NCBI RefSeq assembly: GCF_000008565.1 | Contig: NC_000958.1 | Coordinates: forward strand, 145,467 to 177,466 | Direction of reading: 5' to 3' | Length of the DNA: 32,000 bases | Source: Deinococcus radiodurans R1 = ATCC 13939 = DSM 20539 | GTDB lineage: Bacteria > Deinococcota > Deinococci > Deinococcales > Deinococcaceae | Part shown: piece after piece, positions 1 through 32,000 of the stretch | Layout: each line of letters starts with the position of its first letter | How positions within the stretch are numbered: the stretch's first letter is position 1 | Made by a program: the position numbers and the translations under genes | The notes under the pieces: model-generated | Databases searched by the model: none | Seen by the model: the letters and a program-made list of their open reading frames with translations, nothing else | What the model was told of the DNA's origin: nothing

Positions 1-689
1 AGCAGCACGTGAAGCGGGAAATGGTGCGGCCAGGTTTCGAGCAGGGCGGCGATGGTCGGCAGCGCGGTTTCGTCGCCGAGCAGCCAGGTTTCGCCCGCCG
101 CGAAGTCGGGAAACAGCTCATGCCGCTCGCCACGTGCCGTGACCGTCTCACCGGGCCGCAGCTCCCTGGCCCAGCGACTGCCGGGACTGCTTTCGTGGCT
201 GTAGATGTCCACCAGCACCCGCCCGGCGCCCACCCGGCGCAGGGTGTAGGGACGCGGCGTCTGGCCCTCGGCCACGTCAAAGCGGCAGCTGTCGCCGGGG
301 CGCCAGTCGCTGCGGTCATCACCGTTCAGGGCGAGGGTCAGGCGGCGAAAGTGTGCGCCCACCCGCTCGTTTTTCTCCAGTTGCCAGTGGGCCACCCGGC
401 GCGGCGGCCACACGCCGAGCCGCTTCATGGCCTCCAGAAAGGTCGCCTGCACCTGCTCTTCCAGCGTCCCCTCGCCCACGAAAGGCACGAAGGACCGCTG
501 CCCGGCGCAGTCCACCTCGAGGCCATCGCTGAACAGCTGGCGCAGCTCGGCCCGCTCCGCCTTCCGCTGCGGCGTGAAGGCCCGCACGCAGTAGAGCAGC
601 GCCTCGGCATGGTCGTCGTTGAGGTGCGTGATGGTGGCGCGAATCTCGTCGCCGGTGAGCGGCTGGCGAGCAGTCACAGCGCGGCTCAT
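1..689 (-). CDS. Siderophore-interacting FAD-binding reductase (DUF2470-like N-terminus + SIP/FAD-binding domain), 5' portion; the gene continues beyond the window start
   Basis: It is absent from the ORF track because it runs off the edge. The minus-strand frame is open from ATG (complement of 687-689, ATGA overlap with the upstream stop) to position 1. My translation: [38 protein letters not shown] (DUF2470-like NDDH motif) ... [22 protein letters not shown] (RxYT FAD motif of siderophore reductases) ... [17 protein letters not shown]. Confidence 0.75.
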
Positions 690-1660
690 TTCACCTTGTC
701 CAGCAGCAGCCGGGTCACTTCGTTGCTGTTGCGGATACTGACCAACGGCCCGGAATACGGCGCGAAGGCCTCGGGGCGGTACACGACGCTCTGGGCGCGC
801 AACTTCTGACCCACCGGGGTCTTCAAAAAGGCGTCGGCGCCGTCGTATTTGCCGCCGGGAGGAAACAGGACCACCAGCGTTTTCCTGTCGAGGCCGAGCA
901 GCGCCTCGTCACTGATCTGCGCGCCCACGTTCAGGGTGGTGGCTTTGGTGTTCAGTCCGTCTTTGAAACCGAGCGCCCGCAGATCGGGAATCAGCCGGAC
1001 GTTGCTGTAGACCCAGTTGTTGCCGCCCGCGAAGGGAGCGACCACGACCACCTTGTCGTATTTCTTGAACACACCCGCCGCCAGCAGCTTCCTGGCGTTG
1101 GCACGGTTCACGTCGGCCACCTGCTGGATGACTTTTTCGGCCTCCACCTGTTTGCCGAAGACTTTGGCAAGGTCGCGCAGGCCTTTTTGCCAGAAGCCCG
1201 CGCCGCCTTCTTTGTATCCGACAGTGGGCGCCACCCGGCTGAGCTTGTCGTAATTCTGGTTGCCGTCCCAGGTCAGGCGCACGATCAGGTCAGGCCTGAG
1301 CGCCGTGAGGACTTCCAAATTGGGCGCCGTCCAGCTGCCGATGTAGGCGGGGCTGTTCAGGCCGACCCGGCCGTAAAAGCCCTCTTTGAGGACATTCGCC
1401 TTGATCTTGCCGCCCTGAACGTCCTGCGGCTCAAAGTAAGTGGAGCCGATCCCCACCACGCGGCTTTGCACGCCCAGCGCAGCCAGCCAGCCCAGCGCCT
1501 CCTCGTCCATCGCGACGACCCGCTGCGGATTTTTCTTGACAGTGGCAGTGCCTTCGTCGTGCTTGAGGGTCAGGGTGGCTGCCTGCTGCGCCAGGACGTG
1601 CCCCTGGGTGGCCGCGAAGGCGCCGAGGGCGAGGGTCAGAAAAAGGGGCTGAAACTTCAT
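686..1660 (-). CDS. Periplasmic iron-siderophore type ABC transporter substrate-binding protein
   Basis: 324-aa ORF with an N-terminal signal peptide ([20 protein letters not shown]). Length and sequence pattern fit FhuD/FepB-class binding proteins. Its stop overlaps the start of the downstream siderophore reductase gene. Confidence 0.8.
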
Positions 1661-1667
1661 GGCGCTG

Positions 1668-1697
1668 ATATTGGAGTAATCCGACCAATTAAGTCAA
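1668..1697 (-). promoter_or_regulatory. Candidate sigma70-type promoter giving a leaderless mRNA for the siderophore binding-protein operon
   Basis: The minus strand reads TTGACT (comp. 1692-1697), 18 nt, CAATAT (comp. 1668-1673), 7 nt, ATG (comp. 1658-1660). There is no Shine-Dalgarno sequence between the -10 and the ATG. Confidence 0.3.
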
Positions 1698-1712
1698 GTT
1701 AAAAGTGGCCCT

Positions 1713-1733
1713 CGTTGTCCATGCATGACAACG
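1713..1733. repeat. Inverted repeat CGTTGTC-N7-GACAACG just upstream of the candidate -35; possible metalloregulator operator
   Basis: Two perfect 7-bp arms flank a 7-nt spacer (CATGCAT) that contains the ATGCAT palindrome. It lies about 55-75 nt upstream of the binding-protein start codon. Confidence 0.3.
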
Positions 1734-2002
1734 GCGAATTTCTCAGTTTCAGTGGGTTTTCGCTCGCTCCCCTGCTTTTGAGTCGCTTTGAAAGGTCAAG
1801 CCGTCGTCTCATGACCGCGTGGCGCTTGCCGCGTCGATATGCTGTCGGCAGGATTTCTGACTTTATAGACACAGTGACCATCGGCACTGATACCCGGTCT
1901 GAACTTTTGTAATTGTCGCGGCTCCTGAACCCTCACCAGCTCCGCCGACCGCAGACTGAAGGGAAAGCCAGCAGCTCCCGGCCAGTCTCTGTGTCGCTGG
2001 TC

Positions 2003-2570
2003 TCAGTTCGGTTGCTGGCCGTTCACTGCCTGCACGCCGCCGCGTAAAAAGGCATTGAGTTGCTCGGCCACCTCCTGCGGATCGCCCGTGGGGGTTTCAC
2101 GGACCACTGTCTCGTACACCACTCCACGCAGCAACCCCGAAATCAGTGGCAGCAGGGCGTCGGAAGCCAGACGCCGACTGCCGAGTGCCCCAGCCATGCC
2201 GCCAATCATGGCGTCGTCGAAAGCCTCGCGGCGCTCACGCAGCTCTGCGCTGCCACCACACGACAAGAGTAAAAGGAGTTGCCGGTGGTTGCTAAGCACC
2301 GTGAACAGGGCACCGAAATCCATCGGCTGACCGGGGACGACCAGTGACTCGAGGTCTGGATTAATGGCGGCCAGACGCTCGTCGAGCAGGGCTTGGAGGA
2401 TCCCTTCGGTGTGGTGAAAATAGGTGTAGATGGTGGGCCGTGAGGTGCCAATTTTCTCCGCGATCATGCCCATGGAGACGCCCTCAAAGCCGTGGCGAAT
2501 AAACAGCTCACCTGCCGCGGCCAAGAATCTCGGCGCGGCGCTGGTCTCCGGGAAGGCGTGTTTTGGTCAT
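2003..2570 (-). pseudogene. TetR/AcrR-family transcriptional regulator with an apparent +1 frameshift in codon ~17
   Basis: The ORF 2003-2524 encodes the HTH core AAAGELFIRHGFEGVSMGMIAEKIGTSRPTIYTYF. The expected N-terminus MTKTRLPGDQRRAEIL is encoded from ATG comp. 2568-2570 in another frame, which then stops (GRGR*). The two frames meet at 2522-2525, where ...GAGATTCTTGGCCGCG... has one base too many. Confidence 0.65.
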
Positions 2571-3053
2571 AGGCTAGGAGTGTATCGGGCGCAAACCTCA
2601 ACGTGACCGCGTCAAGGACCCCCTTGAACAACTTGAGAATGGCCGTTGCCTAACAAGCGACACTTCAGAGCACAGAGCAAACTGGACAGAACCTGTGATG
2701 TCCTGTTCAGGCTCACAGCTTCCTGAAAAATCCGGGGCGCCGCTCCTTCGGGACCGATTGGCCTCTCATTCTGCACGCGCTCTGCTGCTGGAGAGGGCCT
2801 CAGACAGCCCACGCGGATGTCTCCAAACGTTCCGGAAAATTCTGCCTGATTTGTGAGTGCCCTCCGCAGACGCTTTGAGCAGCGCGATGACCTCTCCCAT
2901 ACCCGCTTCCGAAAGCTGGAGTTTGTCCGGTAACAGTTCATATCCAGATTCATCGGTGTATTTCTTTCTGATCTTCACGCTCTGATCCGGACGATGCCGC
3001 GTTCATTCTTGAACAGTGAGGGCGGCTTGAGCCGCTCCACAAGCCCTACACTT

Positions 3054-4367
3054 TCAGTGCAGGGGCGTTGAGTCTCCAATCCGGCGCAGGCGTACCCGCG
3101 TGATTTTCAGCTCAGAGACTTCCTCCACCGTCAGGTCGACGCCTTGGACGTGTACCGTTACACCGGAGGCAGGCACTGTTCCGGTCTGCGCCAGAATCAG
3201 TCCGGCGACGGTGGAGACATCCATACTGCCCAGCGGCAAGCCGTAATCGTCGCGCAGTTCGCTGAGGGTCACCTCGCCGTCGAGGGTCAGTGAGCCGTCC
3301 CCATTTTCCTGAATCCAGAAGCCGTCGCTCTCTTCTTCCTCGTCCATCACGTCGGCAATCAGGTCGTCCATTGTGACGAAGCCCAGTGTGCCGCCGAATT
3401 CGTCCGCCACCAGCGCCGCGTGGACCCGCTCGCGCTTGAACATCGAAAGCAGTTCTTCTGCCTTCGCGGTGGCGGCCACACTGGGCAGCGGACGCACCAA
3501 GCGGCTCAGGTCGGGAACGCGGCCCGACGCCTGCGCCCGCATGAAGTCTTTGATGTGCAGCACGCCTATGATGTGGTCGAGGTTGTCCTCAAAGACAGGG
3601 TAACGGCTGCGGGGTGAAGCAGCGATCCGGGTCGCCACGTCCTGCGACAAGGCACGCACGCTGAGCACTTCCATGCGGCTGCGCGAGGTCATCAGCTCCT
3701 CGGCGGTGCGTTCTTCCAACTCGAAGATGTTGTGAATCAAATCACGCTGCACGTCGCCCAGCTGTCCGCTGTCAGCCACTTCCTCAGTCACGATGGCGAG
3801 TTCTTTGGACGTGTACAGCGTGGCTGACTTGTCCGGTTCCGGAATACGCAGCAGCCGCATCAGCCCCAAGGCCAGGAAGTTCAGCACTGCCACGAAGGGC
3901 CGGAAAATCAGGCCGAATACCCTCATCAGCGGATTGACGCTCAGACTCATCTGCTCGGGTGCCTGCAGGGCCAGCGCCTTGGGAATCATCTCCCCAAAGA
4001 CGACATGCATAAATGTGATGGAACTCAGGGCGACGACGAAGCCGACGGTATGCGCGGTGTCGTGGCTCAGCCCCCACTTTTCGAAGGGGCCATACAGCCA
4101 CCTGGCGACGGCAGGCTCGCCGTACATCCCCAGACCGATACTCGCCAGCGTGATGCCGAGCTGCGCGACAGCGATGTAGCCGTCTTTTCCAGTGGGACGG
4201 TCGAAGACCCCCAGCAGCCAGCGGGCCGCGCCGTTGCCACCCTCGGCCAGGGTCTGCAAGCGGCTGCGCTTGGCCCCTACCAGGGCGAACTCAGCAGCAA
4301 CGAACAGGCCGTTGAGAACGACGAGCGCCAGGATGATGACAACAGGCAAGAAGACGTTCTGCATCAT
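3054..4367 (-). CDS. CNNM/CorC-family (hemolysin-like) membrane protein: DUF21 + CBS pair + CorC_HlyC
   Basis: 437 aa. DUF21 N-terminus (LNGLFVAAEFALVGAKRSRL), a CBS-pair region (IIGVLHIKDF...AALVADEFGGTLGFVTMDDLI) and a C-terminal CorC_HlyC-like transporter-associated domain. Confidence 0.9.
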   Translation of the reverse strand: MMQNVFLPVVIILALVVLNGLFVAAEFALVGAKRSRLQTLAEGGNGAARWLLGVFDRPTGKDGYIAVAQLGITLASIGLGMYGEPAVARWLYGPFEKWGLSHDTAHTVGFVVALSSITFMHVVFGEMIPKALALQAPEQMSLSVNPLMRVFGLIFRPFVAVLNFLALGLMRLLRIPEPDKSATLYTSKELAIVTEEVADSGQLGDVQRDLIHNIFELEERTAEELMTSRSRMEVLSVRALSQDVATRIAASPRSRYPVFEDNLDHIIGVLHIKDFMRAQASGRVPDLSRLVRPLPSVAATAKAEELLSMFKRERVHAALVADEFGGTLGFVTMDDLIADVMDEEEESDGFWIQENGDGSLTLDGEVTLSELRDDYGLPLGSMDVSTVAGLILAQTGTVPASGVTVHVQGVDLTVEEVSELKITRVRLRRIGDSTPLH

Positions 4368-5665
4368 GCCTGGCCCCCAGGCAGGTCAGTTTCAGGCAGG
4401 TCGAAGCTCGCCCGACGGATGGCGCGGCGCTCTACCGCGTCCACGCGCAGTCGCAGGCTCGTCGGCTCGATCACGATTTCGTCGCCCACCAGCGGCAGGC
4501 GGCCCAGCTCCAGCCACAGCAGACCGCTCACGGTGTCCACCTCGTCGGTGGGCAGCTTCAGAGAGAGACGGCTGTTGAGGGTTTCGAGCAGCACGTCACC
4601 GCGCACGCTCACCCGCCCGCCGGACACGGTAATGGGTTCTTCCTCCTGGTCGAACTCGTCCTGCAGCTCGCCAAAGATTTCTTCCAGGGCGTCTTCCAGC
4701 GTCACCATGCCGATGACAGTGCCGTACTCGTTGACCACCAGGGCGCTGTGTCTGCCACTCTCGCGCAGATGCGTCCAGAGGTCGGGGACACTCATCACCT
4801 CGGCGACGATGAGGGGAGAGACCATCACGCTCGACACCGGGGCCAGCGGGGTGCGCTGCGCGGCGAGGTACAAGCGGCGCAGGTGAACCACGCCCACGAT
4901 CTCGTCACCTTGCGTGACCGGGAAGCGGGAGTAGGGGCTGCCTGCCAGACTCCGCAGGGCGTCGGCTACCGGCACGTTCACTGGTACAGTAAGCAGCTTC
5001 GTCCGGGCGCTCATGATTTCGCGCACGATCCGGTTTTCCACGTTCAGCACACCTGCCAGCATGTCGCGCTCCTCGGCGTCAATCAGCCCGCCCGCCGCAC
5101 TCTCGCGGTACAGGCCTTCGAGTTCTTCCGGAGAATGGATGTGGGCGTGGCTGTGGTCGGCGCTGAGTTTCAGGCCCTTCATGAGCGCGAAGGCCGTGCC
5201 GTTGAACAGCGCAATCAGCGGCGTGAACAGCCACTGGCTCAGCTGCATCGGCACCAGGGTCGCCAGCGCCAGCCGCTCGGGATAGCGCAGGGCCACCGTC
5301 TTGGGCAGCAACTCACCCAGCACGACCTGCAAGATGGTGATGAGTACCAGCACGACGAGGACGGCCACCGCCTGCCCGGCTTCTCCGAAGTAGGGCGTGA
5401 GCAGCGGGGTCAGCTGCGCTTGGCCGTAGGACCCGGCCACCAAACTGGAGAGGGTAATGCCGGTCTGGCAGGCCGCCACATAATTGTCCAGCCGCTTGGG
5501 GTCTTTGAGGATATGCAGCAGCCGGCCCGCCGCGCTATTGCCCGCTTCGGCAGCTTCCTGTACCCGGGAACGGCGCGAACCGACGGTGGCGAACTCAGCG
5601 GCGACGTAGAGGGCATTGACGGCCACCATGACCAGAATGACGAGAAGAGGCACCAGGGCGTTCAT
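4364..5665 (-). CDS. CNNM/CorC-family (hemolysin-like) membrane protein, paralogue of the downstream gene
   Basis: 433 aa with the same DUF21-CBS-CorC_HlyC layout (VNALYVAAEFATVGSRRSRV; SALVVNEYGTVIGMVTLEDALEEIFGE). A 4-nt ATGA overlap joins it to 3054-4367. Confidence 0.9.
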   Translation of the reverse strand: MNALVPLLVILVMVAVNALYVAAEFATVGSRRSRVQEAAEAGNSAAGRLLHILKDPKRLDNYVAACQTGITLSSLVAGSYGQAQLTPLLTPYFGEAGQAVAVLVVLVLITILQVVLGELLPKTVALRYPERLALATLVPMQLSQWLFTPLIALFNGTAFALMKGLKLSADHSHAHIHSPEELEGLYRESAAGGLIDAEERDMLAGVLNVENRIVREIMSARTKLLTVPVNVPVADALRSLAGSPYSRFPVTQGDEIVGVVHLRRLYLAAQRTPLAPVSSVMVSPLIVAEVMSVPDLWTHLRESGRHSALVVNEYGTVIGMVTLEDALEEIFGELQDEFDQEEEPITVSGGRVSVRGDVLLETLNSRLSLKLPTDEVDTVSGLLWLELGRLPLVGDEIVIEPTSLRLRVDAVERRAIRRASFDLPETDLPGGQA

Positions 5666-6108
5666 GCTGACCTGCTTATAGCGAAGCTGAACCGGAAGAC
5701 TGAAGTAAACAAGAATTCTCCTGAGTGTGGTCTAGAGAAAAATAGAACCGCATGTGGGAACGGCTGCCACAAGAAGTAGGCACGCTCCCGTGAGCACGGA
5801 GCGAATTCATGAACAAATGACCAGGCCAAAAACCACCAGCTGGCTTGACCGCCCTCTGTATGACGCCGACACGACCAGTTCAGATCAGGATGTGAGGGCT
5901 TCCGACGGCTGATCATGCCGTGCCGGAGCAACCTTCCCGGGAAATGGAGAGCAACATATAACAGCACTGGGAGGTTCGTCATTGTCGATAGGCGGCGCCA
6001 TCAGAAGACAAAATAACTTGAGCAGAGCAGCGAAGGCATGAGGGACGGCTTACCTTTGAGCCGCGCCACAGCAGGCAGAAAACAAGATGTCCTCTGCGCT
6101 CCAGCGGT

Positions 6109-6888
6109 TCACTCTCTCCGACTTGAATCCCCTGTGACCTCAGGCTGATGAAGCTTGACGGGCTGATGGCCGCGAACCCGCATGTTTAGTGCCTCGACCA
6201 CAACAGCGAAGCCCATGGCGAAATAGGTGTACCCCTTGGGAATCTTGAGGTGGAACCCCTCGGCCACCAAGTTCACGCCGATCAGCAGGAGGAACGACAG
6301 CGCCAGCATCTTCACGGTGGGATGCTTCTGCACGAACTCGCCAATTGGCCTGGCCGCGAACAGCATGATTCCGACAGTCACAATGACGGCCCAGACCATC
6401 ACGCCAATATCGTCGGCCATGCCGACGGCGGTAATCACGCTGTCGAGGCTGAACACGATATCCAGCACCATAATCTGCGCGATGATGGCGGCAAAGCTGG
6501 CTGTTCCGGCTTTCAGAGGAGTGGTTTCCTGGTGATCAGGCCCTTCAAGCAGTTCGTGCATTTCCTTGACGGCTTTGTACATCAGGAAGAGGCCACCACC
6601 CAGCAGCACGAGGTCTTTTCCGGAAAAGCCCAGCCCAAAGACCTGAAACAGTTCGTTTTTGAGGCTCACCACCCAGGCAATACTGGCCAGGAGCAATAGC
6701 CGGGTGATGGCGGCAGCGAGCAGGCCGATGGTGCGGGCACGGTCACGCTGTTCGGGGGGCAGTTTGCCTGACAGGATGCTGATGAAGATGACGTTGTCGA
6801 TGCCGAGGACGATCTCCAGCAGCAGCAGGGTGCCGAACGCCAACCAGGCTTCAGGTTGGGCCATCCAGGCGAAGAGGGTACCGATCAC
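6109..6888 (-). CDS. TerC-family integral membrane protein
   Basis: The signature LLLEIVLGIDNVIFISIL and a second half-repeat VLDIVFSLDSVITAVG are present. The ORF track extends to 7023. I prefer GTG at comp. 6886-6888, preceded by GGAG 5 nt upstream, or ATG at 6864. The start is uncertain. Confidence 0.8.
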   Translation of the reverse strand: MIGTLFAWMAQPEAWLAFGTLLLLEIVLGIDNVIFISILSGKLPPEQRDRARTIGLLAAAITRLLLLASIAWVVSLKNELFQVFGLGFSGKDLVLLGGGLFLMYKAVKEMHELLEGPDHQETTPLKAGTASFAAIIAQIMVLDIVFSLDSVITAVGMADDIGVMVWAVIVTVGIMLFAARPIGEFVQKHPTVKMLALSFLLLIGVNLVAEGFHLKIPKGYTYFAMGFAVVVEALNMRVRGHQPVKLHQPEVTGDSSRRE

Positions 6889-7334
6889 GAGAACTCCAAT
6901 AGGGTATGGGCAAACGTGACTCACGAAAGTCGCGCTCTGGACGTATCCGCTGAGTTCAGGGTGAGGCGGAAGCGCAGGCAGGGAAGCGTGCGTTGAAACC
7001 ATCGTCCGGGAGAAGTTGTGCACGAATCATGTCGGTTGCATGAAGGACCTTCATTTGACTGTCGCGCCTCTTTCTATAGTTGGTGCGTGATTGGGCGGGT
7101 CTGATTAGATCATTTGACAAAAAGAGTGCACCGCTTTTTGACGAGCGGAGCGAGTGCAAACCAACGAGCAGGACGGACTTGCAAAGCTGCGAAGCAGAGA
7201 ATGGAGCGGGTGGCGGCGCTGTTCCGACGCACGCGTAATTCGGAGAACTGCTCTAAGCCAGGCCCCGAATCGCAAAGGAAGAGCCCGCAGTAACGGGTGT
7301 ATTGGAGGAGGAATTTTAAGGCAGCAGGTACGAA

Positions 7335-8656
7335 CAATGGTTCGTGCAGTTTTAGGCGGCTTTAAGTCCGAAATCCAGCGGACTGAACGGCGAATTCGCT
7401 CATTCTTCAAAGCGAGCCGAGAGGTCCAGATTGGATAAAATGACCTGGGCCAGCAGGGCGTTATACGCCCTGCGTTTCATGTCTTCGAGACTGAACACCA
7501 GATCCTGCCCGCCACCTGCCGCTCGCAGGGCCTCCAGTCGGCAAAGATTCAGGGTCAGCAGCACCACGTTCCAATGCGCCTCGATGCCCTGCTGTGACCG
7601 CAGTTGCACATCCTGGCCCCCCAGGAACTGTTTGGCATCCCGGAAGATCAGTTCGATCTCAAAGCGGCTTCGATACAGCGCCATGACCTCATGAGCCGGC
7701 ATGGTCACAGCGGTGCTGAACAGCACCGCGTAGCCGGTGACCTGACCCTTTTTACCAATCTGCTGAATGACGACTGCGCGCACTTCCCGCGCCCACTGCA
7801 CGCTCCAGACCACCTGCGTCCACACCCGCTCAGTCGGCCTTGCAGAGACGAGGTCGAAGCGCTGCAGGTCACTGAAGTCCACCTTACCGTCGAACTTCTT
7901 CTTTCGCCCCCGTCGTCTGGGATGCTCACCGGTGTAGAGGTCGTTGAGGTTGGCGTTGCGAGGCAATCTGGAGATAAACGGGAGACCGTGACCCGTCACG
8001 GTCTCCACGATGGGTTCCTTCGCGTAATTCCCGTCGGCAACGACAGCAGCCAGATCAAGCTGTTGAACAGTCCGGAGATCGAGCAGCACGTCATCCAGCT
8101 GATCGGCGGCCTGTTCCAGACGAGTTGGAGCCTCAGACCCGGTCAGGGTCTGACGGACATCGACCGTCAAGGCCTGCCGGTGCTGGACATCAATGAGGGC
8201 ACAACAGGATTGCTCGATTCCGCGTTCGGTCCGCGCGGCACAGCCATTCCAGAACGAGCCGAGGTGTGCGGTGTGCTGACCGGCTTTGCGGTGAAAAGAG
8301 GCGTCGATGGCCAGAACGCACAGTGGGCTGATCAGCCCACTCTCGATTGCTGTACTGACAGTCGCCTGGTGTAACGCGCCCCACGGAATGGCCCCATCGT
8401 CACTTCGGTGCAGCCAACGACGAATCGTACTCTCCGAGCAGGCTGCATACCGGGAGAGATTCAGGGCGTTCAGCCGTCCAGGAACAGCGAGAAAAACGCT
8501 GAGCAGCACGGTCAGGAAATTCCGCTGCGTCTTGCGCAGCGGGACCGCGCTGAGAACGTACTGTAGGATGGCCATCAGACCCATTGGAAGCGGTGATTTC
8601 ACAGCTCCATTTTCAATGGGTCTTTCCTTTTGGGCTCAAAACTGCACGAACCATTG
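7335..8656 (-). mobile_element. Complete IS element (IS4/IS701-like DDE transposase), 1322 bp, perfect 19-bp terminal inverted repeats
   Basis: CAATGGTTCGTGCAGTTTT at 7335-7353 is the exact reverse complement of AAAACTGCACGAACCATTG at 8638-8656. The repeats enclose a single transposase ORF. Confidence 0.85.
7400..8602 (-). CDS. DDE transposase (IS4/IS701-like)
   Basis: 400 aa. Candidate catalytic triad contexts are LAIDASF, VVADGNYA and YRSRFEIELIFRDAKQ. It is bounded by the 19-bp IRs. Confidence 0.85.
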   Translation of the reverse strand: MKSPLPMGLMAILQYVLSAVPLRKTQRNFLTVLLSVFLAVPGRLNALNLSRYAACSESTIRRWLHRSDDGAIPWGALHQATVSTAIESGLISPLCVLAIDASFHRKAGQHTAHLGSFWNGCAARTERGIEQSCCALIDVQHRQALTVDVRQTLTGSEAPTRLEQAADQLDDVLLDLRTVQQLDLAAVVADGNYAKEPIVETVTGHGLPFISRLPRNANLNDLYTGEHPRRRGRKKKFDGKVDFSDLQRFDLVSARPTERVWTQVVWSVQWAREVRAVVIQQIGKKGQVTGYAVLFSTAVTMPAHEVMALYRSRFEIELIFRDAKQFLGGQDVQLRSQQGIEAHWNVVLLTLNLCRLEALRAAGGGQDLVFSLEDMKRRAYNALLAQVILSNLDLSARFEE

Positions 8657-8676
8657 GTCAAAGCCCCTACTCCTTT

Positions 8677-10185
8677 TTAATCCAGACGACCCGATCTGAA
8701 GTCCGCCCAGTAACTCTCCAGCTCACGGTGCACCACCGGCAACAGCAGGTATAGGCCAATGATGTTGGGAATAGAGGCGATAAACAGCAGCGCGTCGGAG
8801 AGGTTCACCACTGCGCCCAGACTCATGCTCGCGCCGATCACGACAAAGCTCAGAAAGACCAGCTTGAAGAGGTTGGTGGCCAGTTCGCTCGGACCAAGCA
8901 GATACCGCACCGCGCGGGTGCCGTAGTAGGCGTAGCTGATCATGGTGCTGAACGCGAAGAGGGCCACGGCAATGGCGAGCACCGAGCTGAGCAGCGGCGA
9001 AACGCTGCGGAAGGCCGCGTTCGTCATCGCCACGCCCGCCACATCGGTCTGGGCGTAGGCACCGGTCACGATCAGGGCGAGCGCCGTCATCGTGCAAATG
9101 ACCACCGTATCAATAAATGGCTCGAGCAGCGCGACGAAGCCCTCAGTGACGGGCCGGTACGTTTTGACAGGGCTGTGGGCGATGGCGGCCGAGCCGATGC
9201 CGGCTTCGTTGCTGAACGTTGCGCGCCGCATGCCCTGAATCATCACGCCGATAAAGCCACCGGCGATGCCCTGCGGCGCAAAAGCGCCTTGCCAGATGGC
9301 AGAGAAGGCGGCGGGCAAGGCAGAAAAGTTCAGGGACAGAATCAAAATGATGGACACGATATAAATCGCAGCCATGGCGGGGACGAGTTTGCTGGTCACG
9401 TTGGCGATGGCGCGAATCCCACCCAGGATGACCGCGCCGACGAGCAGCGCCAGGCCGAGCCCAATCAACCAGGCCGAGCCTGACAGAGGGCTGGCCGGGC
9501 CACCCGTGGCGTTGATGATCTGCTGCGCCGCCTGGTTGCTCTGAAACATGTTGCCCGCCCCCAGAGAAGCAAAGATCATGCACAGGGCGTAAAACGGCCC
9601 CAAGACCCGGCCCAGCCCCGCTTTCCCTATTTCGGCCAGCCCCCGGGTCAGATAAAACATCGGGCCACCGTCTACGCGCCCATCGGGGTTGATGCGGCGG
9701 TATTTGACTCCGAGGGTACATTCCACAAACTTGGTGCTCATGCTGAGCAGGCCGACCAGAATCATCCAGAACGTCGCGCCGGGCCCACCGAGGCTCAGGG
9801 CGACCGCGACCCCGGCGATATTTCCCAGACCCACCGTCCCGGAAACGGCTGTGGTCAGCGCCTGAAAATGCGTGACCATGCCTGGCGCGTCGGCGTCGTT
9901 GCCGTAGCGGCCACGCACGAGGTCGATCCCGTGTTTGAAGCCCCAGATATTGACGAAGCGGAAGCTGAGCGTGCAGACGATGGCGGCGACCGCCAGCCAC
10001 ACCACGATCAGCGGCACCTGGGCCTCACCGACGGAAATGCTGGCGAAAATGAGGCCTGATAAAAAGTGGCTGACGGGCGTGACCACCGCGTTGATCCGCT
10101 CATCCACGCTCGGGCCCTGGGCTGAAGCCCAAGAGACGGCGCCCAGCAGGCCAGTGAACACGAGTGCTGCTGGGAGGCGCCCCAT
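8677..10185 (-). CDS. Alanine/glycine:cation symporter (AGCS family)
   Basis: AGCS-family pattern (GGPGATFWMILVGLLSMSTKFVECTLGVKYR; NEAGIGSAAIAH). The ORF track starts at 10320, but that extension runs into a terminator hairpin. I prefer ATG at comp. 10183-10185 (MGRLPAALVFTGLLGA...). Confidence 0.9.
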   Translation of the reverse strand: MGRLPAALVFTGLLGAVSWASAQGPSVDERINAVVTPVSHFLSGLIFASISVGEAQVPLIVVWLAVAAIVCTLSFRFVNIWGFKHGIDLVRGRYGNDADAPGMVTHFQALTTAVSGTVGLGNIAGVAVALSLGGPGATFWMILVGLLSMSTKFVECTLGVKYRRINPDGRVDGGPMFYLTRGLAEIGKAGLGRVLGPFYALCMIFASLGAGNMFQSNQAAQQIINATGGPASPLSGSAWLIGLGLALLVGAVILGGIRAIANVTSKLVPAMAAIYIVSIILILSLNFSALPAAFSAIWQGAFAPQGIAGGFIGVMIQGMRRATFSNEAGIGSAAIAHSPVKTYRPVTEGFVALLEPFIDTVVICTMTALALIVTGAYAQTDVAGVAMTNAAFRSVSPLLSSVLAIAVALFAFSTMISYAYYGTRAVRYLLGPSELATNLFKLVFLSFVVIGASMSLGAVVNLSDALLFIASIPNIIGLYLLLPVVHRELESYWADFRSGRLD

Positions 10186-10310
10186 CCATGGCTCTTGAGC
10201 AGAACTGCTGCCGCTCTCCGAACTCAACGGCCTGCTCCTTGCAGACGCCGTTCGACTCCAGTCGGCGCTCTCAGTAGGTGACAACTTCGGTTCGACGTTG
10301 TCCCAGACGG

Positions 10311-10354
10311 CAAAAACCAACAGTCGGCCCCATCAAGCTTGATGGGGCCGACTG
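10311..10354 (-). terminator. Perfect 34-nt palindrome (15-bp GC-rich stem, AGCT loop) followed on the minus strand by TTGGTTTTTG; candidate rho-independent terminator
   Basis: 10321-10354 CAGTCGGCCCCATCAAGCTTGATGGGGCCGACTG equals its own reverse complement. A T-rich tail follows only on the minus strand (comp. 10311-10320). Confidence 0.5.
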
Positions 10355-10370
10355 TTCGCGGTGTCCTGAG

Positions 10371-11602
10371 AGTGTGAAATCAACAGAGGGGAGCTGCCCA
10401 GCAGGCTACCGCACTCACCGGGCACTTCAAAACGCATGCCAGTCACCTCCGCATCGATACACTCCAGCGCCTCATTGACGTCCTCCTGGCGATGATTGAC
10501 GCGAGGAGCGTCAATCATCACGACCTGAGTGCCCATATGCCGGGGATGAGTACCCCGCAGGGCAAGAAGAGACGAGCAGACCGCACCTTCCGGGATGAGC
10601 AGCTGGACAGGGGCTTTTTCATCGCTCTGCTTGTCGTCCATCTTCCACCGGGGAAGGTTTTGCTAAGTCTGGACCGCACCAATTGGGAGCACGGGGAAAC
10701 GCCCATCAACTTTCTGGTGCTTGGAGCCGTGGTTCACGGCTTCACCCTGCCGCTCATCTGGGTGCCTCTCGACCAGTCTGGGAACAGTCACACCTACGCT
10801 CGAATGTGGCTGGTGTTGAAGCTCCTTCGGGCCTGGCCAGCGAAACGCTGGCTGGGTCTGGTGGCCGATCGGGAGTTCATCGGCGCGGAATGGTTCCGCT
10901 TTCTTCGTCGTCAGGGCATCAAGAGGGCAATTCGTATCCGACAGACCGACATGCTAGACGACATGAATGGGAAAGAGTGGTTTGAGCATGTCCAGCACGG
11001 TCATTTTCACGAGATCGGCGAAAAGGTGTTCGTGTTCGGGGAGTTGATGCGGGTGGTCGCAACGAGGTCACCTGTGGGTGACCTCGTCATCATCGCCACA
11101 GATTTCAGTGCTCGGAAGACCTGGAGGCTCTACAAACAGCGCTGGTCGATTGAGTGCACCTTCAGCAGTTTCAAAAAGCGAGGCTTTGACTTAGAGCGAA
11201 CCGGAATGACGGAAAGGAGCCGTCTACAGCGACTCTTCGGACTGGTGACATTGGCTTGGATGTTCTGTTTGCGCCTGGGGGTCTGGCTGAGCCAGACCTG
11301 GCCCATCCCTGTTCTAAAGCATGGTCGGAGAGCGGTCAGTCTGGTACGGCACGGCGCTCAGCATCTCGTGGATGCCCTACGGTGGAAACCCCAACAGTTC
11401 ATGGCGATCCTGGAGGTGTTCATCCAGGCTTTTTGCCTGCCAGGAGCGGCTGAAAGTGAAGTTGTCACCTACTGAGGAAACCGGTACATTTCCACGACAC
11501 GGCTTGTCAAATGGCTCACTTCGCATTTGGTCGCCGCTTCCTTCAGGGCCAACAGCGGTGCCTTCTATGACTGAAGTGTCCAATATCCGTTTTTTTCACA
11601 CT
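10371..11602 (+). mobile_element. IS4-family element, boundaries tentative (possibly 5'-truncated)
   Basis: It contains an IS4-type transposase ORF. AGTGTGAAA at 10371-10379 is the reverse complement of TTTCACACT at 11594-11602, with partial similarity further inward. That is weak IR evidence. Confidence 0.4.
10492..11475 (+). CDS. IS4-family DDE transposase (start uncertain or N-terminally defective)
   Basis: Motifs LSLDRTNW, LVADREF and YKQRWSIECTFSSFK (Y-2-R-3-E-6-K) are present. The same frame is open for 38 more sense codons back to 10378 without any ATG/GTG/TTG, and is preceded by GTG-TGA at 10372-10377. Confidence 0.8.
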   Translation: MIDARSVNHHDLSAHMPGMSTPQGKKRRADRTFRDEQLDRGFFIALLVVHLPPGKVLLSLDRTNWEHGETPINFLVLGAVVHGFTLPLIWVPLDQSGNSHTYARMWLVLKLLRAWPAKRWLGLVADREFIGAEWFRFLRRQGIKRAIRIRQTDMLDDMNGKEWFEHVQHGHFHEIGEKVFVFGELMRVVATRSPVGDLVIIATDFSARKTWRLYKQRWSIECTFSSFKKRGFDLERTGMTERSRLQRLFGLVTLAWMFCLRLGVWLSQTWPIPVLKHGRRAVSLVRHGAQHLVDALRWKPQQFMAILEVFIQAFCLPGAAESEVVTY

Positions 11603-11706
11603 ACGGGGCCAAACAACGGAAGTTACAGCTTGTCATGGCTTAATGAACTTGCAATAACTAAAGCGATGCACAGCCGACCTTCTTTCCTCTCTTCCCACCG
11701 CGCACT

Positions 11707-14700
11707 GTGAATATTTTCGAGTTCCGTCAGGAAGTCATCAACCAGTACGCCTCCTACGTCTCTTCCTTCGTTTATATCCGCGACCGGGACGTGCGCGCCT
11801 ATGTGGACGCACAGATGCGGAGTGGGGTCTTCTGGCCTGATCCTCTTGCGCAACTCAACCCCAACTTCACGCCGGGCGGCAGCGTCAGTGACCTTGTCAG
11901 TCAAGGGGTCCTGCACCCGGACTGCGCCGCGCTGTTTGCGGCTGGTGAGCCGCGCTCTCCCCTCAACTTGCACGCCCACCAGCGCGACGCGGCTCGGCTG
12001 GCCCGTGAGGGGCGCTCGTATGTCGTGACCACCGGTACCGGTTCGGGCAAATCACTGACCTACATCCTCCCTATCGTGGACCACGTGCTGCGCCGCGGCA
12101 GCGGCAAGGGCATCCAGGCCATCGTGGTCTACCCGATGAACGCGCTTGCCAACAGTCAGGTGGAAGAACTCAGCAAGTTCCTGGGCGACAACGGACCCGT
12201 GACTTTTCGGCGCTACACCGGCCAGGAAAAACGCGAAGAAAAAGACGCCATCATCGCCAATCCGCCGGACATCCTGCTGACCAACTACATGATGCTGGAA
12301 CTGATTCTCACCCGGCAGGACGAAGCCGCGCTGGTCCGGGCTGCTGAGGGCGTGCGCTTCGTGGTTTTTGACGAGCTTCATACCTACCGTGGGCGGCAGG
12401 GGGCAGACGTAGCGCTGCTGATTCGCCGCCTGCGCGAGAGACTAAGGGCCCCCGACGCCATTTGCGTCGGTACCAGCGCCACGATGTCGTCCAGTCCGGT
12501 GTATGCCGAGCGGCAAAGGGCTGTCGCGGACGTGGCCTCGCGGCTCTTTGGGTTGGACATGACCCCCGAGCAGGTCATCGGGGAAATGTTGGAGCGCGTG
12601 ACCTCAGGCGAGCCGGGCACCGCCGAGCTGAAAGCTGCCGTGGCCGCGCCAGTGCCGTCCACCTTTGAAACCTTTATTCGCGACGCCTTGGTGGTGTGGC
12701 TTGAAAACATGGTGGGCCTCCGGTGGGACGGCGAGGCGAAGCGCTATGACCGACAACCACCACAGGCCGTGGCGGGGGACGGGGGGCTGGCGGCGCAGCT
12801 CGCCCTGGAAACGGGCCTCCCCGTGATGCAGTGCCTGGAAGCCCTGCAAGGCCGCCTCCTCGCCGGCAACGCTCTGCAGCACCCGGCCACGGGGCGACCG
12901 GTGTTCGCGTTTCGGCTTCACCAGTTCATCAGCAAGGCGGCCACCGTCTACGCCCCGCTGCTGCCCTGCGCCGAGCGCCTGGAACACCTCACGTTGCGCG
13001 GACAGGTGTACGCCCCGGAGAGTGGGCGCACCCTGCGGCTTTACCCACTGGAGTTTTGCCGCAACTGCGGGCAGGAATACTACTCAGTGCGCCGCGTCCC
13101 TGACCCTGACACGGGCCGTGAGGTGTTCGTGGCACGCGGCAATGAGGCCCGCCAAGAAAGCACGCCGGACGACGGCTATCTCTACCTCGGGGACCCCCCC
13201 TGGCCCCTGGACGAGGAGAAGCTGCTTGAGCGCCTGCCCGACAACTGGCTGGAGGAGAAGAACGGCCAACTGCGCGTGAAGTCCAGCCGCCGTGGGCAGC
13301 TCCCACGTACCGTGCGGGTGAGTGGTCTGGGTGAAGTGGGCCAAGCGGAAAGAGTCCGCGCCGCATTCATAGAAGGCGAATTCCGCTTCTGCTTGTGCTG
13401 CGGCGTGAGTTATCTGGGCCGCACCGGCAAGCTGACCAAGCTTGCCACCCTGTCGAGCGAGGGGCGCTCCACGGCCACGACGCTGCTCAGCATGGCGGCG
13501 GTGCAGGGGCTGAGAAAGTCCGACCTGCGGGACACCGCCCGCAAGATTCTGTCGTTTACGGACAACCGTCAAGACGCCTCTTTGCAGGCCGGGCACTTCA
13601 ACGATTTCGTGTTCGTGGCCTCGCTGCGCGCCGCGTTGGCGCGGGCGCTTAAGGCAAGCCCACTCACGCTCGAAGACGTAGCCCAGAAGGTGTTTGCAGC
13701 GTTAGAGCTGGACCTCGCTGCGTTCGCCAGCGACCCCAACGTGCGCTTCGGCGAGCGCGACCGCACCCTCAAGACGGCCCACAACCTGATTGGCTACGCG
13801 CTCTATGCCGACCTTGCTGAAGGCCGCCGCCTGACCCTGCCCAACCTCGAAGGCGTGGACCTTGTGCGCTTCGAGTACCCCTACCTGCGAGAGGTTTGCG
13901 AAGCCCAAGACCTCTGGGAGCGGGCCCATCCGGCCCTGTCGGTGGTGCGCAGCGGCGTGGTCGAGGCGCGTGAGCGTGCCGCGCGGGCGCTGCTTGACTG
14001 GCTGCGGCAAAACCTCGCCATCAAGGCGCCTTACCTCGATCCCGACTATCTGGGCGCTGTGGTGCTGAACCTGGGCCTGATCCGCGAGGACAGCCCCCTG
14101 TCCCTACCGCCCGAAGAGGCGCAGAACCTCACCACAGCGCGGCGAGTGGTACTGGGCACGCTGCCACGCGACGAGGGACGCTCCACCGGGCGACTCTCTT
14201 TGAGCGCCCAGGGGGCTGTTGGCCGCTACCTGACGCGCCCGGAAACGCTCGCCTGGAGCCAGGCCCTGAAGCGCGACGATGTGGACGCCATCTTGCATGA
14301 CCTCTTGCTGGCCCTCTCTGAGTTCATCGAGCAGGTGGAGCCGGGCGCCTACCAACTCAAGGGAACCAGTTTCACTTGGCACGCCGGGCCGGGCACCGAG
14401 CCGTCCGTGGACGCCTTGCGGGTGCTGCGTCCCGCGGGCAGCGAAGCGCCGCGCGTCAACTCGTTTTTCCTCTCGCTCTACCAGCAGCCCGCCGCCGAGT
14501 TTCGTGACCTTCACGGCGCCGAACACACCGCGCAGATTCGCGCTGAGGAACGCGAGAAGCGTGAAGAAGCCTTCCGCGCCGGCACCCTCCCCGCGCTGTT
14601 TTGCTCGCCCACCATGGAACTGGGCGTGGATATCAGCGACCTGAATGTGGTGCACCTGCGCAACGTGCCGCCCACCCCGGCCAACTACGCGCAGCGCTCC

Positions 14701-16827
14701 GGGCGTGCTGGGCGCAGCGGGCAGCCCGCACTGGTGATGACCTACGCCACCACCGGTAACAACCATGACCAGTATTTCTTCCGGCGCCCGGGGCTCATGG
14801 TGGGCGGCAGCGTCTCTACCCCGCGGCTAGAACTGGGCAACGAGGCGCTGGTCAGGTCGCATGTGCACGCCATCTGGCTGGCCGAGACCGGCCAGAAGTT
14901 GCCGCCTTCGGTGGCCGAGCTGCTTGACGTGAATGGTGAAGACCCCACTCTGGCGCTGCTGCCGGACTTCCAGCATCCGTTTCAGGATGAGGGCGTACAA
15001 AAGCGCACTCTGATTCGGGCACGGCAGCTCATCGCTGGTCTGGGCGTGGACCTCACAGGGACCGGGTGGTACAGCGAGGAATGGCTCACTTACACCGTCA
15101 AACACGCCGCCCGTGAGTTTGACCGGGCCTGCGACCGCTGGCGTGACCTTTACCGCAGCGCCCTCTCGCAGCTTCACCTCAACAACGCCGTGCTGGCCGA
15201 CGCGGGCAAACGCCACCTTCAGGAACAGGCGCGCCGCCTGCACGCTGAGGCGAACACGCAGCTCAGCTTGCTGCGCAGTCCTGAAGGCGAGCTGTCGGAC
15301 TTTTACACCTACCGCTACTTGGCTTCTGAGGGCTTCTTACCGGGATACAACTTCGCGCGTCTGCCCCTCTCGGCTTACATACCCGGACGGCGCGGCGCGA
15401 AGGCAGGAAGGGACAGCTACCTCTCGCGGCCCCGCTTTCTGGCGCTCTCTGAGTTCGGGCCAAACGCCATCGTCTATCACAACGGCGCGAAGTACGAGGC
15501 CCACAAAGTCATCGTGCCGGCCCGCGGTGAAACCAGTGAACTGCCCACAGTGAGTGCCCAGCGCTGTGAGCAGTGCGGCTACCTTCACCATGGCAGCGGC
15601 GACGTTCAGGGCGATCAGGGTGCCCGCGACGTGTGCGAGAACTGTCAGGCCCAGCTCGCGCCCCCGCGCCCGGACCTCTTCCGCATGACCTCAGTGGCGA
15701 CCCGCCGCCGCGAGCGCATCAGCAGTGACGAAGAAGAGCGGCGCCGGATCGGCTTTGACGTCAAGAGCGGCATGCGCTTCGCTTCGCGCGGGGGGCGGGC
15801 CGACCGCGTGCAGGCGCTGGCAGCCACCGACGCGCCGCTGCTGCGCCTGACTTACGGCGACGGCGCGACGCTCTGGCGCATCAACTATGGCTGGCGCAAC
15901 CGCGAAAACAAGCAGGAACTCGGCTTTCTCTTTGACCCCGAGACCTCACAGTGGCTCAGCAAGCAGGGGCACGAACGGAAGCTCAAGGCCGCCGGAGGAC
16001 GGGACGTGGCCGTGCAGCGAGTGATTCCCTATGTGGAAGACACCCGCAATGTGCTGCTGATTGAGCCGGCCCTTCCTCTGGATGCGGGCGGCATGGCTAC
16101 GCTGATGAGCGCTCTCAAAAACGCTGCGCAGCTCACCTACCAGCTGGAGGACAGTGAGCTCGCGGCCGAGTTGCTGCCCGACAGCCAGGAGCCGCGCCAA
16201 ATTCTGCTGTACGAAGCGTCCGAAGGCGGGGCCGGCGTACTGCAAGATTTGGTGTTCCGCTCGGGGGCGCTGGGTGAAGTGGCCGCCGCGGCGCTGGGCC
16301 TGCTGCACTTTGACCCCCTGACGGGCGAGGATCACGGGCACGCCCCCCACGCGGCGGAGCGCTGCGAAGCGGCCTGCTACGACTGTCTGATGACTTATGG
16401 CAACCAGACGTTTCATGACCTGCTTGACCGCTTCGCCGTGCGCGAACTGCTGCTGCGACTGCGTGAGGCGCGGGTCACCTTGCCCGGTGACGCAGGCGAC
16501 CCTTTTGAGACCCTCTGCGCGGCGTGCGGCAGTGAACTGGAGCGCGAATGGTTGCGCTTTGTGCGGGATGAGGGCCGGCGTCTGCCGTCACACGCGCAAC
16601 TGCTCGTGCCGGACCACTACGCCCGCCCGGACTTCGCGTACGCCGAGCAGGCGGCCCTGATCTTCATCGACGGGCCCCACCACGACCAGCCTGGTCAGAC
16701 AGGCCGCGACGCCCGACTGCGCGAAGAGTTGGAGTTTGCCGGGTATACCGTCGTGCCCTTTACGCATGACCGCAGCACCTGGCCGGCGCAACTTGCCCGC
16801 TACGCATTCATTTTCGGGGAAGGATAA
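11707..16827 (+). CDS. Large DEXH-box helicase fused to a DUF1998-type Zn-binding region and a C-terminal Vsr/DUF559-like endonuclease domain (DrmA+DrmB-like / DruE-like)
   Basis: 1706 aa with a GTG start.
- Helicase motifs: GTGSGKS (12031-12054), DELH (12370-12381), [19 protein letters not shown].
- CxxC...CxxC insert: 13057-13068 and 13390-13401.
- DUF1998-like region: [22 protein letters not shown] (15565-15644), [23 protein letters not shown].
- C-terminus: [12 protein letters not shown]...RPDFAY...LIFIDGPHH...[12 protein letters not shown], which resembles DUF559/Vsr-fold nucleases. Confidence 0.9.
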
Positions 16828-16829
16828 CT

Positions 16830-19655
16830 ATGACGTTTGATATCGGTTCAATGGTGCGTGCCCGTGGGCGCGACTGGGTGGTGCTGCCTGAAAGCGGCGC
16901 GGACTTCCTGCTGCTGCGTCCCCTGGGCGGCAGCGACGCAGAAATCGCGGGCGTGTACGCCGGGGAGGGTGGGGAGGAGGTCACCTCGGCAGCGTTCGCC
17001 CCCCCGAGCCCCGCGGCCTTCGGGACCGCGAGTGGAGCGCGGCTGCTGCTGAACGCGGCCCGGCTGGCGGTGCGCAGCGGCGCTGGGCCCTTCCGGTCCC
17101 TGAGCCGCCTGGGCGTGGAGCCGCGCCCGTACCAGCTGGTGCCGCTCCTCATGGCCCTGCGCCAGAGCCCGGCCCGGCTGATGATCGCCGACGACGTGGG
17201 CATCGGGAAGACGGTGGAAGCCGCCTTAATCGCCCGCGAGCTGCTGGACCGGGGCGAGATCGACCGCCTGACGGTCCTGTGCCCACCGCACCTGGCGGGA
17301 CAGTGGGTGGAGGAATTGCGGGTCAAGTTCGGCATCGACGCGGTGGCCGTGCTGCCCGGCACCGCCCGGCGCCTGGAAAAGGGCTGTAACCCTGGCCAGA
17401 GCGTCTTTGAGCGCTACAAATTCACGGTGGTCAGTCTCGACCTCGTGAAGTCGGACCGGTGGCGGCAGGACTTTCTGACCAATGCGCCCGATTTCGTCAT
17501 CGTGGACGAGGCGCACGCCAGTGCTGAGGGCGAGGGCATGGGCACCAAGCGCCACCAACGCTACCGGCTGCTCGAAGACCTCGCCAGGAAGGAAGACCGG
17601 CACCTGATTCTGGTCACCGCCACGCCCCACAGCGGCAAGGAAGACGCCTTCCGCAGCCTGCTGCGGCTGCTCAATCCCGACTTCGCCAGGCTGCCACTCG
17701 ACCTCAGCGGGGCGCAAAACGAGCGTGCCCGCGCGACCCTGGCCCGGCACCTCGTGCAGCGCGGGCGTAAGGACATCGCAGAGTACCTGCAGGAAGACAC
17801 TCCTTTTCCAACCCGGCGCGACGCCGAGCTGCACTACGCCTTGCACCCGGACTACGCCGCCCTCTTTGACGACGTGCTGGCCTACGCCCGCGAGAGTGTC
17901 CACGTGCCCGGCGAGGCCCAGAGCCGCACCCGCATTCGCTGGTGGGCGGCGCTGGGGCTGCTGCGGGCGCTGGCGAGTAGTCCGCAGGCCGCCGCCGCCA
18001 CCCTGCGCGAGCGGGCCATAGCGGCGGACGACGGAGAGACCGACGAAGCGGTGATCGACCGGCTGGGCCGCGAGCTGGTGCTTGACCCCGAAGAGGGCGA
18101 GGACAGTGCCCTGGACATGACTCCTGGGGCTCAGGTGGACGGTGAGCAGAGTGAAACCACCGGGCGGCTGCTGACGCTGGCGAGCCGGGCCGACGCCCTG
18201 GCCGGGGCCAAGGACAACAAACTGAAGCTGCTGACGGCGCAGGTGCAGGGGCTCGTCGATCAGGGATTTGCGCCCATTGTGTTTTGCCGCTTTATTGCCA
18301 CCGCAGAGGCCGTGGCCGAGCACCTCCGGGGGGCCCTGAAAGGCAGCGAAGTGCTGGCGGTCACCGGACGTCACACGCCCGACGAGCGGGTGGACCGGGT
18401 GGAAGAGCTCGCCCGCGCTGAGCGGCGGGTGCTGGTGGCGACCGACTGCCTCTCTGAGGGCATCAACCTGCAGGCGGCTTTCAGCGCTGTGATCCACTAC
18501 GACCTGCCCTGGAACCCCACCCGACTCGACCAGCGCGAAGGCCGGGTCGACCGCTACGGGCAGGCCAGCCCCGAGGTGCGGGTGCTGACCATCTACGGCG
18601 AGGACAACCGCATTGACACCCTGATTCTGGAGGTGCTGGTGCGCAAGCACCGCTTGATTCGCGCCACGCTCGGCACCAGTGTGCCGGCGCCGGAAGAGGC
18701 CGAGAGCCTGCTCGACGTGCTGCTCAGCCGGGTGCTGAACGCGCAGGGGCGCGAAGTGATTCAGCCGCTGCTCTTTGAGGACGTGCAGGCCTTTGACCTC
18801 AAGTGGCGCGACGCCGCCGAAGGGGAAAAGAAATCGCGCAGCCGCTTTGCCCAGAACAGCATCCGCCCCGAAGAAGTGGCGAGCGAGTTGCGGGCAGTCC
18901 GTGAAGCGCTAGGGGACGCGCACGCGGCGCAAGACTTTGTGCTCGACGCTCTGAGTGGAGCCGGCGTGAGTGTTTCACCGCGTGTGGACGGCAGCTTCGA
19001 GGCCGACCCCGCGCAGGCGGACGTGAGGCCCGAGTACCGCGATTTCCTGCGTGGGGCGCGGCGTTTTCGCTTCGACGCCCAGACTGAGCGCGGCGTGACC
19101 CCGCTTGCCCGCAACCACCCCCTCGTGGAGCAGCTCGCCAGTACGGTGCTGGGGCAGGCGCTCGACGCTCCGCTGGAGGCGGCGGCCAAACGGGTGGGCG
19201 TGATTCGCACCTCCAAGGTTGCCACGCAGACCACGCTGCTGCTGCTGCGTCACCGCTTTCACCTCACGGGGCGCAAGGGCAACCGGACGTGGCAGACGCT
19301 GGCTGAGGAACTCGACCTGCTCGCCTACGCGGGGCGGGCACCGGCGGACGGGAAAGGCGGCTGGCTGGACGCCGAAGCCACCCGCGCCCTGCTCGCCCTG
19401 ACGCCCGAAGGCAACCTCGACCCGGTGCAAAAAGAAGACCGCTTGACCCGCGTTCTGGCCGACGTTCAGGGCCTGGACGGGCCCCTGATGGCCCGCGCTC
19501 AGGAGCGCGCCGCCGCGCTGCTGGAGGCGCACGAGCGGGTGCGTGGGGCCGCGCGCGGGCAGGGCGTGACCTACAGCGTGGAACCGCCCGGCCCCCCAGA
19601 CCTGCTCGGCATTTACGTCTTCCTGCCCCTGCCCAAACTTGGAGCCCTGTCTTGA
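16830..19655 (+). CDS. SNF2-family helicase (DrmD-like)
   Basis: 941 aa. Motifs DDVGIGKT (17190-17213), DEAH (17505-17516), TATPHSG, and helicase-C [12 protein letters not shown]...[22 protein letters not shown]. It starts 2 nt after the preceding stop, with GGAAGGA as RBS. Confidence 0.9.
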
Positions 19656-22264
19656 CCACCCAACTACATCATGTCCGCCTGCACGGCCTGGGCCTGACCG
19701 ACGATTTTCTGCTGCAACTTTCCGACCGCGCCCAGACGGGCAAGGTCGAGGGGGCCACTCCCGCCAGCTACGACCTGCCCCCCAAGACCAGTCTGGAAGA
19801 AGCCATTCAGGACGCCTGGGACGACGCCCGCAAAGCGTGGGCGAAATACCAGCAGCACGGCACCGACGCCTGGGCTGGATGGGTGCGGCCTCTGCTGCGC
19901 GCGCTGGACTACAACTTCGTGGGGGGCGGCGCGGCGGGCGGCAAATACGCCGTGGGCCACCTCACGGAAACCGGGGACGTGCCGCTGCATTTCACCCGGC
20001 AGCCGGACCTTGACCGCGTGACCGACGAAACCGGGCTGCGCGTCAGTCCGCACGGCCTGATGCAGGGCTACCTGAACGCGACGCCGGAGCATCTGTGGGG
20101 CCTCGTGACCAACGGCGAGACGCTGCGGCTGCTGCGCGACAACGCCCAGGTGACGCGCCCGGCCTACGCCGAGTTCCAGATTGGCGAGATGCTGCGCACC
20201 GAGGACGCCCGCGCCTTCCGGGTGCTGTGGCTGCTGCTCCACCGCACCCGGCTGCGCGGCGGCAAGGTGGGGCCGCTGGAAGCCTGGAACGAGGCGAGCA
20301 AGGTGCTCGGCCAGCGCGCCAACGACACCCTGCGCGACGGGGTACAGCTCGCCATCGAGCACCTCGGGACCGGCTTTTTGCGGCACAACCCGGAGCTGCT
20401 GGAGCGCACGCGCAGCGGCGAAGTCAAGGCCGAGGACCTCTACCGCGCGGCCCTGACCACCGTGTATCAGATGGTGTTCCTGTTCGTCACCGAGGACCGC
20501 GACCTGCTGTTTGCGCGGGATGAAGACGGCGAATACCTTCCCGACGCGCAGACCCGCGCCCGCGCCGCGCACTACCTGACCCGCGCCCTGCGGCAGAAAG
20601 CCGGCAGCGTAAACGGCAACCCGCTGCACCACGACGCTTACGTGGCCTGGGAGCGGCTGCTGGGCTACCTGCGCGGCGGCTTTGCCCCGCTGGGCCTGCC
20701 GGCGCTGGGCAGCCTGCTGTTTCAGCCGACCCTGCTCAGTGGCCTGAAACTCGGCAACGACGCTTTTTACGGCGCCGTGCGCGCCCTGAGCGAAATCAGC
20801 GTGAACGGCAGCCTGCGTCCGGTGAACTACGCGGGCCTGGACTCCGAGGAGCTGGGCAGCATCTACGAGAGCCTGCTGGAACTGGTGCCCCGCATCGAGC
20901 CGGGGCCCCGCTTCTCGCTGACCGTGCTGCCCGGCAATGAGCGCAAAAGCACCGGCAGTTACTACACGCCGGGCAGCCTGATTGACCTGCTGCTGGACAG
21001 CGCCCTTGACCCGGTGATCGAAGACGCCGTACGTGACAAGCTCCCGGAAGACGCCATCGCCGCGCTTAAAGGTCTCAAGGTGATCGACCCGGCGTGCGGC
21101 TCGGGGCACTTCCTGATTGCCGCCGCCCGCCGCATTGGAGCGCGGCTGGCCGAACTGGAAGAGGAAACCAGCCTCCCCAGCCCCCGCGCCCTGCGAAAAG
21201 CCACCCGCACCGTCATCGCCCACTGCATCTACGGGGCGGACATCAACCCCATGGCGATTGAGCTGGCCAAAGTCGCCCTGTGGCTCGAAAGCCAGGACGC
21301 GGGCCGGCCCCTGGCCTTCCTCGACCACCGCCTGCGCGTGGGCAACAGCCTGCTGGGCGCCACGCCCGAGCTGATGAACGCCGAGGACGAGATTCCCGAA
21401 AAGACCGTGCGCGGCGTGACCAGCCGGGCCGTCAGGGCCCATACCCTTCACCTGCCCGACGAAGCGTTCAGCGCCATTTAAGGTGACGACAAGAAAACCG
21501 TCTCGGAGCTGAAAAAGCGCAACAAGGCCGAGCGTGAGGCCCTGATTCGCGCTGCCAAAGGCGAACAGAGCCTGTTCGACGTGTCCGGCGACCTCGCGCC
21601 CCTCACGGCAATGGTGCGGGCGCTGGACAAAATCGAACCCGACAGCGCCGAGCACGTGCAGGCGCAGCAGAGTACCTACCACGCCATTCGCCAGAACGCC
21701 CGCTTGCAGGAGCAGCAGCGCCTGGCCGACGCCTGGTGCGCCGCCTTCGTCGCCCCCAAGACCCCCGGCCAACCCGCGCTAACCACCGCCACGCTGCACG
21801 CCCTGAAACGCACGCCGGACGCCCCCGCCCTGCAACCCGTGCGGCAACTGGTGAGCGACGTGGCCGCGCAGTACGCCTTCCTGCATCCGCACATCGAGTT
21901 TCCCGACGTGTTCGGAGACGCGCAAAAAGGTGGCTTCGACTGCGTGCTGGGCAACCCACCGTGGGAACACACGGAATTGAAGGAAAAAGAGTGGTTTGCG
22001 CCGCGAAAACCAGAAATTGCCGACGCCGCCACCGGAGCACTCCGCAAGAAAATGATTGAAGGACTGGCCGAGAATGACCCAAAGCTCTACGCCGACTTCC
22101 TGTTCGCCCGGCGTGAAGCAGACGCCGTGAGTCATTTCGTTTCGGCCAGCGGGCGCTATCCACTGACGGCGCGGGGGCGCATTAACACCTACGCGATTTT
22201 CAGCGAGCTTTGCCGAAACAGTCTCAATCCTTGCGGACGCCTGGGCATCATCGTGCCGACGGGC

Positions 22265-22303
<39 letters not shown>

Positions 22304-22510
22304 TTGATGGACAAAAAGTCGTTGGTGAGCCTGTACGACTTTGAGAACCGCGAAGGCATTTTCCCTGGCGTACACCGCTCATTCAAGTTCTGCATGTTGA
22401 CAGCCAGCGGCGAGAAGCGTCCCAACAATGCCGCGCAGTTCGCTTTCTTTGCCCTGAATGCCGACGAAGCCCGCGACCCCGGCAAGGTGTTCAGCCTCTC
22501 CCCTGCCGAA

Positions 22511-22563
<53 letters not shown>

Positions 22564-23165
22564 TGACGCGGCCATTACGAAGGGCATTTACCAGCGCGTA
22601 CCCGTACTGCTCAATGAGGCGACGGGAGAGAATCCCTGGGGCATCAGCTTCAAGCAAGGGCTGTTCAATATGACCAGCGATTCCGGCCTGTTTCGCACCG
22701 CCGCGCAACTGGACGCCGAGGGCTGGACGCTGGACGGCAACCGCTACCGCAAAGGCCCGGCGCAGATGCTTCCTCTGTACGAAGCCAAGCTAATGCACCA
22801 GTTTGACCACCGCTTCGCCACCTACACCGAGAATGGTGAGACGCGGGACATAACCAGCGCGGAAAAGGCTGACCCGGATTGCTTGCCGTTGCCGCGGTAC
22901 TGGGTAGCAGAAGCGGAAGTAGAAGACCGCCTGATTCAGAAAGATAAAAACGGGCGCGTGACTTGGGAATGGACTCGGGATTGGTTGATGGGCTTTCGGG
23001 ATATAGCACGGGTCACAGATGAGCGAACAGCGATTTTTGGCCTTTTTCCACCCTATGGCTCGGGAAACACAATGCCATTTATGTTTTCTGGCACTTCGGC
23101 ACTAGCTGCGTCAGCCTTGTTTATTGACTCCGGCACGACTTGGAGACGCGAGGTAAACTTAGGAG

Positions 23166-23651
23166 GTGCTGCGCGTCTGGCGACCCTCCACTTTGACTCG
23201 TGACCAGCTGGAAGAACGACGGCTGTATGCTCAGCAGCTCCTCGCCGCAGGTGAGGTCAATGCCAAGGAGATCGCGGCTTCGGTCGGCGTTTCCGAAAGT
23301 ACAGTCCGCACCTGGAAACAGCGTCTCCGAGAACGAGGCAGCCTCCAGGCCACCCGAGCGGCTGGGCCTTCACCGCGCCTGAGGCCAGAACAGCGCACGC
23401 AACTGGGGGAGATCCTGCGCGCAGGACCGCTGGCCGCCGGTTATCCCGACGCGCGTTGGACGACCTCCCGCGTGCGGGAGGTCATTGGCCTGCAATTTGA
23501 GGTGTGGTACCACGCCGATCACGTCAGGAAGTTGCTTCACCAGCTTGGCTTCAGTCCTCAGAAGCCAGAATCGCGTGCCTTGGAACGCGATGAGCAGGCG
23601 GTTCAGACCTGGGTCGAGCAGACGCTCCCCAGCTTGAAAAAAAAAGGTTGA
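23166..23651 (+). CDS. IS630 transposase, N-terminal HTH part (orfA)
   Basis: 161 aa with a helix-turn-helix or winged-helix pattern typical of IS630 ([21 protein letters not shown]; [10 protein letters not shown]...[19 protein letters not shown]). It ends just after an A9 tract. Confidence 0.85.
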
Positions 23652-23658
23652 GCAGGGT

Positions 23659-24177
<519 letters not shown>

Positions 24178-24489
24178 GCCGGAGTCAATAGTGACATGAA
24201 TAGTTATGTCTTGGATTACAGTGCACGTCAGAAAGTCGGCGGTACACATCTGACTTACAACTACCTCAAGCAATTCCCCGTCCTCCCACCCTCCGTCTTC
24301 AACCCTTCCCGCCTTGCCTTCATTACGCCGCGTGTGCTGGAGCTGACGTACACGGCCCACGACCTGTCCGGCTTTGCCCGTGACCTCGGCTACGCGGGCG
24401 AGCCGTTTACCTGGGATGACGAACGCCGCTTCTGGCTGCGGGCCGAACTGGACGCGCTGTATTTCCTGCTGTACGGCATTGAGCGCCCG

Positions 24490-24525
<36 letters not shown>

Positions 24526-24729
24526 AAGCGCAAGGACGTGGCAGCGCACGGAAGCTACCGCACGAAGGAAGCGATTCTGAGCGTGTACGACGAGCTGACG
24601 GCGCTGGGGCTGGAGCGCCTGCACGAGTACGCCAGCCGTGTACCGGGCGGTGCGGTGGCGGGCGGCTGGGGGCCTGAATGAGTTCATTACGTAGCACTTG
24701 TCAGGATTCTGGTACTATCTGGTGGTACC

Positions 24730-24996
24730 ATGACTAAGGTGAGTGGCAGACATCAACGGACGTTAGAGCAGATTTTTGCCCGTCCGATCTCTGGCACCAT
24801 TCATTGGGACGCGATAGAAAAGTTACTTGTTCACCTGGGAGCAGAAATCAGTGAGGGAAGTGGTTCACGGGTTCGTATCAGCCTTCGTGGGGTACGCGCC
24901 GTGTTTCATCGCCCTCATCCCCAGCCCACAACCGATAAAGGGGCCGTGAATGATGTCAGGAAACTTTTAGAAAACGCCGGTATACGTCCTGAATAA
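24730..24996 (+). CDS. hicA: HicA-family toxin (type II TA)
   Basis: 88 aa. The pattern RHQRTLEQIFARP..I.W.AIEKLL..LGAEISEGSGSRVRISL.G....FHRPHP....DKGAVNDVRKLLENAGI matches my recollection of the HicA/YcfA-like toxin family. It sits immediately upstream of a HicB-like gene. Confidence 0.75.
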   Translation: MTKVSGRHQRTLEQIFARPISGTIHWDAIEKLLVHLGAEISEGSGSRVRISLRGVRAVFHRPHPQPTTDKGAVNDVRKLLENAGIRPE

Positions 24997-25035
24997 TTAG
25001 TAGAAGCAATGGCATCATTTGCAAGGAAAACCAAG

Positions 25036-25542
25036 ATGACGACTTTAGAATATCGAGGCTATATAGGTAGCGTGACCTTTGATGCGGAAGCGGAAATTCT
25101 GCATGGCACGGTAGTCAACACCCGTGACGTCATTACCTTTCAGGGCGAGAGTGTCTCTGAGATCAAGCAGGCTTTTAAAGAGAGTGTAGAAGATTATCTG
25201 GCTTTCTGTGCCGAGCTGGGCGAGGAACCAGAAAAACCTATGAGTGGTAAATTTAATGTCAGGATTTCGCCTTTGCTCCACGCCCAGGCAGTTGCAATGG
25301 CACAGTCGCAAGAAATCAGCCTCAATACGTTGGTCGAACGCGCTATAAACGATGTGGTAAACCGCTCAGCTTCTGTGGATGCTCAGTCAGCTCAAGACCA
25401 CCAACCGAATACGGACGAAGAGTGTGATAGCGACAGGGAAATATATGATGTTGCTATACATTGGAGCGGCACAAGACTTGCAAAGGCATCGTCTGTCATG
25501 ACGTCTATGCAGCAATCTCTTGAAGTTCGGGTAACGAACTGA
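25036..25542 (+). CDS. hicB: HicB-family antitoxin with RHH-type DNA-binding region and a ~59-aa C-terminal extension
   Basis: LEYRGYIGSVTFDAEAEILHGTVVNTRDVITFQGESVSEIKQAFKESVEDYLAFCAELGEEPEKPMSGKFNVRISPLLH...SLNTLVERAI is the COG4226/HicB pattern. I prefer ATG 25036, with AAGGA about 8 nt upstream, over the ORF-track start at 25009. Confidence 0.85.
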   Translation: MTTLEYRGYIGSVTFDAEAEILHGTVVNTRDVITFQGESVSEIKQAFKESVEDYLAFCAELGEEPEKPMSGKFNVRISPLLHAQAVAMAQSQEISLNTLVERAINDVVNRSASVDAQSAQDHQPNTDEECDSDREIYDVAIHWSGTRLAKASSVMTSMQQSLEVRVTN

Positions 25543-26099
25543 TGCCCCGTAGAACCAGCCAGGAAGTGTCTCAAGCCGAGTCAATGGTATTGGATGCACT
25601 CACATACAACCGGTTCGTTGCGGGTGTGCAGCCCACCCGTATCGAACTGGGCGAGGTCAGTGCCAGCGCTAAGCCCTCGGATTTTCAGGAGCTTGACGTC
25701 AGAGTAGACAGTCATTTCAAGGTGCAGTGTCTCAAATCGAATGCTCAGGCCCGTACTTTTGAGATAGATGCCCAACTAGAACTGCATTTCATTGCCGCGA
25801 ATGAACAGAAGGTAGGGCAATTTGTTTGCCTGTACCACCTGTCTTACCTATCGGTAGAGGCACTGAGCGACGCGCTCCTCGAAGAATTTGCACGCCGGAA
25901 CGCGCCTGTGAACGTCTGGCCATTTATGCGGGAGCTGGTGCTGAATCTAACGCAGCGCTTCGGCTGGACCGGCTTCGTTCTGCCTAGTTTTCTTATTCCG
26001 CCTAGTCCTGAAAAGGCGTCAGACCCGGAAACAGCATCACATGATGCAGAAGTCGTCCCGGCTTCCAAGAAACCTCGCAAGGCTAAGACGAAAGCATGA
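25542..26099 (+). CDS. SecB-like chaperone (candidate TAC chaperone)
   Basis: 185 aa. The C-terminal core NAPVNVWPFMRELVLNLTQRFGWTGFVLPSF parallels E. coli SecB [32 protein letters not shown]. The preceding beta-rich region has a similar length. Its start overlaps the hicB stop (TGATG) and its stop overlaps the next start (ATGA). Confidence 0.65.
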   Translation: MPRRTSQEVSQAESMVLDALTYNRFVAGVQPTRIELGEVSASAKPSDFQELDVRVDSHFKVQCLKSNAQARTFEIDAQLELHFIAANEQKVGQFVCLYHLSYLSVEALSDALLEEFARRNAPVNVWPFMRELVLNLTQRFGWTGFVLPSFLIPPSPEKASDPETASHDAEVVPASKKPRKAKTKA

Positions 26100-29005
26100 G
26101 CGACGCTGCCATTTCGTGTTCTTGGAAGCCTTTTTTCCGCGAGTTGGCGACCCGGCTTCTGGACTATGAAGACCGCCAGCCTGAACTGCTTGCTGCGCTG
26201 CGTGACGCGAGCATCAGCATCAACCATGACGAAGGGGAGCCCCTGCGTGAAGTAGACCCATTCACGTTCTTCTCTTTGGTCCTCAAGCACACCTCAGACG
26301 CCACAGCTTTGCCGCTGTTTGCCAGGGTTGGGGCCGCTCTGGGGGTTCAGGCTCCTTCTCCTACAGACCTGATAGGCGTGCCGTGGAGCAACCCCATGAA
26401 TGCCTGGTTTTTTGCTTATCGCAGTCAGCGTCAACCGGGGGACGTACCGCTCCTCTGGCGACTGGCGCGGCAGGCAGTGGCCGGTATTCTGGACGCTCAG
26501 ACCTTTGAGGACGCCCTGAAGATTCGCAAGGTGGCGCTGCCCAAGCTGACCCAGGGTCTTTTCTGGCTCAACCCCGAGCGATTCCTGGCCCTCAATGCTG
26601 TCAATGTGCCTTATCTGCAGGCGCGTGGTCTTCAGGCGGCTGGTCAGGTTCAGACTCTTGCAGAGTATGAGACCGTTCTGGAGGCGGCTCACAAGCTCAA
26701 CCCTGACTTTGCGGCTTTGTCGCACCGGGCGTGGCTCAACAGCCAGACGGCGGCTCTGGAAGGCAATCATTTCCCGTTTGCCCGGTATCAAGCCGACGCG
26801 CAGGAATTTGCGGGGGACAAAGTCAAGGGCAACCTCGTGCTTGACCGCCGTTACGCGCCACTGCTGCTGGACTTGATGGCCGGCGAGTGGGAGACGCTGA
26901 AGCCCTCACGCTCGCCCTACAGCGGTCGGGAGCAACTCGCCGTCAAAGTGGCGCTGGGCGGCGGCGTCAAGACCGATGGCGGCGCCTTTGCGCGGGCGCT
27001 GCTGTTCGCCGACGACAGTGGGTTCGAGTACGTGCCTTTCTCAGCGGGGCTGACCCTGGAAGCCGGGCTGCCTGATGGCCGGGGAGACGGGCCCCGGCAG
27101 GCGCTGCAGGAGCCCGCTCGCCAGCACACCCTGCTGACGGCGCTCAATGCCCCTTTGCCGGCTGGCCTGGAAGCGACCCTCACCCTGAATACAGATTTTG
27201 GGGCCCTGTTTTTGTTGCCGCTGGGACCCGGGCGAGAAGCCGAGGCCGCGCAGCAGCTTCAGCAGTACATGTCGGGCGTGGGCCGCAGTCGCCGCTTGCG
27301 CGTGGGCCTGAGCCTGCTTCCCGAGCACCTCGAATCCGACAAGTTCCCCGAGCTGCTGGACGCGGCCCTGACATACCTTGACGCCCTTGTGGACCTGCTC
27401 GACGGCCTGATGCGTCCCAGCGAGGAGACATCGACTGAGGAAATTGGGGTTCCCGGCACCCGGCCTGTCGCCCCGACACCAGCGGCCTTCGTTCCAGTGC
27501 CGGGCGTGCCGCTCAACCAGATTCTTTATGGCCCTCCCGGCACCGGCAAGACCTACCGCGTGGTGGACGAGGCGCTCTCGGTCCTTGACCCGGCTTTCTT
27601 ATCTGCTCACCCCGGCAGCGAGGGCCGCGCGGCCCGTAAAGCCCGCTACGACGAGCTGGCCGCGCAAGGTCAGATCTCCTTCGTGACCTTCCACCAGTCT
27701 TTCGGTTACGAAGACTTCATTGAGGGCATCAAGCCGGTGATGTCCGGCGGGGCCCTCTCTTACGTGCTGCAAGACGGCGTGTTTCTGGAAGCGGTGCGGT
27801 CTGCCGGTGGTGCCCTCGCGCCGGCGGCACCGGAAGCTGGTCCCTCGACTGAAACACAGCCGCTGGTGCGCCCGGACGCGCAGGTCTGGCGAATGTACAT
27901 TGACGGCACAGCGCCGGTCAGCCGCATCCGTGACCTGAGTCTGGGCCGTGGCGAGCTGAGGATGGGCAGTTACGGGAAGCCGCCGCGCGATTTGACCCAA
28001 GCGGGCGTTGAGGACCTCAGCGGGCGACAGCTTCTTTTTAAGGAGAGCGTTCGTGTAGGGGACCTTATGCTGCTCGCCACTGCCGCCGACCGCATCGGGG
28101 CGGTGGGCGTGGTGACTGGCGACTACCGCTTTGACCCGCACAGTGACCCGACGTTTGCCACCGATTACGCCCACACCCGCTCTGTGAAGTGGTTGGCCCA
28201 AGACCTGAATGTCGGCGCCACCGAGACGCTTGGAAAATCGTTCGCCCCCCCGACCCTGCAGCGGGTGGCCGATGTGACCCCGGCACAAGTGCTTCAGGCC
28301 CTCGGTGTGTCTACGGCAGGCGGAGAGACCGCTCATGCGCCCACGCCGCGCCCGCACGTCCTGATCATCGACGAGATCAACCGCGGCAACATCTCCAAGA
28401 TTTTTGGGGAACTGATCACCCTGCTCGAAAGCGGCAAGCGGACCGGGGCGCCGGAAGCCCTGACCGTCACCCTGCCCCTGAGCCGCCGCCCCCTCAGCGT
28501 GCCGCAGAGCCTTTACGTCATCGGCACCATGAACACCGCCGACCGCAGCCTGACCCTGCTTGACGCCGCGCTGCGCCGACGCTTCGTCTTCCGGCCCGTG
28601 TGGCCCCAGCCCGAGGTTCTGCCGGTGCTCGACCTTGGCGGCACGGCCCTGGACCTGCGCAAGTTCCTGCACGTCATCAACGACCGCATCGAGCGCCTTC
28701 TCAGCCGCGAGCAGGTCATTGGACACGCCTACTTGCTGGGGCTGCCCGCCACGCTGGGCGGCGTATCCAGTGCTCTACGCGAGCGCATTTTGCCGCTGCT
28801 GGAAGAGTATTTCTTTGAGGACTGGAGCAAGATCCGTGAGGTTCTCGGCGATGAGAGCAAGGCGGAAGCGCTGCAGTTCATTCACCGCAGCGGCTCAGGG
28901 CCCGAGCTGCGTTACCGCCTGAATCCTGAGGCCTTCGAGAACATTGAAGCCTTCACCGGAGTTTATGCGGGCGTCAGCGATCAAGATTTCCCGTTTGACG
29001 CCTGA
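26096..29005 (+). CDS. mcrB: McrB-like AAA+ GTPase with ~470-aa N-terminal region and an insertion inside the AAA+ module
   Basis: 969 aa. Walker A GPPGTGKT (27530-27553), FHQSFGYEDFIEGIKP, Walker B/McrB signature LIIDEINRGNISKIFGELITLLE (from 28370), IGTMNTADRSL, and RRRF. Confidence 0.9.
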   Translation: MSDAAISCSWKPFFRELATRLLDYEDRQPELLAALRDASISINHDEGEPLREVDPFTFFSLVLKHTSDATALPLFARVGAALGVQAPSPTDLIGVPWSNPMNAWFFAYRSQRQPGDVPLLWRLARQAVAGILDAQTFEDALKIRKVALPKLTQGLFWLNPERFLALNAVNVPYLQARGLQAAGQVQTLAEYETVLEAAHKLNPDFAALSHRAWLNSQTAALEGNHFPFARYQADAQEFAGDKVKGNLVLDRRYAPLLLDLMAGEWETLKPSRSPYSGREQLAVKVALGGGVKTDGGAFARALLFADDSGFEYVPFSAGLTLEAGLPDGRGDGPRQALQEPARQHTLLTALNAPLPAGLEATLTLNTDFGALFLLPLGPGREAEAAQQLQQYMSGVGRSRRLRVGLSLLPEHLESDKFPELLDAALTYLDALVDLLDGLMRPSEETSTEEIGVPGTRPVAPTPAAFVPVPGVPLNQILYGPPGTGKTYRVVDEALSVLDPAFLSAHPGSEGRAARKARYDELAAQGQISFVTFHQSFGYEDFIEGIKPVMSGGALSYVLQDGVFLEAVRSAGGALAPAAPEAGPSTETQPLVRPDAQVWRMYIDGTAPVSRIRDLSLGRGELRMGSYGKPPRDLTQAGVEDLSGRQLLFKESVRVGDLMLLATAADRIGAVGVVTGDYRFDPHSDPTFATDYAHTRSVKWLAQDLNVGATETLGKSFAPPTLQRVADVTPAQVLQALGVSTAGGETAHAPTPRPHVLIIDEINRGNISKIFGELITLLESGKRTGAPEALTVTLPLSRRPLSVPQSLYVIGTMNTADRSLTLLDAALRRRFVFRPVWPQPEVLPVLDLGGTALDLRKFLHVINDRIERLLSREQVIGHAYLLGLPATLGGVSSALRERILPLLEEYFFEDWSKIREVLGDESKAEALQFIHRSGSGPELRYRLNPEAFENIEAFTGVYAGVSDQDFPFDA

Positions 29006-30333
29006 TGCCAGGGGCGCCTCCTCCGAATCAAGCCCCGCATTTTGAGGTCCGTGAGCACGACCTCTTGGTGCCTGGCATCCGTCGTCCTGAGTGGAAGGCC
29101 AATGTCACGGCTCTGCCCCCGGCAGTCTTTGAAGCCGTGCAGGCTGCCTTGTTCGACCCTCGGTATGAGCTGAGCCCGGTGGCCACCATGACCCGCTTTG
29201 AGGGCCGTGCGGCCCTGAAGCTCACGCAGTGGGTGGGGCTCCTGCGTACCCCAGACGGCGCGACGGTGGAGATCTTGCCCAAGACCCACGAGCGCCCGGG
29301 CACTCGCACCGGAGCCGAGTCCCTGGAGCGCAGCCGCGCACTGCTGCTGCGTATGCTCGCCGCCACCGACGAGCGCTTCCGGGTGGCGCCGCCAGCCGAG
29401 TTGCAAACCGCCCACATGCCGCTTTACGAGGTGGTCATCCGCTACGCCCTGGAAGGCGTCCGCGCCGCCGTTCGCCGGGGCATTCCACACGCTTATGTTC
29501 CGGTGCAGGAGGAACGCCCTGGACTGCGGGGCCGGCTGGACCTTCCCCGGCAGGTGCGGCAACCGCCCCACCGCGCCCACCTGCTCCACGTCACCTACGA
29601 CGAATTTTTGCCGGACCGGCCTGAGACACGCCTGACCCGCCTTTCGGTAGAACGTCTCGCTGCCCTGACCCGCCTGCCGGCCAACCAGCGCTTGGCCCGC
29701 GAACTCCTTCATGCTCTGGATGAGGTGCCCCCGAGCCGCAACGTCAACGTGGACTTCGCGGCGTGGCGGCTGGGCCGGGGGCACACCCACTTTGCGCCGC
29801 TTGAGGCGCTGTGCCGCATGGTGCTTTATGAACTCAATCCCATAGTGGCTGGGAAAAAAACCCAGGCTCACGCGCTGCTGTTCGACATGAATGTGGTCTA
29901 CGAGGCTTACGTGGCCCAGCTTCTGCGTCGCCTTTACCCGACGTGGACGGTTGCTACCCAGGTCACCCAGCGGGCCCTGGGAGACGCTGACGGCCTTCCC
30001 GCCTTCCGGTTGCGCCCCGACCTGTTGCTGCGCACAGAAGAGGGGCAGGTCATCGTCGCGGACACCAAGTGGAAGCGCCTTGAGGCCGACAAAGCCCCCA
30101 CCTACGACGTGGCCAATGCAGACGCCTATCAAATGCTCGCCTATAGCGAGGCCTTTCAGCACAGCGCGGCGTACACGCACAAGGCCCTCTGGCTGATCTA
30201 CCCCCGATTGCCCGGCCTGCCACCTGTCAGTGCTCCCATCCGCCTTGGGCAGGGGCGCACCCTCAGCATCGTCACCATTGACCTGAATCAGGCGGACCCT
30301 GGGGCACAATGGCCAGCTTCGGTCTTGACCTGA
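29005..30333 (+). CDS. mcrC: McrC-like PD-(D/E)xK nuclease subunit
   Basis: 442 aa. RPDLLL...VIVADTKWKRL (30061-30080) and NADAYQMLAY match the McrC nuclease core pattern. Its start overlaps the mcrB-like stop (TGATG). Confidence 0.8.
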   Translation: MPGAPPPNQAPHFEVREHDLLVPGIRRPEWKANVTALPPAVFEAVQAALFDPRYELSPVATMTRFEGRAALKLTQWVGLLRTPDGATVEILPKTHERPGTRTGAESLERSRALLLRMLAATDERFRVAPPAELQTAHMPLYEVVIRYALEGVRAAVRRGIPHAYVPVQEERPGLRGRLDLPRQVRQPPHRAHLLHVTYDEFLPDRPETRLTRLSVERLAALTRLPANQRLARELLHALDEVPPSRNVNVDFAAWRLGRGHTHFAPLEALCRMVLYELNPIVAGKKTQAHALLFDMNVVYEAYVAQLLRRLYPTWTVATQVTQRALGDADGLPAFRLRPDLLLRTEEGQVIVADTKWKRLEADKAPTYDVANADAYQMLAYSEAFQHSAAYTHKALWLIYPRLPGLPPVSAPIRLGQGRTLSIVTIDLNQADPGAQWPASVLT

Positions 30334-30481
30334 ACACACTCAGCGGTACGCACGAGGGCAGCAGCTGACCTCCCACAGCTCATCCTCTGCTCTCAAGGGC
30401 CAGGCACGATGTCCTTAATACCTAACAGGTTGAGATGCCATCCGGCCCTGCTCGGGGGATCAACAGTTTGTCATCTCCCGC

Positions 30482-30760
30482 CTAGAGAGGCAGCAGAGGA
30501 TTGAGACTGCGCCTGAGTTGATCGACTTGATCATCGAGGGTGGCCGACGACACCGCTGCGGCCAACACACGGGCTAATGCCGCCGCCTGAATTTCCCCGC
30601 TGCGGCAGCGCTCTTCCAGCCGCTCCCATTGGTCGGGGCTGAAACGTTTGCGCAAGTACAGGTGCAGCGTTCCCTTATGGGCTTCCCACTGCTCCGTGGG
30701 CGACCTGCTTTCTAACGCTGCCAACTGTGCGAGGAGTTCGCTTTGCTCAGCCTCGACCAC
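30482..30760 (-). CDS. Hypothetical small protein downstream of repA-like gene
   Basis: 92-aa ORF with a GTG start, 17 nt after the RepA stop, and codon third positions fairly GC-rich. I recognise no family and see no clear RBS. Confidence 0.35.
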   Translation of the reverse strand: MVEAEQSELLAQLAALESRSPTEQWEAHKGTLHLYLRKRFSPDQWERLEERCRSGEIQAAALARVLAAAVSSATLDDQVDQLRRSLNPLLPL

Positions 30761-30777
30761 TTTCTGCCGCTTTGCAG

Positions 30778-31878
30778 TCAGCTCCGACAGCCGCTGCTCA
30801 CGTTCACGGCGAGGTTCGACGAACTCTTCCGGAAGCTGATATTTGCCTGGATTCTCGATGAAGTCCGCAACCAGGCCGCCGGGATTACGTACCGTGCCGC
30901 CCGTGCTGGCCCTGCGGCTTTCCAGAAACCGCAGGCCTCCTCCACCCGTTCCGGGTGCTGCGCGGCCAGAGCTGTGGCGCGTGAGACCGTCACGCCCGCG
31001 TGGCGCAGCAAGACCACGAGCGCCGGATCCGCCGCTCCCCTCTCCGCAAAGGTGTAAGAGGCGTAGGCCTTCTTGCCGCGCCCCTCAATGCTCACGGCTT
31101 CCAGATACCTGTTGGCCAGCAACTCGTCATGGGCCGCTTCAAGAGCGCGGCGAACAAGGTCCGTGCGTTCGGTGGTGAGGCCGGTCGCCAGCCGCCACTC
31201 CGCCAAAGGAACACGTAACTGATCAAGCAATGTCCCGTCATCTTGCCGCCGGTGTGCCTGCAACGTCCGGTACAGGGCGCGTGCCGGTGGCTGCTCCAAC
31301 TGATGAAGCAATTGGCCGTCCAGCACCTGAGAGACACCGTTGCGGATGCTGGCGGCCAGTTGCTCACCCAAACGGATGCTCAGGGTCGCTTCGCCGTCCA
31401 ACATGCTGAGGGCGTTGGCATCTTCAGCGTCACGGTAACGGATGCCTTCAAGAAACCTCACACCCACGTTGTCCCAAGTCACCCTGCCCGACGCGTTGGC
31501 GACAGAAGTCTTACGGCCCACGATCACGCTCGTCAGGTAAAGCCGTCGCAGGCTCTGACGCAGCCGGTGGTAGCTGTCCCCGTTGTTGCCCAGCCCCATG
31601 AGTTCACGCATTTCGTAGGCGGTCGTGTGGACCCAATTGTCTTCCGGGCAGCTGCTCGCAACAAACAAGGTCTCGACAGCTACCAGCGTGTCGGTATCGA
31701 TGCCATGAGGACGGCCTTCAGGCGTAATCGCTTCGATCCGAAACGTCCTGCCGTTAATGGTGAACTCCGACTTCCAGCTGGTCACCTCACGGTCAATTCT
31801 GGAGTGCATGCTGATCACGCCGAACCGGGCGAAATTGAGTTCGTCATGAAAATTGTTGGGCTTGGGTTTCTTGGGCAT
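30778..31878 (-). CDS. Plasmid replication initiator protein A (RepA/RPA family)
   Basis: ELNFARFGVISMHSRIDREVTSWKSEFTINGRTFRIEAITPEGRPHGIDTDTLVAVETLF fits the replication initiator protein A pattern. I prefer ATG comp. 31876-31878 (MPKKPKPNNF), preceded by AGGAAG, over the ORF-track start at 31971. Confidence 0.7.
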   Translation of the reverse strand: MPKKPKPNNFHDELNFARFGVISMHSRIDREVTSWKSEFTINGRTFRIEAITPEGRPHGIDTDTLVAVETLFVASSCPEDNWVHTTAYEMRELMGLGNNGDSYHRLRQSLRRLYLTSVIVGRKTSVANASGRVTWDNVGVRFLEGIRYRDAEDANALSMLDGEATLSIRLGEQLAASIRNGVSQVLDGQLLHQLEQPPARALYRTLQAHRRQDDGTLLDQLRVPLAEWRLATGLTTERTDLVRRALEAAHDELLANRYLEAVSIEGRGKKAYASYTFAERGAADPALVVLLRHAGVTVSRATALAAQHPERVEEACGFWKAAGPARAARYVIPAAWLRTSSRIQANISFRKSSSNLAVNVSSGCRS

Positions 31879-31893
31879 CTCTTCTTCCTGAGG

Positions 31894-31938
31894 TGTTGTT
31901 GTTTTTAAATACTTAAAAGATATAAAAGAACAACAACA
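31894..31938. repeat. 10-bp perfect inverted repeat (TGTTGTTGTT / AACAACAACA) flanking a 25-nt fully A/T-rich spacer, immediately upstream of repA
   Basis: 31894-31903 is the reverse complement of 31929-31938. The spacer is TTTAAATACTTAAAAGATATAAAAG. This is the most AT-rich spot in the window. Confidence 0.5.
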
Positions 31939-32000
31939 AGGACGGCTTCTCTCGTCGTGCTGGACGAACATTTTCGACTTTTTCCCGCAAAGGTGTCGCT

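What the first reader, a model, noticed from the sequence alone, without database searches (positions are those of the whole stretch)
11707..16827. 1706-aa single-chain helicase + Zn-ribbon insert + DUF1998 + Vsr-like endonuclease
Seen, in order along the protein:
- RecA1 motifs (GTGSGKS, DELH, SAT);
- a roughly 300-aa insert carrying CRNC (13057-13068) and CLCC (13390-13401), which looks like a 4-Cys zinc ribbon;
- an [18 protein letters not shown] segment;
- RecA2 motifs ([16 protein letters not shown]);
- DUF1998-like elements ([14 protein letters not shown]; CEQC..CENC; [15 protein letters not shown]);
- a terminal ~100 aa, [38 protein letters not shown], typical of DUF559/Vsr-fold PD-(D/E)xK nucleases.

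Inference: sensing or translocation and DNA cleavage are united in one protein. That would make a separate DrmC-like nuclease unnecessary.
Basis: partly seen in the sequence, partly recalled or inferred. Interest (0 to 1): 0.7.

Follow-up and report, generated by a model that had tools for sequence, protein, structure and literature searches.

The report
Known ARMADA Type I helicase-nuclease

Summary
ORF 11707-16827 encodes a 1706-aa YprA/MrfA-family SF2 helicase with conserved RecA1 and RecA2 motifs, invariant CxxC pairs, a DUF1998/MZB domain and a C-terminal Vsr/DUF559-fold nuclease domain. The putative catalytic residues D1642, D1655, H1659 and D1668 are kept in at least 110 of 120 homologues.

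It is followed by an SNF2 helicase and a PglX-like N6-adenine methyltransferase. That three-gene order held in every related locus with enough flanking DNA (74/74 and 51/51).

This is the published ARMADA Type I architecture (Bell et al. 2025, PMC12458937). Their Table S1 lists this very protein (DR_B0135, AAF12564.1).

Only Type II has been tested experimentally in the papers I read. No nuclease activity has been shown for any ArmC.

In this strain the methyltransferase is a pseudogene, with a GAA-to-TAA nonsense codon and an ISDra3 insertion, so the cassette is probably crippled.

Verdict: real, correctly interpreted, already known. Interest is low.

The parts
11707..16827 (+). armC-like gene (DR_B0135, AAF12564.1 / WP_010883981.1): 1706-aa YprA-family helicase-nuclease of an ARMADA Type I cassette
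   Evidence: ORF. It is 100% identical to AAF12564.1. That accession is listed as 'ARMADA Type I helicase' in Table S1 of PMC12458937.
11977..12492 (+). RecA1 core (Pfam DEAD, residues 91-262), with Walker A GTGSGKS at 12034-12054, DELH at 12370-12381 and SAT at 12475-12483
   Evidence: Pfam E-value 1.6e-28. The motifs are conserved in 116-120 of 120 homologues. PDB sequence hits to MrfA/YprA (6znp) and to DruE-type chains.
12574..13536 (+). Insertion 1 (about residues 290-610): a helical domain, then a beta-rich Zn-binding module carrying C451/C454 (13057-13068) and C562/C565 (13390-13401)
   Evidence: The four Cys are 120/120 conserved. The AF2 model shows helices at 305-389 and strands at 446-564. 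The family profile aligns this stretch, including both CxxC pairs, collinearly to the PDB chain 9wae_A, deposited as 'Helicase' and assumed here to be DruE-type. Bell et al. call these the BrxA-like domain and the beta-barrel ZBM. My fold search could not confirm the BrxA-like assignment.
13555..13608 (+). [18 protein letters not shown]: first conserved strand and helix of RecA2 (motif IV region)
   Evidence: 109-120 of 120 conserved. It aligns to 'FTDSRQ' and 'FSDSRQDAAAQA' of the DruE-type PDB chains.
13654..14496 (+). Insertion 2 inside RecA2 (about residues 650-930), called MarR-like by Bell et al.
   Evidence: AF2 model with pLDDT mostly 85-97 in this stretch. No significant PDB fold or sequence hit. 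The domain name is taken from PMC12458937 and was not confirmed here.
14512..14721 (+). RecA2 C-terminal half (Pfam Helicase_C, residues 936-1005), with TMELGVDI and QRSGRAGR
   Evidence: Pfam E-value 6.6e-14. The motifs are 93-120 of 120 conserved.
15313..16476 (+). OB-CON-DUF1998 'canopy' module (about residues 1203-1590). It contains an inserted Zn ribbon C1287/C1290/C1310/C1313 (15565-15645) and the MZB/DUF1998 domain (16105-16389) with C1553/C1557/C1560 and invariant H1534
   Evidence: Pfam MZB E-value 5.7e-9. Cysteine conservation. The module name comes from MrfA work as summarised in PMC12458937.
16492..16827 (+). C-terminal Vsr/DUF559-fold PD-(D/E)xK nuclease domain (residues 1596-1706). 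Putative catalytic residues: D1642 (16630-16632), D1655 (16669-16671), H1659 (16681-16683) and D1668 (16708-16710)
   Evidence: These give DUF559 hits in 35/36 homologues, Vsr-fold PDB chains as the top profile hits, an AF2 model with pLDDT 92.4, and best Foldseek hit 3r3p_B.
16830..19655 (+). SNF2/RapA-like helicase (DR_B0136; the ArmA / DrmD / BrxHII-like partner), 941 aa, intact
   Evidence: Pfam SNF2-rel_dom plus Helicase_C. NCBIfam DrmD scores 312 bits, below the 610-bit cutoff. PADLOC DpdE/DrmD models match. An SNF2 gene follows the helicase in 74/74 loci.
19652..23089 (+). PglX/DrmMI-like N6-adenine methyltransferase (ArmB-like), N-terminal roughly 1140 codons. It is interrupted by an in-frame TAA at 21479-21481
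   Evidence: Pfam N6_Mtase, MmeI_Mtase and Eco57I. A single-frame tblastn alignment to the intact 1309-aa orthologue of L008 places the stop opposite E601.
23122..24190 (+). ISDra3 (IS630-like) inserted in the methyltransferase gene
   Evidence: 27-nt terminal inverted repeats. HTH_33 plus DDE_3 transposase domains. RefSeq annotates it as ISDra3.
24184..24681 (+). Detached C-terminal roughly 165 codons of the methyltransferase, annotated as 'hypothetical protein'
   Evidence: tblastn gives 77% identity to residues 1146-1309 of the L008 methyltransferase. Annotation.

Best explanation
The gene is DR_B0135 of the D. radiodurans R1 megaplasmid MP1. It is the ArmC-type YprA-family helicase-nuclease of an ARMADA Type I anti-phage cassette: helicase-nuclease, then an SNF2/RapA-like helicase, then a PglX-like m6A methyltransferase.

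Shown here:
- the domain architecture
- the conserved Zn ligands and ATPase motifs
- a Vsr/DUF559-fold C-terminal domain with conserved Asp/Asp/His/Asp
- the three-gene order, conserved in every related locus with enough flanking DNA
- the listing of this protein by name in the ARMADA paper

Inferred from relatives (MrfA, DrmAB, DruE, ARMADA Type II):
- The RecA core is an ATP-driven ssDNA translocase or helicase that loads at ssDNA or ss/dsDNA junctions of invading or replicating phage DNA.
- The Zn modules and the OB-CON-DUF1998 canopy grip and select the substrate.
- The fused Vsr-like domain cuts the DNA being threaded, so no separate DrmC-type nuclease gene is needed.
- The SNF2 motor and the methyltransferase supply self/non-self discrimination or licensing.
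- Defence is direct and non-abortive.

In strain R1 the methyltransferase carries a nonsense codon and an ISDra3 insertion. All components, including the methyltransferase NPPW motif, were needed in ARMADA Type II. This copy is therefore probably inactive or a decaying remnant.
For: Identity:
- 100% match to AAF12564.1.
- The window is MP1.
- Table S1 of PMC12458937 lists DR_B0135 as an ARMADA Type I helicase.

Architecture:
- Pfam DEAD, Helicase_C and MZB.
- Invariant motifs and Cys.
- Collinear profile match to DruE-type chains 9tu7_Y (4.5e-69) and 9wae_A (1.7e-45), which includes the CxxC module, and to MrfA 6znp (3.1e-35).

Nuclease domain:
-.
- Conservation: D1642 118/120, D1655 117/120, H1659 110/120, D1668 115/120.
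- The motif is kept in 75 of 80 genome loci by a strict pattern.

Cassette:
- Ten loci fetched via individual homologues, all with SNF2 and then a methyltransferase after the helicase.
- 74/74 and 51/51 of the 80 genome loci, which span many bacterial groups.
- No UvrD/ArmD gene in the window, hence Type I and not Type II.

Mechanistic analogies:
- ARMADA Type II is non-abortive and needs all four genes and their catalytic motifs.
- DruE is a helicase-coupled nuclease acting at 5'-overhang junctions and a 3'-to-5' helicase.

Methyltransferase lesions:
-.
- SMRT sequencing of R1 found no 6mA motif (PMC6712171).
Against: - No biochemical or genetic test of any ARMADA Type I system, or of any ArmC nuclease domain, appears in the papers I read. 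Only Type II was tested.
- The query's own DUF559 score is just under Pfam's cutoff (20.5 vs 20.6 bits), and the PDB profile E-values are about 0.1.
- Nine Deinococcus-clade orthologues among the 120 homologues (eight lack the conserved His or second Asp, and P0027 has Asn for the first Asp and a deletion at the His), plus a second D. marmoris copy (L009), have a degenerate motif. Five of these were checked for context and keep the full cassette. The nuclease may therefore be dispensable.
- In the related DISARM and Druantia III-A systems, the PLD nucleases were dispensable in some assays.
- Translocation polarity differs between relatives: DrmAB is reported 5'-to-3', DruE 3'-to-5'. ArmC's polarity is not predictable.
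- My fold search could not confirm the BrxA-like and MarR-like assignments.
Confidence: 0.8

Rival explanations
1. The Vsr-like domain is not the effector nuclease. It would be catalytically silent or serve only as a DNA-binding or protein-docking module. Restriction would then be done by helicase-driven displacement or by a partner nuclease, such as the McrC encoded downstream in much of the Deinococcus clade.
For: - Eight Deinococcus-clade orthologues among the 120 homologues have lost the conserved His and/or second Asp, a ninth (P0027) has the first Asp replaced by Asn, and a second D. marmoris copy (L009) is also degenerate.
- All five degenerate-motif loci that were checked keep the cassette and have an orthologous McrB just downstream.
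- Druantia I/II DruE carry inactivated Vsr domains.
- PLD nucleases are dispensable in some DISARM and Druantia III-A assays.
- The query scores marginally below the DUF559 cutoff.
Against: - Outside that subclade, Asp/Asp/His/Asp are kept in about 110 of 120 homologues and in 75 of 80 genome loci. This argues for selection on catalysis.
- The R1 protein itself has the full motif.
- McrBC of this type is next to only 1 of 41 non-selected loci.
Confidence: 0.2
2. It is a Druantia system component (DruE), as the best PADLOC models suggest.
For: - The best PADLOC hits are DruE models (1.2e-88).
- The best PDB sequence relatives are two large helicase chains, deposited as 'DEAD/DEAH box helicase' and 'Helicase', which I take to be DruE.
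- The shared Zn-module insert.
Against: - The matches cover only parts of the models, for example 937-1319 of the protein.
- No DruH, DruA-D or DruM/F/G gene is present. The neighbours are SNF2 plus a methyltransferase.
- PADLOC-DB 2.0.0 (2023) predates ARMADA.
- The authors' tree places this accession in ARMADA Type I.
Confidence: 0.03
3. It is a DISARM class 1 variant in which DrmA, DrmB and a nuclease have fused.
For: - The neighbours resemble DrmD and DrmMI.
- The fused-DrmABC analogy is used in the literature.
Against: - NCBIfam DrmA scores 12.8 bits against a cutoff of 950, and DrmD scores 312 against 610.
- There is no PLD DrmC.
- The helicase is much closer to DruE than to DrmA.
- The clade has been separated and named ARMADA.
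Confidence: 0.04
4. It is a DNA-repair helicase of the MrfA/YprA kind that contributes to the DNA-damage tolerance of D. radiodurans. On this view the helicase and the SNF2 gene are kept intact because of a housekeeping role, despite loss of the methyltransferase.
For: - The YprA family includes the repair helicase MrfA.
- The helicase and SNF2 ORFs are intact while the methyltransferase is broken.
- DR_B0136 is transcribed and responds to loss of 4mC methylation.
Against: - There is no MrfB-type exonuclease partner.
- The gene sits on a megaplasmid between IS elements, a HicAB-SecB-like module and McrBC.
- Orthologues are patchily spread over many phyla and always sit in the methyltransferase-containing cassette.
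- Some R1 assemblies carry the helicase in fragments.
Confidence: 0.04

Closest known systems
ARMADA Type I (ArmC-like helicase, BrxHII/RapA-like helicase, PglX-like methyltransferase); Bell et al. 2025, PMC12458937
   Same: - Everything tested matches: the YprA core, the CxxC Zn module inserted before RecA2, a second insertion in RecA2, OB-CON-DUF1998 with one extra Zn ribbon, and a C-terminal Vsr-type nuclease with catalytic residues.
- The gene order is helicase first, then SNF2, then methyltransferase.
- This accession is in the authors' Type I list.
   Different: - In strain R1 the methyltransferase is a pseudogene (nonsense codon plus ISDra3).
- An ISDra1 element sits 231 bp upstream of the helicase.
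- The Deinococcus clade has Leu instead of Cys at position 1533 next to the DUF1998 cluster.
ARMADA Type II ArmC (E. coli NCTC 12900 / EDL933), experimentally validated
   Same: - The same helicase family and insert architecture, and a Vsr-type nuclease at the C-terminus.
- The same SNF2 and PglX-like partners.
- Defence is direct and non-abortive, and needs the ATPase and methyltransferase motifs.
   Different: - In Type II the gene order is SNF2, methyltransferase, helicase, then a fourth gene, ArmD (a GajB-like UvrD helicase with a RelE-like domain).
- Type II ArmC often has extra inactive EEP and Vsr domains.
- None of this is present here.
Druantia DruE (Type III; assumed to be the chains in PDB 9tu7 and 9wae, which are deposited as 'DEAD/DEAH box helicase' and 'Helicase')
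   Same: - It is the closest solved relative.
- There are collinear matches over RecA1, the CxxC module, the FTDNRQD strand, RecA2, the canopy and the DUF1998 Cys cluster.
- DruE is a helicase-coupled nuclease that acts at ssDNA junctions.
   Different: - DruE carries PLD-type rather than Vsr-type nuclease domains.
- It works with DruH.
- It has no SNF2 or methyltransferase partners.
DISARM class 1 (DrmA, DrmB, DrmC, DrmD, DrmMI)
   Same: The functional parts list is the same: a YprA-type helicase, DUF1998, a nuclease, an SNF2 helicase and an m6A methyltransferase.
   Different: - Here helicase, DUF1998 and nuclease form one chain.
- The nuclease is of the Vsr fold, not PLD.
- There is no N-terminal EVE-like domain or trigger loop.
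- The NCBIfam DISARM models score far below their cutoffs.
Vsr / DUF559 (PF04480) nucleases, e.g. E. coli Vsr (1vsr, 1cw0), 3hrl, I-Bth0305I (3r3p)
   Same: - The fold is the same.
- The 'RPDF' Asp aligns with the 'GRPDF' Asp of Vsr.
- The motifs 'DGxxH' and 'RD' align as in DUF559 and Vsr.
   Different: - The domain is fused to a 1600-aa helicase.
- It has an Asp where Vsr has His64, which is the DUF559-type motif.
- Sequence similarity is weak (15-20 bits).

Membership tests
ARMADA Type I | YprA-family SF2 helicase core with a DUF1998/MZB zinc domain in one polypeptide | tested here: met
   Pfam DEAD, Helicase_C and MZB. PDB hits to MrfA/YprA 6znp. Cys1553/1557/1560 are 119/120 conserved.
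ARMADA Type I | Beta-barrel Zn-binding module with at least two conserved CxxC motifs, inserted before RecA2 and shared with Druantia | tested here: met
   C451/C454/C562/C565 are 120/120 conserved. The AF2 model is beta-rich here. The stretch aligns to the two CxxC pairs of the 9wae_A helicase chain, assumed to be DruE.
ARMADA Type I | BrxA-like helical domain after RecA1 and MarR-like domain inside RecA2 | tested here: inconclusive
ARMADA Type I | C-terminal Vsr-type PD-(D/E)xK nuclease domain with catalytic residues present | tested here: met
   for the fold and family. D1642, D1655, H1659 and D1668 are present and conserved.
ARMADA Type I | Gene order: YprA-like helicase, then BrxHII/RapA-like SNF2 helicase, then PglX-like methyltransferase | tested here: met
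   Window ORFs. The same order in 10 fetched loci and in 74/74 and 51/51 genome loci. In this strain the methyltransferase is a pseudogene.
ARMADA Type I | No ArmD (GajB-like UvrD helicase with a RelE-like domain), which defines Type II | tested here: met
   No UvrD-like match anywhere in the window. The downstream ORFs are ISDra3, HicA, HicB, a SecB-like gene, McrB and McrC.
ARMADA Type I | Placement in the Type I clade of the YprA tree | not tested
   I built no tree. The authors' Table S1 lists DR_B0135 / AAF12564.1 as an ARMADA Type I helicase.
ARMADA Type I | Confers anti-phage defence | not testable with these tools
   Only Type II was tested in the papers I read. The R1 copy has a broken methyltransferase.
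Druantia | DruE accompanied by DruH (Type III), DruA-D (Type I) or DruM/F/G (Type II) | tested here: not met
   The neighbours are an SNF2 helicase and an N6-methyltransferase. PADLOC reports no Druantia partner model for any neighbour.
DISARM class 1 | Separate DrmA helicase and DrmB (DUF1998) genes, plus the PLD nuclease DrmC | tested here: not met
   Helicase and DUF1998 are in a single chain. NCBIfam DrmA scores 12.8 bits against a cutoff of 950. No PLD domain was found in the window ORFs scanned.
DISARM class 1 | DrmD SNF2 helicase and DrmMI methyltransferase | tested here: inconclusive
   The proteins are related but score below the cutoff: DrmD 312 bits against 610. PADLOC DrmMI gives 1.7e-65 over part of the model.
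Vsr / DUF559 nuclease fold | Vsr-like alpha/beta fold with the conserved Asp of the 'PD' motif and a downstream 'DGxxH' (DUF559) or 'HGxxxxH' (Vsr) motif | tested here: met
   Foldseek hit 3r3p_B with probability 1.0. The profile alignment to 1vsr, 1cw0 and 3hrl covers RPDF, DGxxH and RD. DUF559 hits in 35/36 homologues, while the query itself scores 20.5 against a gathering cutoff of 20.6.
MrfAB (YprA/MrfA DNA repair) | Association with, or fusion to, the MrfB/YprB 3'-5' exonuclease, with no methyltransferase cassette | tested here: not met
   No exonuclease partner was found. The conserved partners are SNF2 and a methyltransferase.

The most novel reading that the evidence does not exclude
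In the Deinococcus clade, the ARMADA Type I cassette may have become functionally merged with a co-inherited McrBC module.

The helicase's own Vsr site decays in some orthologues. All five orthologues with a degenerate motif whose neighbourhood I could read keep an orthologous McrB immediately downstream. In D. radiopugnans the methyltransferase and McrB reading frames overlap. Among the Vsr-intact orthologues, only 2 of 5 have McrB downstream.

McrC would then supply the cleavage. This would be an evolutionary intermediate towards Druantia I/II (Type IV CoCoNuT), where DruE carries an inactive Vsr domain next to McrB-like partners.

A second, less likely reading is that the intact helicase and SNF2 pair of strain R1 has been co-opted for genome maintenance after the methyltransferase was lost.
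Probability: 0.1. Interest if true: 0.45.

Novelty: already known. Interest (0 to 1): 0.15.

Why it matters
As a finding it mainly shows that reading raw sequence can recover a real multi-domain defence protein. The architecture, the fused-DrmABC interpretation and this exact locus tag are already published (PMC12458937; PMC13463889).

What remains open is mechanistic and applies to the whole family:
- Does the Vsr-like domain cut DNA, and on what substrate?
- How do the SNF2 motor and the methyltransferase license it?

The R1 locus adds one small practical point. It is a natural methyltransferase-null ARMADA cassette with an intact helicase-nuclease. This fits the absence of a 6mA motif in R1 methylomes. 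It could serve as a genetic background for reconstitution experiments.

Tried and rejected
- Foldseek of the 796-residue model of the insert region (residues 265-1060) against the PDB returned only RecA2 fragments at E of 0.1 or more. It returned no BrxA, MarR or DruE match. The DruE entries seem to postdate that library.
- phmmer of the insert alone against PDB sequences gave no hits. Only the family profile reached DruE.
- The search for related loci with the 111-residue nuclease alignment failed because it had no conserved 7-10 column stretch. It worked with a 267-residue alignment.
- I did not accept the PADLOC labels (DruE for the helicase, DpdE at 769 bits for the SNF2 gene). PADLOC-DB 2.0.0 dates from 2023 and has no ARMADA models. 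NCBIfam DpdE, DpdJ, DrmA and DrmD all score below their cutoffs.
- A general ARMADA-McrBC linkage of the window's McrB type was checked and rejected outside Deinococcus, where it occurred in 1 of 41 loci. The broader association of 'DISARM-like' cassettes with McrBC is already published anyway.
- The Vsr-decay versus McrBC correlation rests on 10 related loci (5/5 versus 2/5). It is not phylogenetically independent, so I treat it as a lead only.
- I could not map the REBASE names ORF14075P and ORF15360P in PMC6712171 to this methyltransferase.

Full report
**Observation**

It spans 11707-16827 on the + strand, starts with GTG, and encodes 1706 codons without interruption.

Pfam finds three domains:
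- DEAD at residues 91-262, E-value 1.6e-28
- Helicase_C at 936-1005, E-value 6.6e-14
- The MrfA Zn-binding domain MZB/DUF1998 at 1467-1561, E-value 5.7e-9

I aligned 120 homologues that reach down to 47% identity.
- GTGSGKS, DELH and SAT
- The [18 protein letters not shown] stretch, which is 109-120 of 120 conserved at every position
- TMELGVDI and QRSGRAGR
- [14 protein letters not shown]

C451/C454 and C562/C565 are invariant (C564 is not). So are C1287/C1290/C1310/C1313. C1553/C1557/C1560 are 119/120 conserved. This is far beyond chance.

**Corrections to the anatomy**

The extra material is not a single 300-aa insert.
- About 350 residues lie between RecA1 and the FTDNRQD strand, which is the start of RecA2.
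- An AlphaFold2 model of residues 265-1060 (pLDDT 79.5) shows a helical domain at 305-389 there. A beta-rich domain at 446-564 follows and carries the two CxxC pairs.
- A second insertion of about 300 residues sits inside RecA2, at roughly 650-930.

Neither insertion has a detectable solved relative by fold search or single-sequence search. A profile of the family does align collinearly to two large helicase chains in the PDB, which I take to be DruE: 9tu7_Y at 4.5e-69 and 9wae_A at 1.7e-45. That alignment includes both CxxC pairs and the FTDNRQD motif. The profile also matches MrfA/YprA 6znp at 3.1e-35.

**C-terminal domain**

Both pass.
- Alone, the last 111-139 residues score 19.9-20.5 bits on DUF559 (PF04480), a hair under the 20.6-bit gathering cutoff.
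- 35 of 36 diverse homologous C-termini hit DUF559, the best at 4.4e-9. Eighteen also hit the restriction-enzyme-like MTES_1575 family.
- A profile of the domain ranks only Vsr-fold chains as its five best PDB matches: 3hrl, 1vsr, 1cw0, 1odg and 3r3p. It aligns RPDF to the GRPDF of Vsr, and aligns the DGxxH and RD motifs.
- An AlphaFold2 model has pLDDT 92.4. Its best Foldseek hit is the Vsr-like catalytic domain of I-Bth0305I, with probability 1.0 and TM 0.62/0.69.
- D1642, D1655, H1659 and D1668 are conserved in 118, 117, 110 and 115 of 120 homologues.
- In a scan of 1.84 billion representative proteins, the full-length hits among the best 150 carry the domain at or near the C-terminus of roughly 1700-1800-aa proteins. 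Most of the other listed hits are much shorter proteins, probably gene fragments.

**Context**

The window is the megaplasmid MP1 of Deinococcus radiodurans R1. The protein is AAF12564.1 / Q9RZJ2.

Immediately downstream lie two genes:
- A 941-aa SNF2/RapA-like helicase at 16830-19655.
- A PglX/DrmMI-like N6-adenine methyltransferase.

The same order (helicase-nuclease, SNF2, methyltransferase of 1241-1375 aa) occurs in all ten loci I fetched through individual homologues. I also fetched 80 genome loci spanning many bacterial groups. Among them:
- SNF2 follows in 74/74 loci with enough downstream DNA.
- The methyltransferase follows in 51/51.
- The SNF2 gene starts a median 27 nt after the helicase gene.

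**What it is**

This is the ARMADA Type I system defined by Bell et al. (bioRxiv 2025, PMC12458937). Their description has the following parts:
- A YprA-like helicase with a BrxA-like insert, a beta-barrel Zn module with CxxC motifs and a MarR-like insert.
- An OB-CON-DUF1998 canopy with one extra Zn module.
- A 'predicted active Vsr-type nuclease' at the C-terminus.
- This helicase is followed by a BrxHII/RapA-like helicase and a PglX-like methyltransferase.

Their Table S1 lists 'ARMADA Type I helicase, Deinococcus radiodurans R1, AE001826.1, DR_B0135, AAF12564.1'. The window has no UvrD/ArmD gene, which would define Type II.

The PADLOC labels DruE and DpdE are nearest-model artefacts of a 2023 library. 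NCBIfam models for DrmA, DrmD, DpdE and DpdJ all score far below their cutoffs.

**How it most likely works**

Shown here:
- Intact ATPase and helicase motifs.
- Conserved Zn ligands.
- A conserved Vsr-type active site.
- An obligate three-gene cassette.

Inferred from relatives:
- MrfA and DruE are ssDNA-loading helicases.
- DruE is a helicase-coupled nuclease acting at duplex-ssDNA junctions. It is reported as a 3'-to-5' helicase.
- DrmAB recognises 5' overhangs.
- ARMADA Type II protects directly, without abortive infection. It needs all four genes, the Walker motifs of its helicases (only partly so for the ArmD Walker B motif), and the NPPW motif of the methyltransferase.

I therefore take ArmC to be a translocase that threads phage DNA past its own Vsr-like nuclease. 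The SNF2 motor and the methyltransferase would provide licensing or self-marking.

None of this has been shown biochemically for ArmC, and Type I has not been tested in the papers I read.

**State of the R1 copy**

The methyltransferase is a pseudogene with two lesions:
- An in-frame TAA at 21479-21481 aligns with Glu601 (a GAA-to-TAA change would give this stop) of the intact 1309-aa orthologue in the closest relative.
- An IS630-like ISDra3 element, with 27-nt inverted repeats at 23122-23148 and 24164-24190, splits off the last roughly 165 codons. RefSeq annotates those codons as a hypothetical protein.

The fully matching R1 megaplasmid records carry the same sequence. SMRT sequencing of R1 found no 6mA motif (PMC6712171), which is consistent.

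Because Type II needs its methyltransferase for defence, the R1 cassette is probably inactive. That is an inference from Type II to Type I.

**Side observations in the Deinococcus clade**

Nine of the 120 homologues, all from the Deinococcus clade, have a degenerate Vsr motif: eight have lost the conserved His and/or second Asp, and P0027 has Asn for the first Asp and a deletion at the His. A second D. marmoris copy (L009) is also degenerate.
- The five degenerate-motif loci I could inspect all keep the cassette, and all have an orthologous McrB just downstream.
- Among Vsr-intact orthologues, 2 of 5 have McrB downstream.
- With ten related loci this is only a lead.
- The general association of 'DISARM-like' YprA cassettes with McrBC is already in print.
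- Outside Deinococcus, this McrB type is adjacent in 1 of 41 loci.

**Verdict**

The object is a named, catalogued member of a published family, so its novelty is 'already known' and its interest is low. The remaining value lies in the untested biochemistry of the ArmC nuclease, and in the R1 locus as a natural methyltransferase-null cassette.

Noticed in passing
window 19652-24681: The ArmB-like N6-adenine methyltransferase is a pseudogene in strain R1. An in-frame TAA at 21479-21481 sits opposite Glu601 of the intact orthologue. An ISDra3 insertion at 23122-24190 detaches the last roughly 165 codons, which continue at 24184-24681 and are annotated 'hypothetical'. This fits the published absence of a 6mA motif in R1 methylomes (PMC6712171).
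   Followed up: yes
window 24730-26099: HicA toxin (24730-24996), HicB antitoxin (25009-25542) and a SecB-like protein (25542-26099, weak Pfam hit at E 4.9e-4) lie in a row. The arrangement looks like a toxin-antitoxin-chaperone (TAC) module, sitting between the ARMADA cassette and McrBC.
   Followed up: partly
window 26096-30333; L003, L004, L008, L009, L089, L090: A long McrB (969 aa) and McrC lie downstream. Orthologous McrB genes follow the methyltransferase in 7 of the 10 Deinococcus-clade loci whose downstream DNA could be read. In D. radiopugnans the reading frames overlap. All 5 loci whose helicase has a degenerate Vsr motif have this McrB. An McrBC association with 'DISARM-like' cassettes is already reported (PMC11090510).
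   Followed up: partly
homologues P0009, P0012-P0017, P0020, P0027; L009: The Vsr catalytic motif (PDF...DGxxH) is degenerate in a subset of Deinococcus-clade orthologues, although the three-gene cassette stays intact. One example is FVDGAADD in D. wulumuqiensis.
   Followed up: partly
L001 15499-17559; L031, L063, L084, L088: A variant cassette has a UvrD-like helicase gene inserted between the ArmC-like gene and the SNF2 gene. In L001 the ArmC-like protein is 1833 aa, about 110 residues longer than most homologues (the extension is C-terminal in other such long variants, e.g. P0201). This is reminiscent of ArmD in Type II, but in the Type I gene order.
   Followed up: no
window 10270-11476 and 7400-8602: ISDra1 (IS4-like), with inverted repeats at 10270-10316 and 11430-11476, ends 231 bp upstream of the helicase start and may have displaced its promoter. 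A second IS4-like element (ISDra7) lies at 7400-8602 on the minus strand.
   Followed up: partly
residue 1533-1534 (window 16303-16308): Next to the DUF1998 Cys cluster, position 1533 is Cys in 93 of 120 homologues. It is never Cys in the Deinococcus-clade members, where it is Leu in 25 and Thr or Met in one each. The neighbouring His1534 is invariant. The fourth Zn ligand of this cluster is therefore unclear.
   Followed up: no
cluster of P0001: Some D. radiodurans assemblies carry DR_B0135 split into fragments of 1380+339, 1183 and 1140 aa. These are either long-read assembly frameshifts or real lesions in laboratory lineages.
   Followed up: no
window 30778-31971 (-): A replication initiator protein A (RPA family) gene lies next to the defence island, which is consistent with the plasmid origin region of MP1. 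The closest relative, L008, also has an RPA-family gene, directly upstream of its ARMADA cassette.
   Followed up: no
L005 23422-25115; L091 23525-24583: In Deinococcus loci without McrBC, other defence-like genes follow the cassette. These are a Piwi-domain (pAgo-like) gene in L005, and an M78 peptidase plus a faint PLD-like gene in L091.
   Followed up: no

Follow-up and report, generated by a model that had tools for sequence, protein, structure and literature searches.

A probable HicAB-type toxin-antitoxin-chaperone module on megaplasmid MP1 of Deinococcus radiodurans

Gene organization of the locus

The window analyzed here is a 32,000-nt stretch of the D. radiodurans megaplasmid MP1, and all coordinates are positions within it. 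Three consecutive open reading frames are present on the plus strand at 24730-24996 (88 aa), 25009-25542 (177 aa), and 25542-26099 (185 aa). GC content is 0.476 at 25001-25500 and 0.530 at 25501-26000, compared to 0.63-0.67 downstream and approximately 0.66-0.71 further upstream. The open reading frames (24730-26099) and the GC profile bear out a sequence-only reading of this DNA, which had described three small plus-strand genes in a low-GC patch. It had also reported a TGATG overlap between the second and third genes, and the coordinates agree: the antitoxin stop (25540-25542) and the chaperone ATG (25542-25544) share one base.

The first gene, hicA (24730-24996, plus strand), encodes the predicted toxin of 88 aa. 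Its product had been described as HicA-like and passes the Pfam HicA_toxin model (PF07927) with an E-value of 2.5e-10 and 40.7 bits (cut-off 27). The protein belongs to a subfamily with an N-terminal extension, in which GSR...FHRPHP replaces the canonical GSH; 3657 homologues were found. The catalytic histidine of HicA reportedly lies in the G-S-H motif, as H24 in Burkholderia pseudomallei and H28 in Yersinia pestis HicA3. In the D. radiodurans protein, R47 is aligned to the GSH-motif histidine of HicA3 and the canonical catalytic histidine is absent. Because GSR and FHRPHP are invariant across the subfamily (G45, S46, R47, F59, H60, R61, P62, H63, and P64 in 27 HicA sequences), the alignment suggests a different catalytic arrangement, not decay.

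The second gene encodes a protein that passes the Pfam HicB model (PF05534; E 9e-23, 80.4 bits, cut-off 21), with a match spanning the ribbon-helix-helix part. The earlier description of a HicB-like protein with such a region therefore stands. Judging from the sequences, the start is most likely not that of the 177-aa frame but the ATG at 25036 (MTTLEY..., 168 aa), which is preceded by AAGGA 8 nt upstream, since all homologues and other gene calls begin there (MTTLEY/MEY). An in-frame ATG at 25009 would lengthen HicB by nine residues. The folded part (25036-25392, plus strand) was modeled by AlphaFold2 with a pLDDT of approximately 90 across residues 1-119. Its strands at residues 2-37, helix at 40-61, and helices at 79-91 and 96-119 correspond to an N-domain followed by a ribbon-helix-helix, and the top Foldseek match is B. 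pseudomallei HicB (6g26).

The remaining portion of HicB (25393-25542, plus strand; residues 120-168 and the stop codon) is a candidate chaperone-addiction (ChAD) element. This tail of about 50 residues has a pLDDT of approximately 50 and no predicted secondary structure. HicB proteins linked to a TAC (toxin/antitoxin/SecB-like chaperone) module in Deinococcus are 161-188 aa long (168 aa in the window), compared to approximately 105-115 aa in two-gene relatives, which lack the tail. Thus, the antitoxin carries the disordered extension, missing from two-gene homologues, that characterizes TACs. By inspection, the tail includes C130, Y137, and an aromatic/basic stretch, I-H-W143-S-G-T-R-L-A-K, and it ends in ...VRVTN. 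No similarity was detectable between this tail and those of the other seven loci compared (scores 15-27), so its status as a ChAD rests on position, disorder, and the one aromatic/basic stretch. A frameshift was considered as the origin of the divergent tail and rejected; stops interrupt both of the other frames, and neither encodes a tail-like motif.

Directly upstream of hicA, an inverted repeat, GGTAC (24711-24715) and GTACC (24725-24729), is separated by a nine-nucleotide spacer and abuts the ATG. The sequence-only reading had placed GGTAC-N9-GTACC at this point; we recovered it at 24711-24729 as the sole match in the window, where 0.01 would be expected by chance. The inverted repeat overlaps TGGTACTAT (24710-24718), which resembles an extended -10 element. 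The motif, in the form TGGTACTRT-N6-GTACCATG with a variable spacer, is present in 10/10 hicAB-type loci and 0/4 higBA-type loci. We infer that the region 24710-24729 (plus strand) serves as both promoter and operator; as the repeat ends at the hicA ATG, the hicA mRNA would be nearly leaderless. Scanning for sigma-70 promoters revealed no two-hexamer site ahead of hicA. The same scan returned one chance-level site before hicB, at 24968-24997.

The trio is flanked by restriction-type systems. Upstream lie helicases of DISARM/Dpd-like type and a gene for a DrmMI/MmeI-like type IIG methyltransferase (19652-24681, plus strand), which was traced by tblastn using the intact 1320-aa orthologue from D. 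wulumuqiensis (L011) and matches PADLOC DrmMI at 1.7e-65. This gene is inactivated by an in-frame stop at 21479-21481, as seen in translation, and by the IS630-family element ISDra3 (23122-24190; 27-nt terminal inverted repeats), named in RefSeq. Downstream are genes for a McrB-like GTPase (26096-29005, plus strand; AAA_5 and NCBIfam McrB) and McrC (29005-30333, plus strand; McrBC PF10117, E 9e-100). The chaperone stop overlaps the mcrB start by four bases (ATGA, 26096-26099). These neighbors confirm the defence-island setting that had been proposed.

Fold and family of the third protein

The 185-aa protein (25542-26099, plus strand) is assigned as a SecB-like TAC chaperone from its AlphaFold2 model, Foldseek matches, and sub-threshold profile matches. 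Its predicted SecB-fold core (residues 19-139; 25596-25958, plus strand) has a pLDDT of approximately 90, and the elements are ordered as one helix, four strands, and two helices. The top Foldseek match of the model is M. tuberculosis Rv1957 in complex with its ChAD peptide (5mtw_C; E 9.6e-9, TM 0.82 on target), followed by 18 SecB chains, including SecB of Haemophilus influenzae and Escherichia coli (1ozb, 1fx3, 1qyn). The sequence-only reading had staked its interpretation on a SecB fold at 25542-26099. That fold was found, in keeping with a TAC, and the closest structure is itself a TAC chaperone.

At the sequence level, the relationship to SecB is below detection by curated models. The protein scores 20.4 bits against Pfam SecB (E 4.9e-4, cut-off 26) and 19.4 bits against NCBIfam SecB (cut-off 143). 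Its best match in the defence libraries, also sub-threshold, is the PADLOC model PD-T4-9_C of the CmdTAC chaperone (E 1e-4). When the family profile was aligned by hhalign to E. coli SecB, the probability was 0.5%, and this alignment is therefore no evidence of relationship. It nevertheless paired with SecB the same segment, APVNVWPFMRELV..., that had previously been aligned by eye; the pairing was reproduced, but the alignment alone is not significant. Distant family members, collected by a profile search of all libraries, reach just 16-18 bits on Pfam SecB and do not link the protein by sequence to the curated models, so the SecB-like assignment stands on fold and context. Searches of the protein or its family profile against PDB sequences (phmmer, hmmsearch) returned only pyridoxal/pyridoxamine kinases, which were rejected as spurious chance matches.

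The chaperone family comprises 1523 representatives, and the protein in the window keeps all 35 invariant family positions. Its C-terminal tail is predicted to be disordered and is basic (...KKPRKAKTKA), with conservation as [AS][RK]KPRK. The C-terminal tail of E. coli SecB is acidic and binds SecA. In RefSeq the protein is named 'hypothetical protein' and has no precomputed Pfam domain; as a result, the TAC is invisible to routine annotation.

Related loci and exchange of tails and chaperones

The genome scan recovered only the D. murrayi locus (L001), and the context of the other relatives derives mostly from exact-protein look-ups. The order toxin-antitoxin-chaperone also occurs in nine other hicAB-type loci; L010, in D. 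wulumuqiensis, has hicA and hicB with no chaperone called. A HicA, a tailed HicB, and a chaperone are found together in D. radiophilus (L002/L003), D. wulumuqiensis (L011), and two Logan assemblies (L007, L008). The same chaperone clade also stands behind Gp49/HTH_37 pairs in D. murrayi, D. reticulitermitis (L004), and further Logan assemblies (L005/L006), and distant members of the chaperone family likewise come after a toxin and an HTH_37 antitoxin. Across the related Deinococcus loci, the clade occupies the same slot, from an MmeI/DrmMI-like methyltransferase to McrBC, with either HicAB or Gp49/HigA-type modules. The adjoining arrangement of chaperone and McrBC is also seen in L001, L005-L007, and L010-L014.

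In these loci, the antitoxin tail appears to travel with the chaperone. Tails are shared between a HicB-type and a HigA-type antitoxin (BLASTP E 3e-16). When L008 and L004 were compared by blastn, homology started at hicB codon 128 and higA codon 112, respectively, and continued through the chaperone gene, indicating that the tail and chaperone were inherited together while the toxin-antitoxin part was swapped. In addition, tail similarity tracks chaperone identity (Spearman 0.50, Mantel p ~0.02, n=8).

On this basis, we assign the three genes, at a probability of about 80%, to a tricistronic TAC module of the HicAB type located on megaplasmid MP1. The genes are co-oriented and tightly spaced, with the toxin first, then the antitoxin and the SecB-like chaperone (24730-24996, 25036-25542, 25542-26099). 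The TAC interpretation, already offered in the sequence-only reading, is supported by the fold match to Rv1957, the C-terminal extension of the antitoxin, and the gene order in relatives. We found no experimental work on the D. radiodurans hicA-hicB-chaperone locus in the literature.

Proposed function and relation to known systems

A mechanism for the module can be proposed from characterized TACs. HicA would act as a small RNase-type toxin neutralized through the HicB N-domain. The HicB ribbon-helix-helix probably represses the operon at GGTAC-N9-GTACC, overlapping the -10 element and the transcription start. By analogy with HigA1 of Mycobacterium tuberculosis and HigA of E. coli, the tail would make HicB prone to aggregation or proteolysis unless held by the chaperone encoded next to it. 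As HicB stability would depend on the chaperone, the chaperone would be the switch: if it were titrated away, HicB would fail and HicA would be released to cut RNA, leading to growth arrest or abortive infection. In characterized TACs, a newly made phage structural protein competes with ChAD (PMC5105189, PMC6377645, bioRxiv 10.1101/2024.02.24.581848). We infer by extension the toxicity of HicA, the dependence of HicB on the chaperone, the operator function, and a phage trigger and anti-phage role.

The module may instead stabilize MP1 through post-segregational killing, although we consider this rather unlikely as an alternative to defence. It lies on a 177-kb plasmid, pMP1, about 4.7 kb from the replication initiator gene; parA/parB are nearby in L007; and stabilization is a classical role of toxin-antitoxin systems (cf. 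Rts1 HigBA). However, the position of the module, with a type IIG/DISARM-like methyltransferase on one side and McrBC on the other, is conserved and recurs on a 3.0-Mb D. wulumuqiensis contig (L010), albeit with no chaperone called after hicB. pAgo-like genes adjoin two of the loci, and characterized TACs of three toxin types act in phage defence. One role does not preclude the other.

Decay would be another explanation: the island is being inactivated, HicA is catalytically dead, and the trio no longer works. This could account for the in-frame stop and ISDra3 in the neighboring methyltransferase gene, the presence of Arg47 at the canonical histidine position, and the divergence of the window's tail from all others. 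Yet the three open reading frames are intact with their overlaps kept, as is the upstream motif. The chaperone has all 35 invariant family positions, and HicA has every invariant residue of its 3657-member subfamily, in which Arg47 is universal. We regard a decaying remnant as very improbable.

It is highly doubtful that the third gene instead opens the McrBC operon, its product assisting the McrB-like GTPase as an accessory protein or in assembly, beside an ordinary two-gene HicAB. The ATGA overlap with mcrB is shared with L001 and L005/L006, most loci have McrB(C) downstream of it, and no terminator-like site separates the genes, but the chaperone gene also overlaps the hicB stop. An extra gene precedes McrB in L004 and L008, and L002/L003 have only IS genes downstream with no mcrB called, yet a tailed antitoxin still precedes the chaperone in each. 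Distant relatives stand behind toxin-antitoxin pairs with no McrB nearby. The co-inheritance of antitoxin tail and chaperone, and a TAC chaperone as best structural match, also argue against this reading. Finally, the chance that the 185-aa protein is a housekeeping SecB for protein export is close to negligible: its fold and a single UniRef name among its homologues ('Preprotein translocase subunit SecB') are set against scores below the curated models (Pfam 20.4 versus 26 bits, NCBIfam 19.4 versus 143), a tail that is basic and not acidic, a gene that is not solitary but always follows a tailed antitoxin, its plasmid-borne position inside a low-GC defence island, and the finding that TAC or AC systems account for all Deinococcus-Thermus SecB-like genes (Sala et al. 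2013, PMC3581621).

As a TAC, the D. radiodurans locus adds a new, poorly annotated member to a known class and is not a new type of system, because HicAB-type TACs have been on record since 2013 and the validation of one in E. coli followed in 2016. Sala et al. 2013 (PMC3581621) listed HicB-type TACs as well as SecB-like genes of Deinococcus-Thermus, and the Methylomonas HicAB-SecB TAC is functional in E. coli, where the chaperone is required for toxin control (Bordes et al. 2016, PMC5105189). The earlier remark that SecB-like chaperones linked to HicAB are little characterized was thus overstated. The supplement of Bordes et al. 2016 (PMC5105189) makes no mention of Deinococcus. Mmet-TAC of Methylomonas methanica MC09 (HicA Metme_2813, HicB Metme_2812, SecB-TA; PMC5105189) resembles the D. 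radiodurans locus in gene order, in the family names of toxin and antitoxin, and in an antitoxin built of a ribbon-helix-helix and a C-terminal extension, a ChAD there and a candidate ChAD here. In contrast, its HicB (G0A055, 159 aa) has an N-terminal sequence type unlike that of the PF05534-type D. radiodurans protein, the chaperone clade in Deinococcus has few members and no precomputed Pfam hit, and the D. radiodurans locus is embedded between restriction-type systems.

Comparisons with other systems are similarly mixed. M. tuberculosis HigB1-HigA1-Rv1957 (SecB-TA; PMC6377645; PDB 5mtw) is the system whose chaperone matches the 185-aa protein best in structure, and the aromatic/basic motif WHRLSSYR in its disordered antitoxin C-terminus has a possible counterpart in IHWSGTRLAK of the HicB tail. 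It differs in having HigBA instead of HicAB, in a sequence identity of only 18%, and in an antitoxin ending in a Val-Ala ClpXP degron instead of ...VRVTN. With E. coli HigBAC, CmdTAC (= PD-T4-9), and MqsRAC (Vassallo 2022/2024; Mets et al. 2024), the locus shares its best PADLOC match, the CmdTAC chaperone model, and the defence-island setting. Tail and chaperone are exchangeable in both cases, through built hybrids in E. coli and natural cassette exchange in Deinococcus. However, the E. coli antiphage TACs have other toxins, are prophage-borne, and have a demonstrated phage trigger, whereas that of D. radiodurans is putative. In CmdTAC, protection is lost when the chaperone is overproduced. 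Widespread two-gene HicAB systems of the same subfamily (GSR-type HicA of ~85 aa, PF05534 HicB of ~110 aa) are 60-79% identical to D. radiodurans in HicA and 46-65% in the folded part of HicB. Their HicBs stop just past the ribbon-helix-helix domain, and a SecB-like gene is not expected after them.

As the chaperone gene is translationally coupled to mcrB, the chaperone may have a second partner. We can imagine, as an improbable extension of the TAC reading, that the Deinococcus antitoxin tail and chaperone form a fixed sensor cassette wired upstream of McrBC by the four-base overlap with mcrB, to which HicAB or Gp49/HigA warheads are interchangeably attached; besides guarding the antitoxin, the chaperone, with its conserved basic tail, might contact the McrBC or DISARM-like machinery or signal its state. 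If true, failure or inhibition of restriction would release the toxin, making the module a TAC analogue of PrrC within a type I restriction locus.

The slot between two restriction-type systems makes the D. radiodurans locus convenient for testing whether TACs back up restriction as a second line of defence. More broadly, the portability of ChAD and chaperone was earlier argued from engineered constructs. The Deinococcus loci, with the L008/L004 breakpoint exactly at the start of the tail, are natural evidence that the two are portable as one unit and can be combined with unrelated antitoxin scaffolds.

Gene layout, toxin and antitoxin tail

The best-supported model for three consecutive plus-strand genes of the Deinococcus radiodurans R1 plasmid pMP1 (about 177 kb) is a chaperone-addicted HicAB module. 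Window positions 24600-26200 match this plasmid at 100% identity in 14 plasmid records. The three open reading frames proposed by the sequence-only reading are present at 24730-24996 (hicA), 25009-25542 (hicB as first called) and 25542-26099 (the third gene), and the first two pass the Pfam HicA_toxin and HicB models. The lower-GC patch it described is also borne out (0.476 and 0.530 in two 500-base windows over hicB and the third gene, versus 0.63-0.67 downstream), as is the TGATG overlap, in which the hicB stop and the ATG of the third gene have one base in common. The stop of the third gene likewise overlaps the ATG of a 969-aa McrB-like gene (ATGA, 26096-26099), an arrangement also seen in the related loci L001 and L005/L006. 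In RefSeq the McrB start lies 300 bases further on (locus 7797, window 26396); the long form is favored because DNA homology to the L005 mcrB starts at window 26123. Among the three module genes, RefSeq gives a functional name only to hicA, and labels the third a 'hypothetical protein' that starts later, at a GTG.

The HicA subfamily is large (3657 matches), with an N-terminal extension typical of its members. Alignment to Y. pestis HicA3 indicates that G-S-R (Arg47) replaces the canonical G-S-H. All 27 sampled members, drawn from several phyla, share the blocks G45-S46-R47 and F59-H60-R61-P62-H63-P64 without variation. As every invariant residue is retained, the D. radiodurans protein looks from its sequence like a normal subfamily member rather than a decayed toxin. 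The catalytic arrangement of this GSR/FHRPHP subfamily may differ from that of the structurally studied HicA toxins.

The true hicB start is very probably the ATG at 25036, preceded by AAGGA, rather than 25009, because all close homologues begin MTTLEY or MEY, a 168-aa homologue cluster (P0020) shows 98% identity, and the MTTLEY start is also the choice of other gene callers. HicB homologues are mostly about 105-115 aa and end just past the ribbon-helix-helix domain, while the closest ones, from Deinococcus, reach 161-188 aa. In the AlphaFold2 model, residues 1-119 are confident, with B. pseudomallei HicB as best fold match, and residues 120-168 are unstructured (pLDDT of about 50). A chaperone-addiction element (ChAD) is described in the literature as a disordered antitoxin C-terminal extension without counterpart in two-gene relatives (PMC5105189, PMC6377645). 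The tail carries Y137 and IHW143SGTRLAK, which resembles, by eye only, the SecB-binding aromatic/basic motif WHRLSSYR of the M. tuberculosis HigA1 ChAD. Most tails of related antitoxins on HicB and HigA scaffolds (P0021, P0023-P0027, L001, L004) start with [DE]-C, often as DCxEV, and KV[KR][EG]G is a frequent ending; the D. radiodurans tail has EEC (C130) but not the remainder of this pattern.

A predicted SecB fold in the third protein

Taken on its own, the sequence of the 185-aa third protein is only suggestive of SecB. It scores 20.4 bits against Pfam SecB (cut-off 26) and 19.4 bits against NCBIfam SecB (cut-off 143), and matches PD-T4-9_C, the PADLOC model of the CmdTAC chaperone, with an E-value of 1e-4; neither PDB sequence searches nor an hhalign comparison with E. 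coli SecB was informative. Only 19 close homologues emerged, with Deinococcus as the source of all named ones; all 19 lack a precomputed Pfam domain. Aligned, they share a strongly conserved block, RRNAPVNVWPFMRELVLNLTQRFGWTGFVLPSF, and their C-terminal tail is basic.

Structure prediction of the third protein, the check on which the sequence-only reading staked its SecB fold, came out in support of that reading. With the homologue alignment as input, AlphaFold2 folded residues 20-140 with confidence (pLDDT of about 90) into a helix followed by four long strands and another two helices, and left both ends disordered. The top Foldseek match in the PDB is M. tuberculosis Rv1957 with the HigA1 ChAD peptide (5mtw_C; E 9.6e-9, TM 0.82 normalized on the target), followed by H. 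influenzae and E. coli SecB. A disordered C-terminus (residues 149-185, window 25986-26096) bears a basic [AS][RK]KPRK... stretch conserved in almost every one of the 19 homologues; the tail of E. coli SecB has the opposite, acidic charge.

Among 1.84 billion representatives, a profile search retrieved 1523 relatives, and those sampled likewise fall below the Pfam SecB threshold. Two could be placed on contigs, each behind an HTH_37-type antitoxin with a small gene ahead of it (Gp49-like in one).

A conserved slot with exchangeable toxin-antitoxin pairs

The module lies in a defense island. Upstream, 11707-19655 encodes two helicases. One, of the DEAD type, has 1706 aa and an MrfA zinc-binding (DUF1998-type) domain (PADLOC best DruE, weaker DrmA); the other is an SNF2 helicase of 941 aa (DpdE 1.4e-231, DrmD 5.6e-79). 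They are followed by a DrmMI/MmeI-like type IIG methyltransferase pseudogene (19652-24681), inactivated by an in-frame stop (21479-21481) and by an ISDra3 (IS630-family) copy at 23122-24190 with 27-nt terminal inverted repeats and TA ends; L005 and L011 carry intact orthologues (1320-1325 aa). These genes look like a DISARM/Dpd-like system with a broken methylase. On the downstream side, the chaperone is followed by genes for McrB-like and McrC proteins, beyond which lies a plasmid replication initiator. RefSeq names these flanks 'class I SAM-dependent DNA methyltransferase' (two pieces), 'IS630-like element ISDra3 family transposase', 'McrB family protein', 'McrC family protein' and 'replication initiator protein A'.

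The chaperone clade was detected in 13 other loci. In five independent loci of the hicAB type (D. radiophilus L002/L003, L007, L008/L009 and D. wulumuqiensis L010/L011), HicA, tailed HicB and chaperone occur together except in L010, a fourteenth locus that has hicA-hicB in the same slot but no chaperone called; they are also together in three copies of the D. radiodurans locus (L012-L014). In four higBA-type loci (D. murrayi L001, D. reticulitermitis L004, L005/L006), a Gp49/HigB-like toxin and HTH_37 antitoxin precede the same chaperone. The slot is nearly constant, running from an MmeI/DrmMI-like type IIG methyltransferase gene through the module to McrB-McrC, with a Piwi-like gene interposed in two loci. 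This 674-679-aa gene behind the chaperone (L004 5653-7677, where it precedes McrB; L008 2455-4494) has weak or faint Piwi-domain matches and is a possible prokaryotic Argonaute. The island is in flux even inside D. wulumuqiensis: L010 has a split methyltransferase gene and no chaperone gene called behind hicB, whereas L011 has both intact and an insertion sequence between chaperone and McrB.

The tails of HicB P0023 (...DTDCLEVSSLTYSAQLSRRPRNIPF...VKEG) and of the HigA-type antitoxin of L004 (...GGDCLEVSQQAYSAQVSRRPANIPF...VKEG) match by BLASTP at E 3e-16, although their folded domains are unrelated. Between the corresponding loci, L008 and L004, DNA homology ends at the methyltransferase gene end, restarts exactly at hicB codon 128 / higA codon 112, where the tail motif starts, and spans the chaperone and the next gene. 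In a comparison of eight loci, pairs with more identical chaperones also tend to have more similar tails, whatever the antitoxin scaffold (Spearman 0.50, Mantel p about 0.02). Tail and chaperone are therefore one inherited unit, around which the toxin-antitoxin 'warhead' is swapped, a natural counterpart of published grafting and hybrid experiments (Bordes et al. 2016; Mets et al. 2024). The D. radiodurans tail resembles no other among these eight loci; a frameshift was considered as the cause of its divergence and rejected.

The GGTAC-N9-GTACC element noticed ahead of hicA was located at 24711-24729, its sole occurrence in 32 kb (0.01 expected). In extended form, TGGTACTRT-N6-GTACCATG, it precedes hicA in 10/10 hicAB-type loci, where the arms are conserved and the spacer varies, and is found in 0/4 higBA-type loci of the same slot; it is thus tied to the hicAB cassette and not to the island. 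Its promoter and operator roles are inferred. TGGTACTAT can be read as an extended -10 (TGn-TAnnnT) whose end lies 11 nt ahead of the hicA ATG, and would yield a nearly leaderless hicA mRNA, a type common in Deinococcus. A HicB dimer on both arms would mask the -10 and the transcription start. A consensus promoter scan before hicA returned no two-hexamer site. The sole sigma-70-like match in the region, TAGAAA-18-AATAAT at the hicA/hicB junction (24968-24997), might serve hicB and the chaperone as an internal promoter, but the number of matches is what chance predicts.

Proposed function and relation to known systems

In the chaperone-addicted model, the SecB-like protein would keep HicB functional via its tail and would be the trigger point of the module. 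Activation would most likely come from phage structural proteins competing for the chaperone, a mechanism demonstrated in E. coli HigBAC and proposed for CmdTAC. Plasmid stabilization is a reasonable role as an alternative or addition to defense. Given the tight coupling of its gene to mcrB, the chaperone might, with low probability, also serve a second client. Two further readings are unlikely. Against a housekeeping SecB stand the sub-threshold SecB scores, the basic C-terminal tail and the plasmid-borne, low-GC island setting; against a decayed remnant stand three intact reading frames, a HicA that keeps the invariant residues of its subfamily, a chaperone that keeps all 35 invariant family positions and an undamaged upstream motif.

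The view that SecB-linked HicAB systems are little characterized is overstated: Sala et al. described toxin-antitoxin-chaperone (TAC) systems with HicB-RHH antitoxins, and Deinococcus-Thermus SecB-like genes in TAC/AC systems, in 2013 (PMC3581621), and a Methylomonas HicAB-type TAC, whose HicB differs in sequence type, was found to work in E. coli in 2016 (Bordes et al., PMC5105189). Anti-phage function and trigger mechanisms of other TACs were published in 2022-2024. In light of this literature, the D. radiodurans module is an unannotated newcomer to an established class. What it adds is modest: a position conserved between two restriction-type systems, and clean natural evidence that warheads are exchanged around a fixed tail-plus-chaperone unit.

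Follow-up and report, generated by a model that had tools for sequence, protein, structure and literature searches.

What joins the toxin-antitoxin-chaperone (TAC) genes on plasmid MP1, a megaplasmid of Deinococcus radiodurans R1, to the McrBC-like restriction genes that directly follow them: shared control, shared function, or position only? In the window (the whole 32,000-nt stretch of DNA analyzed, in whose positions all coordinates are given), hicA, hicB, a secB-like gene, mcrB, and mcrC follow one another on one strand (Table 1). The reading that we favor, with a probability of roughly 60%, is that these five genes are one antitoxin-controlled operon of two separable modules, in which we infer the control by HicB.

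Table 1. Features of the TAC-McrBC locus on MP1, in positions of the window
Feature	Coordinates	Strand	Size or part	Old tag	Description
cassette	24678-26743	+			present/absent between strains; spacer, hicA, hicB, secB-like, mcrB 5' domain; GC 0.532
spacer	24682-24729	+	48 nt		candidate promoter/operator 5' of hicA; read from sequence
hicA	24730-24996	+	88 aa		HicA-family toxin
hicB	25036-25542	+	168 aa	DR_B0141	HicB antitoxin
secB-like	25542-26099	+	185 aa	DR_B0142	TAC chaperone
mcrB	26096-29005	+	969 aa	DR_B0143	McrB-family AAA+ protein
mcrB 5' part	26096-26743	+	aa 1-216		DUF8425-type N-terminal domain; part of replaceable TAC cassette
mcrC	29005-30333	+	442 aa	DR_B0144	McrC nuclease subunit

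The first three genes have the composition of a TAC, an adjacent type II toxin/antitoxin pair with a SecB-fold chaperone gene directly downstream. The hicA product, named HicA family toxin in RefSeq, matches Pfam HicA_toxin (E 2.5e-10), and that of hicB matches Pfam HicB (E 9e-23, over residues 63-113 of a 177-aa form), both above gathering score. Past its DNA-binding domain, HicB carries a C-terminal extension of ~55 aa, and comparably long tails were found on nine of nine antitoxins compared, all adjoining this secB-like chaperone. The tail is partly common to the HicB of locus L010 and to an antitoxin of locus L014 that is an HTH_37+RHH chimera; we regard it as a candidate chaperone-addiction (ChAD) tail. 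A search of PDB sequences with a profile built from the secB-like alignment gave no SecB match, so the fold of the chaperone was tested by structure prediction. Foldseek placed the AlphaFold2 model (pLDDT 73.7, with a high-scoring core at residues 19-139) closest to 5mtw_C, Mycobacterium tuberculosis Rv1957 with ChAD peptide (E 9.6e-9, TMt 0.82), followed by the SecB structures 1ozb, 1fx3, and 1qyn. Matches from sequence were weak and all under curated cutoffs (Pfam SecB 4.9e-4, PADLOC PD-T4-9_C 1e-4, NCBIfam SecB 6.9e-4). As modeled, the secB-like product is a SecB-fold protein whose best match is the TAC chaperone Rv1957.

The last two genes encode a motif-complete McrB-type AAA+ NTPase and, directly downstream, its PD-(D/E)xK McrC partner. 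McrB has a Walker A motif (GPPGTGKT, aa 479), DEINRGN (aa 759), and MNTADRS (aa 812), and matches Pfam AAA_5 at 2.5e-13; its NCBIfam McrB match (3e-25) scores 88.9 bits against a cutoff of 637 and is not an equivalog assignment. McrC covers the full Pfam McrBC profile (E 9.1e-100), its catalytic motif consisting of RPD at aa 337 and ADTKWK at aa 352. The nuclease is presumably modification-dependent. The N-terminal domain of McrB is predicted to be all-alpha (AlphaFold2 pLDDT 94.5) and had no significant PDB neighbor, the best E being 0.54 in a weak list of HhH DNA glycosylases.

From hicB onward the genes overlap at every junction, at the places where an earlier note on this DNA had described them: TGATG at 25540-25544 joins the hicB stop to the secB-like start by 1 nt, ATGA at 26096-26099 the secB-like stop to the mcrB start, and TGATG at 29003-29007 the mcrB stop to the mcrC start, again by 1 nt. 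hicA precedes hicB by 39 nt. Operon junctions commonly take the form of -1 or -4 overlaps, so three in succession point to an operon and are unsurprising per se; they are kept in related loci and are therefore beyond chance.

Some of these overlaps vanish in RefSeq because shorter starts are chosen there. One record begins secB-like at 25566, mcrB at 26396, and mcrC at 29188; another begins them at 25584, 26096, and 29068, and RefSeq protein WP_010883985 corresponds to the full-length mcrB. The ATG of each overlap is the first start in its frame past the nearest upstream stop, and the later starts would cost conserved residues. All secB-like homologs start MPR or MAR at the equivalent ATG, and hicB homologs align from the ATG at 25036. 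Over its first 100 codons mcrB shares 79% protein identity with locus L007 and differs at codon positions 1/2/3 by 0.23/0.13/0.52, a coding-like pattern; for the first 61 codons of mcrC the values are 0.38/0.30/0.57, with conserved blocks. Homologs and codon-position conservation thus support the long open reading frames, and the RefSeq starts of the three genes, which disagree between records, are probably too short.

The main alternative is that the two modules are neighbors only. The TAC would be a selfish addiction or independent abortive-infection cassette in an island recombination hotspot near a plasmid replication gene (repA lies 444 nt downstream of mcrC), McrBC would be expressed from signals of its own within the coding sequence upstream, the overlaps would be genome compaction, and co-induction would be read-through devoid of regulatory meaning. 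We consider this explanation unlikely. A terminator scan of 7 kb found two terminator-like sites against 5.7 +/- 2.3 in shuffled sequence; the only one on the + strand falls within mcrB and none lies at the hicB/secB-like, secB-like/mcrB, or mcrB/mcrC junctions, bearing out what had been seen by eye. No promoter was found by scanning the junctions from hicB onward, where intergenic room for one is absent. Shine-Dalgarno duplex energies are -5.2 kcal/mol for hicB, -4.7 for secB-like, -2.8 for mcrB, and +0.4 for mcrC, which is without an upstream Shine-Dalgarno sequence; mcrB and mcrC are both essentially devoid of one. Downstream of mcrC, folding of 30325-30480 revealed no terminator (z-score -0.6).

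Published heat-shock RNA-seq also argues against simple neighborhood. Log2 changes are 5.05 for DR_B0141, 4.91 for B0142, 4.35 for B0143, and 3.31 for B0144, against -1.91 for DR_B0137 and no differential expression for B0135, B0136, B0138, B0139, and B0145; DR_B0140, a tag whose gene is uncertain, is induced less, at 2.95 (PMC6888292, Table S1). The fold change declines 5' to 3' from hicB to mcrC, a graded induction that covers exactly these genes and ends at both flanks. The co-expression of TAC and McrBC that the earlier note had proposed is supported, by one study and not as proof of a single mRNA. DRB0141 is also listed as radiation-induced (PMC1978522). A site for DdrO (radiation/desiccation response) 5' of hicA was considered for that reason and rejected, the spacer containing no 17-bp palindrome by eye.

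In the hicA spacer, a -10-like TACTAT (24713-24718) lies within an inverted repeat, GGTAC-N9-GTACC (24711-24729), that ends at the hicA ATG. The block ATTCTGGTACTATC.GG..GTACCATGACTAAGGTGA is kept in D. radiophilus, and farther 5' the sequence diverges. An inverted-repeat finder run over 24640-25060 returned no repeat, the GGTAC/GTACC arms being only 5 bp and below its threshold, and the sole sigma-70-like match in the region (24968-24997) lies ahead of hicB, not hicA. From the 5-bp arms and the conservation we propose an operator in the spacer, which is also a candidate promoter.

On the favored reading, the five genes would be a single transcription unit at the end of the defense island, with transcription starting in the spacer at the TACTAT box and the small conserved inverted repeat around it acting as HicB operator. 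Ribosome-binding strength would drop to nothing along the operon; mcrB and mcrC would be translated by termination-reinitiation, and secB-like would be coupled to hicB at least partly. The chaperone would stabilize HicB via its C-terminal tail, and HicB (or HicAB) would repress the promoter, as is general in type II toxin-antitoxin and TAC operons. If heat, radiation, or phage proteins occupied the chaperone or destabilized HicB, the HicA RNase would be freed and the operon also de-repressed, raising McrBC. Background on the TAC mechanism and on its role in phage defense is given in PMC3581621 and PMC11618068.

The arrangement is not unique to this replicon, and the secB-like/McrB adjacency recurs in other Deinococcus. 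McrBC of this type lies downstream in eight of nine distinct secB-like loci, with the order toxin, antitoxin, secB-like, (0 or 1 gene), McrB, McrC in L004, L005, L007-9, L010/11, L012, L014, and L097; the comparison leaves out the contexts of D. arcticus, D. malanensis, and D. detaillensis. Antitoxin and secB-like genes overlap by -1 in five loci and by -4 in two, secB-like and McrB by -4 in three, and McrB and McrC by -1 or -4 at every locus whose junction was examined, a conservation across species that speaks against mere neighborhood. Extra genes or gaps separate the modules in five of the eight linked loci (an extra gene or 51-168 nt between secB-like and mcrB in some relatives), so direct secB-like/mcrB coupling is not a conserved requirement.

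This recurrence may be simple shared descent. The island begins with a DrmA/DruE-like helicase fused to MZB (DUF1998) (DruE 1e-88, DrmA 6e-20), an SNF2 helicase, and a DrmMI/MmeI-type methyltransferase (DrmMI 1.7e-65) that ISDra3 interrupts in D. radiodurans; for the SNF2 protein, DpdE (1.4e-231) beats DrmD (5.6e-79). Every secB-like locus with upstream sequence holds the island methyltransferase or remnants of it. L010/11 had been taken as an independent plasmid context without helicase and methyltransferase, an interpretation that we withdrew when tblastn revealed remnants, a helicase N terminus fused to a methyltransferase C terminus, and an uncalled hicA. L010/11 arose from the same island by deletion and, by gene content, all secB-like loci trace to one Deinococcus island (helicase, SNF2, methyltransferase, variable slot, McrBC). 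That ancestry suits the view that the modules are only neighbors, yet L010/11 shed nearly the whole helicase-methyltransferase block and kept TAC-McrBC. Each module also occurs alone, the TAC in D. radiophilus and McrBC in L096, L098, L099, L102, and L103. No chaperone stands beside any of 80 more distant McrB-family loci (55 with at least 1 kb upstream), and among 160 plasmids with this McrB type both are found only on D. radiodurans plasmids. Scans with the secB-like alignment confirmed one locus among genome contigs, in D. murrayi, and none among viral contigs.

The boundaries of the exchangeable segment were given by locus L098, from a nearly identical strain, whose positions 954-1361 align by blastn with 24271-24677 (91%) and 1790-5895 with 26744-30850 (98.9%), with no match between. 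L098 lacks hicA, hicB, secB-like, and the first 216 codons of mcrB, in place of which it has a DUF4357 N-terminal domain, so the recombination joint is inside mcrB near 26744 and not at the overlap. The TAC thus occupies a variable cargo slot between methyltransferase and mcrB and was exchanged along with the N-terminal domain of McrB as one cassette; elsewhere the slot holds pAgo, a GIY-YIG protein, an M78 peptidase, or nothing, again as expected if the modules are only neighbors. GC is 0.506 from hicA to secB-like, 0.594 in the mcrB 5' part, 0.655 in mcrB from 26744 on, and 0.661 in mcrC, so that the lower GC of the TAC genes (0.51 against 0.66) was correctly noted. The TAC GC is below that of mcrBC in every locus, so composition alone cannot date the joint. 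A recent independent origin of secB-like was rejected, since it co-diverges with McrB and the GC difference holds throughout. The separate origin and later welding proposed earlier hold only in part: the joint is inside mcrB, and the secB-like/mcrB overlap, common to L005 and L007, is by this comparison ancestral.

Could the five genes instead be one integrated system, in which McrB, perhaps at the N-terminal domain that is exchanged, is a direct target of the SecB-like protein or of the antitoxin tail, or the TAC senses a phage protein with McrBC as second effector, each module needing the other for full function? This we judge quite improbable. The chaperone-McrBC link survives replacement of the toxin-antitoxin pair (HicAB against Gp49/HTH_37, with the tail and chaperone region staying), and both the TAC and the N-terminal domain of McrB are part of the strain-variable cassette. 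Divergence of the SecB-like protein correlates with that of McrB (r 0.84, Mantel p ~2e-4), although any two linked genes are expected to co-diverge. A basic tail, ..KPRKA.., is conserved in the chaperone, whereas that of canonical SecB is acidic. Three attempts to delete mcrC or mcrBC kept a wild-type copy, although an earlier mcrB insertion mutant was reported viable (PMC10085245), and a precedent exists in PrrC, an RNase that a type I restriction-modification complex keeps latent (PMC3506569). Against an obligate five-gene system stand the intervening genes and gaps and the close relatives with either module alone, because of which we regard TAC and McrBC as mechanistically separable, their coupling being genetic and regulatory. 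A more speculative extension, to our minds rather improbable, is that sensing is done by the SecB-like chaperone and the antitoxin tail as one unit, whose evolutionary tie is to this McrBC lineage and not to one toxin family. The five genes would then be a layered defense: occupation of the chaperone by phage or stress signals would turn on the RNase and would also increase the modification-dependent nuclease or license it directly, the N-terminal domain of this nuclease being exchangeable and part of the same cassette.

That the TAC is a decaying, currently inactive remnant is highly improbable: the neighboring methyltransferase is broken and the cassette GC is lower, but hicA, hicB, and secB-like are intact with family matches and a confident SecB fold, hicA and hicB are 76-77% identical to the copies of two other lineages (hicA 77% to those of D. 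radiophilus and L010), and the TAC genes are among those that heat induces most in the cell.

If HicB controls the operon, the restriction nuclease would be low in unstressed cells and raised once the toxin-antitoxin switch trips, a concrete case of the proposed coupling of immunity and dormancy. The locus is, moreover, a clear example from nature of a cargo slot flanked by two conserved defense genes, in which toxin-antitoxin pairs, pAgo, nucleases, and even the McrB reader domain are exchanged. Engineering of D. radiodurans, in which mcrBC on MP1 has resisted deletion, should, to judge by the operon structure, allow for the TAC upstream and for its promoter.

Among known systems, the TAC of M. 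tuberculosis (Rv1955-Rv1957: HigB1, HigA1, SecB-like) shares the toxin-antitoxin-chaperone order on one strand, the long C-terminal tail of the antitoxin, and the chaperone that our model matches best; it differs in that the toxin here is HicA, not HigB, chaperone dependence here is only predicted, and the operon here runs via overlapping codons into mcrB and mcrC. HicAB-type TACs and TACs of Deinococcus-Thermus are already listed in the survey of Sala et al. 2013 (PMC3581621). CmdTAC (PD-T4-9) of E. coli, whose PADLOC chaperone profile the secB-like product weakly matches, acts in anti-phage abortive infection and is a model for triggering via lost antitoxin protection (PMC11618068); CmdT, however, is an mRNA ADP-ribosyltransferase and HicA an RNase, and CmdTAC is a stand-alone operon of three genes without restriction genes. 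The upstream genes resemble class 1 DISARM and related helicase-methyltransferase systems in their helicase-DUF1998, SNF2, and DrmMI-type methyltransferase; the SNF2 protein is nearer DpdE, the methyltransferase is broken, and a PLD nuclease (DrmC) was not found among the genes examined, so that the assignment to DISARM is tentative. EcoKMcrBC of E. coli likewise pairs an AAA+ subunit bearing Walker A, DEINRxN, and MNxxDRS with a PD-(D/E)xK McrC, from two genes that adjoin and overlap; here the N-terminal domain is unrelated (all-alpha DUF8425 type, or DUF4357 type in relatives), NCBIfam scores are far under the equivalog cutoffs, and Walker A is ~270 residues from DEINRGN, a spacing much shorter in E. 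coli McrB. PrrC-EcoprrI is like this locus in placing an RNase toxin gene within a restriction operon, and the immunity/suicide coupling hypothesis in making translation arrest a backup to DNA restriction (Makarova et al. 2012, PMC3506569). PrrC, by contrast, lacks an antitoxin, its inhibitor being the restriction complex; at this locus antitoxin and chaperone are complete, so HicA would be held in check without help from a restriction protein. In line with the earlier note, a literature search found no published TAC-McrBC composite, and the operon is a new arrangement of two well-known defense modules, not a new kind of system.

The window matches megaplasmid MP1 of Deinococcus radiodurans R1 at 100% identity. 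The three junctions from hicB to mcrC overlap as the earlier note had read them (TGATG at 25540-25544, ATGA at 26096-26099 and TGATG at 29003-29007), and a scan found nothing terminator-like at any junction, as had also been claimed, and no promoter-like site. Such 1-nt and 4-nt overlaps are an ordinary operon signature, so the chain indicates an operon and is in itself no oddity. The overlaps are contingent on start-codon choice, on which RefSeq records disagree: one record starts secB-like at 25566, mcrB at 26396 and mcrC at 29188, and a newer one places the mcrB start at 26096 and those of secB-like and mcrC at 25584 and 29068. The long ORF forms of all three genes are better supported. From the corresponding ATG, 18/18 secB-like homologues read MPR or MAR; the 100 mcrB codons omitted by the shorter annotation encode protein 79% identical to the closest homologue, with mostly third-position differences (0.23/0.13/0.52 at codon positions 1/2/3); and the first 61 codons of mcrC, with a weaker third-position bias (0.38/0.30/0.57), contain conserved blocks. 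No start codon stands between the overlapping ATG and the nearest upstream stop in any of the frames. NZ_CP038993 and NZ_CP150842 annotate different starts for these genes on identical sequence, and homologues mostly argue for longer forms than those annotated; hicB is absent from the gene tables examined.

Features of the window and of related loci (window positions unless a locus is named)
Feature	Position	Strand	Match or remark
Helicase with MZB/DUF1998 domain, 1706 aa	first of three genes in 11707-21481		DruE 1e-88, DrmA 6e-20
SNF2 helicase	within 11707-21481		DpdE 1.4e-231, DrmD 5.6e-79
Methyltransferase	within 11707-21481		DrmMI 1.7e-65
ISDra3, IS630 family	23166-24177		within methyltransferase
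Methyltransferase C-terminal remnant, 161 aa	24196-24681
hicA	24730-24996	+	Pfam HicA_toxin 2.5e-10
hicB	25036-25542	+	Pfam HicB 9e-23
secB-like, 185 aa	25542-26099	+
mcrB, 969 aa	26096-29005	+	McrB-family AAA+
mcrC	29005-30333	+	Pfam McrBC 9.1e-100
repA	30778-31971		convergent, downstream of mcrC
DDE_Tnp_1-type transposase gene	7400-8602	-
DDE_Tnp_1-type transposase gene	10492-11475	+
pAgo, 674 aa	L004 7653-9677; L097 4980-7004		after TAC; PADLOC pAgo 1.2e-32
GIY-YIG protein, 433 aa	L012 1504-2805		slot cargo
M78 peptidase, low GC	L096 5899-6699		replaces TAC in D. piscis

Judged by its predicted structure, the third gene product is a SecB-like chaperone. Its sequence matches are weak (Pfam SecB 4.9e-4, NCBIfam SecB 6.9e-4, PADLOC PD-T4-9_C 1e-4), and a profile search of PDB sequences returned no match. 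An AlphaFold model using 19 homologues has a confident core, and Foldseek matches it best to the chaperone Rv1957 of the M. tuberculosis toxin-antitoxin-chaperone (TAC) system, in complex with a ChAD peptide (5mtw, E 9.6e-9, TMt 0.82), SecB structures ranking after it. HicB has a tail of ~55 aa past its DNA-binding domain, and a comparable tail is present on every antitoxin found beside this chaperone. With a SecB-fold third gene and an antitoxin tail, hicA-hicB-secB-like qualifies as a TAC in genetic terms. The catalogue of Sala et al. (PMC3581621) already included TACs of the HicAB type as well as examples from Deinococcus-Thermus, and TACs are now known to act against phages (PMC11618068). 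The SecB-like protein ends in a disordered tail (aa about 150-185, 26000-26099) with a conserved basic ..KPRKA.. end in all homologues, and the mcrB start codon falls within the final coding stretch of this tail.

Relatives of the SecB-like protein form 19 clusters, the source-named ones all from Deinococcus. Gene context was readable for nine distinct loci, and the SecB-like/McrB adjacency recurs: in eight of the nine, genes of one McrB/McrC type follow downstream in the same orientation (the window, L004, L005 from D. murrayi, L007-9, L010/11, L012, L014 and L097 from Deinococcus sp. RL). In D. radiophilus, insertion sequences occupy the McrBC position after the TAC. The antitoxin/secB-like distance is -1 in five loci and -4 in two; secB-like/McrB is -4 in three (window, L005, L007), with two others having gaps (51 and 168 nt) and an intervening gene elsewhere (pAgo in two loci, GIY-YIG in one); McrB/McrC is -1 or -4 wherever that junction was examined. 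Three lineages have HicAB as the toxin-antitoxin pair and six have Gp49/HTH_37; all keep the tail-plus-chaperone region. The L014 antitoxin (1586-2185) joins an HTH_37 (HigA-like) N-terminus to a HicB-type RHH segment and a tail resembling that of L010 HicB, and looks like the footprint of in-place replacement retaining the chaperone-binding end. Pairwise identities of SecB-like and McrB proteins correlate (r 0.84, Mantel p about 2e-4, n = 8), as is expected of linked genes. The same MmeI/DrmMI-type methyltransferase, or its remnants, precedes every such locus having upstream sequence, and L010/11 was rejected as an independent context, being a deletion derivative with a helicase-methyltransferase stub and an uncalled hicA; the recurrence thus represents one diversified ancestral Deinococcus island.

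We favor, with a probability of about 60%, one stress-inducible operon in which the TAC cassette would provide the promoter of the downstream McrBC genes and, by analogy with type II toxin-antitoxin biology, their repressor as well; translation of the distal genes would be coupled, and mechanistically the two modules would stay separable. In heat-shock RNA-seq (48 versus 30 degrees C; PMC6888292, Table S1), log2 changes were 2.95 for DR_B0140, 5.05 for DR_B0141, 4.91 for DR_B0142, 4.35 for DR_B0143, 3.31 for DR_B0144 and -1.91 for DR_B0137, with DR_B0135, B0136, B0138, B0139 and B0145 outside the differential list. Published tables give DR_B0141 as 'HicB-related' and DR_B0142 as 'hypothetical'; by position, we infer that DR_B0143 is mcrB and DR_B0144 mcrC. 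DRB0141 is also among radiation-induced genes (PMC1978522). The proposed co-expression of TAC and McrBC gains support from this joint, graded induction: a heat-induced block that begins at the TAC, decays 5' to 3' and ends past mcrC is the pattern expected of one transcript, although it does not prove one. Anti-Shine-Dalgarno pairing declines from hicB (-5.2 kcal/mol) through secB-like (-4.7) and mcrB (-2.8) to mcrC (+0.4), which would fit distal translation through reinitiation at the overlaps. The 48-nt spacer 5' of hicA has TACTAT within GGTAC-N9-GTACC, a motif kept in D. radiophilus that we propose as a candidate promoter and operator; the repeat finder did not report GGTAC/GTACC, whose arms are short. 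The sole sigma-70-like match in 24000-31000, TAGAAA-18-AATAAT at 24968-24997, lies in the last hicA codons just before hicB and may be a second promoter for hicB and downstream genes without hicA.

The earlier note explained the low GC of the TAC by separate origin and later welding. The compositional step is real (0.506 from hicA to secB-like versus 0.655-0.661 for most of mcrB and for mcrC), but the recombination joint falls within mcrB, and the overlap of secB-like with mcrB arrived ready-made. L098, a locus sequenced in a run on a near-identical strain, matches the window at 98.9% over 26744-30850 and 91% over 24271-24677 and lacks 24678-26743 (spacer, hicA, hicB, secB-like and the first 216 codons of mcrB), with 49 nt and a DUF4357-type McrB N-terminal domain as the substitute. 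GC over 24678-26743 is 0.532, the mcrB 5' part by itself having 0.594; since TAC genes are below mcrBC in GC at every locus, GC alone cannot date the joining. McrB aa 1-225 (26096-26770; DUF8425 in precomputed Pfam matches) are modeled with very high confidence as all-alpha (pLDDT 94.5). This model has no significant neighbor among PDB structures, and the weak matches heading its list (E 0.5 or worse) consist almost entirely of helix-hairpin-helix DNA glycosylases (MagIII, MutY, OGG). Walker A and DEINRGN are ~270 residues apart (aa 479-765, window 27530-28390), a stretch we take to be a large AAA+ domain insertion, and PADLOC PDC-S02 matches aa 644-704.

The main rival, which we consider unlikely, is that TAC and McrBC hitch-hike in a hotspot and their adjacency has no regulatory meaning. 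McrBC of this type occurs without the TAC in D. piscis (M78 peptidase in the slot between methyltransferase and mcrB), L098, D. actinosclerus, and Deinococcus spp. NW-56 and QL22 (beside BREX genes). The chaperone was found in none of 80 more distant McrB-family metagenome loci (55 with at least 1 kb upstream), and among 160 plasmids with this McrB type McrB and chaperone occur together only in those of D. radiodurans; the reverse association, from McrBC to TAC, is weak. This McrB type is widespread, with 63 of its 160 PLSDB plasmids from Klebsiella. Less probable still is an integrated five-gene TAC-McrBC system: the chaperone-McrBC association survives toxin-antitoxin replacement, the McrB N-terminal domain travels within the cassette, and deletion of mcrC or mcrBC on MP1 failed, a wild-type copy being retained in all three attempts (PMC10085245), but each module is also found alone. 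An mcrB insertion mutant was obtained earlier (PMC10085245).

The slot cargo varies by species, and some inserts (L096, L010) are flanked by short duplicated pieces of the methyltransferase 3' end. In D. radiodurans this methyltransferase (19652-24681) is broken, being split at 21481/21581 and then interrupted by ISDra3; the D. radiophilus gene carries an independently acquired insertion sequence (DDE_Tnp_1), and that species has lost mcrBC too. Window 1-11475 is not defense-related (periplasmic binding protein, two CNNM/CorC transporters, TerC, sodium:alanine symporter).

The observation of a linked chain is confirmed and its interpretation partly supported. In line with the earlier note, full-text literature searches on Deinococcus TACs and on SecB-like proteins with McrBC turned up no description of a TAC-McrBC composite. 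The general idea of immunity-dormancy coupling, with its PrrC precedent, is long-standing (PMC3506569). The start of the island, a helicase-SNF2-methyltransferase block kept in at least five other Deinococcus loci, resembles DISARM, with no PLD gene among the island genes examined. The locus combines known modules in a new arrangement or variant inside a Deinococcus defense island.
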